A DNA stretch of 64,000 bases from an uncultured Chloroflexia bacterium. GTDB lineage: Bacteria > Chloroflexota > Limnocylindria > Limnocylindrales > CSP1-4. Each line of letters starts with the position of its first letter. The first letter of the stretch is position 1. The notes beneath the pieces are model-generated. The model was not told the origin of the DNA and ran no database searches. It was given only the letters and a program-made list of their open reading frames with translations. The stretch lies in NCBI GenBank assembly GCA_963704935.1, contig CAVPIF010000001.1, positions 1,601,969 to 1,665,968 on the forward strand, written 5' to 3'. Of this stretch, positions 1 through 64,000 are shown one piece after another. The translations under genes were made by a program, and so were the position numbers.

Positions 1-514
1 ACGAGATCCGCGGTGGAGGCCACGGCCCGCGCCGTGACGACCGGCCAGCGGCCCCGCTGCTCCGGGTCGCGCGCCAGCGATTCCCCGCGTGCGACGGCCA
101 CCTGGACCCGGCCGGCCAGACCGACCGCCTCGGCGGCCGCGCGGAGGAAGCGCGCCTTCTTGGCGATCGGCTCCACGAGCACGGCCTCCGCCGGCAGCGC
201 GGCCGCCAGCGGGATCCCCGGCAGTCCCCCACCTGAACCGAGATCGAGGAACCGCTCCACGCGGAGCTCCCGGAGCAGCGGGACGGCGGTCAGGCTGTCC
301 GCCACGTGCGCCGTTGCGGCGACCACCGGGTCGCGGACTGCCGTCAGGTTGATCGCGGTGGTCCAGGCCAGCAGCAGACGGATGTGACCGTCGATCGCGG
401 CACGCGCCGCTGCCGGGAGGTCCAGCCCGAGGCCCGCGAGCGCGGCATCCAGGGCGGCGTCGTAGGCCGCCGGAAGCGCCGGGGTGTCGTCGACGCGCGT
501 CGGGAGCGGCTCAC
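1..514 (-). CDS. rsmG: 16S rRNA (guanine-N7)-methyltransferase RsmG/GidB; 3' end runs off the window, start uncertain
   Basis: Minus-strand translation gives AIDGHIRLLLAWTTAINLTAVRDP and the SAM-binding motif FLDLGSGGGLPGIPLA (about 208-251). It is absent from the ORF track because there is no stop inside the window. There is no canonical in-frame start; the GTG at 514 is one frame off across a CCC run at 502-504. Confidence 0.7.
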
Positions 515-736
515 GTACGCGATCTACGACACGCCTCCTCGAGTCGTGCGTGCCGCCGGCGTATGCATGCCGCTCCCGGCGTGGTTTCGTCTCGCACCGG
601 CGCGCCTGTTCGGTCTTCCGCGATCCGTTCGGTTCACGGCCGGGTTTCCCCAGGCCCCTCGTGGACCGCGGTACCCTGCGGTTCGCCCTGTGCGGGAGTT
701 GGACGTTAGGAGCCGCGACCCGTCCGGGTCAACGGG

Positions 737-779
737 GTTATCCACCAAACGCCGGCGCGGCCACCGATTCGTGGATAAC
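737..779. other. Inverted pair of DnaA-box-like 9-mers (GTTATCCAC ... GTGGATAAC) separated by 25 bp
   Basis: Perfect 9-bp arms at 737-745 and 771-779, immediately 3' of the csoR stop and upstream of rsmG. The arms match TTATCCAC of the E. coli-type DnaA box. Confidence 0.3.
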
Positions 780-1148
780 TCAGGTGCTGCGCGACCCGCC
801 GCGGACCGGCCGGCCCAACGACCGACGGACGACGTCGATCACCTCGGCGACGTACTGGTCCGCTTCGCCTCGTTCGGCCGCCGTCCTGACACAGCCCTGG
901 ACGTGGTCCTCCAGCACGAGGATGGACAGCGAATCGACCGCCGCCCGCAGGGCAGCCGTCTGCTGGAGGATGTCGACGCAGTATTCCTCGCGCTCGATCA
1001 TCCGGGCGATCCCGCGGACCTGCCCCTCCATGCGCGACAGGCGGCGCATCAGCTGCGCCGTGTCCTTCGAGTAGCTATGGCGGAAGTGGCTCGGGTCGGG
1101 TGCCGGCGCCGGGCGCCGTCCGGTCGTGGTGGCCATGCGCGACATCAT
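780..1148 (-). CDS. csoR: CsoR/RcnR-family metal-sensing transcriptional repressor (122 aa)
   Basis: This is the C-terminal part of track ORF 780..1598. Sequence MMSRM...LMRRLSRMEGQVRGIARMIEREEYCVDILQQTAALRAAVDSLSILVLEDHVQGC is typical of the DUF156/CsoR helical bundle with the Cys-His-Cys ligand pattern. The ATG at 1148 is preceded by the operator. Confidence 0.85.
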   Translation of the reverse strand: MMSRMATTTGRRPAPAPDPSHFRHSYSKDTAQLMRRLSRMEGQVRGIARMIEREEYCVDILQQTAALRAAVDSLSILVLEDHVQGCVRTAAERGEADQYVAEVIDVVRRSLGRPVRGGSRST

Positions 1149-1163
1149 ACCCCCCAGGGGTAT
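1147..1163. promoter_or_regulatory. Candidate CsoR operator, ATACCCC-cca-GGGGTAT inverted repeat
   Basis: 7-bp perfect arms overlap the csoR start codon, in the 78-bp divergent region between csoR and the 1227 gene. It resembles known GC-rich CsoR operators (TACCC..GGGTA type). Confidence 0.6.
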
Positions 1164-1226
1164 CGACGCGCAATCGGTCCGTGCGGAGCCACCGCGTCGG
1201 GCCACGCTCGGGTAGACTGGCCGCCG

Positions 1227-1744
1227 ATGGACCCCAGCACCCCGTTCGCCCATGCCAGCGAGGCGGAGATGGCCCGCATCCTCGATTTCTATGCGGTCCA
1301 CTGGGAGTACGAGCCCGACACGTTCCCGATCCTCTGGAACCTGGACGGTGACGTCGTCGAGAGCTTCTCCCCGGACTTCTACCTTCCGGACCTCGACCTC
1401 TACCTGGAGATGACGACGCTCCGCCAGAAGCTCGTGCGCAAGAAGAACCGGAAGCTCCGCAGGCTGCGGGAGCTGTACCCCGGCGTCAACATCAAGCTGT
1501 TCTACGCGCGGGACTTCCGGGCCCTGATGCTCAAGTACGGGAAGGTGGCGCTGATCGGCGGGCTGTCCGGGTCGTCCGGCCAGGTCGCGCTGCCCCACGG
1601 TCCGTCCAGCCGGGTCGTCGTCGATCCGGTGAGCCTGCCGTCGCTGTCTCGCACATCTCCGGGATCTCCGGGATCTCCGGGCCGACCGGCCCGGCGTCGC
1701 GGGTCCGTCGCGCCACCACCGGCTGACAGGCCCGTGGTGAGCCG

Positions 1745-1748
<4 letters not shown>
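1227..1748 (+). CDS. Conserved hypothetical protein (173 aa), possible PD-(D/E)xK-like core, low-complexity SPG tail
   Basis: ATG at 1227 inside track ORF 306..1748. The stop overlaps the hpt start (ATGA). Motif SFSPDFYLPDLDLYLEMTTLRQK. Confidence 0.6.
1655..1681 (+). repeat. 3 x 9-bp tandem repeat (atctccggg) encoding SPGSPGSPG
   Basis: Direct reading of 1655-1681. Confidence 0.9.
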
Positions 1749-2328
<580 letters not shown>

Positions 2329-2332
<4 letters not shown>

Positions 2333-2772
2333 CGATGCAGCGCCGCCCGCTGGGGCAGGGGCGGACCCTGGCCGCGCTCGGTGGCCTGCTCATCGTGGTC
2401 GGGTCCGTGTTGCCGTGGTGGCGCCTCGGCGGCGAGACCGGCATCCCGGCTGTCGGCGGGAATGCGTTCGAAGGGAGCGGCATCGTCGTCTTCCTGGTCG
2501 GCGTGGCCACGCTCGCGCTGGTCGCGCTGCCCTACGCGATCGGGGATCGCCCGACCGCGGTGGACCGGCCACTGTCCTTCGGGCTGCTGGTCGTCGTGGG
2601 CTGGCTGGGCCTTGCGTGGCGGGTCTTCGACCTGCTCATGGTCGGCGCGTTCCGCTTCGACGAACCGGCCCAGGTGTTCACCAACGGGCCAGGCGTCTGG
2701 CTCGCGGGGCTCGGCCTCGCGATCGCCTCTCGAGCGGTGTACCGGATGACGCGGGAGCCGGTCTACCGCTGA
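2329..2772 (+). CDS. Hypothetical integral membrane protein (147 aa, about 4 TM)
   Basis: Start overlaps the hpt stop. Hydrophobic segments and GC3-rich codons. Confidence 0.6.
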
Positions 2773-2861
2773 AGAGCGCGGCGCCCTCCGACCGCCGTGG
2801 ACCGGCCAGTCTCGCGCGGCGTCGTACCATCGCCGGACATCCGTCCGCAGCAGGTGCGCCC

Positions 2862-4535
2862 TTGCCGACATCGCCGCACGATCCGGGTGCCGCTGATCCG
2901 CCGGAGCGGGGCGAAGCCGGGTTCCGCGTCCCGGTCACCCGCGTCGCGCCCGGTCCGAGGCGTCGCTGGTGGACAGGCGGGGCGCTGGCGGTCGCGGCGT
3001 TCGCGGTCGCCCTCGCGAATGGCCTGGCAGCCCAGGGGCCGGAGATCCCGGCCCCGTCGATCCCCCCGCGGCCCACCGAGCGCCCATCGGCCACGGTGGG
3101 ACCGTTCGCGACGGCGCTGCCCGCCCAGGAATGGTTCACCGCGCCTGCGGCACCGATGCACGGCGTCCTGCTCGAAGGAGACGCCGTTCGCTGGCTGCAT
3201 CTCGCCAGCGCGCGCACCACCGAGCCCCTCGACGGGACGATCGGGTGGGACCTCCTGCTCCGGGCGGCAGGCGGCGGGACCGTGTGCCTGTGCATCGACC
3301 TGGAGACGCCGGCGGATGGCGGCGCCGCGACCCTGGAGCTGGTCCGTACCGATACCGATCTGCACGAGCAGTCCCGCGTCGTCGTCCGCACCCTGCCCGC
3401 CGACGACCCGTCGAGCTCGGTGCCCGCGGCGACGCTGGTCGCGATGGAGCCCGCGCCGGACGGGCGGACGGTCCTGCTCGCGTGGCTCATCCCGTCGCCG
3501 GCGTCCTGGCGCCTCGGCCTCGACCTGATCGATCTCGCGACCGGGGAGGTCGCCGATTCGACCGAGCTCCGAGTCGCCCCACCCGAGGAGTACTACCTCC
3601 TCCCCGCCGTCCCGTCGCCGACGGTGCGGTTCGCGCCGGACGGGCGGCGCGCCTTCGTGGCGGTCTCGGCAGCGGCGGAGTCCCGGGCGTCGCTCGATGC
3701 GGCCGCGCGAGCCGCCTGGCTGGTCGAACTCGACGGCAGGTCCCTGGGCGGCGTCACGTCCGTGATCCTGCCCGCCGCGTTCCGATCGGACGGGTGCCTG
3801 TTCGACTTCGTCACGCCCGAGGCGGTCGCGGCGATCTGCGACGACGACTCCACGGAGGACGGCGGCGACATCATCGTCCGTCGCTGGGCGACCGATGGCG
3901 GCGCCCTGCCGGGCGACCCGCTCCGTTTCGCCGGTATCGCCAGCGGGAGTCCGCTGATCGACCAGACCCGTGGCCGAACCTTCGTGTGGGATCCGCTCGG
4001 CCACGTCATGGTCGGGCTGGACCTGCTCCGTGGCGGGATCCGCGCGGTCTCGGTTCCCGAGCGAGATACCCCGACCGTCGTCGTCCGCCTGGAAGGCGCC
4101 GACCGGGACGGGACACCTGCTGCCGCCGTCCCAACGACCTGGTCCGACGGGGCCACCGCGACCTGGCCATCGGCGCCGCCGCGCGATCTGGTCGGCTCAC
4201 CTGACGGGCGCTGGCTGTACGCGGCCGGTCGAACGGGCGAGCCACTGGGCGCGAGCACGGGGATCTGGGTGTTCGATGCGCACACGGTCCTGCCCGTCGA
4301 GCGCTGGCCGGCACTCGCCCTCTACGACGACCTCACGTTGCTGGAGGACGGGCGGTGGCTGGCCGCCATCGGGCGGCCGGGGGTGACGCCGGCCGGCGGA
4401 CCGGCGGACTGGGGCGTTTCCCTGACCGTGCACGACACGACGACGGGCATGCCGGTGCGGCGGATCGGGGACCTGGGGCTCGGGTCGGTGGGCTTCCATC
4501 GCGACCTGCCGGTAGTCGGCGCGCCGCCACCCTGA
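2862..4535 (+). CDS. Membrane-anchored or secreted hypothetical protein, beta-propeller-like (about 557 aa)
   Basis: Track ORF 2223..4535 trimmed to the TTG at 2862, the only canonical start after the upstream gene, with AGGTG 5 nt upstream. Signal-anchor sequence RRRWWTGGALAVAAFAVALANGLAA. Confidence 0.6.
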   Translation: MPTSPHDPGAADPPERGEAGFRVPVTRVAPGPRRRWWTGGALAVAAFAVALANGLAAQGPEIPAPSIPPRPTERPSATVGPFATALPAQEWFTAPAAPMHGVLLEGDAVRWLHLASARTTEPLDGTIGWDLLLRAAGGGTVCLCIDLETPADGGAATLELVRTDTDLHEQSRVVVRTLPADDPSSSVPAATLVAMEPAPDGRTVLLAWLIPSPASWRLGLDLIDLATGEVADSTELRVAPPEEYYLLPAVPSPTVRFAPDGRRAFVAVSAAAESRASLDAAARAAWLVELDGRSLGGVTSVILPAAFRSDGCLFDFVTPEAVAAICDDDSTEDGGDIIVRRWATDGGALPGDPLRFAGIASGSPLIDQTRGRTFVWDPLGHVMVGLDLLRGGIRAVSVPERDTPTVVVRLEGADRDGTPAAAVPTTWSDGATATWPSAPPRDLVGSPDGRWLYAAGRTGEPLGASTGIWVFDAHTVLPVERWPALALYDDLTLLEDGRWLAAIGRPGVTPAGGPADWGVSLTVHDTTTGMPVRRIGDLGLGSVGFHRDLPVVGAPPP

Positions 4536-4576
4536 TCGGCCGCGCTTCCGCCGCCTCGGCGGCTGCCCGCCGGCGG

Positions 4577-5305
4577 TCAGTCGATGCCGAGATACGCCTT
4601 CTGGACCATCTCGTTGTCGCGCAGCGCAGCGGCGTCCTCGGCCAGCACGATCTGGCCGGTCTCGATGACGTACCCGCGGTCGGCGATCGCGAGCGCCTTG
4701 CGGGCGTTCTGCTCCACCAGCAGGATCGTCGTTCCTCGCGCGTGCAGCTCGATGATCGTCTCGAAGATCTGGTCGACGAGCAACGGCGCCAGCCCCATCG
4801 ACGGCTCGTCGAGGAGCAGGACCTTGGGGTCGGACATCAGGCCTCGGCTCATGGCCAGCATCTGCTGTTCGCCACCGCTCAGCGTGCCGGCGACCTGGTT
4901 CTCGCGCTGCTTGAGGCGCGGGAAGAGCGCGAAGGCCTCGTCCGTGCGCTGGATCACGAGCGCCTTGTCGTTGACGACGAACGCGCCCATCTTGAGATTC
5001 TCGGTCACGGTCAGCCGGGCGAAGATCCGGCGGCCCTCGGGCACCTGGACGACGCCCTTGATCATGATCTCGTGCGGCTTGTACTGGCCGAGGTCCTCGC
5101 CCTGGAGCAAGATCTGGCCGCTCTTCGGCCGGACCAGCCCGCTGATCGAGTTTAGCGTGGTGCTCTTGCCGGCGCCGTTGCCACCGATGAGCGCGACGAT
5201 CTCGCCCTGGTTGACTTCGAGCGAGATGCCGCGCAGGGCATGGATGCTGCCGTAGTACGTGTTGACGTCGACGACCGACAGGACCGGCGTGCTGGTCGTG
5301 GTCAT
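4577..5305 (-). CDS. livF: Branched-chain amino acid ABC transporter ATP-binding protein LivF
   Basis: Walker A GGNGAGKST, signature LSGGEQQML, Walker B LLLDEPS. Confidence 0.9.
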   Translation of the reverse strand: MTTTSTPVLSVVDVNTYYGSIHALRGISLEVNQGEIVALIGGNGAGKSTTLNSISGLVRPKSGQILLQGEDLGQYKPHEIMIKGVVQVPEGRRIFARLTVTENLKMGAFVVNDKALVIQRTDEAFALFPRLKQRENQVAGTLSGGEQQMLAMSRGLMSDPKVLLLDEPSMGLAPLLVDQIFETIIELHARGTTILLVEQNARKALAIADRGYVIETGQIVLAEDAAALRDNEMVQKAYLGID

Positions 5306-6117
5306 GCGTGGTCCGCCCCGTCGGCCCCGACTGCGACCGCAGCGGTCTCCGCGGCGCCTTCGCGGCCGAGGTAGGCCTCGATGACCTGCGGATCGCGCTG
5401 GATCTCCTTGGGGGTCCCCTCGGCGATCTTTCGGCCGTAGTCGAGCACCGTGATCTTCTCCGAGATGTCCATGACGACGCGCATCTCGTGCTCGATCAGC
5501 AGGACCGTGATCCCGAGCTCACCGCGCAGCCTCCGGAAGAAGTCGGTCATCTGGAGCGTCTCGATCGGGTTCATGCCGGCCGTCGGCTCGTCGAGGAGCA
5601 GGAGGCGCGGCTTGTTGGCCAGCGCCCGTGCCACCTCCAGGCGGCGCTGGTCGCCGTACGGCAGCTTGACGGCGAGGTAGTCGCCGCGGTCCTTGAGGCC
5701 AACGAACTCGAGCAGGCGCAGCGCCTCGACATGGGCGGCCTCCTCTTCGCGTCGCTGCGCTCTCGTGCGGAAGATGGCGCCGAGCCATGTGGAGTTCATG
5801 TGGTTGTGCTGACCGACCAGGATGTTCTCGACCGCGGTCATGCTTCGGAACAGGCGGATGTTCTGATACGTCCGCGAGATCCCGAAGTGGGCGACCTGGT
5901 CCGGCCGGAGCGTATGGATCGGGTGGCCGTCGAACGTGATGCTGCCTTCGTCCACGTGGAAGAACCCCGTGAGGCAGTTGAAGAACGTCGTCTTGCCGGC
6001 GCCGTTGGGCCCGATGACGCTCGCGATCGAGCCTTCCTCGAGCTCGAAGTCGAGCTCGCTGACGGCCGTCAGCCCGCCGAACCGCTTCGTGACCTGCGAG
6101 GCCTTCAGCAGGATCAT
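5302..6117 (-). CDS. livG: Branched-chain amino acid ABC transporter ATP-binding protein LivG
   Basis: GPNGAGKTT, LPYGDQRRLEVARAL, LLLLDEPTAG. 4-nt overlap with livF. Confidence 0.9.
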   Translation of the reverse strand: MILLKASQVTKRFGGLTAVSELDFELEEGSIASVIGPNGAGKTTFFNCLTGFFHVDEGSITFDGHPIHTLRPDQVAHFGISRTYQNIRLFRSMTAVENILVGQHNHMNSTWLGAIFRTRAQRREEEAAHVEALRLLEFVGLKDRGDYLAVKLPYGDQRRLEVARALANKPRLLLLDEPTAGMNPIETLQMTDFFRRLRGELGITVLLIEHEMRVVMDISEKITVLDYGRKIAEGTPKEIQRDPQVIEAYLGREGAAETAAVAVGADGADHA

Positions 6118-7864
6118 CGGGCCCTTGCCTCGCGTCGTTCCTCGTCGGTGATCAGCTGGTCATCCGGCAAGGCGAGGACCTCTTCGCTGGTATGGAGCTC
6201 TCGTCGCCTCACTCTGGACGGCAGCAGGCCCTCGGGCCGCATGATCATGATGCTCATGAGGGCGACGCCGTAGAACAGGAGCCGGTAGTCGGAGAATTCG
6301 CGGAACAGCTCCGGCAGGCCGATCAGCACGAGGGCACCCAGCACGACGCCAGGGATGCTGCCCATCCCGCCGACGATCACGATGGCCGCCACATTGATGG
6401 ACAGCTGGAGCTGGATGCTCGACGCGAAGATGGACCCGACGAGGCCGACCGAGATCGCGCCGGCGAGACCGGCGAACGCTCCGCCGAGCATGTAGGCGAG
6501 CAGTTTCGTCTGGACGAGGTTGACACCCATCCCCTCGGCGACATCCTCGTCTTCGCGGAGCGCCATCCAGGATCGCCCAAGGCGTGAGCCGCGCAGCCGC
6601 CACGCGACGAATGCCACGATGGCGGCGCAGATGAGGGCGATGTAGTAGATCTGGACAGGCCCGGCCAGCCAGTCGGTGGGCGGTACGTCGATCGGCTTGG
6701 GGATGTTGAGGATGCCCCGCGGCCCGCCGAGGATCGGCTTCAGCAGGTCCGATCCGGCGAGGATCCGGATGATCTCGCCGAAGCCCAGGGTCGCGATGGC
6801 GAGGTAGTCGCCTCGGATGCGAAGGATCGGCAGCCCCAGGAAGAGCGCGACCAGCATCGCGAACAGCACGCCGAACGGGACGGCTTGCCAGAACGACCAG
6901 CCGGCGAGCCCGTACTCTGCGGTCGAGGTCAGGAGCGCCACCGTGTAGGCGCCCACCGCGTAGAAGGCGACGAAGCCAAGGTCCAGCAGACCGGCGAGAC
7001 CGAGCGTGATGTTCAGGCCGAGGCCCAGCAGGACGAACAGGGCGACGAGGGCGATGACCTGGGCGAAGAACGGTCCGAGGGCGAGCGGGAAGAAGAAGAC
7101 GAATACGAGGACCAGGATCGCCAGCGGCCCGAGCACGAGTCGCCGTTGGGCGGGCGGCAGCGCGTTGACGCGACGCCTCGGCTTGGTGGTCCGAACGAGC
7201 ACGCTCGTCGCGACGCTCAGGATGAAGACCAGGATCGCGCCGATGACGTTCAGCCCCTCCGAACCGAACAGGGTCCTCGCCAGGTCCGCGAGCGGGGTCA
7301 CGAGCATCGGGGTCCGCAGCAGTCCGGCGAACAGACCGAAGAAGACCAGCGACGACAGGCCGACGACGAGCGGCGAGCGGATGCTGGTCGGGAGCCCGAA
7401 GACGACCGCCGCGAGGCCCCCGGTGATCGCCCCGACGACGATCGGCACGTACGCACCGGTCACCACGATGCCGTTATTGAGGAGTTCATACAGGACGGGT
7501 GATGCGTTGAGGAACATCGCCCGCAGGTCCACGATGGACCCGAACCCGATCAGACCGGTCACCATCGCGCCGGCGATCCCGCCGGAGATCGCGCCACTGA
7601 CGACCGCCCTGGACAACGACGTCCGGATGTGGCCGCGCGCCGCGACGTACCCGATCGCGCCGAAGGCGATCAGCAGGGCCGCCTGCCCGAGTTCGACGAC
7701 GCCGATGATGAGCGGCCGGACGGCGAAGACCGGGACGATCCCGACCAGGCACAGGTAGATCGCGACCGCCCCTCCACCGACACCGATCTTGATGAGCTTG
7801 GACAGGTGCCAGCTGCCGCCACCGACGGCGCCGCTCATACCGGGCGGTGGAAGGGTCGTCGCGG

Positions 7865-7868
<4 letters not shown>
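6114..7868 (-). CDS. livM: Branched-chain amino acid ABC permease LivM with long N-terminal membrane extension (584 aa)
   Basis: The C-terminal about 330 aa are LivM-like (GLNITLGLAGLLDLGFVAFYAVGAY). The N-terminal about 250 aa are extra TM helices. Confidence 0.85.
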
Positions 7869-8942
<1,074 letters not shown>

Positions 8943-8981
8943 CGGGCGGCCTCCGTCGATTCACGGCCTTGGGGGAGTATC

Positions 8982-9012
8982 GGGGACGAGCGGGCGGTGC
9001 CCGCTCGTCCCC
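8982..9012 (-). terminator. Strong intercistronic stem-loop between livJ and livH (13-bp perfect stem, 5-nt loop)
   Basis: GGGGACGAGCGGG-cggtg-CCCGCTCGTCCCC. There is no U-tract, so it is more likely an attenuator or mRNA-stability element than an intrinsic terminator. Confidence 0.4.
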
Positions 9013-9025
9013 GAAGATCGATCGT

Positions 9026-9044
9026 CCCTCTTAACTCAAGAGGG
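9026..9044 (-). terminator. Second small stem-loop just 3' of the livJ stop
   Basis: CCCTCTT-aactc-AAGAGGG, 7-bp stem. Confidence 0.3.
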
Positions 9045-9052
9045 GATACGGC

Positions 9053-10288
9053 CTACTTCGGCCAGATGGGAGTCGCCGGCATCTTGAGCGCGTCGACGTC
9101 CGCCTGGGTGACCTGGTAGACCGCGATGACCGGTGCGCCGCAGTCACCGGTGGCGGTGCAGCTGAGGGTGCCGGTCAGACCGACGAAATCCTTGGTCGCG
9201 AAGATCGCGTCGCGAAGGGCGCCCTTCGGGACCGACAGGGATCCGTCGGAGTTCTCGACCGCGACCTTGGTGAGCGCCGCGAACAGCATGTTCGTGGCGT
9301 CGTAGGCCTGGGCGTGGAACGCACTCAGGGCGTCGCCGCCGAACTTGGCCGCCCGCTTCTCGAGGAAGCCGGCGTAATCGCCGGTGAAGGCCGAGAAGTT
9401 CGGGCTCGTCTGGTAGTGACCCACCGCGGCGGATCCCGCGGCCTTGAGGAAGTCGGCGGAATAGTGGCCGTCGGCGCCCATCGTCTCGACGTTCTCAAGA
9501 CCGGTGGTCGACGGGATCTGTGACTTGAGGAAACCGGCTTCGGCGATGAACAACGGCATGTAGATGAATTCCGGCGACGCCGCCGCCATCGTCTTCAATG
9601 TCGTGCTCATGTCCGTGGTGCCCTTGGCGATGGCCTCGGAGGCGACGATCTCGCCACCGAGCGCCTTGAACTCGGTCTCGAAGACTCCGACCAGGGCTTC
9701 GGCGTAGCCGCTGCCGTCGTGGATCGTGGCGGCCTTCGTGACCTTCAGCTCGTTGTAGGCGTACTCGGCTGCGACCTTGCCCTGGAACTCGTCGTTGTGC
9801 GCCGTGCGAGCGTAGCCCGCGTAGGTCGCGTCGCGATCCGCGGCGGTCAGTGCCGGGCGGGTGTTGGACGGCGAGATGGTGGTCAGGCCGGCCTCGGTGA
9901 TGGTCTTGATGCCACCGACGACCTCGTCGGAGCAGGCCGAACCGACGAGACCCACGAGGGTGCTGTCGGCGGCGAGCTTGACGGCTGCCGTGGCGCCGCC
10001 CTCGGGCGTGCACAGGCCGTCTTCGGTGGTCAGCAGGATGTCGTGACCCTTGAACTTGCCACCGAGATCGTCGATGGCCACTTCGACGCCCTGCTTGGAG
10101 TCCTCACCCAGGGACGCATCGGGCCCCGAGAGGACGCCCCAGTACGCGACATGGACCGGCTCGCCGGCCGGGATGTTGACGGTGCCGAGTGGATCTGTCA
10201 CCGGCGCCGCGCTCGGCGTTCCCGAGCTGCACGCTGCGAGCACCATGACGGCGGCCGCCGCGAGTGCTCCGATCTTCGTGAACTTCAT
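9053..10288 (-). CDS. Branched-chain amino acid ABC substrate-binding lipoprotein (LivJ/LivK family, 411 aa)
   Basis: Track ORF 9053..11278 trimmed to the ATG at 10288 (MKFTKIGALAAAAVMVLAACSS lipobox), with GGAGGAG upstream. Type-I periplasmic binding fold motifs. Confidence 0.9.
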   Translation of the reverse strand: MKFTKIGALAAAAVMVLAACSSGTPSAAPVTDPLGTVNIPAGEPVHVAYWGVLSGPDASLGEDSKQGVEVAIDDLGGKFKGHDILLTTEDGLCTPEGGATAAVKLAADSTLVGLVGSACSDEVVGGIKTITEAGLTTISPSNTRPALTAADRDATYAGYARTAHNDEFQGKVAAEYAYNELKVTKAATIHDGSGYAEALVGVFETEFKALGGEIVASEAIAKGTTDMSTTLKTMAAASPEFIYMPLFIAEAGFLKSQIPSTTGLENVETMGADGHYSADFLKAAGSAAVGHYQTSPNFSAFTGDYAGFLEKRAAKFGGDALSAFHAQAYDATNMLFAALTKVAVENSDGSLSVPKGALRDAIFATKDFVGLTGTLSCTATGDCGAPVIAVYQVTQADVDALKMPATPIWPK

Positions 10289-10517
10289 GTTTCTCCTCCG
10301 TGATGTCCGATCGTCCGGCGGTCCCGGAGCGATCCCTCGGTCGAAGCCCACTGGCCCCACCCCGACGCGGTCAAGGAGTCCGCACGAGCGCTCAGAGCCC
10401 CGATGCCGTTGACGCGCCCCTCCCAGGGCGTCGGCGGAAGTGGGCGGCGATGCGTATCGGGCGGCGACGCATGTCCATGTTCGGGCGGCGCGCAGGTGAC
10501 CGCCGAAGCGATGCCGT

Positions 10518-10545
10518 ATATTAGGCATCGGCGACCCGAATGCAA
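10518..10545 (-). promoter_or_regulatory. Candidate sigma-70-type promoter TTGCAT-16 nt-TAATAT for the liv operon
   Basis: Minus strand reads ccggtaTTGCATtcgggtcgccgatgccTAATATacgg. It would give a leader of about 220 nt before the livJ ATG. Confidence 0.4.
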
Positions 10546-10705
10546 TACCGGTCGGCCGCCCCTTCGTCCTTCGCGCTCGTGCGCGGTCCGTGAACGTCAT
10601 CCGCTCGCGATCGGGACGAGGTCGCTGGCCTCCTGTGCCGGCCATGGGTCGGATGCCCCGGTCGAGGGGCGACGGTCGCCGTCCTGTGAGGTACGAACCT
10701 TCGGC

Positions 10706-11170
10706 GTGGAATACCTGGTCCGAGCCGCCCGTGTCACCGATATCGATCGTCTCGTCGCCCTCGGCGACGCGGACCTTCGTGTGGACCGTGACCCGAGCCC
10801 GCTCGATGCCGCGGACCTGCTCCGACAGCTCGTCTACCTGCCGCAGGCGAGCATCTTCGTCGCCGAGACGGGGCGTCACGTCGTGGGAGGAGCCGTCCTG
10901 GCTCTTCGCCCGTCGGTCCGCTCCGGGGGGTTCGTCGGCACGATCGATCTGCTGGTCGTCGACCCCGACCATGACGTCGACCGAGTGACCGCCGCCCTCC
11001 TGGAGGAAGTCATCCGCTCGGCAAGCAACAAGGGCTGTACGGTCGTCGAGGCGGTCCCGCCGAGCGACCCGATCGCCACCGAGCGCTGGACACGACTGGG
11101 GTTCGCCCCGGCCGGTCCGCGCATCCAACGACCCGTGGCCGCGGCCGGCATCGCCGGGCGCCGCCCATGA
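10706..11170 (+). CDS. GNAT-like N-acetyltransferase (154 aa)
   Basis: GTG at 10706 within track ORF 10403..11170. Sequence FVAETGRHVVGGAVLAL...IDLLVVDPDHDVDRVTAALLEEV...RLGF. Confidence 0.5.
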   Translation: MEYLVRAARVTDIDRLVALGDADLRVDRDPSPLDAADLLRQLVYLPQASIFVAETGRHVVGGAVLALRPSVRSGGFVGTIDLLVVDPDHDVDRVTAALLEEVIRSASNKGCTVVEAVPPSDPIATERWTRLGFAPAGPRIQRPVAAAGIAGRRP

Positions 11171-11237
11171 CCATCGCCCCGCCGAGCAGCGTCGTCGCGC
11201 CGGCCAGGGCGCCAACCATGACCCTCTAGGAGTCAAT

Positions 11238-13143
11238 GTGGGCAAGAACGTCGCCGTCTTCGTGGACGTGGCGAACATCTTCTATGCGGCCAAGGCCGCC
11301 GGCGTGGACATCGATTACGTCACGCTTCTCAAGGCGGCCTCGGCCGGACGCGACCTCGTGCGCGCCTACGCGTACACGGGCCTCGACCCGGACAACGAGA
11401 ACCAGCGCAACTTCCATGACTTCCTGCGCCGCAGCAACTACAAGGTCGTCAGCAAGGACATCCGCAAGTACGGCGACGGCAAGGTCAAGGCCAACCTGGA
11501 TATCGAGCTGGTCGTCGACATGATGAAGACGGCCCGGAATCTCGATATCGCGATCGTCGTGTCCGGCGACGGCGACTTCGCCCCGGCCATCCGCGCCGTC
11601 CAGGAGATGGGCGTGCGCTGCGAGGTCATCAGCTTCCGCGGCAACACCTCGTCCGATCTGATCGAGGTCGGCGGACCAGTTCACGGACATCACCCAGCTG
11701 GCCCGCGTCGAGAAGGGCTCCAGGTCCGGCCGGCGCGTCGCCGACGCGGACGACCTGTCGATGACCGAGGTGCCGGACAAGCAGACGGAGGGCACCGGAA
11801 CCGGCCGCGGTCGCGGTGTCCGCGGGCGCGGCCGAGCGCGGGCGGAGGCCGAGCCGGTCGCCGCAGCTTCGCGCGGCCGAGGACGCGGACGAAGCGCGCC
11901 GGTATCCGCGGGGTCGGACGGCGGCGGCGATCCCGGGCTGCGCGCCCTTCCCGGAGAGCGCCTGTCCAAGGCGGTCGGCAGCCTGACCGAGGCGGATCTC
12001 GCCGCAGCCGAGGTCTTCACGCTGGACGCGGGTGATGCGCCGTCCGGGGCACCGGCCGCGATCGACACCGACACCGGCGCGCCGCGGTCCGATGAGGAAG
12101 GCGATGGCCAGCGCCGCCGCCGCCGGCGCGGTGGTCGCGGTCGCGGTCGCGGTCGCGGTCGCGAGGACGGGGCGCCGATGGAGTCCGAGGCACCCGTCGC
12201 GGACGCGTTCGAACCCGAGGAGGACGACGACGAGCCCGTGGCGGCTCCGCGCGCCCCACGATCCACCCCGTTCGGCTCGGTGTGGGACTCACAGCTCGGA
12301 ACGTCGGCGTCGCCGGCGGCGGCCGCAAGTCTGCCGCCCGCCAGAGACGACGAGGATTTCGACGAGCCGGAGATCCCCGAGTACCTCATCGCGGAACAGC
12401 GTCGCAGTTCCAGCGGTGGTCGGGGCGGCCAGGGCGCCCGTGGTGGTCGGTCCGCCTACCAGTCCGCGATGGAGCGGGAGCGCTACGGGCGCGGGAGCGG
12501 CGGCGGTATCAACCGCTATCCGGACGTGAGCGGCCGCACCGGCCAGGGCAGCCAGGGCGGCCGCGCCGGCCAGGGCGGCAGGACCGGAGGGGCCGAGGAC
12601 CGATCGTACGGCCGTGGTCGCGATGAGCGACCGCGCGACCGGGTCCCGGCACCGCGCTCGTCCAGCGAGCCGTGGAGCGAGGTTCCGCCGGAGCTGGAGG
12701 CCATGTTGCGGGCGCAGGTCGCCCAGAAGCCCGGTGGTCCCCCGACGGAGACCGTCGAGGCATCGAAGCCGGCGCCGAAGCGCCGGACGACCCGCAAGAC
12801 CGCGGTCGACGCCGAGGCGACCGGAGCGGCCTTGACCGAGTCGACCGAGTCGACCGAATCGACCGCCCTGGAGGCCGAGGGGTCGAAGCCGGCGCCGAAG
12901 CGTCGGACGACCCGCAAGGTCGCCGCCGGGTCGATCGAACCGGCGACCGACGCCGAAGCCCCAGCCTCCGCTCCGGCGGTGAAGCCCCGGGCCACGCGCA
13001 AGCCGGCGGCGTCCAGGGTGAAGGCCGGGACGGCAACGCCGACGACCGGATCGGGTGACGGGGGTGCCGACGCCACCCCGGCGGCCAAGCGCCGGACGAC
13101 CCGGAAGCCCGCGGCCCCCAAGGCCGGGGACGAGACCGCCTGA
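11238..13143 (+). CDS. NYN/LabA-like domain protein with about 480-aa disordered Arg/Gly/Lys-rich repeat tail; apparent 1-nt frameshift at about 11670
   Basis: NYN core VAVFVDVANIFY...IVVSGDGDFAPAIRAVQEMGVRCEVISFRGNTSSDLIEV is in ORF 11238..12035. The continuation DQFTDITQLARVEKGS... is in the frame of ORF 11761..13143. An extra G sits at 11670/11671. AGGAG RBS before the GTG at 11238. Confidence 0.7.
12134..12163 (+). repeat. (ggtcgc)x5 microsatellite encoding (GR)n
   Basis: Direct reading; lies in the NYN-protein tail (RRRRRGGRGRGRGRGRED). Confidence 0.9.
12763..12918 (+). repeat. Two 36-nt direct repeats 120 nt apart (35/36 identical) encoding SKPAPKRRTTRK; weaker third copy at 13087-13107
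   Basis: tcgaagccggcgccgaagcgYcggacgacccgcaag at 12763-12798 and 12883-12918. Confidence 0.9.
12834..12864 (+). repeat. 3 x 9-bp tandem repeat (gaccgagtc) encoding (TES)3
   Basis: Direct reading. Confidence 0.9.
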
Positions 13144-13151
13144 CCCGGACC

Positions 13152-14384
13152 ATGGACGGCGCCCGGACCCGGGGGCATGTGGCCGCGCTCGGCGCGGTCG
13201 CGGCGATGATCCGGGGGCGGGCGCCCCATGCCGTGCTGCTCGTCGGCCCGGCGGGGGTCGGCAAGACCACCCTGGCGCTGGATCTGGCCGCCGGGCTCCT
13301 GTGCACCGCGGAGGACCGGGATCGCCGCCCGTGCGGCGCCTGTCGCGCCTGCCGCCTCGTCGCATCAGGCGGTCACCCGGACCTCCACCGGCTCGGCCCG
13401 GAGGGGCCCGGACGCCAGGTCGTCATCGGGGGCCCGGGCGCGCGCCTGCGCGGCGTCCGGGATCTCGTCGGCGACCTGGCGCTGATGCCCGTCGAAGGAG
13501 GTGCCCGGATCGCCATCGTCGAATCCGCCCAACGGATGAACGACGACGCCCAGGCGGCCCTGCTCAAGACGCTGGAAGAGCCGCCGGCCGGCGTCACGAT
13601 CGTGCTGTGCGCCGACGCGGAGGAACCCCTGCTCCCCACCGTCCGGTCGCGCTGCGCGCGCCTGCGGCTCGGCCCGGTCGGGACGCGGGACATCGAAACA
13701 CTGCTCTCCGACCGTGGTGTCGCCGATCCGCCGACCGCCGCTCGACTGGCCCGTGTCGCGGCCGGACGCCCCGGGGTCGCGCTGGCCTGGGCGGCCGACC
13801 CGGATGCCCTCCGACGGCGGGACGAGCTGAGCCGGATCCTGCTGGACCTGACGTCGGCGCGGCCGTCCCACCGCCTGGAAGCCGTCCGCTCCGCCGCGGT
13901 CGGTGCCGTCGCACTCGCCGCCCTGTCGAGGTCTGGCGACGGGGGCACCCGCACCGCCGTCGGATCGGCCAGCCCCGCAGTCCGCGGTCGCCGGCGCAGA
14001 GCGGACGACGACGCCCCCGGATCGGCAAGCGACCAGCGCCAGGATCCGGACGTCGGTGACGCGTCGGAGGGTGACCTCGAGGTGGGCGCCCCCGGCAAGG
14101 CTTCGGCCGCGGATCGTCGGCGCGCCGCGGAGGTCCTCGTCAGCGTCTGGACCGATGTGGCCCGCGACCTGTTGCTCGGCCGGCATGGGCTCGCCACCTC
14201 ACTCCGGGACCCGCGGCTCCTCGAGGAGACCATGGCCGTCGCGGAGGGGGCGGACGAGGCGGCCCTGCGGGAGTTCCTCGACCGACTCGGTCGCGCCGCC
14301 GTCCGGCTCGCTGGCAACGCCGCGCCGGAGCTGATCCTCGACGATCTCGCGCTGGCCTGGCCGCACCGACGGTCCGCCGCATGA
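13152..14384 (+). CDS. holB: DNA polymerase III delta-prime subunit
   Basis: HAVLLVGPAGVGKTTLA, zinc module CGACRAC, LLKTLEEPP, SRC motif TVRSRC. Confidence 0.9.
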   Translation: MDGARTRGHVAALGAVAAMIRGRAPHAVLLVGPAGVGKTTLALDLAAGLLCTAEDRDRRPCGACRACRLVASGGHPDLHRLGPEGPGRQVVIGGPGARLRGVRDLVGDLALMPVEGGARIAIVESAQRMNDDAQAALLKTLEEPPAGVTIVLCADAEEPLLPTVRSRCARLRLGPVGTRDIETLLSDRGVADPPTAARLARVAAGRPGVALAWAADPDALRRRDELSRILLDLTSARPSHRLEAVRSAAVGAVALAALSRSGDGGTRTAVGSASPAVRGRRRRADDDAPGSASDQRQDPDVGDASEGDLEVGAPGKASAADRRRAAEVLVSVWTDVARDLLLGRHGLATSLRDPRLLEETMAVAEGADEAALREFLDRLGRAAVRLAGNAAPELILDDLALAWPHRRSAA

Positions 14385-14680
14385 GCGCCGCCGCCCGGCT
14401 GGACGCCGTCATCCGCGGCCGGGTGCAGGGGGTCGGGTTTCGGTTCTTCGTCCTGCGTCGTGCCGCAGCTCTCGGGCTGGACGGCTGGGTCGCCAATGCC
14501 CCGGACGGGTCGGTCCGGGTTCGCGCCCAAGGTGCCCGGACCGCCCTCGACGAGCTGGTGGCCGCCCTCCGGGAGGGGCCCTCGGGCGCCGCCGTCGACG
14601 CCGTGGACGTCGCCTGGGGTGAGGTCCTGGGTGACCTTCCCGCGTTCGGCGTCCGAAGCGGCGCCCATCCCGGTGACTGA
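14381..14680 (+). CDS. acyP: Acylphosphatase
   Basis: VIRGRVQGVGFRFFV...GWVANAPDGSVRV. ATGA overlap with holB. Confidence 0.85.
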   Translation: MSAAARLDAVIRGRVQGVGFRFFVLRRAAALGLDGWVANAPDGSVRVRAQGARTALDELVAALREGPSGAAVDAVDVAWGEVLGDLPAFGVRSGAHPGD

Positions 14681-14754
14681 GGCCGTCGTGACCCGGATGC
14701 CGGGACGCTGAGAGGACCGGTGGGCTATTCCCACCGGGACCATCGTCCCGCACA

Positions 14755-15057
14755 GTGGGCACGATGGAGTCGAACTCGCCGGCTGAGGATCTCCCCGGGC
14801 TCTATCGCGCCATCCTTGATCGCGTCGCTGAACTCGAGGCGACCGGGGACCGCGACGAAGCCAGGCGCGTCCGTGTCGCCGCGACGCGGGAGTATTCGCG
14901 TGCGTGGGACGAGCGAGCCCACCGCCACCTTCGGGCGCTCCTCCAGCGTGCGGATCGCCCGACGGTGCGGGAGCGCAGCCTGGGCCGCGGCACCCGGCCG
15001 GGTCGGTCAGCTCCGGTCGCCGGTCGCGCCCGCCGGGTCATCACGCCGGAGGGCTGA
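14755..15057 (+). CDS. Hypothetical protein (100 aa)
   Basis: ORF with GC3 bias and a helical N-terminus. No recognised domain. Confidence 0.35.
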   Translation: MGTMESNSPAEDLPGLYRAILDRVAELEATGDRDEARRVRVAATREYSRAWDERAHRHLRALLQRADRPTVRERSLGRGTRPGRSAPVAGRARRVITPEG

Positions 15058-15098
15058 ACCGGGCATCGGACGGCAGCGCCGGGCGTACATTTGACGAC

Positions 15099-15404
15099 AT
15101 GACCGATCCCCGGACCGTCGACGCCGCCATCGGGCGGGCGCTCGAAGCCCTCGATGCCCTCGCCGAGCTCGGCGAGGAGATCGACGACGAGTGGACCTAC
15201 GTCACCGATCTCGCGGCCGCATGGCGCGGTCACCTCGAGGTGATCGCAGCGGCGCGGGCGGGTGAGGCGCTTGGCCCCGACGTCGACGCCGCCATCGATC
15301 ACGCGATCGACGAGACCTCGCGGATCGCCGACCCGCACCGCGCCATCGACTGGCTGTCCACGTTCCCGCAGGTGGTCCTCCTGGCCCTGGCGGAACCGAC
15401 GTGA
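15099..15404 (+). CDS. Hypothetical small acidic helical protein (101 aa)
   Basis: ATG at 15099 within track ORF 14904..15404. The stop overlaps the next gene's start. Confidence 0.45.
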   Translation: MTDPRTVDAAIGRALEALDALAELGEEIDDEWTYVTDLAAAWRGHLEVIAAARAGEALGPDVDAAIDHAIDETSRIADPHRAIDWLSTFPQVVLLALAEPT

Positions 15405-16075
15405 GGTTCCAGGACGCCGCCCGAGACGGTCGCGCGGTCGTCTATGCAGGGATCCAGTCGGACCCGCTCGTGGCCCGCGTCGCGGACGCCCTGGTCGATG
15501 CGACCGCTGGGCAGCGGATCCTCGCCCGGGCCGTGATGAACGGGGAGTCGACCGATCCCGCCATCTGGCATGCGATGTTCCCGACGTTGTTCGGCGCGGG
15601 TGCCGACCCGACCGAGCGCGACGGGTCGGAGGTCGTCCTGGCCGTCTCCCTCGCCGTCGCCGAGCGCGGCGACCAGGTCCGCAGCCAGGTTCGCGGAGCG
15701 ATCATCGAGGAGATCACCGCTCGCCTGCTCGCCCGTCGCGTGGGAGCCGCCGCCGTCCGGCGCGAACGGCGGATCCTGTTCGACGGCGTCCGCGCGGAGA
15801 TCCACCCGTACGACGTGACCGTGGAGCGCGACGGCGCGGCCGAGGCCTGGGACTGCAAGTGGGGCGCGCGCGGCATCGGTGCGGACGTGCTGCACCAGCT
15901 CGATGACGCGCGGACCCATGCGGCCGACGAGGACGATGTCCTCCGCGTCGGCCTCGTCGTGTTCGACGCGGGTCGGTCCTGCGCGGTCCGGCTGGACCGG
16001 CAGACGGCCCCGACCGGGGGCACGACGATCATCGCCCTGGAGAACCTCCCGCAACTCGCCGGGCCGGCCAGGTGA
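15401..16075 (+). CDS. Hypothetical protein (224 aa) with possible PD-(D/E)xK nuclease-like motifs
   Basis: Sequence IIEEITARL ... HPYDVTVERDGAAEAWDCKWG fits an E / D / DxK arrangement. Overlapping start and stop with both neighbours. Confidence 0.5.
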   Translation: MRFQDAARDGRAVVYAGIQSDPLVARVADALVDATAGQRILARAVMNGESTDPAIWHAMFPTLFGAGADPTERDGSEVVLAVSLAVAERGDQVRSQVRGAIIEEITARLLARRVGAAAVRRERRILFDGVRAEIHPYDVTVERDGAAEAWDCKWGARGIGADVLHQLDDARTHAADEDDVLRVGLVVFDAGRSCAVRLDRQTAPTGGTTIIALENLPQLAGPAR

Positions 16076-16851
16076 CCGATCGGGCCATCGCGGACTCGGC
16101 CACCGCCGACGGAGCCACGAGGTCCGCCCCGTTCCGGCTCCGGTTCGACGAGGCCGGGCCGGACGGATCCCTGCGCACGTCGACGCTCCTGCGGTTCGCC
16201 CAGGACCTCGCCTGGCAACACTCCGACGAGCGCGGCTTCACCCGGGCGTGGTACGCGGATCGCGGGCTGGCCTGGCTGGCACGCGCTGCGGAGGTGGCCG
16301 TCCTGCGCCGAGTCCTCGTCGGGGACCGGCTGATCGGGACGACCCGCGTGATCGGCTGGCGACGGGTCTGGGCACGCCGACGGACGGAGTTCAGCAACGA
16401 GGCGGGGCACTCGGTCGCCACGACCCACGTCGACTGGGTGCTCCTGGATGGGCGGGGCGCCCCGACACGGATCCCGGCCGACTTCGAGGCCGCGTTCGGG
16501 GCGCCGCAGGGGTCGCTCACGCTCGCCCGGGTGGACCTGGGACCGTCTCCGGCGGAGGCGGATCGCGCGACCTTCAGCGTGCGACCACAGGAGCTCGACC
16601 CGATGGATCACGTCAACAACGCCGTCTATGCCGACTGGATGGAGGAGCGCGTCATGGCGACCGGCGGCGCCGCCGGGATCGCCGCGACCCGCGCGCTTCC
16701 GCGCGTCGCGCGGCTCGAGTACGTCCGTGCCGCCGATCGCGGGATGTCGGTCACTGCCCGGACCTGGCGCGCCGGCGATGGGGGCTGGTCGTGCCGGCTC
16801 CTGGATCCATCCGGCGCAGACCTGCTGCGTGGCCGACTGGAATGTGGCTGA
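16072..16851 (+). CDS. Acyl-ACP thioesterase family protein (double hot-dog)
   Basis: FRLRFDEAGPDGSLRTSTLLRFAQDLAWQHS and second-domain motif RPQELDPMDHVNNAVYADWMEE. Confidence 0.75.
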   Translation: MTDRAIADSATADGATRSAPFRLRFDEAGPDGSLRTSTLLRFAQDLAWQHSDERGFTRAWYADRGLAWLARAAEVAVLRRVLVGDRLIGTTRVIGWRRVWARRRTEFSNEAGHSVATTHVDWVLLDGRGAPTRIPADFEAAFGAPQGSLTLARVDLGPSPAEADRATFSVRPQELDPMDHVNNAVYADWMEERVMATGGAAGIAATRALPRVARLEYVRAADRGMSVTARTWRAGDGGWSCRLLDPSGADLLRGRLECG

Positions 16852-16863
16852 CGCCGGGTCGAC

Positions 16864-17814
16864 TCAGTCGGGGACGATCTCCGTCCCGGCCTCCCCGGCC
16901 AGGGCGGCCTCCATGCCGTCCGGAGAGGTGATGATCGCCCTTCCGCCAGCCTGTTCGAGGTACCAGATGCACGCCTCGATCTTGGGCTGCATGCTGCCCG
17001 GCGCGAAGTGGGTGCCCTCGGCGAGGTAGCGCTTCGCCTCGCCGATCGTGAGGCGGTCCACCCAGCGCTGCTCCGGTCGACCCCAATCGAGTGCGACGCG
17101 CGGCACCGACGTGCTGATCATGAACACGTCGGCGCGCAACTCGATGGCCAGGAGCGCGGAGGCGAAGTCCTTGTCGATCACGGCGGCCACGCCGTGAAGA
17201 TCGCCGTGCTCGTCCGCCACGACCGGGATGCCACCGCCACCGACGGTGATGACGACGAAATCCGCACGCAGCAGCGAACGGACTGCGTCGAGCTCCACGA
17301 TCCGTCGCGGTCTTGGCGACGCCACGACCCGTCGCCAGCCACGGCCGGCATCCTCGCGCACGGCCCAGCCGTCATGGTCCCGGCGGCGGATGGCCGTGGG
17401 CTCGTCCATGAACGATCCGATCGGCTTGGACGCCTGCTCGAACGCTGGATCGTCCGCGGCGACCTCGACCTGCGTGACCAGCGTGACGGCTTGCCGGTCG
17501 ATGCCGAGGCGCCGGAAGTCGTGGCCGAGGTTCTGCTGGAGCTCGTAGCCGATCGCGCCCTGTGAATCGGCGTCGCAGACGTCGAGCGGCACCTCGTGGA
17601 GCTCATGGGCCGCGAGCTCCGACCGGCGGAGGATGAAGCCGACCTGTGGCCCGTTCCCGTGGCCGATCGCGACGTGCCAGCCGTCCTTGATGATGCGGGC
17701 GATGTGCGTGCTCGTCTCGCCCAGCGCCTGGTACTGGTCCGGGACGGACATGTGCTGGGCGTCCTTGATCAGCGAGTTGCCACCGATGGCGACGACGAGG
17801 ACCTGGTTGGACAT
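16864..17814 (-). CDS. arcC: Carbamate kinase
   Basis: LVVAIGGNSL...HVAIGHGNGPQVG...ITVGGGGIPV. AGGAGG RBS. Confidence 0.9.
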   Translation of the reverse strand: MSNQVLVVAIGGNSLIKDAQHMSVPDQYQALGETSTHIARIIKDGWHVAIGHGNGPQVGFILRRSELAAHELHEVPLDVCDADSQGAIGYELQQNLGHDFRRLGIDRQAVTLVTQVEVAADDPAFEQASKPIGSFMDEPTAIRRRDHDGWAVREDAGRGWRRVVASPRPRRIVELDAVRSLLRADFVVITVGGGGIPVVADEHGDLHGVAAVIDKDFASALLAIELRADVFMISTSVPRVALDWGRPEQRWVDRLTIGEAKRYLAEGTHFAPGSMQPKIEACIWYLEQAGGRAIITSPDGMEAALAGEAGTEIVPD

Positions 17815-17868
17815 CGATCTGCCTCCTGGGCGTGGGCGACGCCTCTCCGCGCTCTGCCGACGCGCCGG

Positions 17869-18846
17869 TCAGCGCATCGTCAGGGCCATGACCGCCTTCT
17901 GGGCGTGGAGCCGGTTCTCGGCCTGGTCGTACACGACCGACCGCGGACCGTCGATGACCTCGTCCGCCACTTCGACGCCGCGCTCGGCCGGGAGCGGGTG
18001 CATGTAGATCGCGTCGTCGGCGGCCATCGCCATCCGGCGCCCATCGGTGATCCAGTCCGTGTAGCGCGCGGCGATCGCGGCGCCGTCCGCGTCATCCTTC
18101 GCGTGGAGCAGGGCGCCCCAGCTCTTGGCGTAGACGACGTCGGAGCCGCGGAAACCGGCCTCGAAGTCGTCCAGTCGTTCCAGGCTCCCATGCGACACGC
18201 GCGTGTTCTCCTGTGCCTGGGCGAGGATGTCGGGCATCAGCTCGAACTCCGGTGGGTGGACCAGGCGGACGTCCATGCCGTAGCGGGTCGCGGCCAGCAG
18301 GAGGTCCTGCGGGACGCTGATCGGCTTCTGGTAGGACGCGGCGTACGCCCAGCTGATGGTGATCGTCTTCCCCCGCAGGTCGCCCTTGCGCTCGCGCATC
18401 GTCATCAGGTCCGCCAGGATCTGGTGGGGGTGATAGACGTCGCATTGCATGTTGAGGACCGGGACGCGGCTGGCCGCTGCGACGTCGCGGATGTACTGGT
18501 TGCCGATCCCCCAATCCACGTTGCGGATGGCGATCCCGTCGTTGTAGCGGCCCAGGATCTCGCCGATCTCGGTCGGCGTGTCGCCGTGCGCGATCTGGGT
18601 GGTCCGGCTCTCGATGAACTGGGCGTGACCGCCCAGCTGCGCCATCCCGGCCTCGAATGAGGCCCTGGTCCTCGTGCTGGAGAAGAAGAACAGCATCGCC
18701 AGGACCTTGTCGCGAAGGAGCGGGTGGGCGACGCCCATGGCCCGGTCACGCTTGAGCTGGAAGGCGACGTCGAGGATCGTGTCGATCTCGTCCGTCGTGA
18801 ACTCCTGGAGGCTGATCAGGTCGCGGCCGCGGAGGTCGGTCTGCAT
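17869..18846 (-). CDS. YgeW-like carbamoyltransferase (ATCase/OTCase superfamily, 325 aa)
   Basis: Track ORF 17869..19281 trimmed to the ATG at 18846 (MQTDLRGRDLISL). Motifs STRTR, TQIAHGDT, NMQCDVYHPHQ, ISWAYAASYQKPISVPQD, DVVYAKSWG and YMHPLP. These stretches match my recollection of E. coli YgeW. Confidence 0.8.
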   Translation of the reverse strand: MQTDLRGRDLISLQEFTTDEIDTILDVAFQLKRDRAMGVAHPLLRDKVLAMLFFFSSTRTRASFEAGMAQLGGHAQFIESRTTQIAHGDTPTEIGEILGRYNDGIAIRNVDWGIGNQYIRDVAAASRVPVLNMQCDVYHPHQILADLMTMRERKGDLRGKTITISWAYAASYQKPISVPQDLLLAATRYGMDVRLVHPPEFELMPDILAQAQENTRVSHGSLERLDDFEAGFRGSDVVYAKSWGALLHAKDDADGAAIAARYTDWITDGRRMAMAADDAIYMHPLPAERGVEVADEVIDGPRSVVYDQAENRLHAQKAVMALTMR

Positions 18847-18856
18847 CGCCGCGCCC

Positions 18857-19810
18857 CTACTCCGTCGCGCCCAGCACGAGGCTGAGCAGGGCCATGCGCA
18901 GGACGACGCCGTTGAACGCCTCCACCCAGTAGCGCTGGTGGCGCGTCTCGTCGACGTCGGGCAGGAGTTCGTCCATGCGCGGCAGCGAGTGGAGGATGAT
19001 CGAGCTTGACTTGGCCTTCGCGGCGAGCAGCTCGCGAGTGACCCGATAGGCCTCCGGCGTGGTCGGGAGTTCCCCGCTCCGTTCCTCGCGGCCCTTCGTG
19101 TAGTCGGCCTGGACCACTGGCTCCATGTAGATGACGTCCGCCTGGGCGATCCCCTCCTCGACCGACGCGATCTCGCGGTAGCGCACGTTGACGGCGTCCA
19201 GTTCCGCCTTGAACTCGGGCAGCAGCGACATGTCCGGCGGTCCCACGACGAGGGCCTCGGCATCGAACTGCGACAGCGCATAGAGGATCGAGTGCATCGT
19301 CCGCATCCGCATGTCGCCCACCAGGAGGTAGGTCAGCCCGTCCAGCGTCCCGAGTTCCGTCCGTACGGTGTACAGGTCGGTCAGGACCTGGGTCGGGTGC
19401 TCGCCCCAGCCGTCACCGCAGTTGATGACCGGCACGGACGCCCAGCGCGCGGCCTCGGCCGGTGCGCCCTGCTGGAAATGCCGGATGGCGATGACGTCGC
19501 CGTAGTACTCCAGCATGTGGAAGGTGTCCTTGATCGACTCCTGGTAGAAGTCACCGGCGCGGGTCATCTTCGCGTCGGAGAAGCCGAGGACATGGCCGCC
19601 CAGCCGATGCATCGCGGCCTCCGTGGAGAGGCGGGTCCGGGTACTGGGCTGATAGAAGGCCGTCAGCAGGGTCTTGTTCTTGAGCAGGTCGCCGTTGCGC
19701 CGGTCGCGGGCGTATGGCTTGAGGTCGTCGCAGACCTCGAAGACGCGCTGGAACTCGTCGCGGCTGAAGTCCTTGAGCGACAGGATGTCGCGGCCGAGGA
19801 AGCTTCTCAT
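18857..19810 (-). CDS. Divergent aspartate-carbamoyltransferase (PyrB)-like paralog, substrate unknown (317 aa)
   Basis: STRTR, IRHFQQG, GDGWGEHPTQ, VGDMRMRTMHS, ILHSLPRMDEL and NGVVLRMALLSLVLG are colinear with PyrB. The RVQKER region instead reads EPVVQAD. Confidence 0.8.
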   Translation of the reverse strand: MRSFLGRDILSLKDFSRDEFQRVFEVCDDLKPYARDRRNGDLLKNKTLLTAFYQPSTRTRLSTEAAMHRLGGHVLGFSDAKMTRAGDFYQESIKDTFHMLEYYGDVIAIRHFQQGAPAEAARWASVPVINCGDGWGEHPTQVLTDLYTVRTELGTLDGLTYLLVGDMRMRTMHSILYALSQFDAEALVVGPPDMSLLPEFKAELDAVNVRYREIASVEEGIAQADVIYMEPVVQADYTKGREERSGELPTTPEAYRVTRELLAAKAKSSSIILHSLPRMDELLPDVDETRHQRYWVEAFNGVVLRMALLSLVLGATE

Positions 19811-21224
19811 GGTGCACTCCGATCGGGTAGGGGGTTGCCGTGGCGGACGCCGGTGAACAGGATCGCGACGCGCTCGTTCCCGGCGATCTCGCGCAGCCGC
19901 TGGAGGTGGAGCAGCCCGGCGAGCCCGGCGGTCCCGGTCGCATCGGCGGGGATCCCGGTGGCCTGGTCGGCGAGCAGGTTGGCAGCCAGGAGCTCGGACT
20001 CCTCGACGACGACGGGCCGCCCGCCCGTGCCGAGCATGGCCTCGACCACGGCCAGCCAGTCGTAGGTCTCGTCATCCAGGATCCCGTGGGCGACGCTGCG
20101 CGGCTCCGTCTCCCACGGCCACATGTAGTCCGACCGATGGCGGGCGGCGTGATCGAGCACGGCACGGACCTCGGATCGGGTCACGTCCACGGGGCCGAGG
20201 CTCGGGACCCCGCGACGGTCGAGGTCGGCGACGATCCGATCGTACGCCCGACGGAGCGGCCAGGCACCGGTCGTCTGGACGGTATCCATGCGCGGGACGG
20301 AACGGATGACACCCAGCGTCCGGGCCTCGGCCAGACCCTGCGCGCACGCGGAGGCCAACGCCCCACCACCGACCTGGACGATCAGCCGCGACACCGCCAG
20401 GTCGCCGCGCGCCATGGCCTCGGCCATCTCATACCCCAGCGTCTCGCCGCCCTCGATCGCCAGGCCGTTCACCGGCCCTTGGCAGGTGAACGGGATCGCC
20501 CCGCCCTCGATCGCGACGCGCAGGCGGCGGACCGTCGGGTCTCCGCGCTCGTCCGCGTCGCGCCGGACGACTTCGATCCGGGCGTGCAGGTGTTCGAGGC
20601 GCTCCAGGATCAGCGGGTCGGCGTCGGTCGGCACGAACACGTCCAGGCGGCGGCCGGCGGCATGGGCGACGACGGCCGCGGCCAGCGCCGCGTTCCCACA
20701 GCTGGCGATGGCCAGGGGCCGGCCCTCCAGCGTCGGGTCCAGCGTTTCGGCGACGAGGAGCTCCAGCAGGATGCCCATCAGGTGGCGGGCCTTGTGCGAC
20801 CCGGCGACCCCGCCTGTCTCGTCCTTCACCCAGACGCCATCATCCGCGGTGAACCCGAGCGTGGCGCTCAGCGTGTCCGCGCGCAGGAACGGGGTGATCC
20901 GGAAACCGCGTCCGTCCACTGCCGCCACCGCCCGGTCGAGGCGGTGCACGTGGTCGACATACCGATCGTCCGACCAGCCCGCCGCGCGTGCGACGTGCCA
21001 GGCCCGGAACATCTGGCGATACCGGACGAACGGGTTCGGGTCGTCATCGGCCACGAGCACGATGCGCGAGGGGTCGAGGCGGCGGGTCACCAGGTGGTCG
21101 AGGTCGTCGCCGTCGACGGCTCGCGGGCAGCGGGCGGGAAAGGCGTCGTCGGCCGTCGCCTCCCAGCCACAGCCCGCGCAGTCGACGGCGACCGCGGTGA
21201 CAGGCATGGGCGGCAGCGTGGGGC

Positions 21225-21228
<4 letters not shown>
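19807..21228 (-). CDS. Fold-type II PLP-dependent enzyme, threonine-synthase/TrpB-like (about 473 aa)
   Basis: Lysine motif [15 protein letters not shown] and glycine loop [14 protein letters not shown] at 21228 overlaps the upstream stop (GTGA); alternative ATG at 21207. Confidence 0.7.
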
Positions 21229-22748
<1,520 letters not shown>

Positions 22749-22822
22749 GACCTGCTCTCCCGTCCGGACCGCGACCAGCCACGTGGGCGCCGATCGTGGT
22801 CGATCCGCTCGAAGGTCCGAAC

Positions 22823-22855
22823 GGGCCCCAAAGGACGGGCCCAACAGCAGGGCCC
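22823..22855. promoter_or_regulatory. Three GGGCCC palindromes at 13-14 bp spacing in the divergent promoter region
   Basis: GGGCCC at 22823, 22837 and 22850, inside the 187-bp gap between the two operons. Confidence 0.3.
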
Positions 22856-22935
22856 GCACATGAGAGGCGTTTCCTATGCTGTCGAAGGGGCCGACCCTCG
22901 GGATAGGGCCGGATGGCCGCCATGGAGCAGGCGAT

Positions 22936-25611
22936 ATGGCTCAGTTGACGTTCACGCTGAACGGCCGCGCGGTTTCCGCGGCGGTCGGATCGGGGACCAG
23001 CCTGCTCGAGCTGCTCCGGGATGAGGCGGGCCTGCTGGGCCCGAAGGACGGGTGCGCACCGGAGGGCTCCTGCGGCGCCTGCACGGTCATCGTGGACGAC
23101 CGTGCCGTCGTCACGTGTGCGCAGCCGGCCGAGCGCGTGGCCGGTCGGGCGGTGACGACCCAGGCCGGGCTCTCCTCCGAGGTCCGGGCCCAGTGGGCGG
23201 ATGCATTCGCGCTGACCGGGGCCTCGCAGTGCGGGTTCTGCTCGCCCGGCATCGTGATGAAGGCCGAGGCACTGCTCCGCCGGGACCCCGCCCCCGCTCG
23301 TGATGCCGTGATGCGGGCGCTGGCCGGGAACCTGTGCCGCTGCACCGGATACCACCGGATCGCCGACGCGATCGAGCTGGTGGCGGCCGCAAGACGCGGC
23401 GAGACCCCCATCCCCGCGCCGGAGCGTCGCCCCGATATCGGCTCACGGGCCATCCGCTACGAGTCCCGGGAGCTGGCGCTCGGGACCAAGCCGTTCGTGG
23501 CCGACCTGCGCGTGCCGGACATGCTCCACGGGGCGTTGCGCTTCGCGGACCACCCGCGGGCGGTCGTCCGGCAGATCGACACGGCCCGCGCGGCTGCGCA
23601 TCCGGGTGTCGTCGCCGTCGTCACCGCTGCTGACGTGCCGGGGGAGCGGGTGCAAGGGCTGATCCGCGCGGACTGGCCGGTGTTCGTCGCGGTCGGCGAG
23701 ACGACGCGCTACGTCGGCGACGTGCTGGCCGCAGTCGCCGCCACCACCCGCCGTGCCGCCCGCGAGGCCACCGCCCTCATCGATGTGGACTACGAGGTCC
23801 TCCCGCCGGTCACGGACCCGTTCGAGGCGCTGGCCGCGGACGCTCCGCCGATCCATGAGGGGGGCAACCTGTTGTCGCGGTCGGAGATCCGCCACGGCGA
23901 CGTGGACGTCGCGCTCTCCGGTGCCGCGCACGTGGTGACCGACACATTCCGAACCGGGCGGATCGAGCACGCGTTCCTGGAGCCCGAGGCGTGCCTCGCG
24001 GTCCCGGCCTCGGGCGAGGCAACGGCGATCCCGGACGTGACCGCCGCCGCGCCCGAGCCGAGCCTGCACCTCTTCTCGCCGGGCCAGGGGGCCTGGGACG
24101 ATCGCCGGCAGGTCGCCTCACTCCTGGGTCTGGCGGCATCGGACGTGCGGGTCACGCAGGTTTCGACCGGCGGCGGGTTCGGCGGCAAGGAGGACCTCAG
24201 CGTCCAGGGCCAGACCGCACTCCTGGCCTGGCGGACCGGCCGTCCGGTCCTGCTCGCCCTCTCCCGCAAGGACAGCCTGCGTCTCCATCCCAAGCGCCAC
24301 CCGTTCTGGATGGACTACACGGTCGGCTGCGACGCGGACGGTCGCCTGGCTGCCGTCCGGGCGAGGATCGTCGGGGACAACGGCGCCTACGCGAGCGTCG
24401 GGATGAAGGTCCTTGAGCGAGCCGCCGCGCACGCCTGCGGCCCGTACCGGGTCGGCGCGGTGGATGTCGAGGCACGGGCTGTCTACACCAACAACCCGCC
24501 GTCGGGCGCGATGCGCGGGTTCGGCGTCAACCAGACCGCCTTCGCCGTCGAGGGGATGCTGGACCGACTCGCAGAGATGGTCGGGATCGACGGCTGGGAG
24601 ATGCGCTGGCGCAATGCCCTGGAGACCGGTGATCGCTTCGCCACCGGGCAACGGCTGGGCCCGGGCGTCGGGCTCAAGGCGACCCTGCTCGCGGTTCGTG
24701 ATGCCTATCGGGCGGCCCCGCGAGCGGGGATCGCGTGTGGCGTGAAGAATTCCGGCATCGGCAATGGCCTGACCGAGCACGGCCGCGCCATCCTCCGGCC
24801 CGAGGCCGACGGCAGCATCACGCTCTACCACTCGTGGACCGAGATGGGCCAGGGTTGCCACACGGTCTTCGCCCAGCTCGCCGCGTCGGAACTTGGCGTC
24901 CCGCTGGACACCATCCGCGTCGTCGTCGATACCGAACGCGAGCTCGATACCGGACAGACCACGGCCTCGCGGGCCACGATGCTCGGCGGACGGGCGGTGC
25001 TGGAGGCCGCCGCAGCCCTTCGAGTGGAGCTGGCTGGCCGGCCACCGCGGGACCTGGCGGGTCGCGAGTTCCCCGGTGAGATCACCATCGACTGGACGAC
25101 ACCGCTGGACACGGATGCCGCCGAGCCGATCACCCACTTCGCCTTCGGCTGGGCGACCCAGGTCGTGATCCTCGATGACGAGGGCCGGATCGCCAGGGTC
25201 GTGGCGGCCCACGATGTCGGCCGCGTCCTCAATCGGACCCTGGTCGAAGGTCAGGTGGAGGGCGGCGTCCACATGGGTCTCGGCCAGGCGCTCAGCGAGG
25301 AGTTCATCGTTCGCGACGGGGTGCCGGTCACGGACACGCTCAAGTCACTGGGGATCATCCCGGCCGCCGGGATGCCCCCGGTCGAGACGATCCTCGTGGA
25401 GGAGCCGCAGCCCGAAGGTCCGCTCGGGGCGAAGGGGATCGGGGAAGCGTGCCTGGTTCCGACGGCGGCGGCCGTCGCGGGAGCGCTCTACCGGTTCGAC
25501 GGCATCCGGCGGACTCGCCTGCCGATGCGTGATTCGGCGGCCGCCCGCGCGGCGGTCCCCAGGTTGGCCCATCTCGCCGAAGCGCCGGCCCTGGCTCGGC
25601 GGGCGCCATGA
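22936..25611 (+). CDS. XdhD/Mop-type molybdenum hydroxylase with fused N-terminal 2x[2Fe-2S] domains, no FAD domain (891 aa)
   Basis: ATG at 22936 with GGAG 8 nt upstream. Motifs [20 protein letters not shown] and CRCTGYH. Moco domain with the conserved GAKGIGE near the C-terminus. Confidence 0.85.
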
Positions 25612-26987
25612 CCACCGTGCTGTCGGGTGGGACGGTCGTCGCCGGGCTGCACCCGGCCGAGATCGTCGTCGGTGACATCGTCATCGAGGGCGACCGGGTC
25701 GCGGCCGTCGGCTCCGGTCCGTTCGGGCCGTCCCGACCGCACGCCGGATCGATGGACGTCGCCGTCGTCGACGTCTCGGGTTGCCTCGTGATCCCGGGCA
25801 ACGTCTGCGCGCACACCCACGCCTACTCCGCCCTGGCCCGCGGGATGCCCTATCGACTCGCCCCACCGCGGGACTTCGTGGAGATCCTCCGCCGCGTCTG
25901 GTGGCGCCTGGACCGGGCACTCGACGAAGCCACGATCCGGGCGTCTGCCCGGGTGGCGGCCGCCGAGGCGCTGCTCGCCGGGACCACCACGCTCGTCGAC
26001 CATCATGCGTCGCCGCGTGCCATCGATGGCTCGCTCGACACCGTCGCGCAGGCGTTCTCGGAGCTCGGCGTGCGCTCGATCCTGGCCTACGAGACGAGCG
26101 ATCGGGACGGGCCGCTGGCGGCGGCCGGCGGACTGGCAGAGAACCGGCGGTTCCTGGCCTGGGTCGCGGCCGAGCATCCGCGGCTGGTCCGGGGCATGGT
26201 CGGAGCGCATGCCTCGTTCACGCTGTCCGACGCCACGCTTGACGGCTGCGTGGACCTTGCGCGGGCGAGCGGCTGCGGCCTCCACATCCACGTTGCCGAG
26301 GACGCCGCCGACGAGCGGGATTCGGCGGCGAGCCACGGGGTGCGCGTCCTGGATCGACTGGAGCGGGCCGGCGCCCTGGACCCGGCCCCGTTGCTCGCCC
26401 ACGGCGTCCACCTGGACCAGGCGGAGGCGGCCCTGTTCCGGGCGTCGGGCGCGACCCTGGCGCATAACCCGCGCTCCAACATGAACAACGCTGTCGGGCG
26501 GGCGCCCCTCGGCCTGCTGGGCCCGCGCGTCGCCCTGGGCACGGACGGGATCGGGGCGGACATGTTCGAAGAGAGCCGGGTGGGCCACCTGCGCCTGGTC
26601 GAGGAGGGTGGCAGCCACACGGACGGCGCCGCCTGGCCCCTCGCGCGGCTGACCGCCGGAGCGCGTCTCGTCGGCGACGCCTTCGACGAGCCCACGTTCG
26701 GGCGGATCGTCGCCGGCGCGCCGGCGGACCTCGTCGTCCTCGACCAGCCGCTGCCGACGCCGATCACGCCGGACACCCTTGCTGGTCACTGGGTCTTCGG
26801 ATTGTCCGCCCGGGCGGTCCGCGATGTGATCGTGGCCGGCCGGGTCGTGGTCCGCGACCGGCGCCTGACGAGCGTGGACCAGGACGTCCTGGCCGCCGAA
26901 GCCCGGGTCGAGGCGACCCGACTGTGGGAGCGCATGGACGCGATCGGCGAACACCCGTTCGCGTCCGGGGAGGTGATGGTGGGATGA
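25608..26987 (+). CDS. ssnA: SsnA-like amidohydrolase (chlorohydrolase/cyclic amidase superfamily)
   Basis: VIPGNVCAHTHAYSALARGM...TTTLVDHHASP...HIHVAEDAAD...LAHGVHL...ALGTDG. ATGA overlaps on both sides. Confidence 0.75.
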   Translation: MTTVLSGGTVVAGLHPAEIVVGDIVIEGDRVAAVGSGPFGPSRPHAGSMDVAVVDVSGCLVIPGNVCAHTHAYSALARGMPYRLAPPRDFVEILRRVWWRLDRALDEATIRASARVAAAEALLAGTTTLVDHHASPRAIDGSLDTVAQAFSELGVRSILAYETSDRDGPLAAAGGLAENRRFLAWVAAEHPRLVRGMVGAHASFTLSDATLDGCVDLARASGCGLHIHVAEDAADERDSAASHGVRVLDRLERAGALDPAPLLAHGVHLDQAEAALFRASGATLAHNPRSNMNNAVGRAPLGLLGPRVALGTDGIGADMFEESRVGHLRLVEEGGSHTDGAAWPLARLTAGARLVGDAFDEPTFGRIVAGAPADLVVLDQPLPTPITPDTLAGHWVFGLSARAVRDVIVAGRVVVRDRRLTSVDQDVLAAEARVEATRLWERMDAIGEHPFASGEVMVG

Positions 26988-28129
26988 CCTCGTCGACCGG
27001 ACCCGTGGCAGGCACGACGGCCGCCGCCGACCTCGCGCCCACCCCCGTCGACCTCTCCGTCGAGGTCTGCGGCATCCGCTTCCCCAACCCGGTCTGGACC
27101 GCAGCCGGTCCGCCGGTCCGCGACGGCGCCGCACTGCTGGCGTGTGCTGCCGGAGGCGCAGGTGGGCTCGTCACCAAGACGATCTCCCGGACCGCCGCCG
27201 AGCCCACGACGCCGAACATGGCCGAGATCTCGCACGGCTTCCTGAACGCCGAGCTGTGGTCGGAACTCCCGCCGGAGCGCTGGATCGAGCGCGAGTACGC
27301 GATCACCCGCGAGGCCGGATTGCCGGTCATCGTGAGCATGGGCTACAGCGCCGAGGACATCGCTGACCTCGCGCCCCGGGTGCGACCGTTCGCCGACGCC
27401 CTGGAGCTGTCCACGCACTACATCGGTGAGGACGCCGAGCCGATGGTCGCCGCGATCCGTGCCGCCAAGGCCGCGGTGGACGTCCCGGTGTTCGTGAAGC
27501 TGAGCCCCCTTGGACGCGAGATGCGGAGGGCCGCTGAGCAGGCCCAGGCGGCCGGCGCGGACGCGATCGTGGCGATCAACTCGTTCGGGCCGTGTCTCGC
27601 CATCGACATCGAGGCCGCGATGCCGCATATCGGCGGCGACGACGGCTACGGGTGGTTGTCCGGCCCGGCCCTCAAGCCGATCGCGATCCGCTGCGTCCAC
27701 GACGTCGCATCCGTCGTCGACATCCCGGTGATCGGCTGTGGTGGGATCTCGCGCGGGACGGACGTCATCGAGCACCTGATGGCCGGGGCGGTCGCGACCC
27801 AGGTCTGCACGGCCGCGATCCTGCGCGGCCCGGGCGTCCTCGGCAAGATCGCGACGGAGACGGCGACCTGGCTCGGCAAGCACGGCTATGCGAACCCCGC
27901 GGCGGTCAGCGGCCTCGCCCTGCGCCGGACGTCGACCGACCCGATCCACGCACCGATCCTGGACCTGGACCTGTGCAACGGCTGTGGCCTGTGCGAGCTG
28001 TCGTGCGACCACGACGCGGTCAACGTGGTGGACGGCAAGGCGATCCTCGACGAGGAGATGTGCACCCGCTGCGGTCTGTGCATCTCCCGCTGCCGGCCGG
28101 GCGCCCTGCTCTGGGAATCGCCGGCCTGA
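26984..28129 (+). CDS. Dihydroorotate/dihydropyrimidine dehydrogenase (PreA)-like flavoprotein with C-terminal 2x[4Fe-4S] ferredoxin domain
   Basis: ATG at 26984 overlaps the ssnA stop. Motifs GIRFPNPVWTAAGP, VFVKLSP, IGCGGISRG, CNGCGLCELSC and CTRCGLCISRC. Confidence 0.8.
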   Translation: MTSSTGPVAGTTAAADLAPTPVDLSVEVCGIRFPNPVWTAAGPPVRDGAALLACAAGGAGGLVTKTISRTAAEPTTPNMAEISHGFLNAELWSELPPERWIEREYAITREAGLPVIVSMGYSAEDIADLAPRVRPFADALELSTHYIGEDAEPMVAAIRAAKAAVDVPVFVKLSPLGREMRRAAEQAQAAGADAIVAINSFGPCLAIDIEAAMPHIGGDDGYGWLSGPALKPIAIRCVHDVASVVDIPVIGCGGISRGTDVIEHLMAGAVATQVCTAAILRGPGVLGKIATETATWLGKHGYANPAAVSGLALRRTSTDPIHAPILDLDLCNGCGLCELSCDHDAVNVVDGKAILDEEMCTRCGLCISRCRPGALLWESPA

Positions 28130-28157
28130 CCCGCCTCCGGTACGATGCCGGACGGCC

Positions 28158-28703
28158 ATGACCGATCCTTCCCGGCCGCTGCCCCGCGACCTCCTGTTGA
28201 CCGGCGAACGCGTCCGCCTGCGCGCGGTCCGGCCGGACGACCACGACCGACTTCGGGAGATCCTGCGCGAGCCCTCGGTGGCCCGCTGGTGGGGTCCGCC
28301 GCGCCCCGGGGTCGATGTCGTCGACGACTGGCTCGACGCCGACGAGGACACGCTCGTGCTGGCGATCGAGGTCGATGGCCAGGTCGTCGGCAGCCTCCAG
28401 TTCGCCGAGGAGGCCGACCCTGATTACCGGCACGCCGGCATCGACCTGTTCCTCGCGACGGCGTCGCAGGGCCGCGGCCTCGGCACGGACGCGATCCGGA
28501 CCGTCGCCCGCCACCTGTTCGACGTCCGCGGCCATCATCGGCTGACGATCGACCCGTCCGCGGAAAACGAGCGGGCGATCGCCGCATACCGGCGCGTCGG
28601 CTTCCGGCCCGTCGGAGTCATGCGCTCGTACGAGCGCGGCTCCGACGGCAGCTTCCACGACGGCCTGCTCATGGACCTGCTCCGCGACGAGTTCACCGGG
28701 TGA
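28158..28703 (+). CDS. GNAT family N-acetyltransferase (RimJ/AAC(6')-like, 181 aa)
   Basis: VRLRAVRPDD...WW...IDLFLATASQGRGLGTDAIRTVARHLF...AAYRRVGF. Confidence 0.75.
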   Translation: MTDPSRPLPRDLLLTGERVRLRAVRPDDHDRLREILREPSVARWWGPPRPGVDVVDDWLDADEDTLVLAIEVDGQVVGSLQFAEEADPDYRHAGIDLFLATASQGRGLGTDAIRTVARHLFDVRGHHRLTIDPSAENERAIAAYRRVGFRPVGVMRSYERGSDGSFHDGLLMDLLRDEFTG

Positions 28704-29887
28704 GCAGCCGGGGATCGGCGGACGTCGCCATCGTCGGCGGCGGAGTCATCGGGAGCGCGATCGCGTATTTCCTGCGCTCGGACCCGGGCTTCGACGGGCG
28801 GGTCGTCGTGATCGAACGGGACCCGAGCTATCGGCGCGCCTCGTCGGCGCTGTCGGCGAGCTCTATCCGGCAGCAGTTCTCCACGCCGGAGAACATCCGG
28901 ATGTCGCAGTTCGGGTTCGACTTCCTCCGCCGCACGAGCGAGCACCTCTCCGTGGACGGCGACGTGCCGGACATCGGGTTGACGGAGCGCGGGTACCTCT
29001 TCCTGGCGACCCCGCGGCACGAGGCCACCCTGCGGGACGTCCACACGATCCAGCGTGCGGAGGGTGCCGAGGTGGTCCTCCTGTCGCCCGCCGAGCTCGC
29101 CGACCGCTACCCCTGGATGTCCATCGACGGGATCGCCCTGGGCTCGCTCGGGCTGCGACGCGAGGGCTGGTTCGATGGCGATGCGCTCACCCGGGCCTTC
29201 GTCCGGGCGGCGAAGGCGCGCGGCGTCGAGTACCTGCCGGCGGAAGTCGTCGGGATCGAGGCGGATGGGTCGCGGATCAGCGGCGTGCGGCTGTCGGACG
29301 GCGCCACGCTCCGCTGCGGAACGCTCGTCAACGCCGCCGGCCCGTGGGCTCGCTCGGTCGCCGCGATGGCCGGTGTGCCGCTCCCGGTCGAGGCGCGCCG
29401 GCGTACCGTGTTCGTCTTCGGCGGTCGCGAGCCGATCCCCGATTGCCCGCTCGTCATCGACGCCTCAGGGGCGTGGTTTCGGCCCGAGGGCGGTTCGTTC
29501 ATCGGCGCGATCTCCCCGCCGGAGGCGGACGACCTCTCCGACCTCCCGCTGGATCCGGATCGCGGCCTCTGGGAGCGTGCCCTCTGGCCGGCCCTCGCCG
29601 CGCGCGTCCCCGCGTTCGACGCCCTGCGGACGACCAGCGCGTGGGCCGGCTACTACGAGGTCAACACCCACGACCACAACGCCATCCTGGGGCGGCACCC
29701 GGAGATCGCGAACCTGCTGTTCGCGAACGGGTTCTCCGGTCACGGGATCCAGCAGGCGCCCGCGGTCGGGCGCGCCATCGCGGAACTGATCCTCCGGGGC
29801 CGGTACGTCAGCCTGGACCTGTCGGTGTTCGGCTACGAGCGGATCGCCGCCGGGCGCCGGGTGGAGGAGCGCAACGTCATCGGCTGA
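28700..29887 (+). CDS. FAD-dependent oxidoreductase, DAO family (sarcosine/D-amino-acid oxidase-like)
   Basis: Dinucleotide fold VAIVGGGVIGSAIAYFL and FANGFSGHGIQQAPAVG. Confidence 0.8.
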   Translation: MSSRGSADVAIVGGGVIGSAIAYFLRSDPGFDGRVVVIERDPSYRRASSALSASSIRQQFSTPENIRMSQFGFDFLRRTSEHLSVDGDVPDIGLTERGYLFLATPRHEATLRDVHTIQRAEGAEVVLLSPAELADRYPWMSIDGIALGSLGLRREGWFDGDALTRAFVRAAKARGVEYLPAEVVGIEADGSRISGVRLSDGATLRCGTLVNAAGPWARSVAAMAGVPLPVEARRRTVFVFGGREPIPDCPLVIDASGAWFRPEGGSFIGAISPPEADDLSDLPLDPDRGLWERALWPALAARVPAFDALRTTSAWAGYYEVNTHDHNAILGRHPEIANLLFANGFSGHGIQQAPAVGRAIAELILRGRYVSLDLSVFGYERIAAGRRVEERNVIG

Positions 29888-29922
29888 CCGTTGACGCCGG
29901 GGTCGCGGACGACTTCACCCGC

Positions 29923-31932
29923 TCAGATCGCGCTGGCCACCCGCAGCCCCTCGAGGATGGCCTCCTCTACGGTCCGTGGTGCCAGGCAGTCCCCGATGCC
30001 GTGGACCTCGCCGTCGAAGGTGCCGAGCGCGTCGAGCGCGGTGAGCAGCCCGTCTACCGGGTCGTGGCCCTGGGCGAGTACGAGGCCGGCAACGTCCTCC
30101 ACGATCGCGGCCTCCCCGGTGAGGACGTGCTGGAAGAAGACGGCGGAGCCGTCGTACCCGAAGAGTCGAACCAGGGGGAGTACCTGGACCCCGGCCCGGG
30201 TCACCGACGCGATCATCGCGTCGCGGACGTACTGCTGGATCCGCTGCCCCGGCATGTAGCCGTCCACGCCCAGCGTCACTCGCCGGCCGCGCTCGGCGAG
30301 GAGCTCCGCGAGGCCAAGGCCCACCCAGTCGCAGCGCCAATCGGCAACGACGAGCCGGCCTTCCGGGAGCTCGGCGCCGCGCAGGACCTGCCAGGCGTCC
30401 AGGACGATCGGCGATCCACTCAGCTCCAGCGGCGGTCGGCGCGGCAGCGCGCCCGTCGCCACGACGACCACGTCCGGTCGCTCGCGCCGGATCAGGTCCA
30501 CGTCCACGGTGGTCCCGGTGATCACCCGAACGCCGGCCCGCTCCGCTTCGCCGGTCAGGTTCGTGACCACGCCCCCGAACTCGGCCCGCCCGGGCAGGCG
30601 TTCCGCGAGCAGCACCTGGCCGCCGACCCGTCGAGCGGCTTCGTAGAGGGTCACCCGATGGCCGCGCTCGGCGGCGACGGTCGCCGCCTTGAGACCGCCG
30701 GGACCGCCACCCACGACCAGGACGTCGCGGACACGCGTTGCGCGGACCGGCGGGCCGAACTCCAGTTCGCGGCCACTCTCCGGGTACTGGATGCAGGAGA
30801 TCGGATAGCCGGCGTGGAAATGACCGATGCACGCCTGGTTGCAGCCGATGCAGGCGCGGATCTCGTCCGCCCGGTCGTCGGCTGCCTTCATCGGCAGCAG
30901 CGGGTCGCAGATGAGTGCCCGCGTCATCGCACAGGCGTCCGCCTGCGCCAGCTCCAGGATCCGCTCCGCCTCCTGCGGCTGGTTGATCCGGCCCGCGACG
31001 ATGACCGGGACGCGCACGACGGCCCTGGCCCGTGCGGCGAGTGGCGCCGTGTAGGCGTTCGGGAGGGTCATCGGCGGCACGATGTGGTCGGAGCCTGCGA
31101 GCGTCGCCGATGTGCCGGCCACGACGCTGACGTAGTCGATCAGCTCGTCTGCATCAAGGGTCGCGAGCGCCGGCAGGACGTCGTCCGGAGTGAGGCCCTC
31201 CGGGGTGATCTCGTCGATCGAGATGCGCAGACCAACGACCGGCTCGCGGCCGATCTCGGCCCGGATCGCGGCGATCGTCTCGCGCAGGAAGCGCAGCCGG
31301 TTCTCCGCGCTGCCGCCGTAGCGGTCCGTGCGCAGGTTCACCCGCGGGTTGAGGAACTGGGCGGGAAGGTAGCCGTGGCTGGCAACGACCTCGACCCCGT
31401 CCAGGCCCGCGTCGCGCAACCGCCGCGCCGCCGAGGCGTAGCCGGCCCGGATCTCCTCGATGAGCGGGATCGGCATGGCGCGCGGCATGACCCCGAACCG
31501 TTCGTTCGGGACGGCTGACGGGGCGAGGGCGACCGGCAGCGTCCCGTCCATCGACTCCATCAGTTCGCGGCCGTCGTGGAAGACCTGGCCGACGATCGCG
31601 CTGCCATGCCCGTGGACCGCTTCGGCCAGCCGGCGGTACCCGGGGATGCAGGCGTCGTCGGTCGCCATCAGGACGTGCGAGGTATACCGCGCGCTCTCGT
31701 GGACGCCCGCCACCTGGACGACGATGAGCCCGACGCCGCCCGCGGCGCGGGCCGCCTGATACGCGATCAGCCGCTCCGTCACGAAGCCGTCGACGGCCAT
31801 GACCGTGTCGTGCCCCGACGACACGATCCGATTGCGCAGCGTGACGCTCCCGATCCGCAGCGGCGAGAACAGCCGCGGGAACGGCCGCGCGGGCGGCGCG
31901 CCCGGGGAGGGCGCGGGTAGCGGATCGGACAT
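29923..31932 (-). CDS. NADH:flavin oxidoreductase of the 2,4-dienoyl-CoA reductase (OYE TIM barrel + 4Fe-4S + FAD/NAD(P)) type (669 aa)
   Basis: Track ORF 29923..32232 trimmed to the ATG at 31932 (MSDPLPAP). Motifs LRNRIVSSGH, CIGCNQACIGH and VVGGGPGGLKAA. Confidence 0.85.
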   Translation of the reverse strand: MSDPLPAPSPGAPPARPFPRLFSPLRIGSVTLRNRIVSSGHDTVMAVDGFVTERLIAYQAARAAGGVGLIVVQVAGVHESARYTSHVLMATDDACIPGYRRLAEAVHGHGSAIVGQVFHDGRELMESMDGTLPVALAPSAVPNERFGVMPRAMPIPLIEEIRAGYASAARRLRDAGLDGVEVVASHGYLPAQFLNPRVNLRTDRYGGSAENRLRFLRETIAAIRAEIGREPVVGLRISIDEITPEGLTPDDVLPALATLDADELIDYVSVVAGTSATLAGSDHIVPPMTLPNAYTAPLAARARAVVRVPVIVAGRINQPQEAERILELAQADACAMTRALICDPLLPMKAADDRADEIRACIGCNQACIGHFHAGYPISCIQYPESGRELEFGPPVRATRVRDVLVVGGGPGGLKAATVAAERGHRVTLYEAARRVGGQVLLAERLPGRAEFGGVVTNLTGEAERAGVRVITGTTVDVDLIRRERPDVVVVATGALPRRPPLELSGSPIVLDAWQVLRGAELPEGRLVVADWRCDWVGLGLAELLAERGRRVTLGVDGYMPGQRIQQYVRDAMIASVTRAGVQVLPLVRLFGYDGSAVFFQHVLTGEAAIVEDVAGLVLAQGHDPVDGLLTALDALGTFDGEVHGIGDCLAPRTVEEAILEGLRVASAI

Positions 31933-31986
31933 CGACGGACGGACTCCATCTCGGTGTGAGCCGGGCCGCCTCACTCTAGCGTGACG
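31870..31986. repeat. 117-bp direct repeat, copy A (5' end and upstream region of the OYE/FadH-like gene)
   Basis: 100% identical to 35924-36040. Degenerate similarity continues to about 32009 / 36063. Confidence 0.9.
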
Positions 31987-32203
31987 CCCGCCGGCCCGTG
32001 ACAAACGAAATAGCGAAGTTGGTGAGGCAGCACGGATCCACGCTGCCGAATGGTCGGGTCGCACCGAGCATGCACGCGGTCGACAGATTCTCAGAGCGTT
32101 CTCACGGTCCCAGCCGACGATCTGGGGAATGGTGACGTCAGACGACCCGCCTGCCCGCTCAGCCTGGAGACCGACCGTGAGACCATCCCTGGAGCTACGG
32201 AGG

Positions 32204-32803
32204 ATGCTGCCCGTGTTCGCCGTGGCCGTCACCCTGGTAGCGGCTGCTTGTGGCGGATCGGCATCCAGCGCCGGCGTCGCGACCCTGCAGTCGGCCGTTC
32301 CGGCCGCCTCGGATCCCGCGGCCTCCGCTGCGCCCGTCGACTTCCAGCAGGCTCTCCTCGATTACACGCAATGCCTGCGCGACAATGGCGTCGACGTCGC
32401 GGACCCACAATTCGGCGCGGACGGACGCCCCGAATTCGGCGGTGCCGCCGATGGCGGAGGTCAATTCGGGGATGTCGACACCGGCAGTCCGGAGTTCCAG
32501 GCCGCCCAGGAGGCCTGTGGCGACCTGATCGTCGGGGCCCAGCGGCAGATCGATCCGGAGGGACAGGCGGAGCGACAGGCGCAGCTGCTGGTCTTCGCCG
32601 AGTGCATGCGCGACGAGGGGATCGACTTCCCCGACCCGCAACTTGGCACGGGCGGTGGCGGACCGGGCTTCGGCGGTGGCGGTTTCGCGGACCTCGACTT
32701 CCAGTCCACGGAGGTCCAGGCCGCGCTCGATATCTGCCGCGCCGACCTCGGCGGATTCGGTCCGGGCAGCGGGCCGGGCGCCTCGGCCGGCACTGGCGAT
32801 TAG
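32204..32803 (+). CDS. Secreted lipoprotein with internally duplicated Cys-containing module
   Basis: ATG at 32204 (MLPVFAVAVTLVAAACGGS lipobox) within ORF 32129..32803. Repeats YTQCLRDNGVDVADPQFG / FAECMRDEGIDFPDPQLG. Confidence 0.6.
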   Translation: MLPVFAVAVTLVAAACGGSASSAGVATLQSAVPAASDPAASAAPVDFQQALLDYTQCLRDNGVDVADPQFGADGRPEFGGAADGGGQFGDVDTGSPEFQAAQEACGDLIVGAQRQIDPEGQAERQAQLLVFAECMRDEGIDFPDPQLGTGGGGPGFGGGGFADLDFQSTEVQAALDICRADLGGFGPGSGPGASAGTGD

Positions 32804-32805
32804 CA

Positions 32806-33876
32806 GTGAAGCGCATCCTGATCGCCGGCGTCGTGTTCGTCGTGTTGGCGGCGGCCGGGGTAGTCGGCGCCTATTCGGCCGGGCTCATCGGTGGCTCCGC
32901 GGCCACGGCTGCCGCGACCGAAGCGCCCCGACGCGCCACCGCGATCGTGACGCGCCGCACGATCGAAGCGGTGGAGGAGCTGGACGGGACTCTCGGCTTC
33001 GAGGGCTCAGGCTCCATCGTCAACCAGCTCTCGGGCACCGTGACCGCGGTTCCCGAGGCCGGGACGATCATCGAACGAGGTGACTCGATCATCGAAGTCG
33101 ACGGTGCGACTGTCTCGTACCTGATGTACGGCGCCAGGCCAGCCTGGCGCACGCTCAAGGCCGGAGTAGACGACGGCCCCGATGTCCAACAGCTCCAGGA
33201 GAACCTCCAGGCTTTGGGCTACTTCGACGAGGACCTGGAGCCGGACGAAGTCTTCGGCGACCACACGGAGGCCGCCGTCCAAGCCTGGCAGGACGAACGG
33301 GGCGTGGAGGAGGACGGGATCGTCCGACTCGGCGACGTCGTGTTCCTGTCCAGCCCCGTCCGGCTGACGGCGATCGCGGCGCAACTCGGCACCCGTGTCA
33401 GTCCCGGGCAGAACATCGCCACGACCAGTTCCACGAATCGCATCGTCACAGTCTCACTCGATGCGAACCGCCAGGACATCATCGCCGTTGGCGCCCTGGT
33501 GAGCGTGGAGCTTCCCGACGGGACCGCGGCGCCGGGATCGATCGCCGAGATCGCCAGCGTCGCGACGGCTGCGACCCAGCAGGGTGGGAGTCCGCAGGTG
33601 GCGGTGACGGTGACCCTGGACGACCCGGCCACAAGCGGGTCGCAGGACGGCGCGCCGGTGACGGTGACGATCGTCCGGGAGCGACGCGAGAACGTGCTGA
33701 CCGTGCCGGTTTCCGCCCTCGTAGCTCTCTCCGAAGGTGGCTACGCTGTGGAGCTGGCTGCGGATGATGGGACCACCCGCCTGTTGGCCGTCACCCCGGG
33801 CCTGTTCGCCGGGACCGCCGTCGAGGTCCGATCTGACAGTCTCGCCGAGGGCGACCTGGTCGTGGTCCCGGCATGA
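32806..33876 (+). CDS. HlyD/MacA-type periplasmic adaptor with inserted peptidoglycan-binding domain
   Basis: GTG at 32806 ([20 protein letters not shown]). PG_binding-like sequence [15 protein letters not shown]...[17 protein letters not shown], plus barrel-sandwich segments. Confidence 0.75.
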
Positions 33877-34586
33877 TCGCACCCGCAGGCATCGCAACGG
33901 CCGATGGGATCGTCCTCCGCCTCGACGATGTGTCCAAAGTCTACGACGGCACCCCGCCGCTCCAGGTCCTCCGCGACGTGAACCTCATCGTGCGCCGCGG
34001 GGAGCTGCTGGCGATCGTCGGACCGTCGGGTTCGGGCAAGTCAACGTTGCTGCACATCGTCGGCACCCTGGACGCGCCGACGACCGGCACCGTGGAGATC
34101 GATGGACTGGACACCTCCACGCTGTCTGACGGCCGGCTTTCCGGGCTCCGGGCGCGGTCGATCGGGTTCGTCTTCCAGCAGTTCTTCCTGATCGATGGCC
34201 AGTCCGCGCTGGAGAACGTCGCGAACGGCCTCCTCTACGCCGGGACCTCGCCAGCGGAGCGCCGGATCCGGGCGGAGGAGGCGCTCCGACGCGTGGGCCT
34301 GGGCGAGCGCATGAGCCATCCGCCCCAGAAGCTATCGGGCGGCGAACGGCAGCGCGTGGCGATCGCCCGAGCGCTCGTCGCGAGGCCGGCGATCGTGCTT
34401 GCCGACGAGCCGACCGGCAACCTCGATTCCGCCACCGGCATGGGGATCATCGAGCTGCTCGAGGAACTGAACCGGGCCGACGGGACGACGATCGCGGTGA
34501 TCACCCACGACCGCGACCTGGCCGCGCGGATGCCGCGTCGCGTCGAACTCCTGGACGGCCGGATCGTGCTGGACAGCGCCGCGTGA
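33873..34586 (+). CDS. MacB/LolD-type ABC transporter ATP-binding protein
   Basis: [37 protein letters not shown]. Confidence 0.9.
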
Positions 34587-35791
34587 GCGACGCCGGATCG
34601 CTCCGCACCGCACAGGCCAGCCGCCTCCATCCTTCTGATCTCCTCAGCATCGGCGCGGTCGGGCTCCGCTCGCGGCGCTTGCGCGCCATCCTCACGGCCG
34701 CCGGCATCGCGATCGGGATCGCCGCGATGGTGGCCGTGCTGGCCATCAGCGATTCCAGCCGGGCGGACCTGCTGCGGTCGCTGGATCGCCTCGGGACGAA
34801 TCTGCTGACGGTCTCACCCGGCAACACGTTCCGGGGGGAGGCAGCGAGCCTGCCGGACGCCGCTCCGGCGATGATCGCCCGCATCGGGCCGGTCGAATCG
34901 GTGGCGGCGGTGGCGGGCGTTGGTGCGACGGTCCGCAAGAACGACTACATCCCGGGGACCCAGACGGGCGGGATCACCGTCTATGCGGCGGACTTGGATC
35001 TCCTGGAGACCCTGCGCGGCTCGCTGGCCAGCGGCAGCTTTCTGTCCTCCGCCAACGAGGCCTATCCCGCCGTCGTGCTCGGGACGACATCCGCGTCCAG
35101 GCTGGGGTTGGATCAGGCCGGTGTCGACATCTGGCTGGGCGAGCGGTGGTTCACGGTGATCGGCATCCTGGAACCCCTGGAGCTGGCCTCGAACCTGGAT
35201 TCCGCCGCCATGATCGGGTTCCCCATCGCGGCCAGCGCGTTCGATCAGGACGGCACCGCTTCGACGATCTATGTGCGCGCCCAGACGGACCAGGTTGCGG
35301 CCGTCCAGGGCGTCCTGTCACGGACGGCGAATCCGGCAAGTCCCAACGAAGCGGAGGTCTCGCGCCCGTCCGACGCGCTGGAGGCACGCGCTGCCGCGGC
35401 CACGGCGTTCACCGCGCTGTTCGTGGGTCTCGGGGCCGTGGCCCTGGTGGTCGGCGGTGTGGGGATCGCAAACGTCATGCTCATGTCCGTGCTGGAGCGC
35501 CGGTCCGAGATCGGCTTGCGCCGCGCGCTTGGCGCCACGCGCCGGCATATCGCCCTCCAGTTCCTCGCGGAGGCGTTGATCCTCGCTCTGCTGGGCGGCG
35601 TCCTGGGCGTCTCCATCGGCGTCGCGATCGCGACCGGGTACGCGACGACCCAGGAGTGGACGCCCGTGATCCCACCCGTCGCGATCGTCGGGGGGCTCGG
35701 AGCGGCGCTGGCGATCGGGGCGGTCGCGGGCCTGTATCCGGCGGTCCGGGCCGCGCGCGTCAGCCCGACCGACGCGCTTCGCGGGGTCTGA
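34583..35791 (+). CDS. FtsX/MacB-type ABC transporter permease
   Basis: N-terminal TM, large extracytoplasmic domain, and the C-terminal FtsX 3-TM bundle ([23 protein letters not shown]). Confidence 0.85.
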
Positions 35792-35859
35792 GGCCGACCG
35801 GCATCCTCCAAGTCCCGCGCGATGATCGCGGAGTCTGTCGCGGCCCGTACCGCGCTCGT

Positions 35860-35986
35860 GATGCGCAGCGCCGATCTCGGCCCGGATCGCGGCGATCGAC
35901 TCGTGCCCGTGGACCGCTTCGGCCAGCCGCGGGAACGGCCGCGCGGGCGGCGCGCCCGGGGAGGGCGCGGGTAGCGGATCGGACAT
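35860..35986 (-). pseudogene. Patchwork remnant of the 5' part of the OYE/FadH-like gene (three colinear exact fragments joined by deletions)
   Basis: 35871-35898 = 31250-31277, 35904-35929 = 31607-31632, and 35924-36040 = 31870-31986. It translates as MSDPLPAPSPGAPPARPFPRL / AEAVHGH / SIAAIRAEIG, corresponding to about aa 1-21, 100-107 and 217-228 of the intact gene. Confidence 0.75.
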
Positions 35987-36040
35987 CGACGGACGGACTC
36001 CATCTCGGTGTGAGCCGGGCCGCCTCACTCTAGCGTGACG
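35924..36040. repeat. 117-bp direct repeat, copy B
   Basis: 100% identical to 31870-31986. Confidence 0.9.
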
Positions 36041-36176
36041 GCCATCAGCCCGTGACAAACGACAGCGTGACGCCCGCGGCGTAGGGTCGCCGTGTCGGCA
36101 GCCCGACAGGCCTCGCCCGCAACATCGGGCCCGGCCGAACGTCTAGCTGCCACACAACGCGTCCGAGGGATATGAG

Positions 36177-38186
36177 ATGCGCGCTTCGCTCCCGCGGAGT
36201 GTCGTGACGATCGTCGTGGGCCTGCTCGTCGCAGCCTGTGCGACGACATCGAGCCCGGCTCCCGTGATGACGTCCAGTCCGGTCCAGGGCCCATCCTCGA
36301 CGTCGACGCCCACCAGCACATCGCCTCCGACACCGCCACCGCCCGCTGTCGGCATCGTGATCAAGGCGATCGCCGCCGGCACCGTCCATACCTGTGCGGT
36401 CACGAGCGCCGACGCGGTCAAGTGCTGGGGGGCCGGCGGCCTTCTCGGCGATGGCACGACGACCCAGCGCAACGCCCCGGTCGACGTGGCGGGCCTGGCA
36501 GGCGGGATCAGCGTGATCGCCGCAGGCTACGGGCACACGTGCGTGGTCACGACCGATGGCCGCGCCTGGTGCTGGGGCTCCAACGGGACCGGCCAGCTCG
36601 GCGATGGCACGACGACCGACCGCACCAGCCCGGTGAACGTCGCGGGTCTCGAGAGCCGGGTCAGTTCGGTCTCGACCGGCGGTTCCCACACGTGCGTGGT
36701 CACGACGGCTGGCGGCGCCAGGTGCTGGGGCTCCAACGGCATCGGCCAGCTCGGCGACGGCACGACGACCGACCGCACCAGCCCGGTAGACGTCGCGGGC
36801 CTCGAGAGCGGGGTCAGCGCCGTCGTCGCGAGCGACGAGCATTCGTGTGCGTTGACCACCGGTGGCGGGGTCAAGTGCTGGGGCTACAACCACGTCGGCC
36901 AGCTCGGCGACGGCACGACGACCGAAAGCAGCAGCGTTCCCGTCGACGTCTCGGGCCTCGGTAGCGGCGTCTCGGCGATCACCGCCGGCGGCAGCCGGGC
37001 CTGCGCGCTCGTGATCGACGGTGGGGTCAAGTGCTGGGGCAACGGCCAGGCCCGGCCTGTGCCCGTTTCAGGCCTTTCCAGCGGCATCACCGCGATCGCT
37101 CTCGGCGACAGCCATGCGTGTGCGCTGACGAGCGCGGGCGGGGTCAGGTGCTGGGGCGACAACTCCTACGGCCAGCTTGGCGACGGCACGACGACCGAGC
37201 GCAGCGCTCCCGTCGACGTCGTGGGCCTGGAGAGCGGCGTCAGCGCGATCGCTGTCGGCGACGGCCACGCGTGCGCCCTCACGAGCGCCGGCGGGGTCAA
37301 GTGCTGGGGCGACGATTCGTACTGGGAGCTTGGCGACCCCACGTTGTGCGGCAACGTCAGCAGCGTCCCGGTCGACGTGGCCCTCTCCCCGGCCACGATC
37401 ACCGGCGGGCCAGGCGACTCGTTCGAGCATGCCGCTGGCCCCACCGACGTGGTCCTTCGCTTCGACATCGGTCCGGACCTGCTGTTGCCCGGTCAGATGA
37501 ACCTTGCGGCCTTCGCGCCCGGGCCGGAATTCACCCTCTATGGCGACGGCACCGTCATCTTCCGCGACGAGCGTGCGGAGCCGCCTCCGGCCGAGGGTCC
37601 GATCGTCCGCGCCCGCCCATTCCGGATCGCCCAGCTTGGCGAGGACCAGGTCCAGTCGCTCCTGCGCTTCGCCCTCGGGGAGGGCGGACTCGGGGACGCC
37701 TGCGCTCGGTATGAAGCTCCGGCCACCGACGATCCCACCACGTCGGTCTTCGTCGTTCGCGCCGGCGACCTCGACCGGCGCGTGGAGATCGTCGGCACCG
37801 CCAACCCCCTGGAGCGCCTCGCCGACCACCTTCGGATGGTCGACACGCTGACGGGCATCGCCTCGCAGATCTGGGTCGCCGATCGCTACTGGGGCAACCT
37901 GATCGACGCGACCTCCGTCGTCGAGCTCGGCCTGCTCCCTGATCCGCGCGACGCCGGGATCTTCGCGTGGCCGTGGCCCGGCATCACTCCCCGAGACTTC
38001 GTCGCGCCGACCGGGGCGACGTGGGGATCGCCACGCCGGGCCATGTCGACGGACGAGGCGGCCGTGACGGGCTTCTCGAAGAACGGGGGCGTGGTCAACT
38101 GGGCCTACGTCTCCGGGCCGGACGGCAAGACGGTCTACACCTTCTCGCTCTGGCCGATGCTGCCGGACGACCCGGCACGCCGATGA
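36177..38186 (+). CDS. Lipoprotein with 7-bladed RCC1-repeat propeller and about 270-aa C-terminal domain of unknown function
   Basis: Lipobox VGLLVAAC. Seven repeats of the type HTCAVT..G.VKCWG.N..GQLGDGTTT.R..PV.V.GL. GAGGGA RBS. Confidence 0.85.
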   Translation: MRASLPRSVVTIVVGLLVAACATTSSPAPVMTSSPVQGPSSTSTPTSTSPPTPPPPAVGIVIKAIAAGTVHTCAVTSADAVKCWGAGGLLGDGTTTQRNAPVDVAGLAGGISVIAAGYGHTCVVTTDGRAWCWGSNGTGQLGDGTTTDRTSPVNVAGLESRVSSVSTGGSHTCVVTTAGGARCWGSNGIGQLGDGTTTDRTSPVDVAGLESGVSAVVASDEHSCALTTGGGVKCWGYNHVGQLGDGTTTESSSVPVDVSGLGSGVSAITAGGSRACALVIDGGVKCWGNGQARPVPVSGLSSGITAIALGDSHACALTSAGGVRCWGDNSYGQLGDGTTTERSAPVDVVGLESGVSAIAVGDGHACALTSAGGVKCWGDDSYWELGDPTLCGNVSSVPVDVALSPATITGGPGDSFEHAAGPTDVVLRFDIGPDLLLPGQMNLAAFAPGPEFTLYGDGTVIFRDERAEPPPAEGPIVRARPFRIAQLGEDQVQSLLRFALGEGGLGDACARYEAPATDDPTTSVFVVRAGDLDRRVEIVGTANPLERLADHLRMVDTLTGIASQIWVADRYWGNLIDATSVVELGLLPDPRDAGIFAWPWPGITPRDFVAPTGATWGSPRRAMSTDEAAVTGFSKNGGVVNWAYVSGPDGKTVYTFSLWPMLPDDPARR

Positions 38187-38800
38187 AATACCCGCACCCG
38201 TCGAACGCTCCCTCCGGCATGGAGCCCGTGCCGACGTCAACCACCGACGTCGACCCGTCAGCGGTCCACCGGCACGTCGATGCCGGTGCGGAGGCGTTCG
38301 TGGCGGCGGCGTACGAGGCTCACCACGCGCGGGTGTTCGGGTTCCTGGCTCGCGCCACCCGGGATCGTTCCGCCGCCGAGGATCTGCTGCAGGAGACCTA
38401 CCTCCGACTGACGAGCCAGGCCCGACTCGGGCGCGAGCCGATCGAGGTTCGCGCCTGGCTCTTCCGTGTCGCGTCGAACCTCGTCATCGAGCGTTCTCGC
38501 CGCCAGACGACGGTGCGCCGCTGGCTTGGCCGATACGGCCGAGGGGAGTACGAGCGGATGGTCGCGCCGTCGCCGGAGGCTGGCGTCCTGAGTCGCGAAC
38601 GGGCCGCGGAGATCGATCAGGTCCTCGAAGGACTACCCGCGGACGCCAGGCTCGCGTTGCTCCTGTCGAGCGAGGGGTTCGCCGGTCACGAGATCGCGCA
38701 GGCCATCGGTCGGTCCGACAGCGCCACCAGGGCCATGCTCTGTCGAGCCCGCGTCCGCGTCCGGCTGCGGCGGGACAAGATCGCGGAGGCGGCCCGATGA
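38183..38800 (+). CDS. ECF-type RNA polymerase sigma-70 factor
   Basis: Region 2 AEDLLQETYLRL...AWLFRVASNLVIERSR and region 4 LPADARLALLLSSEGFAGHEIAQAIGRSDSATRAMLCRAR. ATGA overlap with the RCC1 gene; alternative ATG at 38219. Confidence 0.8.
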   Translation: MKYPHPSNAPSGMEPVPTSTTDVDPSAVHRHVDAGAEAFVAAAYEAHHARVFGFLARATRDRSAAEDLLQETYLRLTSQARLGREPIEVRAWLFRVASNLVIERSRRQTTVRRWLGRYGRGEYERMVAPSPEAGVLSRERAAEIDQVLEGLPADARLALLLSSEGFAGHEIAQAIGRSDSATRAMLCRARVRVRLRRDKIAEAAR

Positions 38801-40623
38801 CCGTCCACGAGTCGTCCCTGGAGCTGGCCGCCGCGGCGATCGACTTCGATCTCGAGGAAGCCGCTCGGCTGCAGCTGGATCGGCATCTCGCCGAGTGCGC
38901 CGCGTGCCGGAGGAGTGCCGCCGCGCTCCGCGCCGACGCCGTCGCGATCGGATCCGAGGCCGGGCCGCCCCTGCCACCGGCCCGGTCCGCGGCGATCCTC
39001 GCCGCGATCATCCGGCCGCCGAGGCGCCGCCCCTCGCTGCGCCTCCTGGCCGTCGCAGCATTGTTCGCGGTCGCGGGCGGCGGTCTCATCGTCGCGGGCA
39101 TGGGCTTCAGCCGCCTCACCCAGGATCCGCAGCTCGTCATCGCGCCGAGCCCCAGCCGATCCTCGACACCTGGACCCTCGGCTGACCCGCAGGCCGAACC
39201 GTCGAATCCAGCGGGGCCGACCGCACTGCCGCCCGCCGGGTCGCCGCGCCCGACCGAGTCGCTATCCCCCTCCGCGCAGCCGGTCGGGGGATCGGCAGAG
39301 GAGCTCGGGACGATGGTTCGGATGGCGCCCGGTGCCGGTGACGACCTGTACGTATCGATCCCGGCGGCGGGGGGCGTGGTCCTGACCTCGCTCGACCGGA
39401 ACGGCAGGCCCCGCGCGGGATGGCCGGTCGTGCTCGCCGGCACGACGTCGTGCGAACTCCTGCTGCCGGCCGAGGACGGCTCGGTCCGAGTCGTCTGCAC
39501 GCTCGAGGATGCGGACGGAGTGGGGACCGGCCGGACCGGTGCGTTCGCGTTCGACCCGGCGGGCGCGTCGATGCCGGGCTGGCCGATGATCCTTGGCGAC
39601 CACGGGGCCGAAGGCTACTTCGCGGGGCGTGTCATGGGCGACGCGCTCGCGCTCTACGTCTGGGCGACGCTGAAGTCTGCCGCGACGGGTGAGCCCGATG
39701 GCACGGGCTGGATCATGGCCGTTGCCGCCGACGGAGTCGTCCGCAGCGGGACCTCGCGGCCGATCCTCGACTGCTGCGACGGCGACTGGGCGATCGGGCC
39801 GGACGGGGTCGCCTACGGGGTCATCCGCCGATACGACGATCACCCGTTCGCGCCGGCGTGGTCGTCCGAACTCCGTGCCATGAGCTTCGATGGGGTCCCG
39901 GACGGCTTCCCGAAGCACCACGATTCCAGCGCTGCCGAGCGGATCATGATCGACGGCATCGCGTCTCGACCGGCGTTCGACACCAGCGGCACGATCCGGA
40001 TGGTCGTCGCCCGGGAGGCCGGTGGGCCGGCCCGGGTCGCCGCCTATCGCCCGAACGGAAGCGTGGCGGTGGACACGGAGATCGAGCTGGGGTTCGTGGC
40101 GACCGATGTCTGCACCGGGATCGAGGGGACGTGCGAGACGCCTGCACCGCCCCTCGTCGGCGCAGATGGCACGACCGTCGTGGTCGGCGCGTATTTCACG
40201 AGTACGGCGGCGACGGCGGTCGATCGCGGCTACTACGGGATCCTGACCGGCTGGCCGTATGCCTCCGACGCCGGCCATCAGGCCGCCGGCACCTGTCGTG
40301 GGAGTGACGTGTGTGAGGGCTACGGACTGGCCCTCCCGGCGCTCGGGCCGGGCAACGTCCTTTACCTGGTCCATCGCGCCTCAGACCCCGCAGTCGGCGG
40401 CGGAAGCATCGTCGCGGTCGGCGTGGACGGCGGGGTCGTCGCCGGCTGGCCGGTCGCCCTGACGACGGCTGGCGCGGCGTTCTGGTCGGTGGTCGTCGGC
40501 GCGGACGGGACCGCGTATGCGCTGGCCATCGAGCCGGAGGCCGGCGGCGGTTCGTCGGCGACGATCGTCGCCATGGCTCCGGACAGCACGGTCCGCTGGA
40601 CCACGACGATCATCGAGCCGTAG
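38797..40623 (+). CDS. Anti-sigma factor (zf-HC2-like N-terminus, one TM) with about 480-aa extracytoplasmic GWP-repeat domain
   Basis: HLAECAACRRS, TM segment LRLLAVAALFAVAGGGLIVAGMGF, and recurrent GWP motifs. ATGA overlap with the sigma gene. Confidence 0.7.
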   Translation: MTVHESSLELAAAAIDFDLEEAARLQLDRHLAECAACRRSAAALRADAVAIGSEAGPPLPPARSAAILAAIIRPPRRRPSLRLLAVAALFAVAGGGLIVAGMGFSRLTQDPQLVIAPSPSRSSTPGPSADPQAEPSNPAGPTALPPAGSPRPTESLSPSAQPVGGSAEELGTMVRMAPGAGDDLYVSIPAAGGVVLTSLDRNGRPRAGWPVVLAGTTSCELLLPAEDGSVRVVCTLEDADGVGTGRTGAFAFDPAGASMPGWPMILGDHGAEGYFAGRVMGDALALYVWATLKSAATGEPDGTGWIMAVAADGVVRSGTSRPILDCCDGDWAIGPDGVAYGVIRRYDDHPFAPAWSSELRAMSFDGVPDGFPKHHDSSAAERIMIDGIASRPAFDTSGTIRMVVAREAGGPARVAAYRPNGSVAVDTEIELGFVATDVCTGIEGTCETPAPPLVGADGTTVVVGAYFTSTAATAVDRGYYGILTGWPYASDAGHQAAGTCRGSDVCEGYGLALPALGPGNVLYLVHRASDPAVGGGSIVAVGVDGGVVAGWPVALTTAGAAFWSVVVGADGTAYALAIEPEAGGGSSATIVAMAPDSTVRWTTTIIEP

Positions 40624-40659
40624 GGCGTCCGGGAGGGACGGAGGTGGGGGGTCACACCG

Positions 40660-41662
40660 ATGGGCAACGTCCTGCGCCGCATCCGCCGTCTGGCCTGGGT
40701 CGGGGTCGCGCTCGCGGTCGTGGCCTTGCCGCTGGGGTTGTTCGCACTTGCCAGCGCGTTGTCACCGGACATCGGCGACAACGGGATGGGCGACGCGATC
40801 GCGCTGGCCGCGGGCCTCAGCCTGCTGATCCTGGGTGTCGCCGTCCTGATCCTCGGGAGCGGGCTGGCGGTCCTTGCCGGGCGCGTGGCGGCCGATCCCG
40901 GCGAGATCCTCCGGGACGCGTCGTATCGCCCTCGCCGTCGGTCTTGCCGTCGCCGGCGGGCAGGTGCTGGTCTCGACCGTGCTCGGTGGCGGGTGGTTCA
41001 CCCTGTTTGGCCTGGGCGCTGCGCTCGCCGCCGGTTTCATCGTCGTCGGTGCCGCGTCTCGTCGACGCGTCGAGACCGCTCTGGCCGGTGCTGTCGCCAC
41101 CATGCTCCTCGGCTTGGGGGCGGTCGTCGTCATCGGCCAGGCCTCGCAGGACGACAGCCTGGCGCGACGGATGGAGCGGGTCGCCCTGTTGCCGCCCGAG
41201 ATGTCGGTCGCGGTCGATGCGGCCGCGGCCGTCGCGCCAGATCCATGGGTGGTCGCCTTCCTGGCCGGCAGGGTGACCGACTTCTCGCCCTCCGAAGAAC
41301 TCGGTTACCTGCCGACGGGGCTGGTCGGACGACCGCTCCGGGGCATCGTCGTCGTCGACTGCGCGGGTTCAGAGAGCCTCGAGATCGTGGCGCAGGACGG
41401 GGATGGACTGGTCGTCCTGGGTACCGTGTCGTGCGATCGTGAGCCGCAGGTCGTGTCGATCCAGGTGCCGGAGGCCACCGTACACACGGACCCGGCAGCC
41501 AGCTTCGTCGACGGCATCGAGGTCAGCGACGTCAACCAAGGGCCAGCGGGCGGGATGATCCGGGCGCTGCTGCTCGTGTCCCTGACCGACACGTCGGACC
41601 CTGATCGCGGCGCGCTGCTTGCCACGTTCGTCGCCGCGTTCGGTAGCGACGAACCGCGCTGA
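40660..41662 (+). CDS. Multi-pass membrane protein with C-terminal soluble domain; probable frameshift near 40890-40925
   Basis: TM helices run in ORF 40660..41442 up to GEILRD, then continue in ORF 40874..41662 (RRIALAVGLAVAGGQVLVSTVLGGGWF...). The break is at a CCGGG run at 40911-40915. Alternatively there is an independent TTG start at 40874. Confidence 0.5.
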
Positions 41663-41704
41663 GGGCTCGACGGAGGATCGCCGAGGAGATGACTGCGGCC
41701 GGAG

Positions 41705-41995
41705 CTACAGGCTCCGCAGCATCCCGTGGCCGTGGAACACGACGAGCGTCTCCCGCCGGCTGCCGGGACCGACCTGCTGATCTGCCACGAGCGCGTGGCC
41801 GGACAGGGTTCGTCCGTCCGCGGTGTGGCCCGACAGTTCTCCGCCTTCGACCTCCGGGCAGGCTCGGGTGAGGACGCGGGCCAGCCACTGGGGCTGGCCG
41901 TCGTCGTCGTCCCAGCAGTCCATCGTTGCGCTGGGAAGCGAGACCCCGGCGAAGGTCACGTCATGGAGTGCGAACCGCTCATGTCTTGAAGCCAC
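41705..41995 (-). CDS. Hypothetical small protein (96 aa)
   Basis: GTG start and consistent GC3 bias. No recognised domain. Confidence 0.35.
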   Translation of the reverse strand: MASRHERFALHDVTFAGVSLPSATMDCWDDDDGQPQWLARVLTRACPEVEGGELSGHTADGRTLSGHALVADQQVGPGSRRETLVVFHGHGMLRSL

Positions 41996-42153
41996 CGACG
42001 AACGGTACCACCCTGCCGGGTCGGCCCGGTGCGAGTTCGCTCCCGTACCACGCCGTCGCCGAGGCGCGCCGCAGGGCCGAGGTCGTGCTCGCCAGATCCA
42101 CGCCGTCGAAGATCGCCACGACGTCGAGTGGCGCGGGGGTGGATGATGGAGGC

Positions 42154-43875
42154 ATGCGAGGCTTGTCCGGCCGCGCGGTCACCGCCGCGATCCTCACCGT
42201 AGTCCTCGGCGCGAGCGGCTGCAGACCGGTGGCGACGGCACCAGCGACAACGTCCACGCCGGAGCCCGCGTCGACGGCCTCGACCGCGGACTCGGCGGCG
42301 CCCTCGACCGGCGGGTCCGCGACGCCGGCTCCCGTCCCGGTCGATCACCGGATCGGCGTTCGCGTCGTCGATGGCGCCGGCGAGTTCTTCGACACGGCCA
42401 CCGGGGAGCGGTTCGTCCCGCGCGGCGCGAACCTCATCCGCCTGTCCGCCGGGAGCCACTCCACGCTGGATGTCGGTCGATACGATGCCGCGCGCGTCAA
42501 CGCCACCTTCGCCGCGCTGGCGGCCGACGGCTACAACACCGTCCGGATCTTCCTGAACTCCTACCCCGGCGGGTTGCCCGGTGGCGACGATGGGCTGTCG
42601 AGCGCCTACCTCGACAACGTCGTCGACGCGCTCCGCCTGGCGAAGGCCAACGGCCTGGTCGTCCTCCTCACCCAGGACTGGCTGCCGGAGAGCGCCGACT
42701 GGACGTTCGGCTCCGACCCGATGATCGAAGACGTCAACGGGATGTACCTCTCGACCGCCGGTGTCGCGATGAACGAACGGTTCTTCCGCGTCTTCACGAC
42801 CGGCCTCGTGGAGCGCCGTGCGCCGCTGGACGCCCTGTTCGCCTACGAGCTCCGCAACGAGCTCTACTTCACCTCCCGGTATGCGCCGTTCTCGCTGACC
42901 TCCGGCAGCGTGCGGACGGCGAACGGCCAGACGTACGACCTCTCATCGGCGACCGAGCAGCGCGCGATGCTCGAGGACAACCTCGTCGCCTGGATCGACC
43001 GGATGCGGTCGGCCATCCGGGGCGTGGATCCGTCTGCGCTCGTGACCGTCGGCTTCTTCCAGCCGCAGGGGCCGAATCCGTCGCGGATCGGCGACGACCG
43101 GTTGATCGAGACGCGGGAGACGATCACGCGGTCCACCGCCGACTTCATCGATCTCCACGGCTATCCCGGCGGGGAGCTGAACCTCGCCCAGGTGGTGCAG
43201 AACTACGCGTTGCCCGCGGTGACGAACAAGCCGATCCTGCTCGGCGAGTTCGGTGCGGAGCACGGGGCGTTCCCGACGGCCGACGATGCCGTCCGCGCGC
43301 TGGTCGCGTGGCAGGTCGAATCATGCGCCGCGGGCTTCGACGGATGGCTCGTCTGGACCTGGGATTCGCTCGAACAGCCCGAGTTCTGGAACGCCGTCGA
43401 GGCCGACGGAGCCATCGAGCGGGCGTTGTCGCCCACGGTCCGACCCGACCCCTGCGTGATCGGCGACCTCGGCATCCCGTTCGAGCTCGCCAGGTCGGCG
43501 ACCGCCACGGCATCGCGGGCGCTCCACGATTCGGCGCCCGACGCAGCGCTCGACGGCCTCGCCGACACGCTCTGGAGCTCGGGCAACGACGCGCCACAGT
43601 GGATCGAGATCGATCTCGGTGGCGAGCGGACCGTCGAGACGATCCGCCTGCTCGTGTCGCAATACCCGAACGGACCGTCCACCCATGTCGTCTCCGTGCG
43701 CGGGTCCGGCGGGACCCGGGTCGTGTCGACGCTCTCCGGTCCCACGGCGGACGGCGACTGGCTGACCGTCACGCCGCCGGCGCCCCTGGCCGGTGTTCGG
43801 TACGTCCGGATCGAGACGACCGCGTCGACGTCGTGGGTGGCCTGGCGCGAGATCAGCATCCTCGGCGAGGGCTAG
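42154..43875 (+). CDS. Secreted lipoprotein: GH5-like glycoside hydrolase with C-terminal discoidin/F5-F8 type C (CBM32-like) domain
   Basis: ATG at 42154 (MRGLSGRAVTAAILTVVLGASGC). Motifs GYNTVRIF, ELRNELYF and PILLGEFGA. The C-terminus reads LWSSGNDAPQWIEIDLGGERTVETIRLL...VRYVRIE. Confidence 0.75.
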   Translation: MRGLSGRAVTAAILTVVLGASGCRPVATAPATTSTPEPASTASTADSAAPSTGGSATPAPVPVDHRIGVRVVDGAGEFFDTATGERFVPRGANLIRLSAGSHSTLDVGRYDAARVNATFAALAADGYNTVRIFLNSYPGGLPGGDDGLSSAYLDNVVDALRLAKANGLVVLLTQDWLPESADWTFGSDPMIEDVNGMYLSTAGVAMNERFFRVFTTGLVERRAPLDALFAYELRNELYFTSRYAPFSLTSGSVRTANGQTYDLSSATEQRAMLEDNLVAWIDRMRSAIRGVDPSALVTVGFFQPQGPNPSRIGDDRLIETRETITRSTADFIDLHGYPGGELNLAQVVQNYALPAVTNKPILLGEFGAEHGAFPTADDAVRALVAWQVESCAAGFDGWLVWTWDSLEQPEFWNAVEADGAIERALSPTVRPDPCVIGDLGIPFELARSATATASRALHDSAPDAALDGLADTLWSSGNDAPQWIEIDLGGERTVETIRLLVSQYPNGPSTHVVSVRGSGGTRVVSTLSGPTADGDWLTVTPPAPLAGVRYVRIETTASTSWVAWREISILGEG

Positions 43876-43940
43876 CATGGAGCCACACCAACGACGCAGC
43901 GAGCCGGTTCGCCGGCACGCCGGGAAGGGATCGAACGGGC

Positions 43941-44846
43941 ATGACCGCTGTCATCGAGACCGAACGACTCACCAAGAACTACGGGAACCACCGCGGGATC
44001 ATCGACGTGGACCTGTCCGTGGAACAGGGCGAGGTGTTCGGCTTCCTGGGTCCCAACGGCGCCGGCAAGACCACGACCATCCGGACGTTCCTCGACCTCA
44101 TCCGGCCCTCCAGCGGCCAGGCCCGCGTCTTCGGCATCGAGTCGTCCGTCGACCCGGTCGCGATCCACCGCCGGGTGGGTTACATCCCCGGTGAGTTCGC
44201 GCTCTACGACCGTCTCACGGGCGGCCAGACCATCCAGTACTTCGCGAACCTTCGGGGCGGGGTCGAACCCCTCTACCAGCAGGACCTGATCGCCCGCCTG
44301 GACCTGGATCCGTCCCGCCGATTCAAGGAGTACTCGAAGGGCAACAAGCAGAAGGTCGGCATCGTCATCGCGCTTCAGCACCGCCCCGACCTGCTCGTCC
44401 TCGACGAGCCGACCGCGGGCCTCGACCCACTCGTGCAGCAATCGTTCTTCGGACTCGTGCAGGAGGCCAAGGCGGAGGGTCGGACGGTCTTCCTCTCGAG
44501 CCACATCCTCGGCGAGGTCGAGAAGACGTGCGGTCGCGTCGCGATCATCCGCGAGGGGCGGATCGTCAAGACCGACACGGTCGAGGCCCTGCGCGACCTC
44601 GCCCATCACCAGGTGGAGTTGCGCTTCACGAACACGGTACCGATCGCGGCCTTCGAGAGCCTGCCCGGCGTGAGCGACGTCGTCGCCGACGATCATGTCC
44701 TGCGGCTCCGGGTCACCGGCGCGATCACCCCGGTCGTCCGGGCAGCCGCCCAGTACGACCTGCTCGACTTCGTCAGCCGCGAGCCGAGCCTCGAGGAGAC
44801 GTTCCTCGCGCAGTACGGCCCGCAGGCCGTCCAGGAGAACAGATGA
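43941..44846 (+). CDS. ABC transporter ATP-binding protein (ABC-2/DrrA-type)
   Basis: GPNGAGKTTT, YSKGNKQKVGIVIAL, LVLDEPTAGLD. Confidence 0.9.
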   Translation: MTAVIETERLTKNYGNHRGIIDVDLSVEQGEVFGFLGPNGAGKTTTIRTFLDLIRPSSGQARVFGIESSVDPVAIHRRVGYIPGEFALYDRLTGGQTIQYFANLRGGVEPLYQQDLIARLDLDPSRRFKEYSKGNKQKVGIVIALQHRPDLLVLDEPTAGLDPLVQQSFFGLVQEAKAEGRTVFLSSHILGEVEKTCGRVAIIREGRIVKTDTVEALRDLAHHQVELRFTNTVPIAAFESLPGVSDVVADDHVLRLRVTGAITPVVRAAAQYDLLDFVSREPSLEETFLAQYGPQAVQENR

Positions 44847-46525
44847 TGTCCGCTAGTGCCGGCACGCCGCCGCTGGCGGCGGCCCGTACCCAGATCCCGC
44901 GCCTGAGCCGGATCTACGGCCTCGGCAGCATCTACGGCAAGACGATGCGCGACTCGCGGCTCGCCTTCATCATCGCGGCCGGTCTCCTGGGCGGGATGGC
45001 GATCGTCATGGGCGCTGCCCTGTCGACCGTCTTCCCGACCCCGGCCGCGCGCCTCCAGGTGGACGCGCTCATCGGAAGCATGCCGGCGTCCATGGTCAAC
45101 CTCTTCGGTCGGCCAGTGGAGCTTGGGACGCTGGGCGGCTACATGACGTTCAAGTACGGCGCCATCTTCGCGCTGGGCACCGCGCTATGGTCGATCATGG
45201 CCCTCTCCGGCACGCTCGCCGGCGAGGCCCAGCGCGGCAGTCTCGACCTGGTCGCCACGGCGCCCTTCGGCAAGCGCCGCATCGCGCTCGAGAAGCTGAC
45301 CGCCCACCTGACGATGCTGGTCCTGGCGCTGGCGATCTTCGCCGTCGTCACCTCGCTCAGCTCGATGATCTTCGGTGACGCTGCCCTCGGCGACGGGATC
45401 CCGCTCCGGTCGTCCGTCGGCTTTGCCCTGTGGGTGGGGTTCCTCGCGCTCTTCTTCGGCGGGATCACGTTCGCGCTGGCACCCGTCCTCGGCCGCGCCG
45501 GCTCCGCGGGTGTCGGGGGGATCACGATGACGGCCCTGTGGGTGGCCAACGGGCTGGAGATCGGCGGACCGCTCGTGGACCTGAGTCCGTTCGCCTGGAC
45601 GGCGGACCATATCGCCCTCGTCGGCATGTTTGACTGGCCCGCCCTCGCGCTCGTGGGCATCCTGGGCGTCGTCTTCCTGGCGATCGGTGTCGAGCTCTTC
45701 GTGCGTCGCGATCTCGGGGTCACGGCCGGCCTCTCGATGCCCGGCCTGCCTGCAGGCATCCTGGGCGTCCACGGGCTCACCAGCCGCGCGTTCGGCGATC
45801 AGCTGCCGCGGGCAGCGTCGTGGGGGATCGGTCTCGGTCTCGCCGGCGCGCTCCTCGCGTCGCTGGTCGGTCCGATGGCTGACCAGATCCGGTCCAGCCC
45901 TGACCTGCTGCTGGTGTTCAGCACCTTCTTCCCGGACTTCGACCTCGGCTCGGCCGGCGGATTCCTCCAGCTGTACGTGGCGCTGCTGTACATCGCGGCT
46001 GGGTTCGCCGCCACGACCTTCGTCTCGAAGTGGGCTTCGGACGAGACCGACGGCCGCCTCGAGCTGGTCCTCACGTCACCGGCCAGCCGGGCTCGATGGG
46101 TGATCGCCGGCGGCGTCGCCGCCCTGGCGGCGATCGTCGTGATGAGCATCCTGCTCGCGGCCGGCATCGGGCTCGGTGCCGTGTCGAGCACCGTGGACGC
46201 GGGCGAAGCGATGCTCGGCTCGGCGGCGCTCGGACTGTATGCCGCGGCGATCGTCGGGATCGGCGTCGCGGTCGGAGGACTGTGGCGCACATCGCTCGCC
46301 GCGGAGATCGCCGCCCTGTTCGTCGTCGCGACGTACCTCACCGACCTCCTCGCACCGGCGTTGTCGCTCCCGGACTGGGTCCACCAGCTTGCCCTGACCT
46401 CACACCTCGGCCAGCCGATGGCCGGCACGTGGGACACCATCGGCGTCGGCGCATGCATCGCGATCGCCGTCGGGGGAGTGCTGCTCGGCGCCTGGGGCAT
46501 GCGACGGCGGGACGTCACCGGCTGA
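44843..46525 (+). CDS. ABC-2 type transporter permease (about 560 aa, about 12 TM)
   Basis: ATGA overlap with the ATPase gene. Two similar 6-TM halves. Confidence 0.7.
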   Translation: MMSASAGTPPLAAARTQIPRLSRIYGLGSIYGKTMRDSRLAFIIAAGLLGGMAIVMGAALSTVFPTPAARLQVDALIGSMPASMVNLFGRPVELGTLGGYMTFKYGAIFALGTALWSIMALSGTLAGEAQRGSLDLVATAPFGKRRIALEKLTAHLTMLVLALAIFAVVTSLSSMIFGDAALGDGIPLRSSVGFALWVGFLALFFGGITFALAPVLGRAGSAGVGGITMTALWVANGLEIGGPLVDLSPFAWTADHIALVGMFDWPALALVGILGVVFLAIGVELFVRRDLGVTAGLSMPGLPAGILGVHGLTSRAFGDQLPRAASWGIGLGLAGALLASLVGPMADQIRSSPDLLLVFSTFFPDFDLGSAGGFLQLYVALLYIAAGFAATTFVSKWASDETDGRLELVLTSPASRARWVIAGGVAALAAIVVMSILLAAGIGLGAVSSTVDAGEAMLGSAALGLYAAAIVGIGVAVGGLWRTSLAAEIAALFVVATYLTDLLAPALSLPDWVHQLALTSHLGQPMAGTWDTIGVGACIAIAVGGVLLGAWGMRRRDVTG

Positions 46526-46737
46526 GGGTGGTGCTCCTCAGCGCGAGTCACTGCGGCACGTGGCAGCGTCGGATACAGGCCCGAGCGCCGAACGGTGCGC
46601 ACAACGTATCGCACTCCCGGACAAGTCGGATCGGCGGCGGCAAGTACGCCCGACCAAACCGTAGAAGCTGCGTCCCCGAACGACCTATCACCTGACCGGT
46701 ACGGGGCAGTTCACGGGGCCGTGCGGGGCCGTGCGCC

Positions 46738-47520
46738 TCAGGGTCGGCCCCGCCGAGCGGCCAGGGCCTTGCCGTAGAGCACGCAGCGTCCTCCGCCGCG
46801 CCGCTTCGCCTCGTACATCGCGTCGTCGGCTGCAGCGATCATCTCATCGGCGGTGCGGAAGTTCGTCGGGCCGACGGCGACGCCGATGCTCGCGGGCACG
46901 CTCCGCGGACCACCCCCGATCTCGTACGGTGCCTGCAGCACATCGCCGAGGCGCTTGGCCACGAGCATCGCCGCCGCACCGGTCGCCACATCATCGAGTT
47001 GCACGGCGAACTCATCGCCACCAAGTCGAGCGGCGATATCGCTTGCCCGAAGCCAGGCAGTCAGGCGTCCCGCCGCGTCGACGAGAAGCCGATCGCCGGC
47101 GGCATGGCCCAACGTGTCGTTGACGGCCTTGAAGCCGTCAAGATCCAGGAACAGGACCGCGAAGGGGGTCTCACGCCGGCCCGCGAGGGCGAACTGGTGC
47201 CCCACGTGCTCCCAGAAGACGGCACGGTTCGGCAGGCCGGTCAGCTCGTCATGGAGCGCCCGGTGGGCGAGTTCCTCCGACGCGAGCGCGAGTTGGGCCG
47301 TCCGGTCGGCGACTCGGCGCTCGATCTCCTTGAACGAAGCGTCGAGCTCCTCGCCCAAGAGGTTCACACCGGCCGCGACGGCGTCGACGATGTCTCCGTC
47401 AGGGCCGACCGGGGCGCGGGCGTCGAAGTGGAGGTCGGCGAACTCTCGGATCGTCGTCACGACGTCCTCCAGGCGCTCCTCGAGGCGCCGAGCTGCGCTG
47501 CCGTCCGCCGGCTCAGACAT
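46738..47520 (-). CDS. Diguanylate cyclase (GGDEF domain) with N-terminal coiled-coil
   Basis: DELTGLPNR...FLDLDGFKAVNDTLGHAAGD...RLGGDEFAV. Confidence 0.85.
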   Translation of the reverse strand: MSEPADGSAARRLEERLEDVVTTIREFADLHFDARAPVGPDGDIVDAVAAGVNLLGEELDASFKEIERRVADRTAQLALASEELAHRALHDELTGLPNRAVFWEHVGHQFALAGRRETPFAVLFLDLDGFKAVNDTLGHAAGDRLLVDAAGRLTAWLRASDIAARLGGDEFAVQLDDVATGAAAMLVAKRLGDVLQAPYEIGGGPRSVPASIGVAVGPTNFRTADEMIAAADDAMYEAKRRGGGRCVLYGKALAARRGRP

Positions 47521-47526
47521 CGCCCT

Positions 47527-47928
47527 TCAATGGACGAACCTGTGGAGCCAGGCGAGCGCAGACGCCTCATCCTGGAACAGCCGGGTCGGCGCCACGGGCT
47601 TGCTCACGCTGAGGAAGAAGTTCGCCATCATCCGGCTCAAGGGGGTGCCGACGATCAGCGCGACGGCCGACACCAGGTCTGGCCGGCGGGTGAACTCGGT
47701 GCGGGCCGGCCGATCCATCGGGCCCTGTTCATGCACGTCCACCAGCAGGGGGCTCTGCCGCCCTCCGGTCAGCTCGGACATCGCCTCGATCGCGCCGACG
47801 GCGTCCTCGAGTGCGATCGCGGCCCGCGGAGCCCAGACCAACTGGACCACGCCGTCAGACCGCAGCCATATGCGGAATTTCGGGCGGACGATGACGCCGT
47901 CGTGGTCCATCGATTCGTCGGTCATCAC
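47527..47928 (-). CDS. STAS/SpoIIAA-like small protein (133 aa)
   Basis: Fold-like pattern: RIWLRSDGVVQLVW...AIEAMSELTGGRQSPLLVDV...SAVALIVGTPLSRMMANFF. Confidence 0.5.
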   Translation of the reverse strand: MMTDESMDHDGVIVRPKFRIWLRSDGVVQLVWAPRAAIALEDAVGAIEAMSELTGGRQSPLLVDVHEQGPMDRPARTEFTRRPDLVSAVALIVGTPLSRMMANFFLSVSKPVAPTRLFQDEASALAWLHRFVH

Positions 47929-48176
47929 CGAGTCGATCGTCTCGGTCGTGCCGTGCCGCTGTCGGCCGGTTCGTGGCGAGCCCGGAGCGTCCGTCTGGCC
48001 ATCGATTTGAACGGATGCTGGCGGACATGGGCGGCGACGGGCTCCGGCCGTCGGAGCAAGTACCCCTGGTCGAACGGTGCGCCAAGTCCGTGCGGCATCT
48101 CGAGTTGGGCCGGCTCCTCGATCCCCGAAGCGAATCCCCGATCGGTCGCAGCATGGTAGCAGGGCGTCAACGACAC
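47925..48176 (-). pseudogene. C-terminal remnant of an EAL-domain phosphodiesterase
   Basis: The 83-aa ORF contains ASGIEEPAQLEMPHGLGAPFDQGYLLRRPEP (about 48039-48134). This matches the EAL C-terminal signature AEGVE..Q...L..G....QGY...RP. There is no room for the rest of the domain before the TetR stop at 48229. Confidence 0.5.
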
Positions 48177-48228
48177 GAGACTCCGCAGGGGTCGGAGAGC
48201 CGCTTCGTCCGGCCGACGGGTCGTCGCA

Positions 48229-48888
48229 CTAGGGGCCCGGCGACTCCGGCGGAGTGAACAGCTGCTCGGCCACCGTGTTGACGGCCCACTCGATCCAGTC
48301 GTCGTGCGTCCAGCCGAAATCGAGGACCAGGACGCGATAGACGTCCGTGCCGAGGTAGAGCAGCAGCAGGTGCGCCGCCCGCTCCAGGGTCAGGCCGTCG
48401 CGCAGGGCGGATTTCCGGCACAGGATCTCGAGCATGGCGCGGTACCCCTCGGCGCGAAGGCGCTCGCTGAGCGCGCGGACTCGGGCCGTTTCCGGGTCGT
48501 TCTCGGCGCTCGTGCGGACGGCGGTATCGAGCGGCGTGGCCCGCGTGAGGATCGCGCCGACGCCCCTCACGGCATGGCGGAGGGCTGCGGTCACGTCCGG
48601 CTCGGCGCTCATCTGTGCGTACCACGGCTGCCGCTCTGGCGGGAGCGCGTCCTCACCCAGCACGGCGAAGTCATACGTGCGGCTGAGCAGCTCGCTCTTC
48701 GTGTGGAACGCGAAGTACACGGTCTGCACCGCGACCCCGGCCGCGTCGGCGATCTCGGCCATGGTCGTACCGGCGTAGCCACGCGCACAGAAGAGCGCGT
48801 AGGCGGCCCTCGTGATGCGGAGACGCGTCGCCCGAGCGCGCTCACGCCGCGTTGGTCGAGTCGCGGAGGGTGGCTTGACAGCGGACAT
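48229..48888 (-). CDS. TetR family transcriptional regulator
   Basis: HTH sequence RITRAAYALFCARGYAGTTMAEIADAAGVAVQTVYFAFHTKSELL. ATG at 48888 chosen because TAATAT lies 10 nt upstream, giving a likely leaderless mRNA. Longer starts exist at 48900 and 48918. Confidence 0.85.
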   Translation of the reverse strand: MSAVKPPSATRPTRRERARATRLRITRAAYALFCARGYAGTTMAEIADAAGVAVQTVYFAFHTKSELLSRTYDFAVLGEDALPPERQPWYAQMSAEPDVTAALRHAVRGVGAILTRATPLDTAVRTSAENDPETARVRALSERLRAEGYRAMLEILCRKSALRDGLTLERAAHLLLLYLGTDVYRVLVLDFGWTHDDWIEWAVNTVAEQLFTPPESPGP

Positions 48889-48914
48889 GGTGATGCGCAT
48901 ATTACGCGAGCGTC

Positions 48915-48937
48915 TCACTAGTGACCATCACTAGTGA
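48915..48937. promoter_or_regulatory. Tandem pair of perfect 10-bp palindromes TCACTAGTGA-cca-TCACTAGTGA, candidate TetR operator
   Basis: Palindromes at 48915-48924 and 48928-48937, in the divergent gap between the TetR gene and the membrane-protein gene. Confidence 0.6.
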
Positions 48938-48963
48938 TTGATTCCATTGAGGTCCGACCACAG

Positions 48964-49416
48964 ATGCTGAGTTCCGCGCTCTTGTTCCTGCACATCCTCA
49001 CGGTGTTCGCCGTGGTGGTGATCCACTCCGGGTCCCAGGTCCTGGTGCTGGCCGCGGCCCGGGCGGGCCAGCCTGCGGCGGTCGTCGCGATCGCCGGCAT
49101 GTACGCCAGGACTGGGCGCTTCGTCCCGCCGCTGGGCATGCTCGGCCTGCTGTTCGGGCTCGGCACGGCGCTGACGGGCGGCTTCAACCTCCTGGCGCCG
49201 TGGCTGTTGATCGCCTACGGGTTGTTCCTGCTCATGGTGATCTACGGCGGGGTCAAGAGTCACCCGTTCATCGTCGACCTGGGTGAGGCTGTCCGTGCAG
49301 GTCGGCCGGGTCACGAGGAGATGCTCGGTCGGCCGTTGACGGTGGTCGTGGGCGTCGATGCGCTCATCATCGTGGCGATCATCGCGGACATGGTGCTGAA
49401 GCCCTTCGGAGCATGA
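48964..49416 (+). CDS. Small 4-TM membrane protein, likely TetR-controlled
   Basis: ATG at 48964 with GAGGT upstream. The track start at 48934 (GTG) would lie inside the operator. Confidence 0.6.
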   Translation: MLSSALLFLHILTVFAVVVIHSGSQVLVLAAARAGQPAAVVAIAGMYARTGRFVPPLGMLGLLFGLGTALTGGFNLLAPWLLIAYGLFLLMVIYGGVKSHPFIVDLGEAVRAGRPGHEEMLGRPLTVVVGVDALIIVAIIADMVLKPFGA

Positions 49417-49534
49417 GCTGCCAGGACCACGTGTCGCCGGCAATGAGGAGCAGCCTGTGAACCTCCTGCGACTGGGGCGTTCGGGTGTCGCGGACGCCGC
49501 CGGTATCGATGTCCGCTCGAGCGCGAGCTGACGA

Positions 49535-50164
49535 ATGATGACTGACGGCCTCACCGTCGCCGCGCTGCTCCTCGTGGTCGGCCCGATCGTCGGCGGAATC
49601 GGGTTGGCCAGGCCGGCTCTCTTCTCCGTCTGGACGGCACCACGCGACGAGCACCTGGCGCTCGTTCACGCACATCGCCGGGACTGGGCACTGGCCAACG
49701 CGGGTTTCGCGACCGCAACCGTCGCCACGGCGGCGGGGATTGGCGTCCTGGCCGGATCCGTGGATGCGGCCCAGGGTCCGAGGTCCGTCCTTGCCGCCGC
49801 CTCCGTCGTGTACGCGATCGCTGGGGCCCTCTGGTGCGCCGTCGTCGCGATCAGGGACCGGACCACGCCGACTCTGGCCGAGCTCGTCGCGGCCCGCATG
49901 CCGACCGAGCCCGCGGAGTCGCTGCTCGGCGCTGCGCTCAGTGGGCTGTTCTCCGCGTTCATGCTGGCCAGCAGCGCGTCCCTCGTCGCGATCGGGCTCA
50001 CCCTCGCGATCAGCGGCGGCATCGCCGCACCAGTCGCCTGGGTCGCGACCCTTATCGCGGCGAGCCCGATCGTGGGTGCGCTTGCGTCGCGCGAGGTGAT
50101 CCCGGCGGTGATCTACTTCCCGACCTTGCTCATCGGCCTTGCGCTCCTGCTCGGCTGGTCGTAG
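49535..50164 (+). CDS. Hypothetical integral membrane protein (209 aa)
   Basis: 6 hydrophobic segments and GC3 bias. Confidence 0.5.
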   Translation: MMTDGLTVAALLLVVGPIVGGIGLARPALFSVWTAPRDEHLALVHAHRRDWALANAGFATATVATAAGIGVLAGSVDAAQGPRSVLAAASVVYAIAGALWCAVVAIRDRTTPTLAELVAARMPTEPAESLLGAALSGLFSAFMLASSASLVAIGLTLAISGGIAAPVAWVATLIAASPIVGALASREVIPAVIYFPTLLIGLALLLGWS

Positions 50165-50323
50165 GGCGCCGTCGACGAGGGGCTCGTCAGTCATACCCCG
50201 GGCGCCGATGCGCGTGCCGCGGGCCCCGACCGCGATCCCGTTGGTCCCACGCGCGGCGTCAAGCCCGAGCCGGACCGCCGGACAGCAGGAAGTCAAGTAC
50301 CTGACCCGGCGTAGGATCCACCG

Positions 50324-50335
50324 GAGAGCGCTCTC
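50324..50335. promoter_or_regulatory. LacI-type operator half-strength palindrome GAGAGCGCTCTC
   Basis: Perfect 12-bp palindrome with a CG centre, directly followed by TTGACA (50336-50341). Confidence 0.5.
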
Positions 50336-50367
50336 TTGACACGCCGTGCTAGTGTCTGTCGTGGCGC

Positions 50368-50383
50368 GTGAGAGCGCTCTCAC
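50368..50383. promoter_or_regulatory. LacI-type operator GTGAGAGCGCTCTCAC
   Basis: Perfect 16-bp palindrome 18 bp upstream of the LacI-family gene start. Confidence 0.6.
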
Positions 50384-50400
50384 AGTGAGGAGCGAAACCG

Positions 50401-51453
50401 GTGGCGAACCCCAAGTCGCGGGATCGGCGAAACGGCACGACGCTTGAGGAAGTCGCCTCGCGTGCCGGCGTGTCACGGGCCACGGTCTCCCGGGTGGTGA
50501 ACGGTTCGCCGCGCGTCAGCGAAGACATCCGCCGCGACGTCGAGGCGGCCATCACGGAGCTTGGCTACTCCCCCAATCGGGCCGCCCGAAGCCTGGTCAC
50601 CGGTCGTACCGGCTCGATCGCCGTGGTCATCACGGAGCCCTCGGGCCGCCTCTTCAACGACCCGTTCTTCCCGAGGCTCCTGCGCGGCGTCAGCGGTGCC
50701 CTCGCCGCGCGCGACCTCCAACTGGTGCTGTTGATGCCCGCCTCCCCGGCCGACGAGCACAGGACCGGGGACTACCTGATGGCAGGACACGTGGACGGCG
50801 TCCTCCTCGTCAGCCTGCACGGCGACGACCCGCTACCGAATCGGATCGCGTCGGCGGGCATCCCGATGGTCGTCGGTGGCCGGCCGCTGAAGACCGCGCA
50901 GGTCAGTCTCGTCGACGTCGATAACCGCGGTGGCGCGCGCTCGGCCGTGGAGCATCTCCTCCTCCACGGCCGACGCGTCATCGCCACGATCGCAGGGCCT
51001 GTCGACATGGCCCCGGGCGTCGACCGCCTGGCTGGCTATCGCGATGCCGTCGAGGCGGCCGGTCTCAAGCGCGACGCGTCCCTTGAAGCCTTCGGCGACT
51101 TCACGCAGGACGCCGGCATGGCCGCGATGACCCAGCTCCTTGCCGCTCGTCCGGACCTCGACGCGGTCTTCGCCGCGTCCGACCTGATGGCAGCGGGCGC
51201 GATCAGCGTGCTCGATGCCGTCGGACGTCGGGTCCCTGAGGACGTGGCTGTCGTCGGGTATGACGACTCGACCATCGCCGAGACCCTTCGCCCACCGCTC
51301 ACCAGCGTGCGCCAACCGATCGAGGAGATGGGCCACGAGATGGCCCGCCTGCTCATCGACATCGTCGAGGGCGGCGATCCCGTGCCACGGCACGTGATCC
51401 TCTCCACTGAGCTCGTGCTGCGCGCCTCGAGCGCCGGGAGGCGCATGCCCTGA
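50401..51453 (+). CDS. LacI family transcriptional regulator
   Basis: HTH sequence TTLEEVASRAGVSRATVSRVVNGSPRVS...YSPNRAARSL, plus the periplasmic-binding-like core. Confidence 0.9.
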   Translation: MANPKSRDRRNGTTLEEVASRAGVSRATVSRVVNGSPRVSEDIRRDVEAAITELGYSPNRAARSLVTGRTGSIAVVITEPSGRLFNDPFFPRLLRGVSGALAARDLQLVLLMPASPADEHRTGDYLMAGHVDGVLLVSLHGDDPLPNRIASAGIPMVVGGRPLKTAQVSLVDVDNRGGARSAVEHLLLHGRRVIATIAGPVDMAPGVDRLAGYRDAVEAAGLKRDASLEAFGDFTQDAGMAAMTQLLAARPDLDAVFAASDLMAAGAISVLDAVGRRVPEDVAVVGYDDSTIAETLRPPLTSVRQPIEEMGHEMARLLIDIVEGGDPVPRHVILSTELVLRASSAGRRMP

Positions 51454-51562
51454 GCCGGCCGGCGACCGGCGACCCGACCGAGCTGGTCGGCCCCACCCCA
51501 TTTTCGACCTCACATCGAGGTGGAGATCGATCCCGATCTCGAAAGCGGAGGAGTCAATCGAC

Positions 51563-53062
51563 ATGAACCAGTCACGTTCGAGTCCGCGATTGCTCATCGC
51601 GATCGCGGGAATCGTCGCCATCGTGGCGGCGGCCTGCGGAAGCACCACGTCCAGCCCGAGTGCGGCATCGATCGCACCGACATCAGCCCCCTCGGCCGCG
51701 CCGGTGGCGACCCCCACGCCGGTCCTCGTGACCCCCGAGCCGATCCCGGTCGGACCTGGCCCCAACGGCGGGACCGTCGTCCGCTGGTTCATCGGTCTCG
51801 GAGCGGGCACCCAGCCCGCGCAGATCGGTCCCGAACAGGCGTTCATCAGTGCCTACAACGCGTCGCAGACGGACGTCTACATCCAGTACGAGATCGTCGA
51901 CAACACGCAGGCGGCGACGATCCTCAAGACGCAGATCGCGGCCGGGAACGCGCCGGACATCATCGGTCCGGTCGGCGTCGAGGGCCTCAACCTGTTCGCC
52001 GATCAGCTGCTCGACCTCAAGCCCCAGATCGCGTCGACCGGCTACCAGTCCACGGGTGTCGATCAGGCCCTGGTCGACTTCTTCAACTCACTGGGCCAGA
52101 ACGGTGCGACCGTCGGTCTCCCGTTCGCGGTCTACCCGTCCTTCATCTTCTACAACCAGGATCTCTTCGAGGAGGCCGACCTCCCGCTGCCTCCCACGAA
52201 GGTGGGCGACCTGTACGACGGCAAGCCCTGGGACCTCGACGCGCTCCGGACCCTGGCGATGAAGCTCACCGTCGACAAGAACGGCAAGGACGCGACCAGC
52301 CCGGACTTCGACGCGGCGAACATCGAGCAGTGGGGCTTCGAGTCCCAGTACATGGACAACTACAACGTCCGCGCCGAGACCGCATTCTTCGGCACCGGGG
52401 CCCTGATCGGTGCCGACGGCAAGGCCGTCGTGCCCGACCAGATGGCGCAGGGTGCGAAGTGGTACAACGACGGCGTCTGGAAGGATCACTTCATCCCGAC
52501 GGCGGCGCAGGTCACGAGTGATCTGCTGAGCGGTGGCAGCGAGTTCGCCTCCGGCAACATCGCGATCAACGAAGGACACACCTGGTTCACCTGCTGCGTC
52601 ACCCCGCCAGCGCCCAAGAAGCCCTTCAAGTTCGGGTTCGCCGTGCAGCCGACCGTCAATGGCACGATCACGTCACCGCTGCACGCGGACACCTTCAGCG
52701 TCCTCAAGACGACCAAGGTCCCCGACGCAGCGTTCAAGGCCCTCACCGCCATGGTGGCGTCGCCCGAGCTGCTGACGGCGTATGGAGCGATGCCCGCCGA
52801 CTCGACCAAGCAACAGGCCTGGTTCGACTCCATCGATGCCAACTTCCCCGGCATGAAGCTGAACTGGGATGTCGCGAAGGCGATGCTCGCCTACCCGGAC
52901 ATCCCCAACCATCAGTCCTATGTCCCCGACTACGCGTCGGTCCGGAGCGCCATGCAGGCCTTCGGCAACACGTATCGGACGACCGAAGGCCTGGACATGG
53001 ATGCTGAGCTCGCGAAGCTGCAGCAGACGCTCCAGGGCATCTTCGACGCCGCGACACCCTAG
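51563..53062 (+). CDS. Sugar ABC transporter substrate-binding lipoprotein (family 1 solute-binding protein)
   Basis: Lipobox IVAIVAAACGS. GGAGGAG RBS. 499 aa. Confidence 0.85.
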   Translation: MNQSRSSPRLLIAIAGIVAIVAAACGSTTSSPSAASIAPTSAPSAAPVATPTPVLVTPEPIPVGPGPNGGTVVRWFIGLGAGTQPAQIGPEQAFISAYNASQTDVYIQYEIVDNTQAATILKTQIAAGNAPDIIGPVGVEGLNLFADQLLDLKPQIASTGYQSTGVDQALVDFFNSLGQNGATVGLPFAVYPSFIFYNQDLFEEADLPLPPTKVGDLYDGKPWDLDALRTLAMKLTVDKNGKDATSPDFDAANIEQWGFESQYMDNYNVRAETAFFGTGALIGADGKAVVPDQMAQGAKWYNDGVWKDHFIPTAAQVTSDLLSGGSEFASGNIAINEGHTWFTCCVTPPAPKKPFKFGFAVQPTVNGTITSPLHADTFSVLKTTKVPDAAFKALTAMVASPELLTAYGAMPADSTKQQAWFDSIDANFPGMKLNWDVAKAMLAYPDIPNHQSYVPDYASVRSAMQAFGNTYRTTEGLDMDAELAKLQQTLQGIFDAATP

Positions 53063-53149
53063 GGGCGTTCGGCGACCGACTCCGCGGCCCCCTCGGACTT
53101 CCGGTCCGAGGGGGCCGACCGACAGGATGGACCACAAGGTTCGAACGAG

Positions 53150-54112
53150 ATGGCCGACACGATCGTCGAAGCCCAGCCGCCACCGACACAGACGCACCCC
53201 GGCCGCCCGACGATGACGCCATCCCGCCGCGAGGCGATCTGGGGACTGGCCTTCGTCGCCCCATGGATCTTCGGCTTCCTGGTATTCACGGTCGGACCGC
53301 TGCTGGCCTCGCTCGTCCTGTCCTTCACGGATTTCAACCTGGTCCGACCCGAGGTCACCCAGTTCGTCGGCATCGACAACTACGTTCGGATGGCGTCCGA
53401 CCCGCTCGTCATCGGGGGGCTCCTGGTCACCGTCAAGTTCGCCCTCATCGCGATCCCGACCACGATGATCGCCAGCCTGGGGATCGCGGTGCTCGTGAAC
53501 AGCCCGCGGCTCTTCGGCCGGAGTGGCTTTCGGACACTCTTCTACATGCCGATCCAGATCCCGCTGGTGGCCAGCACGCTCGTCTGGTTGGGGTTCCTGA
53601 ATGCCGAGACCGGCTGGCTGAACGGCCTGCTGGAGGTTGTCGGGATCCAGGGTCCGGACTGGACCAACGACACGACCTGGATCTACCCGGCCCTGACCCT
53701 CATCGGCCTGTGGGGTATCGGGAACTTCATGGTGATCAACATCGCCGGGCTGCAGTCCGTGCCCACGGAGCTGTATGAGGCGGCGCGGATCGATGGCGCC
53801 GGAGCGTGGAGCCTGTTCCGCCGCATCACCATCCCGTTGATGTCCCCGATCCTGCTCTACAACCTGGTGATCTCGCTGATCGTGACGTTCCAGTACTTCA
53901 CCCAGGCATACGTCCTCACCAACGGTCGCGGGGATCCGAACAACGCCACGCTCTTCATCAACCTCGTCCTGTTCCGCGACGCCTTCGTCAACAACCAGAT
54001 GGGCTACGCGTCCGCGATCGGCTGGCTGCTTTTCGTCATCGTGCTCGCCCTGACCCTGGCGCTGTTCGCCTTCAGTCGCGAGCGCGTCTACTACGCAGCG
54101 GGTGAGGAGTGA
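53150..54112 (+). CDS. Sugar ABC transporter permease (MalF/UgpA-like)
   Basis: EAA loop LYEAARIDGAGAWSLFRRITIPLMSP. Confidence 0.9.
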   Translation: MADTIVEAQPPPTQTHPGRPTMTPSRREAIWGLAFVAPWIFGFLVFTVGPLLASLVLSFTDFNLVRPEVTQFVGIDNYVRMASDPLVIGGLLVTVKFALIAIPTTMIASLGIAVLVNSPRLFGRSGFRTLFYMPIQIPLVASTLVWLGFLNAETGWLNGLLEVVGIQGPDWTNDTTWIYPALTLIGLWGIGNFMVINIAGLQSVPTELYEAARIDGAGAWSLFRRITIPLMSPILLYNLVISLIVTFQYFTQAYVLTNGRGDPNNATLFINLVLFRDAFVNNQMGYASAIGWLLFVIVLALTLALFAFSRERVYYAAGEE

Positions 54113-55191
54113 GCACGACCGCCGAGTCGCGACTGCCGGCGATCACGGACCGCAGCCCGATGGCCCGCGGTCAGCGCCGGTTCCTGGCGCGGGCGTCGAT
54201 CACGTTGCTCGCCGTGATGATCCTGAGCATGTTCCTGCTGCCGCTCCTGGCGATGGTCACCGCGTCGCTTCAGCAAGCGAGCCAGCGGACGACACCGGGC
54301 GCGCCGATCTATCCGGCGAGTCCCGCGACGGGCATCTATCAGGGCGAGGCGTTCGACATCTACGCCGTTCCCATCGACGGCGTCACCCGGGACCTGCTGC
54401 TCGTCAAGAAGGGACGGAACGAGAGCACGTTCATCGACCCGGCGGACCCCACCCAGACGCCGATCGTCTGGCAGGGCTCCTGGCGAACGCTCGAGCAGGC
54501 GTGGGAATTCGACGTGTACTTCGGGAACTTCGCCCAGGTCTGGACCGACCTGGACTTCCCGAGGCTGCTCTTCAACACGGCCGCCGTGGCCATCCTGAGC
54601 ACGATCGGGGCCGTGATGTCGTCGGCGCTGGTCGCCTACGGGTTCGCCCGGTTCCGGTTTCCGGGCAAGAACATCCTGTTCGTGATCCTCATCGCGACGA
54701 TCATCCTGCCCTTCCAGGTGACGCTCATCCCGACGTATACCGCCTTCACCACGTTGGGCTGGAATGGGACCTGGCTCCCATTGATCGTGCCGCACTTCTT
54801 CGCCAACGCCTTCAACGTATTCCTCTTGCGCCAGTACTTCCTGTCGATCCCCCGGGACCTGGACGAAGCCGCGACCATCGACGGGGCCGGGCCGTTCAGG
54901 ATCTTCCGCTCCGTGATCCTCCCCTTGTCGGTCCCGGCGATCACGGCGGTCACCCTCTTCCACTTCTTCTACTCGTGGAACGATTTCTTCCTGCCGCTCC
55001 TGTACCTGTCCGGCAAGCCCGAGCTGCAGACCCTGCCGATCGCCATCCAGCAGTACAACGCGCTGTTCGTGTCGCAGCCGAGCCTCATCCAGGCCTCGGC
55101 GTTGATGACCATGGCGGTGCCGGTGGTCGTGTTCTTCCTTGCCCAGGGTGCGTTCATGCGGGGCGTGGTCGTGACCGGCGTCGACAAATGA
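54109..55191 (+). CDS. Sugar ABC transporter permease (MalG/UgpE-like) with enlarged first external loop
   Basis: EAA loop LDEAATIDGAGPFRIFRSVILPLSVP. Confidence 0.85.
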   Translation: MSTTAESRLPAITDRSPMARGQRRFLARASITLLAVMILSMFLLPLLAMVTASLQQASQRTTPGAPIYPASPATGIYQGEAFDIYAVPIDGVTRDLLLVKKGRNESTFIDPADPTQTPIVWQGSWRTLEQAWEFDVYFGNFAQVWTDLDFPRLLFNTAAVAILSTIGAVMSSALVAYGFARFRFPGKNILFVILIATIILPFQVTLIPTYTAFTTLGWNGTWLPLIVPHFFANAFNVFLLRQYFLSIPRDLDEAATIDGAGPFRIFRSVILPLSVPAITAVTLFHFFYSWNDFFLPLLYLSGKPELQTLPIAIQQYNALFVSQPSLIQASALMTMAVPVVVFFLAQGAFMRGVVVTGVDK

Positions 55192-57491
55192 GCGAGCGAC
55201 CGTCCATCCCGCGCGCGGCGTGGACGCGCGGTATCGGCGTGCCCGCCGATCGGGTCGGCCACCCTCGGGTCCGCATACCGATGATCGACGACGGCGAGTT
55301 CGCCGGCGTGCCGCTCGGTGGACTCGGCACGGGGAGCATCGGACGCACGTATCGCGGCGACGCGGCGCGTTGGCATCTCGAAGTCGGCCAGCACCTCCAT
55401 CGACCCGTCGCGGCCGACGCGTTCTCCCTGTTCGTCGGCGGCCCGCACGGGCGGCAGGCCACGGTCCTCTCGGCGCTCCGATCCGACGAACTCCCGGCGT
55501 GGGGTTGGGATCTGCCGGTTGGCGGCGGCACGTATCACGCGCTGTTCCCGCGTGCCTGGCAGACGTTCGAGTCGGAGGTCGTCGGCGTACGCGCCATCGG
55601 AGAGCAGCTCTCGCCGGTCATCGCCGGCGATCTCACCCGGAGTGCGCTGCCGGTCGGGGCGTTCGACTGGTGGCTGGAGAACCCCGGACCCGACCCGCTG
55701 ACGGTCGGGCTCCTCTTCACCTGGGCCGATCCGCCGTCCGTTGACGGGACGATCCATGCGCGCCCGCACGAGGTCGTCCGGGCGGAGGGCGCCATCGGGG
55801 TCCGCTTCGGCGATCCCGGGGAGGGTGCGCCGACGGGGCTGCGCGGCTCGCTCGCCATCGCAGCCCTGGGCGGGGACGGGATCACCCTTTCGGCCCGGGC
55901 TGCGTTCGACCCGGTCGGGGACCGTGGGCTGTGGGCGGATTTCGCGGCGGACGGGCGGCTGGACGATGACGGTTCGCCCGGCGAGCGACGATCAGGGTCG
56001 CCGTCCGGTGGCGCGGTCGCGGCCACCGTGATCCTCGCTCCCGGTGGATCTCGATCGATCCGGTTCGCGCTGGCGTGGGACTTCCCCACGGTGGAGTTCG
56101 GTGCCGGGCGGCGATGGTGGAAGCGCTACACGCGCGATTGGGGTCGATCGGGCACGCGCGCCTGGGACCTGGCACGACATGCGCTGGAGGAGGCGCCGTC
56201 ATGGCGCGCGGCCATCGAAGCGTGGCAGGACCCGATCCTGAAGGACCCGGAGCGGCCGGCGTGGTACAAGGCCGCCCTCTTCAACGAGCTCTACTTCCTG
56301 GTGGACGGCGGCTCGTTCTGGGAGCACGGCGAGGTGGGCGGAGCCGAGCCCGATCCGAATGACAGCGGGCGGTTCGCCCTGCTCGAATGCGTCGACTACC
56401 CCTTCTACGACACGGTCGATGTCGACTTCTACGCGTCCTTCGCCGTCCTGGAGTTGTTCCCGGAGTTGGAGCAGCGGGGCATCCGCGATCTGCTCGACGC
56501 GATTCCCGTGGACCTGCCGGAGATCGTCACGTTCGAGGCGAGCGGGTCCCGTGCTCCACGAAAGATCGGCGGTACGGTTCCGCACGACCTGGGCGGCCCG
56601 GCCGACGATCCGTTCCATCGTCCGAACTGGTACATCTTCCAGGACGTCAGCGACTGGAAGGACCTGGGCCCGAAGTTCGTGCTCCAGGCATGGCGCGATG
56701 CGGTCGCGGCCGGCCCCGCGGCGGACGCCCTGATCCGCGACGTCTGGCCGACGGTCCATGACGTCCTGACTCGGCTGTCGTCGAGGGATCGGGACGGGGA
56801 CGGGCTGCCCGAGCACGACGGCCTCCCGGATCAGACCTACGACACCTGGCCGATGGCGGGGCCGTCGGCGTATGGAGGGTCCCTCTGGCTGGCGGCCGTC
56901 GCCGCGGCTGTGGCGATGGCGACCCGGCTGGGCGACCACGAGGCGGCCGTCCATTGGGCAGGGTGGCTCGAGCGCGGACGGGTCGCGTTTGACCGTCGAT
57001 TGTGGCGGGGCGACCACTACGCGTACGACGACGGCGGCGGCGCAAGTTCGGATTCCATCATGGCCGACCAGCTGGCCGGCCAGTGGTACGCCGATGTGAC
57101 CGGGCTCGGCGACATCTTCGCGCCTGACCGAGTGGAGACGTCGCTCCGAACGATCCACGCGATGAACGTGCGCCGTTTCGAGGGCGGGTCGATGGGGCCC
57201 GTCAACGGCATGCGCCCGGATGGGTCCGTCGACGATTCGAGCGAGCAATCGGCGGAGGTGTGGGTCGGGACCGCGTATGCGCTCGCCGCCCTGATGATCG
57301 GGCGCGGGCTGGTTGAAGAAGGATGGGAAACGGCCCGCGGGGTAGCCGCCGTCACCTATGAACGGGGCCTCTGGTTCCGAACGCCGGAGGCATTCGACCG
57401 CGCGGGGAACTTCCGGGCGGCGATCTATCTGCGGCCACTGGCCATCTGGGCAATCGAAGAGGCCCTCCGCCGGGTCCGTACCGCCGACTGA
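55188..57491 (+). CDS. GH116-family beta-glucosidase (GBA2/glucosylceramidase-type, 767 aa)
   Basis: ATG at 55188 overlaps the permease stop. Motifs GVPLGGLGTGSIGRTYRGD..WHL and DGLPEHDGLPDQTYDTWPMAGPSAYGGSLWLAA. The upstream part of track ORF 54102..57491 is out-of-frame overlap. Confidence 0.8.
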   Translation: MSERPSIPRAAWTRGIGVPADRVGHPRVRIPMIDDGEFAGVPLGGLGTGSIGRTYRGDAARWHLEVGQHLHRPVAADAFSLFVGGPHGRQATVLSALRSDELPAWGWDLPVGGGTYHALFPRAWQTFESEVVGVRAIGEQLSPVIAGDLTRSALPVGAFDWWLENPGPDPLTVGLLFTWADPPSVDGTIHARPHEVVRAEGAIGVRFGDPGEGAPTGLRGSLAIAALGGDGITLSARAAFDPVGDRGLWADFAADGRLDDDGSPGERRSGSPSGGAVAATVILAPGGSRSIRFALAWDFPTVEFGAGRRWWKRYTRDWGRSGTRAWDLARHALEEAPSWRAAIEAWQDPILKDPERPAWYKAALFNELYFLVDGGSFWEHGEVGGAEPDPNDSGRFALLECVDYPFYDTVDVDFYASFAVLELFPELEQRGIRDLLDAIPVDLPEIVTFEASGSRAPRKIGGTVPHDLGGPADDPFHRPNWYIFQDVSDWKDLGPKFVLQAWRDAVAAGPAADALIRDVWPTVHDVLTRLSSRDRDGDGLPEHDGLPDQTYDTWPMAGPSAYGGSLWLAAVAAAVAMATRLGDHEAAVHWAGWLERGRVAFDRRLWRGDHYAYDDGGGASSDSIMADQLAGQWYADVTGLGDIFAPDRVETSLRTIHAMNVRRFEGGSMGPVNGMRPDGSVDDSSEQSAEVWVGTAYALAALMIGRGLVEEGWETARGVAAVTYERGLWFRTPEAFDRAGNFRAAIYLRPLAIWAIEEALRRVRTAD

Positions 57492-57517
57492 CGGCCGCGC
57501 GGGCGCGTCAGCGACAC

Positions 57518-58402
57518 CTAGTCCTGCGCGAGCGCCTGCTGGCGCCGCTCCATCATTCGCCAGATGATCGGAGTGAAGATCAGCTGCATGGCCAGGTCCA
57601 TCTTTCCGCCGGGGCACACCAGCGTGTTCGGCCGCGACATGAACGAGTCGTGGATCATCGAGAGCAGGTAGGGGAAGTCGATGCCGTGCGGGTCCCGGAA
57701 GCGGATGACGAGGAAGCTCTCGTCGAGCGTCGGGATGAACCGGGCGATGAACGGATTCGACGTATCGACCACCGGCACGCGCTGGAAGTTGATGTGCGTC
57801 CTGGTGAATTGCGGCGTGATGTAGTTCACGAAGTCGGGCATCCGCCGCAGGATCGTCTCGGTCACAGCCTCGGTCGAGTAGCCCCTCGTCGACTTGTCGC
57901 GGTGGATCTTCTGGATCCACTCGAGGTTGATGACGGGCACGACGCCGACCAGGAGGTCGGGATGTTGGGCGACGTTCGCCGCGTCGGTCGCCACCGCGCC
58001 GTGCAGGCCCTCGTAGAACAGGAGGTCCGTGTCGGCGGGAATGTCCACCCAGGGGGTGAATGTGCCAGGAGACTGACCGTATGGAGCCGCCTCATCCTCG
58101 TCGTGGAGGTACGTCCGCAGCCGGCCGCTCCCGTCGGCGCCGTAGTCGTGGAAGAGCGTCTCGAGTTCCTCGAAGAGGTTGGCAGCCGGACCAAAGTGGC
58201 TGAACGAGTGATTGCCGGCTGCGGCCTCCTCCGCCATCCGCTGGGCCATCTCAGCCCGGTCGTAACGGTGGAACGCGTCACCCTCGACGAACGCGGCAGT
58301 CAAGCCGTCGCGGCGGAAGATCTGTCCGAACGTCTTCGAGACCGACGTGGTCCCGGCGCCGGACGACCCGGTGACCGCGATGATGGGATGTCGTGTCGAC
58401 AC
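57518..58402 (-). CDS. prk: Phosphoribulokinase
   Basis: HPIIAVTGSSGAGTTS...EGDAFHRYDR. GTG start with AGGAGA 5 nt upstream. Confidence 0.9.
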   Translation of the reverse strand: MSTRHPIIAVTGSSGAGTTSVSKTFGQIFRRDGLTAAFVEGDAFHRYDRAEMAQRMAEEAAAGNHSFSHFGPAANLFEELETLFHDYGADGSGRLRTYLHDEDEAAPYGQSPGTFTPWVDIPADTDLLFYEGLHGAVATDAANVAQHPDLLVGVVPVINLEWIQKIHRDKSTRGYSTEAVTETILRRMPDFVNYITPQFTRTHINFQRVPVVDTSNPFIARFIPTLDESFLVIRFRDPHGIDFPYLLSMIHDSFMSRPNTLVCPGGKMDLAMQLIFTPIIWRMMERRQQALAQD

Positions 58403-58411
58403 CTTGATCTC

Positions 58412-59569
58412 CTACGATGCGTCGCGGAACAGGCCGCGCGAGCCGAATAGGGGGGCGTCAAGCAGCCGCTCGTTGTGGTCTCGGTGGTACTGCTCGATCC
58501 GCTCGACCTCCGTGCGGGCGCCGAAGACGAAACCCGTCCGCTGATGCAGACGCTCAGGTTGGACCTCCAGGATCGGGCCATAGCCAGTACTGGCTCGTCC
58601 ACCCGCCTGCTCGATCAGGAACCCGATCGGGTTCGCCTCGTAGAGGAGGCGAAGCTTGCCGCGTCGCCCGTGCTGTCTCGTGTCCCTCGGATACAGGAAC
58701 ACCCCGCCGCGCATGAGGATCCGATGCGTCTCAGCCACGAGCGAGGCGACCCAGCGCATGTTGAAGTCCTTTCCGCGGGGACCACTCTTGCCGGCGAGAC
58801 ACTCATCGACGTAGCGCACGACGGCCGGCTCCCAGAACCGCGCATTCGACGAGTTGATCGCGAATTCGCTGGCGTGCTCGGGCACGGTGAGGTTCGGATG
58901 GGTCAGGATGAATTCGCCGATCTCGCGGTCCAGCGTGAAGCCGCAGACGCCGCGCCCGAAGGTCAGGACGAGCATCGTGGACGGTCCGTAGATCGCGTAC
59001 CCGGCACACACCTGGCGCGCGCCCGGTTGGAGGAAGGCGGCCTCGCCGGGTTCGGTGACGCCCTCGGGACAACGGATCACCGAGAAGATCGACCCCACCG
59101 AGACGTTGACGTCGATGTTCGACGAGCCATCGAGGGGATCGAACGCCAGGAGGTACCGGCCGCGCGGGAATTCGTCCGGGATGCGATATGGCTCGTCCAA
59201 CTCCTCGGAGGCCATGCCCGCGAGGGACCCTCCCCACTCGTTCGTCCGAAGGAAGATCTCATTGGCAAGGACGTCGAGCGTCGCCTGTTCCTCTCCCTGG
59301 ACGTTGGACGTCCCCGTCTTGCCGAGCGCCCCCGCGAGCGCGCCTTTGCCGACGAGGTAGGCGATGCGCTTGCAGGCCAGGCGGAGGTCATTGACGATGG
59401 CCGTCAACTCGCCCGTCGCGGACGGGATCCGGCGCTGCTCGCCGATGATGAACTCCGTGAGTGTCTTCCTATGGACCAACTTGTCCTGGCCTCGTATCCC
59501 TGAGCCGGCGGTCCTGTCCCGGTGCCCCGCTTCCGGCGGCGTGAGGCTCCGGGCCGGTGGTTCGAGCAT
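58412..59569 (-). CDS. fbp: Class 1 fructose-1,6-/sedoheptulose-1,7-bisphosphatase (CbbF-type)
   Basis: TLTEFIIGEQRR...GELT..., GSSNIDVNVSVGSIF, YEANP. The ATG at 59569 overlaps the cbbX stop (TGATG). An alternative TTG at 59479 gives 355 aa without the unusual 30-aa N-terminal extension. Confidence 0.85.
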   Translation of the reverse strand: MLEPPARSLTPPEAGHRDRTAGSGIRGQDKLVHRKTLTEFIIGEQRRIPSATGELTAIVNDLRLACKRIAYLVGKGALAGALGKTGTSNVQGEEQATLDVLANEIFLRTNEWGGSLAGMASEELDEPYRIPDEFPRGRYLLAFDPLDGSSNIDVNVSVGSIFSVIRCPEGVTEPGEAAFLQPGARQVCAGYAIYGPSTMLVLTFGRGVCGFTLDREIGEFILTHPNLTVPEHASEFAINSSNARFWEPAVVRYVDECLAGKSGPRGKDFNMRWVASLVAETHRILMRGGVFLYPRDTRQHGRRGKLRLLYEANPIGFLIEQAGGRASTGYGPILEVQPERLHQRTGFVFGARTEVERIEQYHRDHNERLLDAPLFGSRGLFRDAS

Positions 59570-60510
59570 CAGGACTTCTCGTCTCCGGCGTTGCCGAAAA
59601 CGCGGCTGACGCGGATATCCTCGGCCTCGATGGTCATCAACTCATCGCGCGTGAGCCGCGCGCCGCGACGTGCGAACAACCTGTTCGCCTGGCGCAGGCG
59701 CGCCCGATCGAGCGCGTTCCGGATGGATCGGGCATTGGCGAAGTTCGGCTGCGCACGCCGGAGCGCGATGTACTCGACGAGCGCCGGCAGGGCGCTGTCG
59801 GACAACCGGTATTGCATCTGGACCAGCATCAGCTGCGCGATGGCCAGGAGTTCTTCGGGCGTGTAGTCGGGGAAGTCGATGTGATGGGCGATCCGTGAGC
59901 TCATCCCGGGATTGCTCTGGAAGAACTGATCCAGCCGATCCTTGTATCCGGCCAGGATCACCACAAGGTCGTCTCGCTGGTTCTCCATCACCTGGAGCAG
60001 GATCTCGATCGCTTCCTGGCCGTAGTCGCGTTCGTTCTCGGGGCGGTGCAGGTAGTACGCCTCGTCGATGAACAGGACGCCGCCCATCGCGCGCTTGAGG
60101 ATCTCCTTGGTCTTGGGCGCGGTATGCCCGATGAACTGGCCGACAAGGTCGTCCCGGGTGACCGCCACGAGATGGCCCTTCCGGACGTAGCCCAGGCGGT
60201 GGAGGATCTCGGCCATCCGGAGCGCGATGGTCGTCTTGCCGGTGCCCGGGTTACCCGTGAAGCTCATGTGCAGGGACGGCGGCCCGGCGGAAAGGCCCAC
60301 CTGCGTGCGCAGCTTCTCCACGAGGAGCAGCGCGGCGATCTCACGGATCCGGGTCTTCACCGGGACGAGACCGACCAGCTCGCCGTCGAGCGTGGCGAGG
60401 AGCTCCTCCACCCCGGAACCTGCCAGCGCGGCACCCAGGTCCAGCGGCGGGGCTGCCACCTCCGGGCCGGCCTCGTTGGGCGGATCGTCCGGCATGGTCA
60501 TCGTCTTCAC
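59569..60510 (-). CDS. cbbX: CbbX, red-type RuBisCO activase (AAA+)
   Basis: [55 protein letters not shown] overlap with cbbS. Confidence 0.9.
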
Positions 60511-60926
60511 CGATAGCGCTCGCCTTCGGGCTCGTCCAGCGCGTACGAGCGAATCGTATATCGGATCGCCCGGCCGGCCGCCTCTTCGCGGACCAGCACG
60601 AAGCCCGGTTCGCGATCGGGCCTGTTGACGATGAAGGACAAGCGGAGTGACTCGACCCCTCGCGTCGAATCGAACGCATTGACCTTGATGTAGCGCTCCG
60701 GGAACGCCTTGCGCGCGCTTTCGATCTCCAGGATCACGCCGGCCGCGTCGTGCAGGTCGAACATCGGCATCCCGAACATCTCCCAGTATGTGTTCCGCGG
60801 ATGCGGATCATCGGTGTACTCGATCGACATGGCCCAGCCCTGGGTCAGGCAGTACTCGATCTGGCTCCTGATCTGGTCATCCGTCAGGTCGGGCAGGAAC
60901 GAGAACGTCCCTTGCGTGATCCTCAT
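60507..60926 (-). CDS. cbbS: RuBisCO small subunit (red-type form I)
   Basis: [52 protein letters not shown]. Trimmed from track ORF 60507..61547. Confidence 0.9.
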
Positions 60927-60937
60927 CGCGGCATCCC

Positions 60938-62584
<1,647 letters not shown>

Positions 62585-62599
62585 CTAGTCGAGCCGCTG

Positions 62600-62660
62600 G
62601 ATGCTGTCTAATGCATCTTCATCATCAACGGCATCGAGTATGCGAATACATCGATCCGCG
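62600..62660. promoter_or_regulatory. AT-rich (about 45% GC) patch with short dyads upstream of cbbL, candidate cbb promoter / CbbR-binding region
   Basis: GATGC-n8-GCATC at 62600-62617, plus the imperfect dyad TCGAGTAT-gcga-ATACaTCGA. It lies 190-250 nt upstream of the cbbL ATG, just after the cbbR stop. Confidence 0.3.
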
Positions 62661-62686
62661 AAGAGACGACTTCACCGCTCCGACGA

Positions 62687-63655
62687 TCACTCCGTGGCGA
62701 TGTGCCCGCCGATGGACCCGCGCCAGTGCGCTTCGCCGATGAACCGAGCGAACGCCGCGGCCGCGGGGGAAAAGAGCTTGTCGCGCGCGAAGAACATGTG
62801 CCACTGTCTTCGAAGGGGAAAGCCCTCGAGCGGGATCTCGACGAGCAGGCCGATCTGGATCTCAAGCGAGGCCGCGAAACGCGAGACGACCGATACGCCG
62901 AGGTCCTGGGCAACCGCTCGTTTGATCGCGCCGTTGCTGGCAAGCTCCATGATCGGCCGCAGCGAATGGCCTGCCCCGCGAAACGCCGCCTCGGTCGTTT
63001 CTCGGGTCCCTGAGCCGGGCTCGCGCCCGATGAACGGCAGCGCCGCGAACTCGGCCAGTGTGACCCGCGACAAACCCGCAAGCCGGCTGCGCGGCGAGGC
63101 GATCGCGATCAGTTCGTTGGCGAGGAACGGCTCGACGACGAGCGGGATCGGCGCAGGGTCCCACGTGCGCCCCCCGAACGCGAAATCCACCTCGTTCGCC
63201 ACGAGGCGGCCCAGAACGTGCTGCCGGTTCCCGATGTCGAGGCGAAGATCGATGCCCGGATGTTCGCTGCGGAATGCTCCCAGGACGTCCGGCAGTACAT
63301 AGATGCCGACCGTGGTGTCGGCGACGACGCGCAACGAACCCCGACGCAGATCCTTCAGCTCGTCGAGGTCGGCCCTCGCCGCTTCGAATTCGGAGAGGAT
63401 TCGACGGGCATGACCGTCGAGGATCTCGCCCGCGGCCGTGAGCTGGACTCGCCGGCCGACGATCTCCACGAGCGGGACGCCGAGCGCCAGCCGGAGAGCC
63501 TTGAGTTGGTGAGACACGGCGGGCTGGCTCAGACCCAGGGATTCGGCCGCCCGAGAGAAGCTCGCATGATCAGCCACGGCGACGAAGAGCCGGAGCTGGT
63601 GAACCGTCGCGAGTTGGTCCGGCCCGATGGCCGTCCGTCGGTCGTCGTCGCTCAT
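62687..63655 (-). CDS. cbbR: LysR family transcriptional regulator, CbbR-like (322 aa)
   Basis: ATG at 63655 (MSDDDRR) within track ORF 62687..63751. HTH sequence LRLFVAVADHASFSRAAESLGLSQPAVSHQLKALR. Confidence 0.8.
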   Translation of the reverse strand: MSDDDRRTAIGPDQLATVHQLRLFVAVADHASFSRAAESLGLSQPAVSHQLKALRLALGVPLVEIVGRRVQLTAAGEILDGHARRILSEFEAARADLDELKDLRRGSLRVVADTTVGIYVLPDVLGAFRSEHPGIDLRLDIGNRQHVLGRLVANEVDFAFGGRTWDPAPIPLVVEPFLANELIAIASPRSRLAGLSRVTLAEFAALPFIGREPGSGTRETTEAAFRGAGHSLRPIMELASNGAIKRAVAQDLGVSVVSRFAASLEIQIGLLVEIPLEGFPLRRQWHMFFARDKLFSPAAAAFARFIGEAHWRGSIGGHIATE

Positions 63656-63784
63656 GCAGCGCACTGCGATGGTTTCCCACTTCCCATTCAGCCATTCTAT
63701 GAGGCCGGCGCTAGCAGACGCTCGGGATCGCGGGCTGGTCGGGTGATCCATCTCGCGCCGCCTGCATCAACGAGGAGGCTCGAT

Positions 63785-64000
63785 CAGGCCGGCTGTCCAG
63801 GCGCCTCCCCGAACAGGTAGTGCCGACGGTCGAAGTCGATCGTCCACGAGAAGTGCCGGAGGAAACCCCAAGAGACGAGGGCATCTACGCGGATCCCGCC
63901 CCAGTCGCCGAAGTCGCGCCACGTGGCATCGGGGATCGGGTAGGCGGCTAGCCCGTCCCGTGCCGCGGGCCCGATAGCAAGAGAGCCCGGCAGCTCCGCA
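63785..64000 (-). CDS. C-terminal part of a possible retropepsin-like aspartyl protease domain protein; 5' part lies outside the window
   Basis: Minus-strand translation reads ...GIRVDALVSWGFLRHFSWTIDFDRRHYLFGEAPGQPA, with a stop at 63785. Not in the track because it is open at the window edge. Confidence 0.3.

Follow-up and report, generated by a model that had tools for sequence, protein, structure and literature searches.

A putative variant of the reductive uric-acid pathway, with candidate replacements for YgeY and YgeX, in a probable Chloroflexota genome

The analysed stretch of DNA (64 kb, hereafter the window) contains two gene sets that diverge from a spacer of 187 bp (22749-22935), the length given in the original prediction. 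Reading away from the spacer, the minus strand encodes an OASS/CBS-like PLP enzyme (PLP1; 21225-22748), a ThrC-like PLP enzyme (PLP2; 19807-21228), an ATCase-derived carbamoyltransferase (CTA; 18857-19810), a short YgeW-type carbamoyltransferase (CTB; 17869-18846) and a carbamate kinase (CK; 16864-17814). The plus strand encodes a fused FeS-Mo enzyme (XDH; 22936-25611), an SsnA-like amidohydrolase (25608-26987), a UacX-type reductase (26984-28129), a GNAT acetyltransferase (28158-28703) and a DAO-type FAD oxidoreductase (28700-29887), and a convergent minus-strand gene encodes an OYE/FadH-type flavoprotein (29923-31932). Assignments were made with Pfam and NCBIfam, or with Pfam for the OYE/FadH-type protein. 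All eleven genes are genuine and lie where they had been predicted, with a strong GC3 coding signal, and the starts of PLP1 (507 aa) and PLP2 (473 aa) match the database gene calls P0121 and P0001, respectively. Overlaps of 4 nt, previously reported for most junctions, are present at five of the eight same-strand junctions (GTGA at PLP1/PLP2 and GNAT/DAO; ATGA at PLP2/CTA, XDH/SsnA and SsnA/UacX), the other three being gaps of 10, 54 and 28 nt. Genes unrelated to the island flank it on the left (holB, acylphosphatase, thioesterase) and on the right (a MacB-type ABC system).

The island as first drawn is larger than its conserved part. Eight of the eleven genes (16864-28129) are conserved as a unit across genomes, but GNAT, DAO and OYE fall outside this unit. 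GNAT and DAO come directly after UacX in no locus but that of the closest relative (the related loci L001 and L083), and an OYE orthologue adjoined the cluster in none of the related loci examined; because GNAT and DAO are common only to the closest relative, and OYE to none, the conserved island stops at 28129. GNAT and DAO are a lineage-specific appendage outside the conserved core, and the OYE protein (PF00724 and PF07992; OYE FMN and Pyr_redox_2 domains) is probably unconnected with the system. One distant DAO-like match (33%) was also seen near SsnA in another locus (L076). The nearest relatives are MAGs of Chloroflexota/Limnocylindria rather than of Actinomycetota, and the host itself probably belongs to Chloroflexota (Limnocylindria). 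Searches of the whole 64 kb window with E. coli proteins (tblastn) returned no match for YgeX, YgeY, HyuA, YgfK, YgfM, YqeB or YqeC, the usual partners that had been noted as absent, or for MocA.

Alignment of 15 orthologous Chloroflexota spacers showed that the divergent control region contains conserved blocks, comprising a box GGACGGGCCCAACAGCA (22833-22849), a -10-like TAnnnT element (22875-22880), a palindrome AGGGCC-N4-GGCC (22905-22918) and an RBS, GGAG (22924-22927). The spacer has no match in Rfam or to the sigma-70 consensus.

XDH contains Fer2, Fer2_2, Ald_Xan_dh_C and MoCoBD_1/2 domains (Pfam), with two [2Fe-2S] domains fused to the molybdopterin part and no FAD domain. Its initial description as XdhD-type does not hold, with a score of 947 bits against TIGR03311 (cut-off 830) and just 226 bits against TIGR03313, the family of E. 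coli XdhD. The best solved relatives are Mop aldehyde oxidoreductase and selenium-dependent nicotinate dehydrogenase. In related loci the XDH gene is upstream of SsnA without exception. Aligned along its entire length, the SsnA-like protein shows 40% identity with E. coli SsnA, and it scores slightly below the family cut-offs (428 bits against NF005540, cut-off 444; 409 against TIGR03314, cut-off 455.5), with the next family at 159. The reductase, which is translationally coupled to SsnA, combines PF01180 (DHO_dh) with Fer4 families that form a C-terminal 2x[4Fe-4S] segment (Pfam), an architecture identical to that described for C. difficile UacX. Its FMN domain is PydA/PreA-like, and it matches the models for DHOD and PreA best, in both cases below cut-off. 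This homology would suit a reductive pyrimidine-type pathway, in which the flavoprotein would reduce uracil, thymine or a 5-substituted uracil, the amidohydrolase would open the dihydropyrimidine and a carbamoyltransferase would cleave the beta-ureido acid, and the urate pathway has itself been likened to the Pyd pathway in print. We regard this alternative as very improbable: it needs no Mo hydroxylase, yet the Mo enzyme here is translationally coupled to SsnA and UacX; it involves one ureido group only, yet two carbamoyltransferases are present; and in relatives an F420-dependent LLM enzyme or YgfK occupies the place of UacX while XDH and SsnA are kept.

The carbamate kinase scores 371 bits against NF009007 (cut-off 266), shares 50% identity with E. 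coli YqeA and is a YqeA/ArcC equivalent. CTB (325 aa; OTCace_N and OTCace) had been called YgeW-like, which is borne out by its motifs and not by its model score. YgeW is its best E. coli match (34% identity), it carries the YgeW-only motifs NxQCDxxHPxQ, WAYxxSYxKPxSVPQ and YxKSW, and it lacks the OTCase motifs DxxxSMG and HCLP; it also lacks the YgeW insertions, is far below the cut-off of the YgeW model NF005538 (185 versus 453) and is below every NCBIfam cut-off. CTA exceeds the cut-off of the ATCase equivalog model TIGR00670 (256 bits versus 237) and matches the P. abyssi ATCase 1ML4 with 235 bits. The carbamoyl-phosphate motifs STRTR, R105-H106, HPTQ and HxLPR are retained, as is Arg167. 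The ATCase segment T228-R229-V-Q231 is replaced by MEPV in 80/80 CTA orthologues and the K83-K84 loop by RAGDFYQE (77/80); all 80 orthologues have lost Arg229, Gln231 and Lys84 and have Glu at position 228. Judged by these residues, CTA is an ATCase-derived enzyme with a remodelled second-substrate site that has lost the aspartate-binding residues.

PLP1 and PLP2 both belong to the fold-type II (PALP) family, and structure searches gave generic fold-type II matches only. PLP1 has N- and C-terminal extensions around a core resembling O-acetylserine sulfhydrylase (Foldseek), and its Lys112 is invariant among 11 sequences from distant phyla. PLP2 is ThrC-like with an N-terminal Cys-rich segment; its NCBIfam and PDB matches to threonine synthase are weak and its Foldseek matches (threonine synthase, dehydratases, racemases) are at most 22% identical, and it keeps a lysine at the position where threonine synthase binds PLP (GSHKAR). 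PLP2 is directly downstream of PLP1 in 79 of 113 PLP1 loci.

Synteny was assessed from three independent starting points, with loci centred on SsnA, PLP1 or CTA, and persists in each. As these loci were picked by similarity and are phylogenetically related, the contingency counts describe that sample and are not independent events. The linkage of carbamoyltransferase to Mo-hydroxylase, which the original prediction had made its own test, was found in 55 of the 59 CTA-centred loci of at least 15 kb, with a Mo-hydroxylase and/or SsnA within 10 kb; the same 59 loci contain PLP1 in 53 cases, CTB in 49, CK in 40 and HyuA nearby in 11. CTA loci found from the SsnA and PLP1 sides have SsnA in every case (33/33). 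The same eight genes in divergent order are present in at least 10 SsnA-centred Chloroflexota loci, with no HyuA seen beside the UacX-type clusters of this phylum, and in Gaiellales/Thermoleophilia the genes are rearranged onto a single strand and UacX gives way to an F420 LLM reductase. In PLP1-centred loci, XDH and SsnA are the commonest neighbours after PLP2. The five minus-strand genes could in principle belong to ordinary metabolism (PyrB ATCase, ArgF OTCase, arcC, and cysteine and threonine synthases) and adjoin the Mo-hydroxylase operon by chance, as the ATCase score of CTA and the automatic annotation of the PLP enzymes as cysteine synthase, threonine synthase or threonine dehydratase would suggest. 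We give this explanation almost no credence given the residues missing from CTA and CTB, the linkage of all five genes with XDH and SsnA, which survives several rearrangements and spans three or more phyla, and the neighbours themselves, among which pyrI, pyrC and arcA were not found; no pyr genes were seen beside CTA in 80 orthologues.

CTA and YgeY are mutually exclusive among 107 SsnA loci (CTA in 33, YgeY in 26, both in none), and occur together in two of 80 CTA-centred loci (L214, L236). In one locus (L031), YgeY is at the position held by CTA in relatives, beside CTB-PLP2-PLP1. Similarly, PLP1 alone was present in 63 SsnA loci, DAP ammonia-lyase alone in 6 and both in none, and otherwise canonical clusters without ygeX carry PLP1 (L136, L092, L113, L105, L061, L064, L078). 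L136 has every canonical gene, with PLP1-PLP2 at the place of ygeX, and both L136 and L092 mix canonical YgeW, YgeY, YgfK and HyuA with PLP1-PLP2. These substitutions by CTA and the PLP pair recur in genomes of Chloroflexota, Actinomycetota and Dormibacterota. PLP1 is also present in loci without XDH or SsnA, five of which add DAP ammonia-lyase (for example Xanthobacter L158), so PLP1 is not simply a YgeX equivalent. Related neighbourhoods also contain purine genes, namely conventional xdhABC, 8-oxoguanine deaminase, adenine deaminase and a uacT-like permease.

This synteny upholds the core of the original prediction, a single ATP-yielding N-heterocycle degradation system akin to the ygeW/ssnA/xdhD region in which other enzymes replace the usual partners. 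An oxygen-independent, reductive uric-acid (2,8-dioxopurine) pathway was published in 2025 (Li et al., PMC12507026; Liu et al., bioRxiv 10.1101/2025.04.24.650524), and the chemistry first proposed for the island matches it in ring reduction, hydrolytic opening, ureido phosphorolysis, carbamate kinase and PLP-dependent removal of the C3 skeleton; the exception is Mo hydroxylation, since the published Mo enzyme works reductively (6-dehydroxylation). Adjacency of XDH, SsnA and a reductase is a published marker of that pathway, and its hallmarks are this module together with a carbamate kinase and a carbamoyltransferase of the YgeW type. The substrate, once considered unreadable, is therefore probably urate, via 2,8-dioxopurine, a naming in which we have reasonable confidence. 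On the strength of homology, active-site residues and the neighbouring genes, we consider it likely that 16864-28129 encodes a variant of this pathway.

In the proposed scheme, XDH would act as a urate/2,8-dioxopurine oxidoreductase of the DOPDH/XdhAC type, reducing urate to 2,8-dioxopurine, which the UacX-type FMN/[4Fe-4S] reductase would dearomatise. The SsnA-like amidohydrolase would open the reduced ring to ureidomethyl-hydantoin or 5-ureido-dihydrouracil, and a hydantoinase step, not encoded in the window, would give 2,3-diureidopropionate. Both ureido groups would then be phosphorolysed, rather than one phosphorolysed and one hydrolysed, with CTB doing the job of YgeW on one of them and CTA substituting for the YgeY ureidohydrolase, most likely on the alpha-N-carbamoyl group. 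Carbamate kinase would make ATP from the carbamoyl phosphate, and PLP1 and PLP2 would replace the diaminopropionate ammonia-lyase YgeX, with PLP1 processing the C3 diamino-acid skeleton and pyruvate and ammonia as products. If two phosphorolyses do occur, up to 2 ATP would be gained per urate versus 1 in E. coli. This soil-bacterial version, in which different enzymes would perform two of the steps, may thus double the ATP recovered per urate; the pathway itself is already known, and the island departs from the clusters described so far in a putatively phosphorolytic CTA in place of YgeY and a PLP pair in place of YgeX.

Counting against the urate reading, the window has no HyuA-type hydantoinase, SsnA and CTB are under curated family cut-offs, and no SelD, YqeB or YqeC was found in the window though the published Mo enzyme is selenium-dependent. 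The same enzyme logic might serve another oxopurine or N-heterocycle (for example xanthine, products derived from 8-oxoguanine, or a ring resembling nicotinate or a pyrimidine), with ureido acids that are not diureidopropionate derivatives. The specificity of the Mo enzyme is not readable from sequence and its closest solved structures are nicotinate dehydrogenase and Mop aldehyde oxidoreductase; altered CTA, PLP1 and PLP2 and the missing HyuA would suit different intermediates, as would the score of SsnA and the occurrence of PLP1 outside XDH contexts. We nevertheless consider another substrate unlikely, as the module is the marker of the urate pathway, the neighbouring genes in relatives are purine-specific, and the mixed loci L136, L092 and L031, where canonical genes accompany PLP1-PLP2 or YgeY accompanies CTB-PLP2-PLP1, argue for identical intermediates.

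The E. coli cluster consists of xdhD-ygfM, ygfK, ssnA, hyuA, ygeW, yqeA, ygeY and ygeX (PMC12507026; bioRxiv 10.1101/2025.04.24.650524). The island shares with it the SsnA-type amidohydrolase, the YgeW-type carbamoyltransferase and the carbamate kinase, an XDH-family Mo enzyme adjoining SsnA, a fold-type II PLP final step, and the logic of reducing and opening the rings, cleaving the ureido groups and making ATP. It differs in its FAD-less TIGR03311-type Mo enzyme (26% identical to XdhD), in the second, ATCase-derived carbamoyltransferase instead of YgeY, in two unrelated PLP enzymes instead of YgeX, and in a UacX-type reductase, with YgfK, YgfM, HyuA, YqeB, YqeC and MocA absent. The clostridial version (C. 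sporogenes XdhAC/DOPDH; C. difficile XdhD, UacX and UacY) was compared by published description. It shares the fused FeS-Mo protein that lacks an FAD subunit and the UacX-architecture reductase (PF01180 and Fe-S), and both enzymes probably draw their electrons from a donor other than NAD(P)H. In C. difficile the hydrolase UacY cleaves one ureido group and there is no carbamate kinase, whereas the island has two carbamoyltransferases and a kinase; unlike the island, clostridial clusters retain HyuA, YgeY and YgeX. CTA resembles the PyrB catalytic chain (TIGR00670) in fold, length, carbamoyl-phosphate motifs and Arg167, and differs from it in the replaced Arg229, Gln231 and Lys83/84 loop and in its location in urate-type clusters. 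The arginine deiminase pathway (catabolic OTCase and carbamate kinase) likewise proceeds from ureido phosphorolysis through carbamoyl phosphate to ATP by substrate-level phosphorylation; in the island, by contrast, the ureido acids would be purine-derived rather than citrulline, and two different carbamoyltransferases would feed a single kinase.

The island at 16864-31932, with a conserved core at 16864-28129, appears to encode a variant of the reductive urate pathway, in which an ATCase-derived carbamoyltransferase (CTA) would serve as a phosphorolytic replacement for YgeY and two PLP enzymes (PLP1 and PLP2) would replace YgeX, all enzyme functions being predicted from sequence. This sharpens the original prediction of an ATP-yielding N-heterocycle degradation system, which was essentially right. 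Genes were called by GC3 guidance in this G+C-rich window (~71%) and assigned to families by Pfam and NCBIfam scans, which recovered every gene that had been listed, at the coordinates given. The minus strand carries a carbamate kinase (CK, 16864-17814), a short YgeW-type carbamoyltransferase of 325 aa (CTB, 17869-18846), CTA (18857-19810), and the fold-type II PLP enzymes PLP2 (ThrC-like, 19807-21228) and PLP1 (OASS/CBS-like, 21225-22748). The plus strand carries a fused FeS-Mo hydroxylase (XDH, 22936-25611), an SsnA-like amidohydrolase (25608-26987), a UacX-type protein with a DHO_dh domain and 2x[4Fe-4S] (26984-28129), a GNAT protein (28158-28703) whose nearest model, AAC(6') of Streptomyces type, scored below cut-off, and a DAO-type FAD oxidoreductase (28700-29887). 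A gene with OYE and Pyr_redox_2 domains (29923-31932) is convergent on the island and lies beside the cluster in none of the relatives examined.

The tight coupling and the 187-bp divergent spacer that had been described were both borne out, with ATGA or GTGA overlaps at five of the eight same-strand junctions, and the island likewise holds no transporter or regulator gene. The XDH, SsnA-like and UacX-type genes are translationally coupled by 4-nt overlaps at both of their junctions. GNAT and DAO are translationally coupled to each other and start 28 nt past UacX; this pair follows UacX in the closest relative (L001) only, apart from a single distant DAO-like match (33%) in locus L076, and it may be a passenger or an extension of the pathway peculiar to this lineage.

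The flanking genes are unrelated: to the left lie holB, acylphosphatase and acyl-ACP thioesterase, to the right a MacB-type ABC system and a peptidoglycan-binding protein. Upstream of holB, the region 11600-14400 has a G+C content of 0.76 and long overlapping ORFs on both strands, and a 460-aa ORF within it (11761-13143) has no Pfam match, so the gene content here is uncertain. A Liv-type ABC transporter (4577-11278), whose 741-aa protein has a periplasmic-binding domain in its C-terminal half only, and a phosphoribosyltransferase gene further upstream (1745-2332) show no synteny link to the island. A Calvin-cycle cluster lies on the minus strand at 57518-63751 (phosphoribulokinase, FBPase, CbbX-like AAA ATPase, RuBisCO small and large subunits, and a LysR regulator), and this 'anaerobic' urate pathway may belong to a soil bacterium that fixes CO2.

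The reductive uric-acid pathway was set out by two 2025 studies, Li et al. (PMC12507026) and Liu et al. (bioRxiv 10.1101/2025.04.24.650524), and was worked out in gut anaerobes only. Urate is converted to 2,8-dioxopurine by XdhD-YgfM in E. coli or by XdhAC/DOPDH in C. sporogenes (PMC12507026; bioRxiv 10.1101/2025.04.24.650524). The clostridial Mo enzyme is selenium-dependent. 2,8-Dioxopurine is dearomatised by YgfK, or by the PydA-like UacX in C. difficile, and ring opening by SsnA gives ureidomethyl-hydantoin and 5-ureido-dihydrouracil, from which HyuA produces 2,3-diureidopropionate. One ureido group is then removed by YgeW as carbamoyl phosphate, from which YqeA makes ATP (or by the hydrolase UacY), the second is removed by YgeY, and diaminopropionate is turned into pyruvate by YgeX. 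Which of the two ureido groups is cleaved first is a matter of dispute, and it is unsettled whether the 2-ureido or the 3-ureido group is the target of the YgeW type (Percudani commentary, PMC12990295). Li et al. used SsnA (IPR017700/TIGR03314) as the marker gene and already reported that Chloroflexota and Actinomycetota have SsnA clusters, as well as a variant with an F420-dependent reductase (PMC12507026).

The plus-strand operon appears, from family models and architecture, to be the published upstream module of this pathway. XDH passes the selenium-dependent xanthine dehydrogenase equivalog TIGR03311 (947 bits, cut-off 830) and shares 26% identity with E. coli XdhD and 31% with XdhA (tblastn). 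Among solved structures, Se-dependent nicotinate dehydrogenase is the nearest to both of its Mo halves, and Mop aldehyde oxidoreductase to the chain as a whole; the nicotinate-dehydrogenase likeness agrees with the placement of DOPDH beside Se-dependent nicotinate dehydrogenases by Liu et al. (bioRxiv 10.1101/2025.04.24.650524). DOPDH-specific residues are F1009V and A1078T/S (bovine numbering); Glu606 of E. coli XdhD lies inside an insertion restricted to XdhD and is uninformative for the window enzyme. The SsnA-like protein is covered over its full length by NF005540 (428 bits, cut-off 444) and TIGR03314 (409, cut-off 455.5), in both cases just short of the cut-off but far ahead of the next family (159 bits), and its identity to E. 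coli SsnA is 40%. The product of the third gene is built like UacX, with PF01180 and two [4Fe-4S] motifs, and the gene occupies the position of the dearomatising reductase next to SsnA, where relatives have an F420-dependent enzyme (LLM) or YgfK.

The absence of the usual partners that had been reported from the sequence held when the whole window was searched by tblastn with E. coli ygeW-xdhD proteins, which found no YgeX, YgeY, HyuA, YgfK or YgfM; the matches were limited to CTB (YgeW, 34%), CK (YqeA, 50%), SsnA and the Mo enzyme. In the same search, no YqeB, YqeC or MocA homologue was found in the 64-kb window, and it contains no SelD. HyuA is also absent from beside the UacX-type Chloroflexota clusters; the hydantoinase may be encoded elsewhere, or this particular SsnA clade may open both rings. 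PLP2 was considered as a HyuA substitute and rejected, the two occurring together in L092, L136, L088 and L109 and the chemistry being unfit. YqeB/YqeC homologues adjoin some related clusters (L025, L029, L061, L071, L076 and L078). In two Streptosporangiaceae-type MAGs (L025:1300-7200 and L029:1500-7300), a YqeB homologue (47-48%) and a second, XdhD-YgfM-type enzyme flank the CTA-type cluster, and in locus L234 a uacT-like permease (40%) does so; the YqeB and uacT-like flanks connect the variant with urate uptake and with the selenium-cofactor trait.

Species-representative genomes were sampled from three starting points, SsnA, PLP1 and CTA, with 80 loci each. The SsnA-centred set identified Chloroflexota/Limnocylindria MAGs as the closest relatives, headed by L001, which is 73-95% identical over the island and also shares the holB and thioesterase flank; on these grounds the host is probably a Limnocylindria-like member of the Chloroflexota. 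In L001 (4100-5600), tblastn matches the PLP2 gene in two pieces, at 68% and 78%, which points to a frameshift in that MAG or to a fault in its assembly. The divergent order, with CK, CTB, CTA, PLP2 and PLP1 on one strand and XDH, SsnA and UacX on the other, was found in at least 10 Chloroflexota loci of this set, and Gaiellales/Thermoleophilia have the one-strand order PLP1, PLP2, CTA, XDH, SsnA, F420-LLM, CTB, CK. Other Actinomycetota have a canonical set of F420-LLM, a true YgeY (474 bits versus 321), XDH, SsnA and a single CTB; near this set lie a D-hydantoinase and a true DAP ammonia-lyase. In the PLP1-centred set, PLP1 is usually followed by PLP2, after which XDH and SsnA are the commonest neighbours; in the Rubrivivax locus L136, PLP1-PLP2 stand at the place of ygeX in a cluster that has XDH, SsnA, YgeW, YgeY, YqeA, YgfK and HyuA, and L092, L105 and L113 resemble it. 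The CTA-centred loci were all at least 78% identical, among the matches listed (at least 579 confirmed). The original prediction had proposed surveying the neighbourhoods of the carbamoyltransferases, and XDH or SsnA was present within 10 kb of CTA in 55 of the 59 CTA-centred loci of at least 15 kb. Within the same distance in these 59 loci were PLP1 (53), PLP2 (50), CTB or YgeW (49), carbamate kinase (40), conventional xdhB/C (35), the F420-LLM reductase (32), 8-oxoguanine deaminase (15), HyuA (11), adenine deaminase (9), YgfK (7), UacX (4), YgeY (2) and DAP ammonia-lyase (0).

Neither the M20 hydrolase YgeY nor YgeX was found in the window by NCBIfam scans or tblastn, and CTA and PLP1/PLP2 hold their places. 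Pooling the SsnA- and PLP1-centred samples gave 157 non-duplicate loci, sampled by similarity, and the counts are phylogenetically non-independent; among loci with SsnA, 33 had CTA only, 26 had YgeY only and none had both, and PLP1 alone was present in 63, DAP ammonia-lyase alone in 6 and both in none. In locus L031, YgeY is located at the place held by CTA in its relatives, and two CTA-centred loci hold CTA together with a YgeY homologue. The pattern for both pairs is such as non-orthologous replacement would give.

CTA passes the ATCase equivalog TIGR00670 (256 bits, cut-off 237). Alignment to E. coli PyrB and P. abyssi 1ML4 showed that it keeps STRTR, R105-H106, HPTQ, R167-T168 and HxLPR, whereas T228-R229-V-Q231 of ATCase is replaced by M-E-P-V and the K83-K84 loop by RAGDFYQE, so that the aspartate-binding residues Arg229, Gln231 and Lys84 give way to Pro, Val and the new loop. 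MEPV is present in 80/80 CTA orthologues and the RAGDFYQE loop in 77/80. In the ATCase structure, Arg229 and Lys84 hold the beta-carboxylate of aspartate and Arg167 holds the alpha-carboxylate; the residue changes thus imply that CTA retains the carbamoyl-phosphate and alpha-carboxylate sites, loses the beta-carboxylate site and gains a Glu. An ATCase-derived enzyme should prefer an alpha-N-carbamoyl group, and these features fit a substrate that is an alpha-N-carbamoyl amino acid with a non-acidic side chain, such as 3-amino-2-ureidopropanoate or diureidopropionate. CTB falls below both YgeW models (NF005538, 185 versus a cut-off of 453; TIGR03316, 169 versus 500), but YgeW is its best E. coli match, and it contains the motifs found only in YgeW (NxQCD, WAYxxSYxKPxSVPQ and KSW) and lacks the DxxxSMG and HCLP motifs of OTCase. 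The window subtype of CTB has HPHQ, YAKSW and HPLPA versus HPTQ, YPKSW and HCLPA in YgeW, and the Gaiellales subtype matches YgeW at these three positions. CK is above its family cut-off. A role of CTA or CTB as an oxamate or ornithine transcarbamylase was rejected, as no allantoin or arginine-deiminase genes are nearby and the substrate-site motifs differ.

Neither PLP1 nor PLP2 matched the DAP ammonia-lyase models NF006058, TIGR01747 and TIGR03528 at E<=1e-5, whereas the true DAP ammonia-lyases of related loci scored 348-507 bits. Both belong to large families, mostly from soil metagenomes, that have generic names only. The core of PLP1 is OASS/CBS-like and bears conserved extensions, and its Lys112 is invariant in 11 sequences of distant phyla; PLP2 is ThrC-, dehydratase- or racemase-like. 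In a Foldseek search of the PDB with AlphaFold2 models (pLDDT 84-86), all neighbours were of a generic fold-type II kind: PLP1 fell near OASS/CBS, and PLP2 near threonine synthase, dehydratases and racemases. No function was assignable from these. OASS-type enzymes act on beta-substituted alanines via an aminoacrylate intermediate, chemistry that suits diaminopropionate or albizziin. Either PLP1 would perform a beta-replacement (e.g. to serine) and PLP2 would carry the product onward to pyruvate, or PLP2 would take care of stereochemistry. A PLP1 homologue with no PLP2, XDH or SsnA beside it occurs in L158 (7429-17069, Xanthobacter sp. VNH20) and in alphaproteobacterial loci like it; its neighbours there are CoA-transferase A and B, an M20 hydrolase, an LLM oxidoreductase, a DAP ammonia-lyase homologue and an FbiC-like gene of F420 biosynthesis. 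These loci may represent a different catabolic pathway reusing PLP1, and PLP1 without XDH and SsnA may point to a wider substrate range.

The divergent spacer (22749-22935) contains blocks conserved over 15 orthologous Chloroflexota spacers, namely a box GGACGGGCCCAACAGCA at 22833-22849, a -10-like TAnnnT at 22875-22880 and a palindrome AGGGCC-N4-GGCC at 22905-22918, just 5' of the Mo-enzyme gene RBS. These blocks may serve as an operator or form a leader hairpin. The aligned spacers show no obvious compensatory changes in the palindrome, the motifs have no repeats elsewhere in the window, Rfam has no match in the window, and scans for sigma-70 and terminator consensus gave no match.

As proposed, the neofunctionalised ATCase paralogue CTA would phosphorolyse the alpha-ureido group that YgeY hydrolyses in E. 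coli, both ureido groups of the urate skeleton would yield carbamoyl phosphate, giving 2 ATP per urate, and a two-enzyme PLP module, not previously described, would stand in place of diaminopropionate ammonia-lyase. That this whole scheme, together with ferredoxin-type or F420 reductases, is the common form of the so-called anaerobic gut pathway in soil Chloroflexota and Actinomycetota seems to us quite possible, if a little short of probable. No earlier description of such a variant was found in the searchable literature. If CTA works as proposed, energy conservation from urate would double, which bears on the design of uricolytic probiotics, where the balance between flux and energy conservation has been raised explicitly (Li et al., PMC12507026). 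The soil bacteria with this higher-yield version would include a genome that also carries RuBisCO. There is also an annotation hazard: pipelines using the curated ATCase equivalog, whose cut-off CTA exceeds, are expected to call it aspartate carbamoyltransferase, and JGI names PLP1 homologues 'cysteine synthase' and PLP2 homologues 'threonine synthase' or 'threonine dehydratase'.

The recurrence of a distinct version in many soil-phylum genomes indicates that the pathway is not a gut-only trait. CTA shares with ATCase (PyrB) the family model and the carbamoyl-phosphate motifs but differs at the aspartate-binding residues, CTB has part of the active-site motifs of the knotted carbamoyltransferase YgeW but not its insertions or C-terminal tail, and XDH has the fused FeS-Mo, FAD-less architecture of the clostridial Mo enzyme.

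Follow-up and report, generated by a model that had tools for sequence, protein, structure and literature searches.

Paired carbamoyltransferases, one derived from aspartate carbamoyltransferase, in a predicted soil-bacterial form of reductive urate breakdown

Two adjacent genes, here termed CTA and CTB, encode intact carbamoyltransferases that are predicted to be co-transcribed, to be catabolic and to feed a single carbamate kinase, within a locus whose gene content points to a form of the reductive (2,8-dioxopurine) route of uric-acid breakdown found in soil bacteria. We think it probable that CTB replaces the hydrolase YgeY, such that both ureido groups of the pathway intermediate would be cleaved phosphorolytically and supply carbamate kinase, with a pair of PLP enzymes replacing YgeX. 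A more specific version, which we put forward tentatively, casts CTB as a phosphorolase of N-alpha-carbamoyl-2,3-diaminopropionate (or of diureidopropionate) that derives from aspartate carbamoyltransferase (ATCase) and that, together with a short YgeW, may render the route fully phosphorolytic, the PLP pair taking over from diaminopropionate ammonia-lyase.

The reductive urate pathway was worked out only in 2025, in gut bacteria, and it passes through a diureido intermediate (PMC12507026; bioRxiv 10.1101/2025.04.24.650524; PMC12990295), 2,3-diureidopropionate, which bears two ureido groups. Two of the 2025 papers conflict over which of these groups YgeW cleaves, and both the order of ureido removal and the energy yield of the pathway are open questions (PMC12990295).

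Gene organization

The operon lies on the minus strand of the window (the whole 64-kb stretch of DNA that was analysed) and begins with PALP544 (21225..22859; PF00291; start uncertain), a divergent cysteine-synthase-like PLP enzyme, followed by PALP499 (19807..21306, with the true start probably near 21207; PF00291, E 9e-35), a divergent threonine-synthase-like PLP enzyme whose stop codon overlaps the start of CTB (ATGA). CTB (18857..19810, 317 aa) is separated by only 10 nt, read from the sequence (18847..18856), from CTA (17869..18846, 325 aa), which starts at MQTDLRG, internal to a longer ORF; a GGAG overlaps the CTB stop. After a gap of 54 nt the operon ends with carbamate kinase (16864..17814, minus strand, 316 aa; NF009007, score 371 bits, cut-off 266, and PF00696), which shares 50% identity with E. 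coli YqeA and has an AGGAGG 7 nt before its ATG. CTA and CTB each carry both of the Pfam domains typical of carbamoyltransferases, PF02729 and PF00185 (E 1e-22 to 1e-45), and their low identity to one another (32% over 243 residues, E 1e-24) marks them as divergent paralogues. An earlier, sequence-only reading had described two such adjacent paralogues upstream of a carbamate kinase and taken both to be catabolic: the ORFs, the spacer and the identity value confirm the arrangement, and the gene context agrees with the proposed role.

Transcribed divergently from this operon, on the plus strand, is an XdhAC-type molybdenum enzyme with a fused 2Fe-2S domain (22876..25611, likely start 22936; TIGR03311, 947 bits against a cut-off of 830). 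It is followed on the same strand by an SsnA-like aminohydrolase (25608..26987; NF005540, 428 bits, just below the 444 cut-off), which along its entire length shares 40% identity with E. coli SsnA, and by a UacX-type reductase with a DHODH-like domain and a 4Fe-4S domain (26924..28129; PF01180 and Fer4), whose likely start at 26984 overlaps the SsnA stop and which is 48–53% identical to the UacX genes of Firmicutes urate clusters. The core set of a reductive urate cluster (XdhAC, UacX, SsnA, a carbamoyltransferase and carbamate kinase) is thus found, and the upstream enzymes match those of the E. coli YgeW-YgeY-YgeX-HyuA-YqeA module (XdhD/XdhAC, SsnA and yanthine reductase; Li et al., 2025; Liu et al., 2025), in which one YgeW-type carbamoyltransferase likewise feeds carbamate kinase. 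However, homologues of YgeY, YgeX and HyuA are absent from the 64-kb window at an E-value of 1e-3: an ATCase-derived carbamoyltransferase occupies the place of YgeY, an M20 hydrolase, and two unrelated PLP enzymes are encoded in a cluster that lacks YgeX. Neither is accepted as a YgeX orthologue, the matches to YgeX being poor for both PALP499 (E 0.009; best PDB match threonine synthase, E 6e-12) and PALP544 (E 6e-4; best PDB match cysteine synthase, E 5e-18).

DAO, OYE-type and GNAT genes adjoin UacX; all three are absent from the 80 related loci of the genome scan, a GNAT gene lying beside UacX only in the near-identical relative L083, and these genes are not counted as part of the system. 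A search of sequencing runs returned matches only from soil and sediment metagenomes, at 5–6% of words, with no RNA run among them.

The short YgeW-type enzyme

The sequence-only reading had pointed to four stretches of CTA as specific to YgeW, and all of them do align with the E. coli enzyme: QIAHGDT to QIAHGET, NMQCDVYHPHQ to NLQCDIDHPTQ, WAYAASYQKPISVPQ to WAYSPSYGKPLSVPQ, and DVVYAKSWG to DIVYPKSWA. The loops proposed to hold the second substrate are also alike, with the residues proposed for this role in YTCase conserved at Q98 (marked Q98*), Q160, S200, K203, K270 and E344, and with D334 replaced by Glu (PAE); the alignment of D124 is ambiguous. The corresponding segments TQIAHG, MQCD, SYQK, KSW, PAE and GVEV are invariant in 26 members, and the Pro-rich loop SYQKPISVPQ is present.

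An assignment to YgeW proper does not stand. CTA is only 35% identical to E. coli YgeW, is shorter (325 against 396 aa, with three deletions at YgeW-specific insertions), and in the alignment lacks the extra N- and C-terminal helices and the two extra 240s-loop helices of YgeW; its 120s loop is about 4–5 residues longer than that of OTCase and 11 shorter than that of YgeW. It falls below every NCBIfam cut-off, for YgeW (NF005538, 185 against 453 bits; TIGR03316, 169 against 500), for OTC (NF001986, 257 against 306; TIGR00658, 249 against 281) and for AOTC (245 against 288). An identity as OTCase is further ruled out by VVYAKSWG and HPLP in place of DxxxSMG and HCLP, and AOTCase is ruled out by its motifs along with the cut-offs. 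An AlphaFold2 model built from an alignment of close homologues had a low pLDDT of 63, and Foldseek scored OTCase and AOTCase equally against it. CTA is 71% identical to Nocardioides A1SH60, a member of the short YTC subclade in the tree of Barba et al. (2013), and by its predicted protein belongs to that subclade and not to canonical YgeW.

The ATCase-derived enzyme

CTB shares 39% identity with E. coli PyrB, and among proteins of solved structure it is closest to the P. abyssi ATCase 1ml4. It has the fold, the carbamoyl-phosphate site and Arg167 in common with PyrB. The motifs STRTR, HPTQ and HSLPR, part of the earlier case for a PyrB-like protein, are all present; the residues retained are S52–T55, R105, H134, Q137, R167 and HxLP, and the carbamoyl-phosphate site (STRT, Arg105, HPxQ, HxLP) together with Arg167 is invariant across 40 aligned sequences. 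PyrB GKKGE becomes GDFYQES, such that Lys84 is gone and the loop is 2 residues longer, leaving an 80s loop, TRAGDFYQES, without Lys, where ATCase supplies Ser80 and Lys84 of the adjacent chain. PyrB TRVQKER becomes EPVVQAD, with the loss not only of Arg229, as had been read from the sequence along with that of Lys84, but also of Gln231 and Arg234; the 240s-loop motif RxQxxER of ATCases (defined in PMC4581275) is absent, and PVVQADY stands in its place in all 28 family members. ATCase Glu50 (FxExSTRT) is Gln in CTB (FYQPSTRT), and HxLP takes the form HSLP instead of HP[LG]P. In sum, the substitutions are K84 to F/Y, R229 to P, Q231 to V and R234 to D, and E230, D236 and D87 are gained.

Because kept, replaced and gained residues alike are invariant among the 28 family members, these are selected changes rather than decay. 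Together they point to an enzyme that keeps alpha-carboxylate binding and has its anion pocket reversed, and the predicted pocket would suit an N-alpha-carbamoyl amino acid whose side chain is cationic or neutral. Lys84 and RxQxxER being missing, CTB is, judged by its active-site residues, not an aspartate carbamoyltransferase, which upholds the earlier view that aspartate is an unlikely second substrate. We give hardly any credence to CTB being the ordinary ATCase of the organism or an inactive relic. The first is what the JGI and NCBI labels of the family (aspartate carbamoyltransferase) and its score on TIGR00670 (256 bits, above the 237 cut-off) would suggest, yet NF002032 stays below its cut-off (220 against 263), the ATCase residues are replaced by family-invariant ones, and the gene belongs to an operon for purine catabolism, in which it precedes carbamate kinase; the second is excluded by 78–86% identity across phyla.

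Two other known activities were considered and set aside. The ureidoglycine carbamoyltransferase of Rubrobacter xylanophilus (Rxyl_2847, pseudo-ATCase subgroup 1) is likewise ATCase-derived, purine-catabolic and encoded beside carbamate kinase, but it shares no more than 34% identity with CTB, differs in its 80s-loop and 240s motifs and serves an oxidative route (uricase, allantoinase), and the CTB cluster has no uricase or allantoinase. The L-2,3-diaminopropionate carbamoyltransferase (DPTCase) of viomycin and zwittermicin biosynthesis links carbamoyl phosphate to 2,3-diaminopropionate, and the reverse of this reaction is one candidate here; however, DPTCase is anabolic, belongs to the OTCase branch and carries HDLP and (T/S)RWQTTG, neither of which occurs in CTA (HPLP) or CTB (HSLP), ruling out both proteins as DPTCase.

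CTB corresponds to the "pseudo-ATCase subgroup 2" that Barba et al. (2013; PMC4016543) noted beside a ygeW homologue in Nocardioides sp. JS614, a pair (A1SH59/A1SH60) known from one genome and for which no function was proposed. It is 73% identical to A1SH59 and agrees with the subgroup in similarity, in HSLP and in lying next to xdh genes and a ygeW homologue. In a neighbor-joining tree that combined CTB with genuine ATCases and with its nearest representatives at 50% clustering, CTB, A1SH59 and two family representatives formed a clade at 100% bootstrap; the deep nodes were weak, with CTB outside the clade of 12 ATCases in just 142 of 200 replicates, and CTB is therefore placed by its motifs and by the tree that Barba et al. 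published. The AlphaFold2 model of CTB, again from an alignment of close homologues, had a pLDDT of 59.

The Nocardioides proteins are orthologues of CTB and CTA (73% and 71%) and have in common with them adjacency, HSLP, EPVVQADYT and the link to xanthine-dehydrogenase genes, although Nocardioides has xdhABC and hyuA nearby and the window has XdhAC, SsnA and UacX without hyuA. The pairing, for which the sequence-only reading knew no characterised example, is indeed uncharacterised, but it is not new; we regard the cluster as a new form of an established pathway.

Distribution and gene neighborhood

The genome scan recovered CTB, with 78–86% identity, from no fewer than 579 soil genomes counted at species level, and the CTA/CTB arrangement is found widely among Actinomycetota and Chloroflexota of soil. 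Among the 45 CTB loci with full flanks, a second, short-YTC carbamoyltransferase occurs in 42, XdhAC in 41, SsnA in 34 and carbamate kinase in 32, as compared with YgeY in one and YgeX in none; hydantoinase (HyuA) is present in just 9 of 45 related full-flank loci. Within the cluster, the PALP544-PALP499-CTB block varies least. Of 72 related loci whose upstream sequence was long enough, 65 have PALP544 and 59 have PALP499.

A spacer of 10 nt and co-occurrence in 42 of 45 loci might be expected of subunits of one enzyme, and since carbamoyltransferase active sites borrow the 80s loop of the neighbouring subunit, CTA and CTB could in principle form mixed trimers with composite active sites. The survey makes such a hetero-oligomer, one of the two explanations offered earlier, very improbable. 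In 14 of the 45 loci the CTA-type partner lies 5–9 kb off and matches CTA at only about 50% identity, as against about 80% between CTB and the CTB of the window, and in 3 of 45 no partner carbamoyltransferase occurs within 10 kb of CTB. In five loci (L013, L033, L059, L079 and L082) the next gene after CTB is carbamate kinase, without an intervening CTA, the absence of CTA downstream being established in L059 and L079 only, as the contigs of L013, L033 and L082 end 0.6–2.5 kb from CTB. Moreover, CTA and CTB are predicted to differ in C-terminal fold class as well as being only 32% identical, Firmicutes short-YTC enzymes occur without CTB, and every characterised family member is a homotrimer (PMC4581275).

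The Firmicutes clusters also bear on what CTB replaces. In seven of seven, a short-YTC gene (46–49% identical to CTA) adjoins a true YgeY (53–73% identical to E. coli YgeY) and no second carbamoyltransferase is found, whereas YgeY is nearly missing where CTB occurs, a comparison of raw counts uncorrected for phylogeny. Replacement by CTB is not strict, as a YgeY-like gene accompanies CTB and CTA in L054 and L076, and five Acidimicrobiales loci also have a UacY-like D-aminoacylase.

This coexistence is among the reasons to consider that CTB acts on some other carbamoyl or ureido compound, outside the diureidopropionate branch, and that CTA alone carries out the YgeW step; the substrate could then be an N-carbamoyl amino acid that the coupled PLP enzymes form or use up, or a ring-opened product particular to the soil variant. 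The overlap of the PALP499 stop with the CTB start, the constancy of the PALP544-PALP499-CTB block relative to a CTA that can lie 5–9 kb away, and the lack of HyuA from the window, which leaves room for intermediates other than those of E. coli, all lean in this direction. We nevertheless judge it unlikely, in view of the distribution of YgeY just described, of PALP544 homologues in YgeY-type clusters without CTB (the PLP enzymes are hence not CTB-dependent), and of the match between exactly two ureido groups in the pathway and two carbamoyltransferases. The PALP544 homologues (33–46% identity) occur in four Firmicutes clusters without YgeX.

A further point against replacement of YgeY is that translational coupling links CTB to the two PLP enzymes and not to CTA; its substrate could depend on the chemistry of those enzymes.

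Proposed pathway

From gene structure, family placement, active-site substitutions and conserved context we infer the following substrates, regiochemistry and ATP yield for the YgeY replacement. XdhAC would convert urate to 2,8-dioxopurine and UacX would carry out the reduction step that follows; ring opening by SsnA and a hydantoinase encoded outside the window would then give 2,3-diureidopropionate, the formation of which in this organism, a Limnocylindria-like member of the Chloroflexota, is assumed. CTA, as a short-form YgeW, would cleave one ureido group with phosphate to carbamoyl phosphate, as does E. coli YgeW. CTB, standing in for YgeY, would cleave the other ureido group, also with phosphate, its likeliest substrate being the N-alpha-carbamoyl group of 3-amino-2-ureidopropionate, which would yield 2,3-diaminopropionate; given the conflict between the 2025 papers on YgeW, the N-alpha assignment follows from homology reasoning only. 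Both carbamoyl phosphates would pass to the downstream carbamate kinase for up to two ATP per urate, as against one, and PALP544 and PALP499 most likely turn the C3 amino acid into pyruvate and ammonia. The two distinct ureido intermediates that the sequence-only reading offered as its first explanation would fit this context, as 2,3-diureidopropionate carries two ureido groups.

Alternatively, both enzymes might cleave the same ureido position and differ only in the stereoisomer (D or L) or in the precursor (hydantoin- or dihydrouracil-derived) that they accept, which would make them redundant and leave the pathway without a second energy-conserving step. SsnA gives two products in vitro, the 2025 work used racemic substrates, and published work leaves the pathway's stereochemistry unsettled; ATCase-type enzymes take L-amino acids and the gut pathway is reported to be D-configured. 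Yet the second-substrate sites lie on unrelated loops (predicted knotted-type YTC as opposed to ATCase-type), and with YgeY absent the second ureido group would be left without an enzyme, and we regard a shared position as distinctly improbable. The mismatch between D-configured gut intermediates and the L-aspartate used by ATCases is also a point against the model for CTB itself.

Significance

One dedicated carbamoyltransferase per ureido group would amount to two naturally separate specificities, and could settle the regiochemistry of the pathway. If confirmed, the replacement of YgeY by CTB would give a function to a highly conserved protein that is labelled aspartate carbamoyltransferase in hundreds of genomes, and would correct the ornithine and N-acetylornithine carbamoyltransferase labels on CTA. 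It would also mean that soil bacteria can save both carbamoyl groups as ATP, doubling the substrate-level ATP yield from the urate-derived diureide.

Organization of the cluster

Five minus-strand genes form a predicted operon that encodes two PLP enzymes (PALP544, 21225-22859, and PALP499, 19807-21306), a PyrB-like carbamoyltransferase of 317 aa (CTB, 18857-19810), a short YgeW-type (YTC) carbamoyltransferase of 325 aa (CTA, 17869-18846) and a carbamate kinase (16864-17814). The stop codon of PALP499 overlaps the start of CTB (ATGA), CTB and CTA are separated by 10 nt, and the 54-nt gap between CTA and the kinase gene contains an AGGAGG site. Divergent from the operon, on the plus strand, are three genes: for a molybdenum enzyme of the XdhAC type (947 bits to TIGR03311, cut-off 830), an SsnA-like aminohydrolase and a UacX-type reductase with a DHODH-like domain and a 4Fe-4S site (26924-28129). 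Despite these upstream genes of the urate pathway, no HyuA-type hydantoinase, YgeY or YgeX was found across window positions 1-64000.

The window has a G+C content of about 70%, and its gene order is the same in a 97%-identical relative (L083, a 3.1-Mb metagenome-assembled contig); among related genome records, the nearest come from soil MAGs that bear the label Chloroflexia or Limnocylindrales. Some 2 kb separate the carbamate kinase gene from a small acylphosphatase gene (14381-14680, +) that is syntenic in L083. The high-GC stretch at 11238-13143 (+) holds a gene with an NYN-domain homologue in L083 and, after it, a long low-complexity ORF rich in Arg, Gly and Pro, and is overlapped by many spurious antisense ORFs. 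Within 27888-32232, UacX is flanked by genes for a GNAT protein, a DAO-type FAD oxidoreductase and an OYE-plus-FAD oxidoreductase; because these were not found in 80 related loci from the genome scan (a GNAT gene occupies the same place in the near-identical L083), they probably fall outside the conserved system.

Two divergent carbamoyltransferases

The adjacent, mutually divergent carbamoyltransferase pair described in the sequence-only reading is real and far beyond chance: CTA and CTB each contain two carbamoyltransferase domains and share 32% identity. CTB shares 39% identity with E. coli PyrB, and its best solved relative is the P. abyssi ATCase. As that reading had it, the carbamoyl-phosphate motifs STRT, HPTQ and HxLP are retained, and Lys84 and Arg229 are replaced in the alignment to E. 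coli PyrB; Arg105 and Arg167 are kept as well. The 80s loop reads TRAGDFYQES, lacking Lys84 and carrying two extra residues, Glu50 is replaced by Gln, and RxQxxER, the distinguishing mark of ATCases (PMC4581275), has become PVVQADY. All of these replacements are invariant among 28 family members. The earlier argument against aspartate as substrate is right: CTB is predicted not to use it. Public records name CTB aspartate carbamoyltransferase.

CTB is 73% identical to A1SH59 of Nocardioides sp. JS614 (sequence as given in the alignment supplied with Barba et al., 2013), a pseudo-ATCase of subgroup 2 that adjoins a ygeW homologue, xdhABC and hyuA (Barba et al., 2013; PMC4016543), whereas Rxyl_2847, the ureidoglycine enzyme and the one assayed pseudo-ATCase, is just 34% identical. 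When 1.8 billion cluster representatives were searched, the family came down to two full-length ones at 78% identity or above, with none between 48% and 78% and the next relatives at 48% or below. Many of the latter also count as pseudo-ATCases, having a TRAGD.Y.E loop but lacking RxQxxER, and genuine ATCases are no closer. The CTB clade has 100% support in a neighbor-joining tree whose deep nodes are poorly supported. The pseudo-ATCases among the 37-48% relatives (P0251, P0253, P0254, P0256, P0259 and others), with an [ST]R[AS]GD.Y.E 80s loop and no RxQxxER, make up a large, uncharacterised group annotated as ATCase.

CTA is 71% identical to A1SH60, the Nocardioides neighbour of A1SH59, which belongs to a short YTC subclade split by a long branch with 100% support from the subclade of Cloacamonas and a parabasalid (Barba et al., 2013). 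All four YgeW-like stretches previously quoted from CTA align to matching stretches of YgeW, but the terminal helices and 240s-loop helices of YgeW are missing, and CTA scores below every curated cut-off, that of YgeW included (185 against 453). The proposed second-substrate residues of YTCases (Q98, Q160, S200, K203, K270 and E344) are kept in CTA and invariant in its family; public records call it ornithine or N-acetylornithine carbamoyltransferase.

Related loci in other genomes

The genome scan detected CTB in at least 579 species-level genomes; the matches listed, at 78-86% identity, include Chloroflexota, Gaiellales, Thermoleophilia, Acidimicrobiales and Streptosporangiaceae. Of the 45 loci whose flanks reach about 10 kb to either side of CTB, 42 encode a second, short-YTC carbamoyltransferase: adjacent and 73-85% identical to CTA in 28, and 5-9 kb downstream and 45-52% identical in 14. 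No second carbamoyltransferase was found within 10 kb in the remaining three. The suggestion that CTA and CTB form a hetero-oligomer is made unlikely by these distant or missing partners. XdhAC is present in 41 of the 45 loci, SsnA in 34, carbamate kinase in 32 and HyuA in 9; YgeY occurs once and YgeX was not found. Conservation within the cluster is highest for CTB, at 78-86% identity among loci L003-L082, which span Chloroflexota and several actinobacterial orders; SsnA of the same loci is at 42-63%.

The reductase position next to SsnA is held by three unrelated enzymes: UacX in the window and Limnocylindria loci, an F420-type luciferase-like protein in 24 loci (e.g., L020, 12536-13609) and YgfK in 7 (e.g., L045, 3-3119). 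The neighbours often include purine-uptake (Bmp) transporters and adenine deaminase, and a few loci carry YgeY-like or UacY-like genes alongside both carbamoyltransferases. In five loci a UacY-like D-aminoacylase family protein (PF07969) adjoins CTB, CTA and carbamate kinase, so that each cluster has three candidates for ureido cleavage; the two examined are acidimicrobial (L034, 8147-9865, -; L065, 8149-9948, -). Chloroflexota and Actinomycetota variants were already noticed by Li et al. (2025), who scored neighbours at the Pfam level only, so that two PF00185 or two PF00291 genes could not be separated.

A different arrangement was seen in seven Firmicutes genomes whose short-YTC enzyme is 46-49% identical to CTA. 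A true YgeY (53-73% identical to that of E. coli) is encoded directly beside the carbamoyltransferase in all seven, and a second carbamoyltransferase gene in none. The position adjoining the short-YTC gene is thus taken by either the hydrolase YgeY or CTB. The rest of these clusters is canonical, comprising XdhAC, UacX or YgfK, and SsnA, with HyuA often and carbamate kinase sometimes present.

A predicted second phosphorolytic step

In the published pathway (PMC12507026; bioRxiv 10.1101/2025.04.24.650524; PMC12990295), YgeW removes one ureido group of 2,3-diureidopropionate by phosphorolysis, with ATP formed via the carbamate kinase YqeA, YgeY hydrolyses off the other, and YgeX forms pyruvate from 2,3-diaminopropionate; the two papers of 2025 differ on which ureido group goes first. 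CTA would catalyse the YgeW step and CTB the YgeY step, but by phosphorolysis, so that two carbamoyl phosphates would reach the kinase. The earlier proposal of two ureido intermediates fits in that 2,3-diureidopropionate carries two ureido groups, and is the best reading, with the substrates of CTA and CTB putative. The lack of a hydantoinase gene in the window, the YgeY-like or UacY-like genes that accompany both carbamoyltransferases in a few loci, and the three fully flanked loci with no second carbamoyltransferase within 10 kb sit uneasily with this scheme.

Because Arg167 and Arg105, which hold the alpha-carboxylate of aspartate, are kept in CTB, the cationic beta-carboxylate pocket (Lys84, Arg229, Gln231 and Arg234) is replaced, and Glu230, Asp236 and Asp87 are gained, the residues of the site appear to suit N-alpha-carbamoyl amino acids whose side chain is cationic or neutral, for example 3-amino-2-ureidopropionate. 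Action at N-alpha would match the order that Liu et al. propose, and would be consistent with descent of the YTC site from N-acylornithine enzymes.

The last step may also have been substituted. PALP544 and PALP499 (19807-22859, -) are very divergent fold-type-II PLP enzymes with no close characterised relative (best PDB matches, E 5e-18 and 6e-12, respectively). They precede CTB almost always (PALP544 in 65 and PALP499 in 59 of the 72 loci in which 3.5 kb or more of sequence precedes CTB), and PALP544 homologues (33-46% identical) occur in the four Firmicutes clusters without YgeX and are absent from the one with it. The two may constitute a non-orthologous diaminopropionate ammonia-lyase.

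The carbamoyltransferase gene pair was noted in 2013, without characterisation (Barba et al., 2013). What is new is its placement in the pathway described in 2025, in which CTB would replace YgeY.
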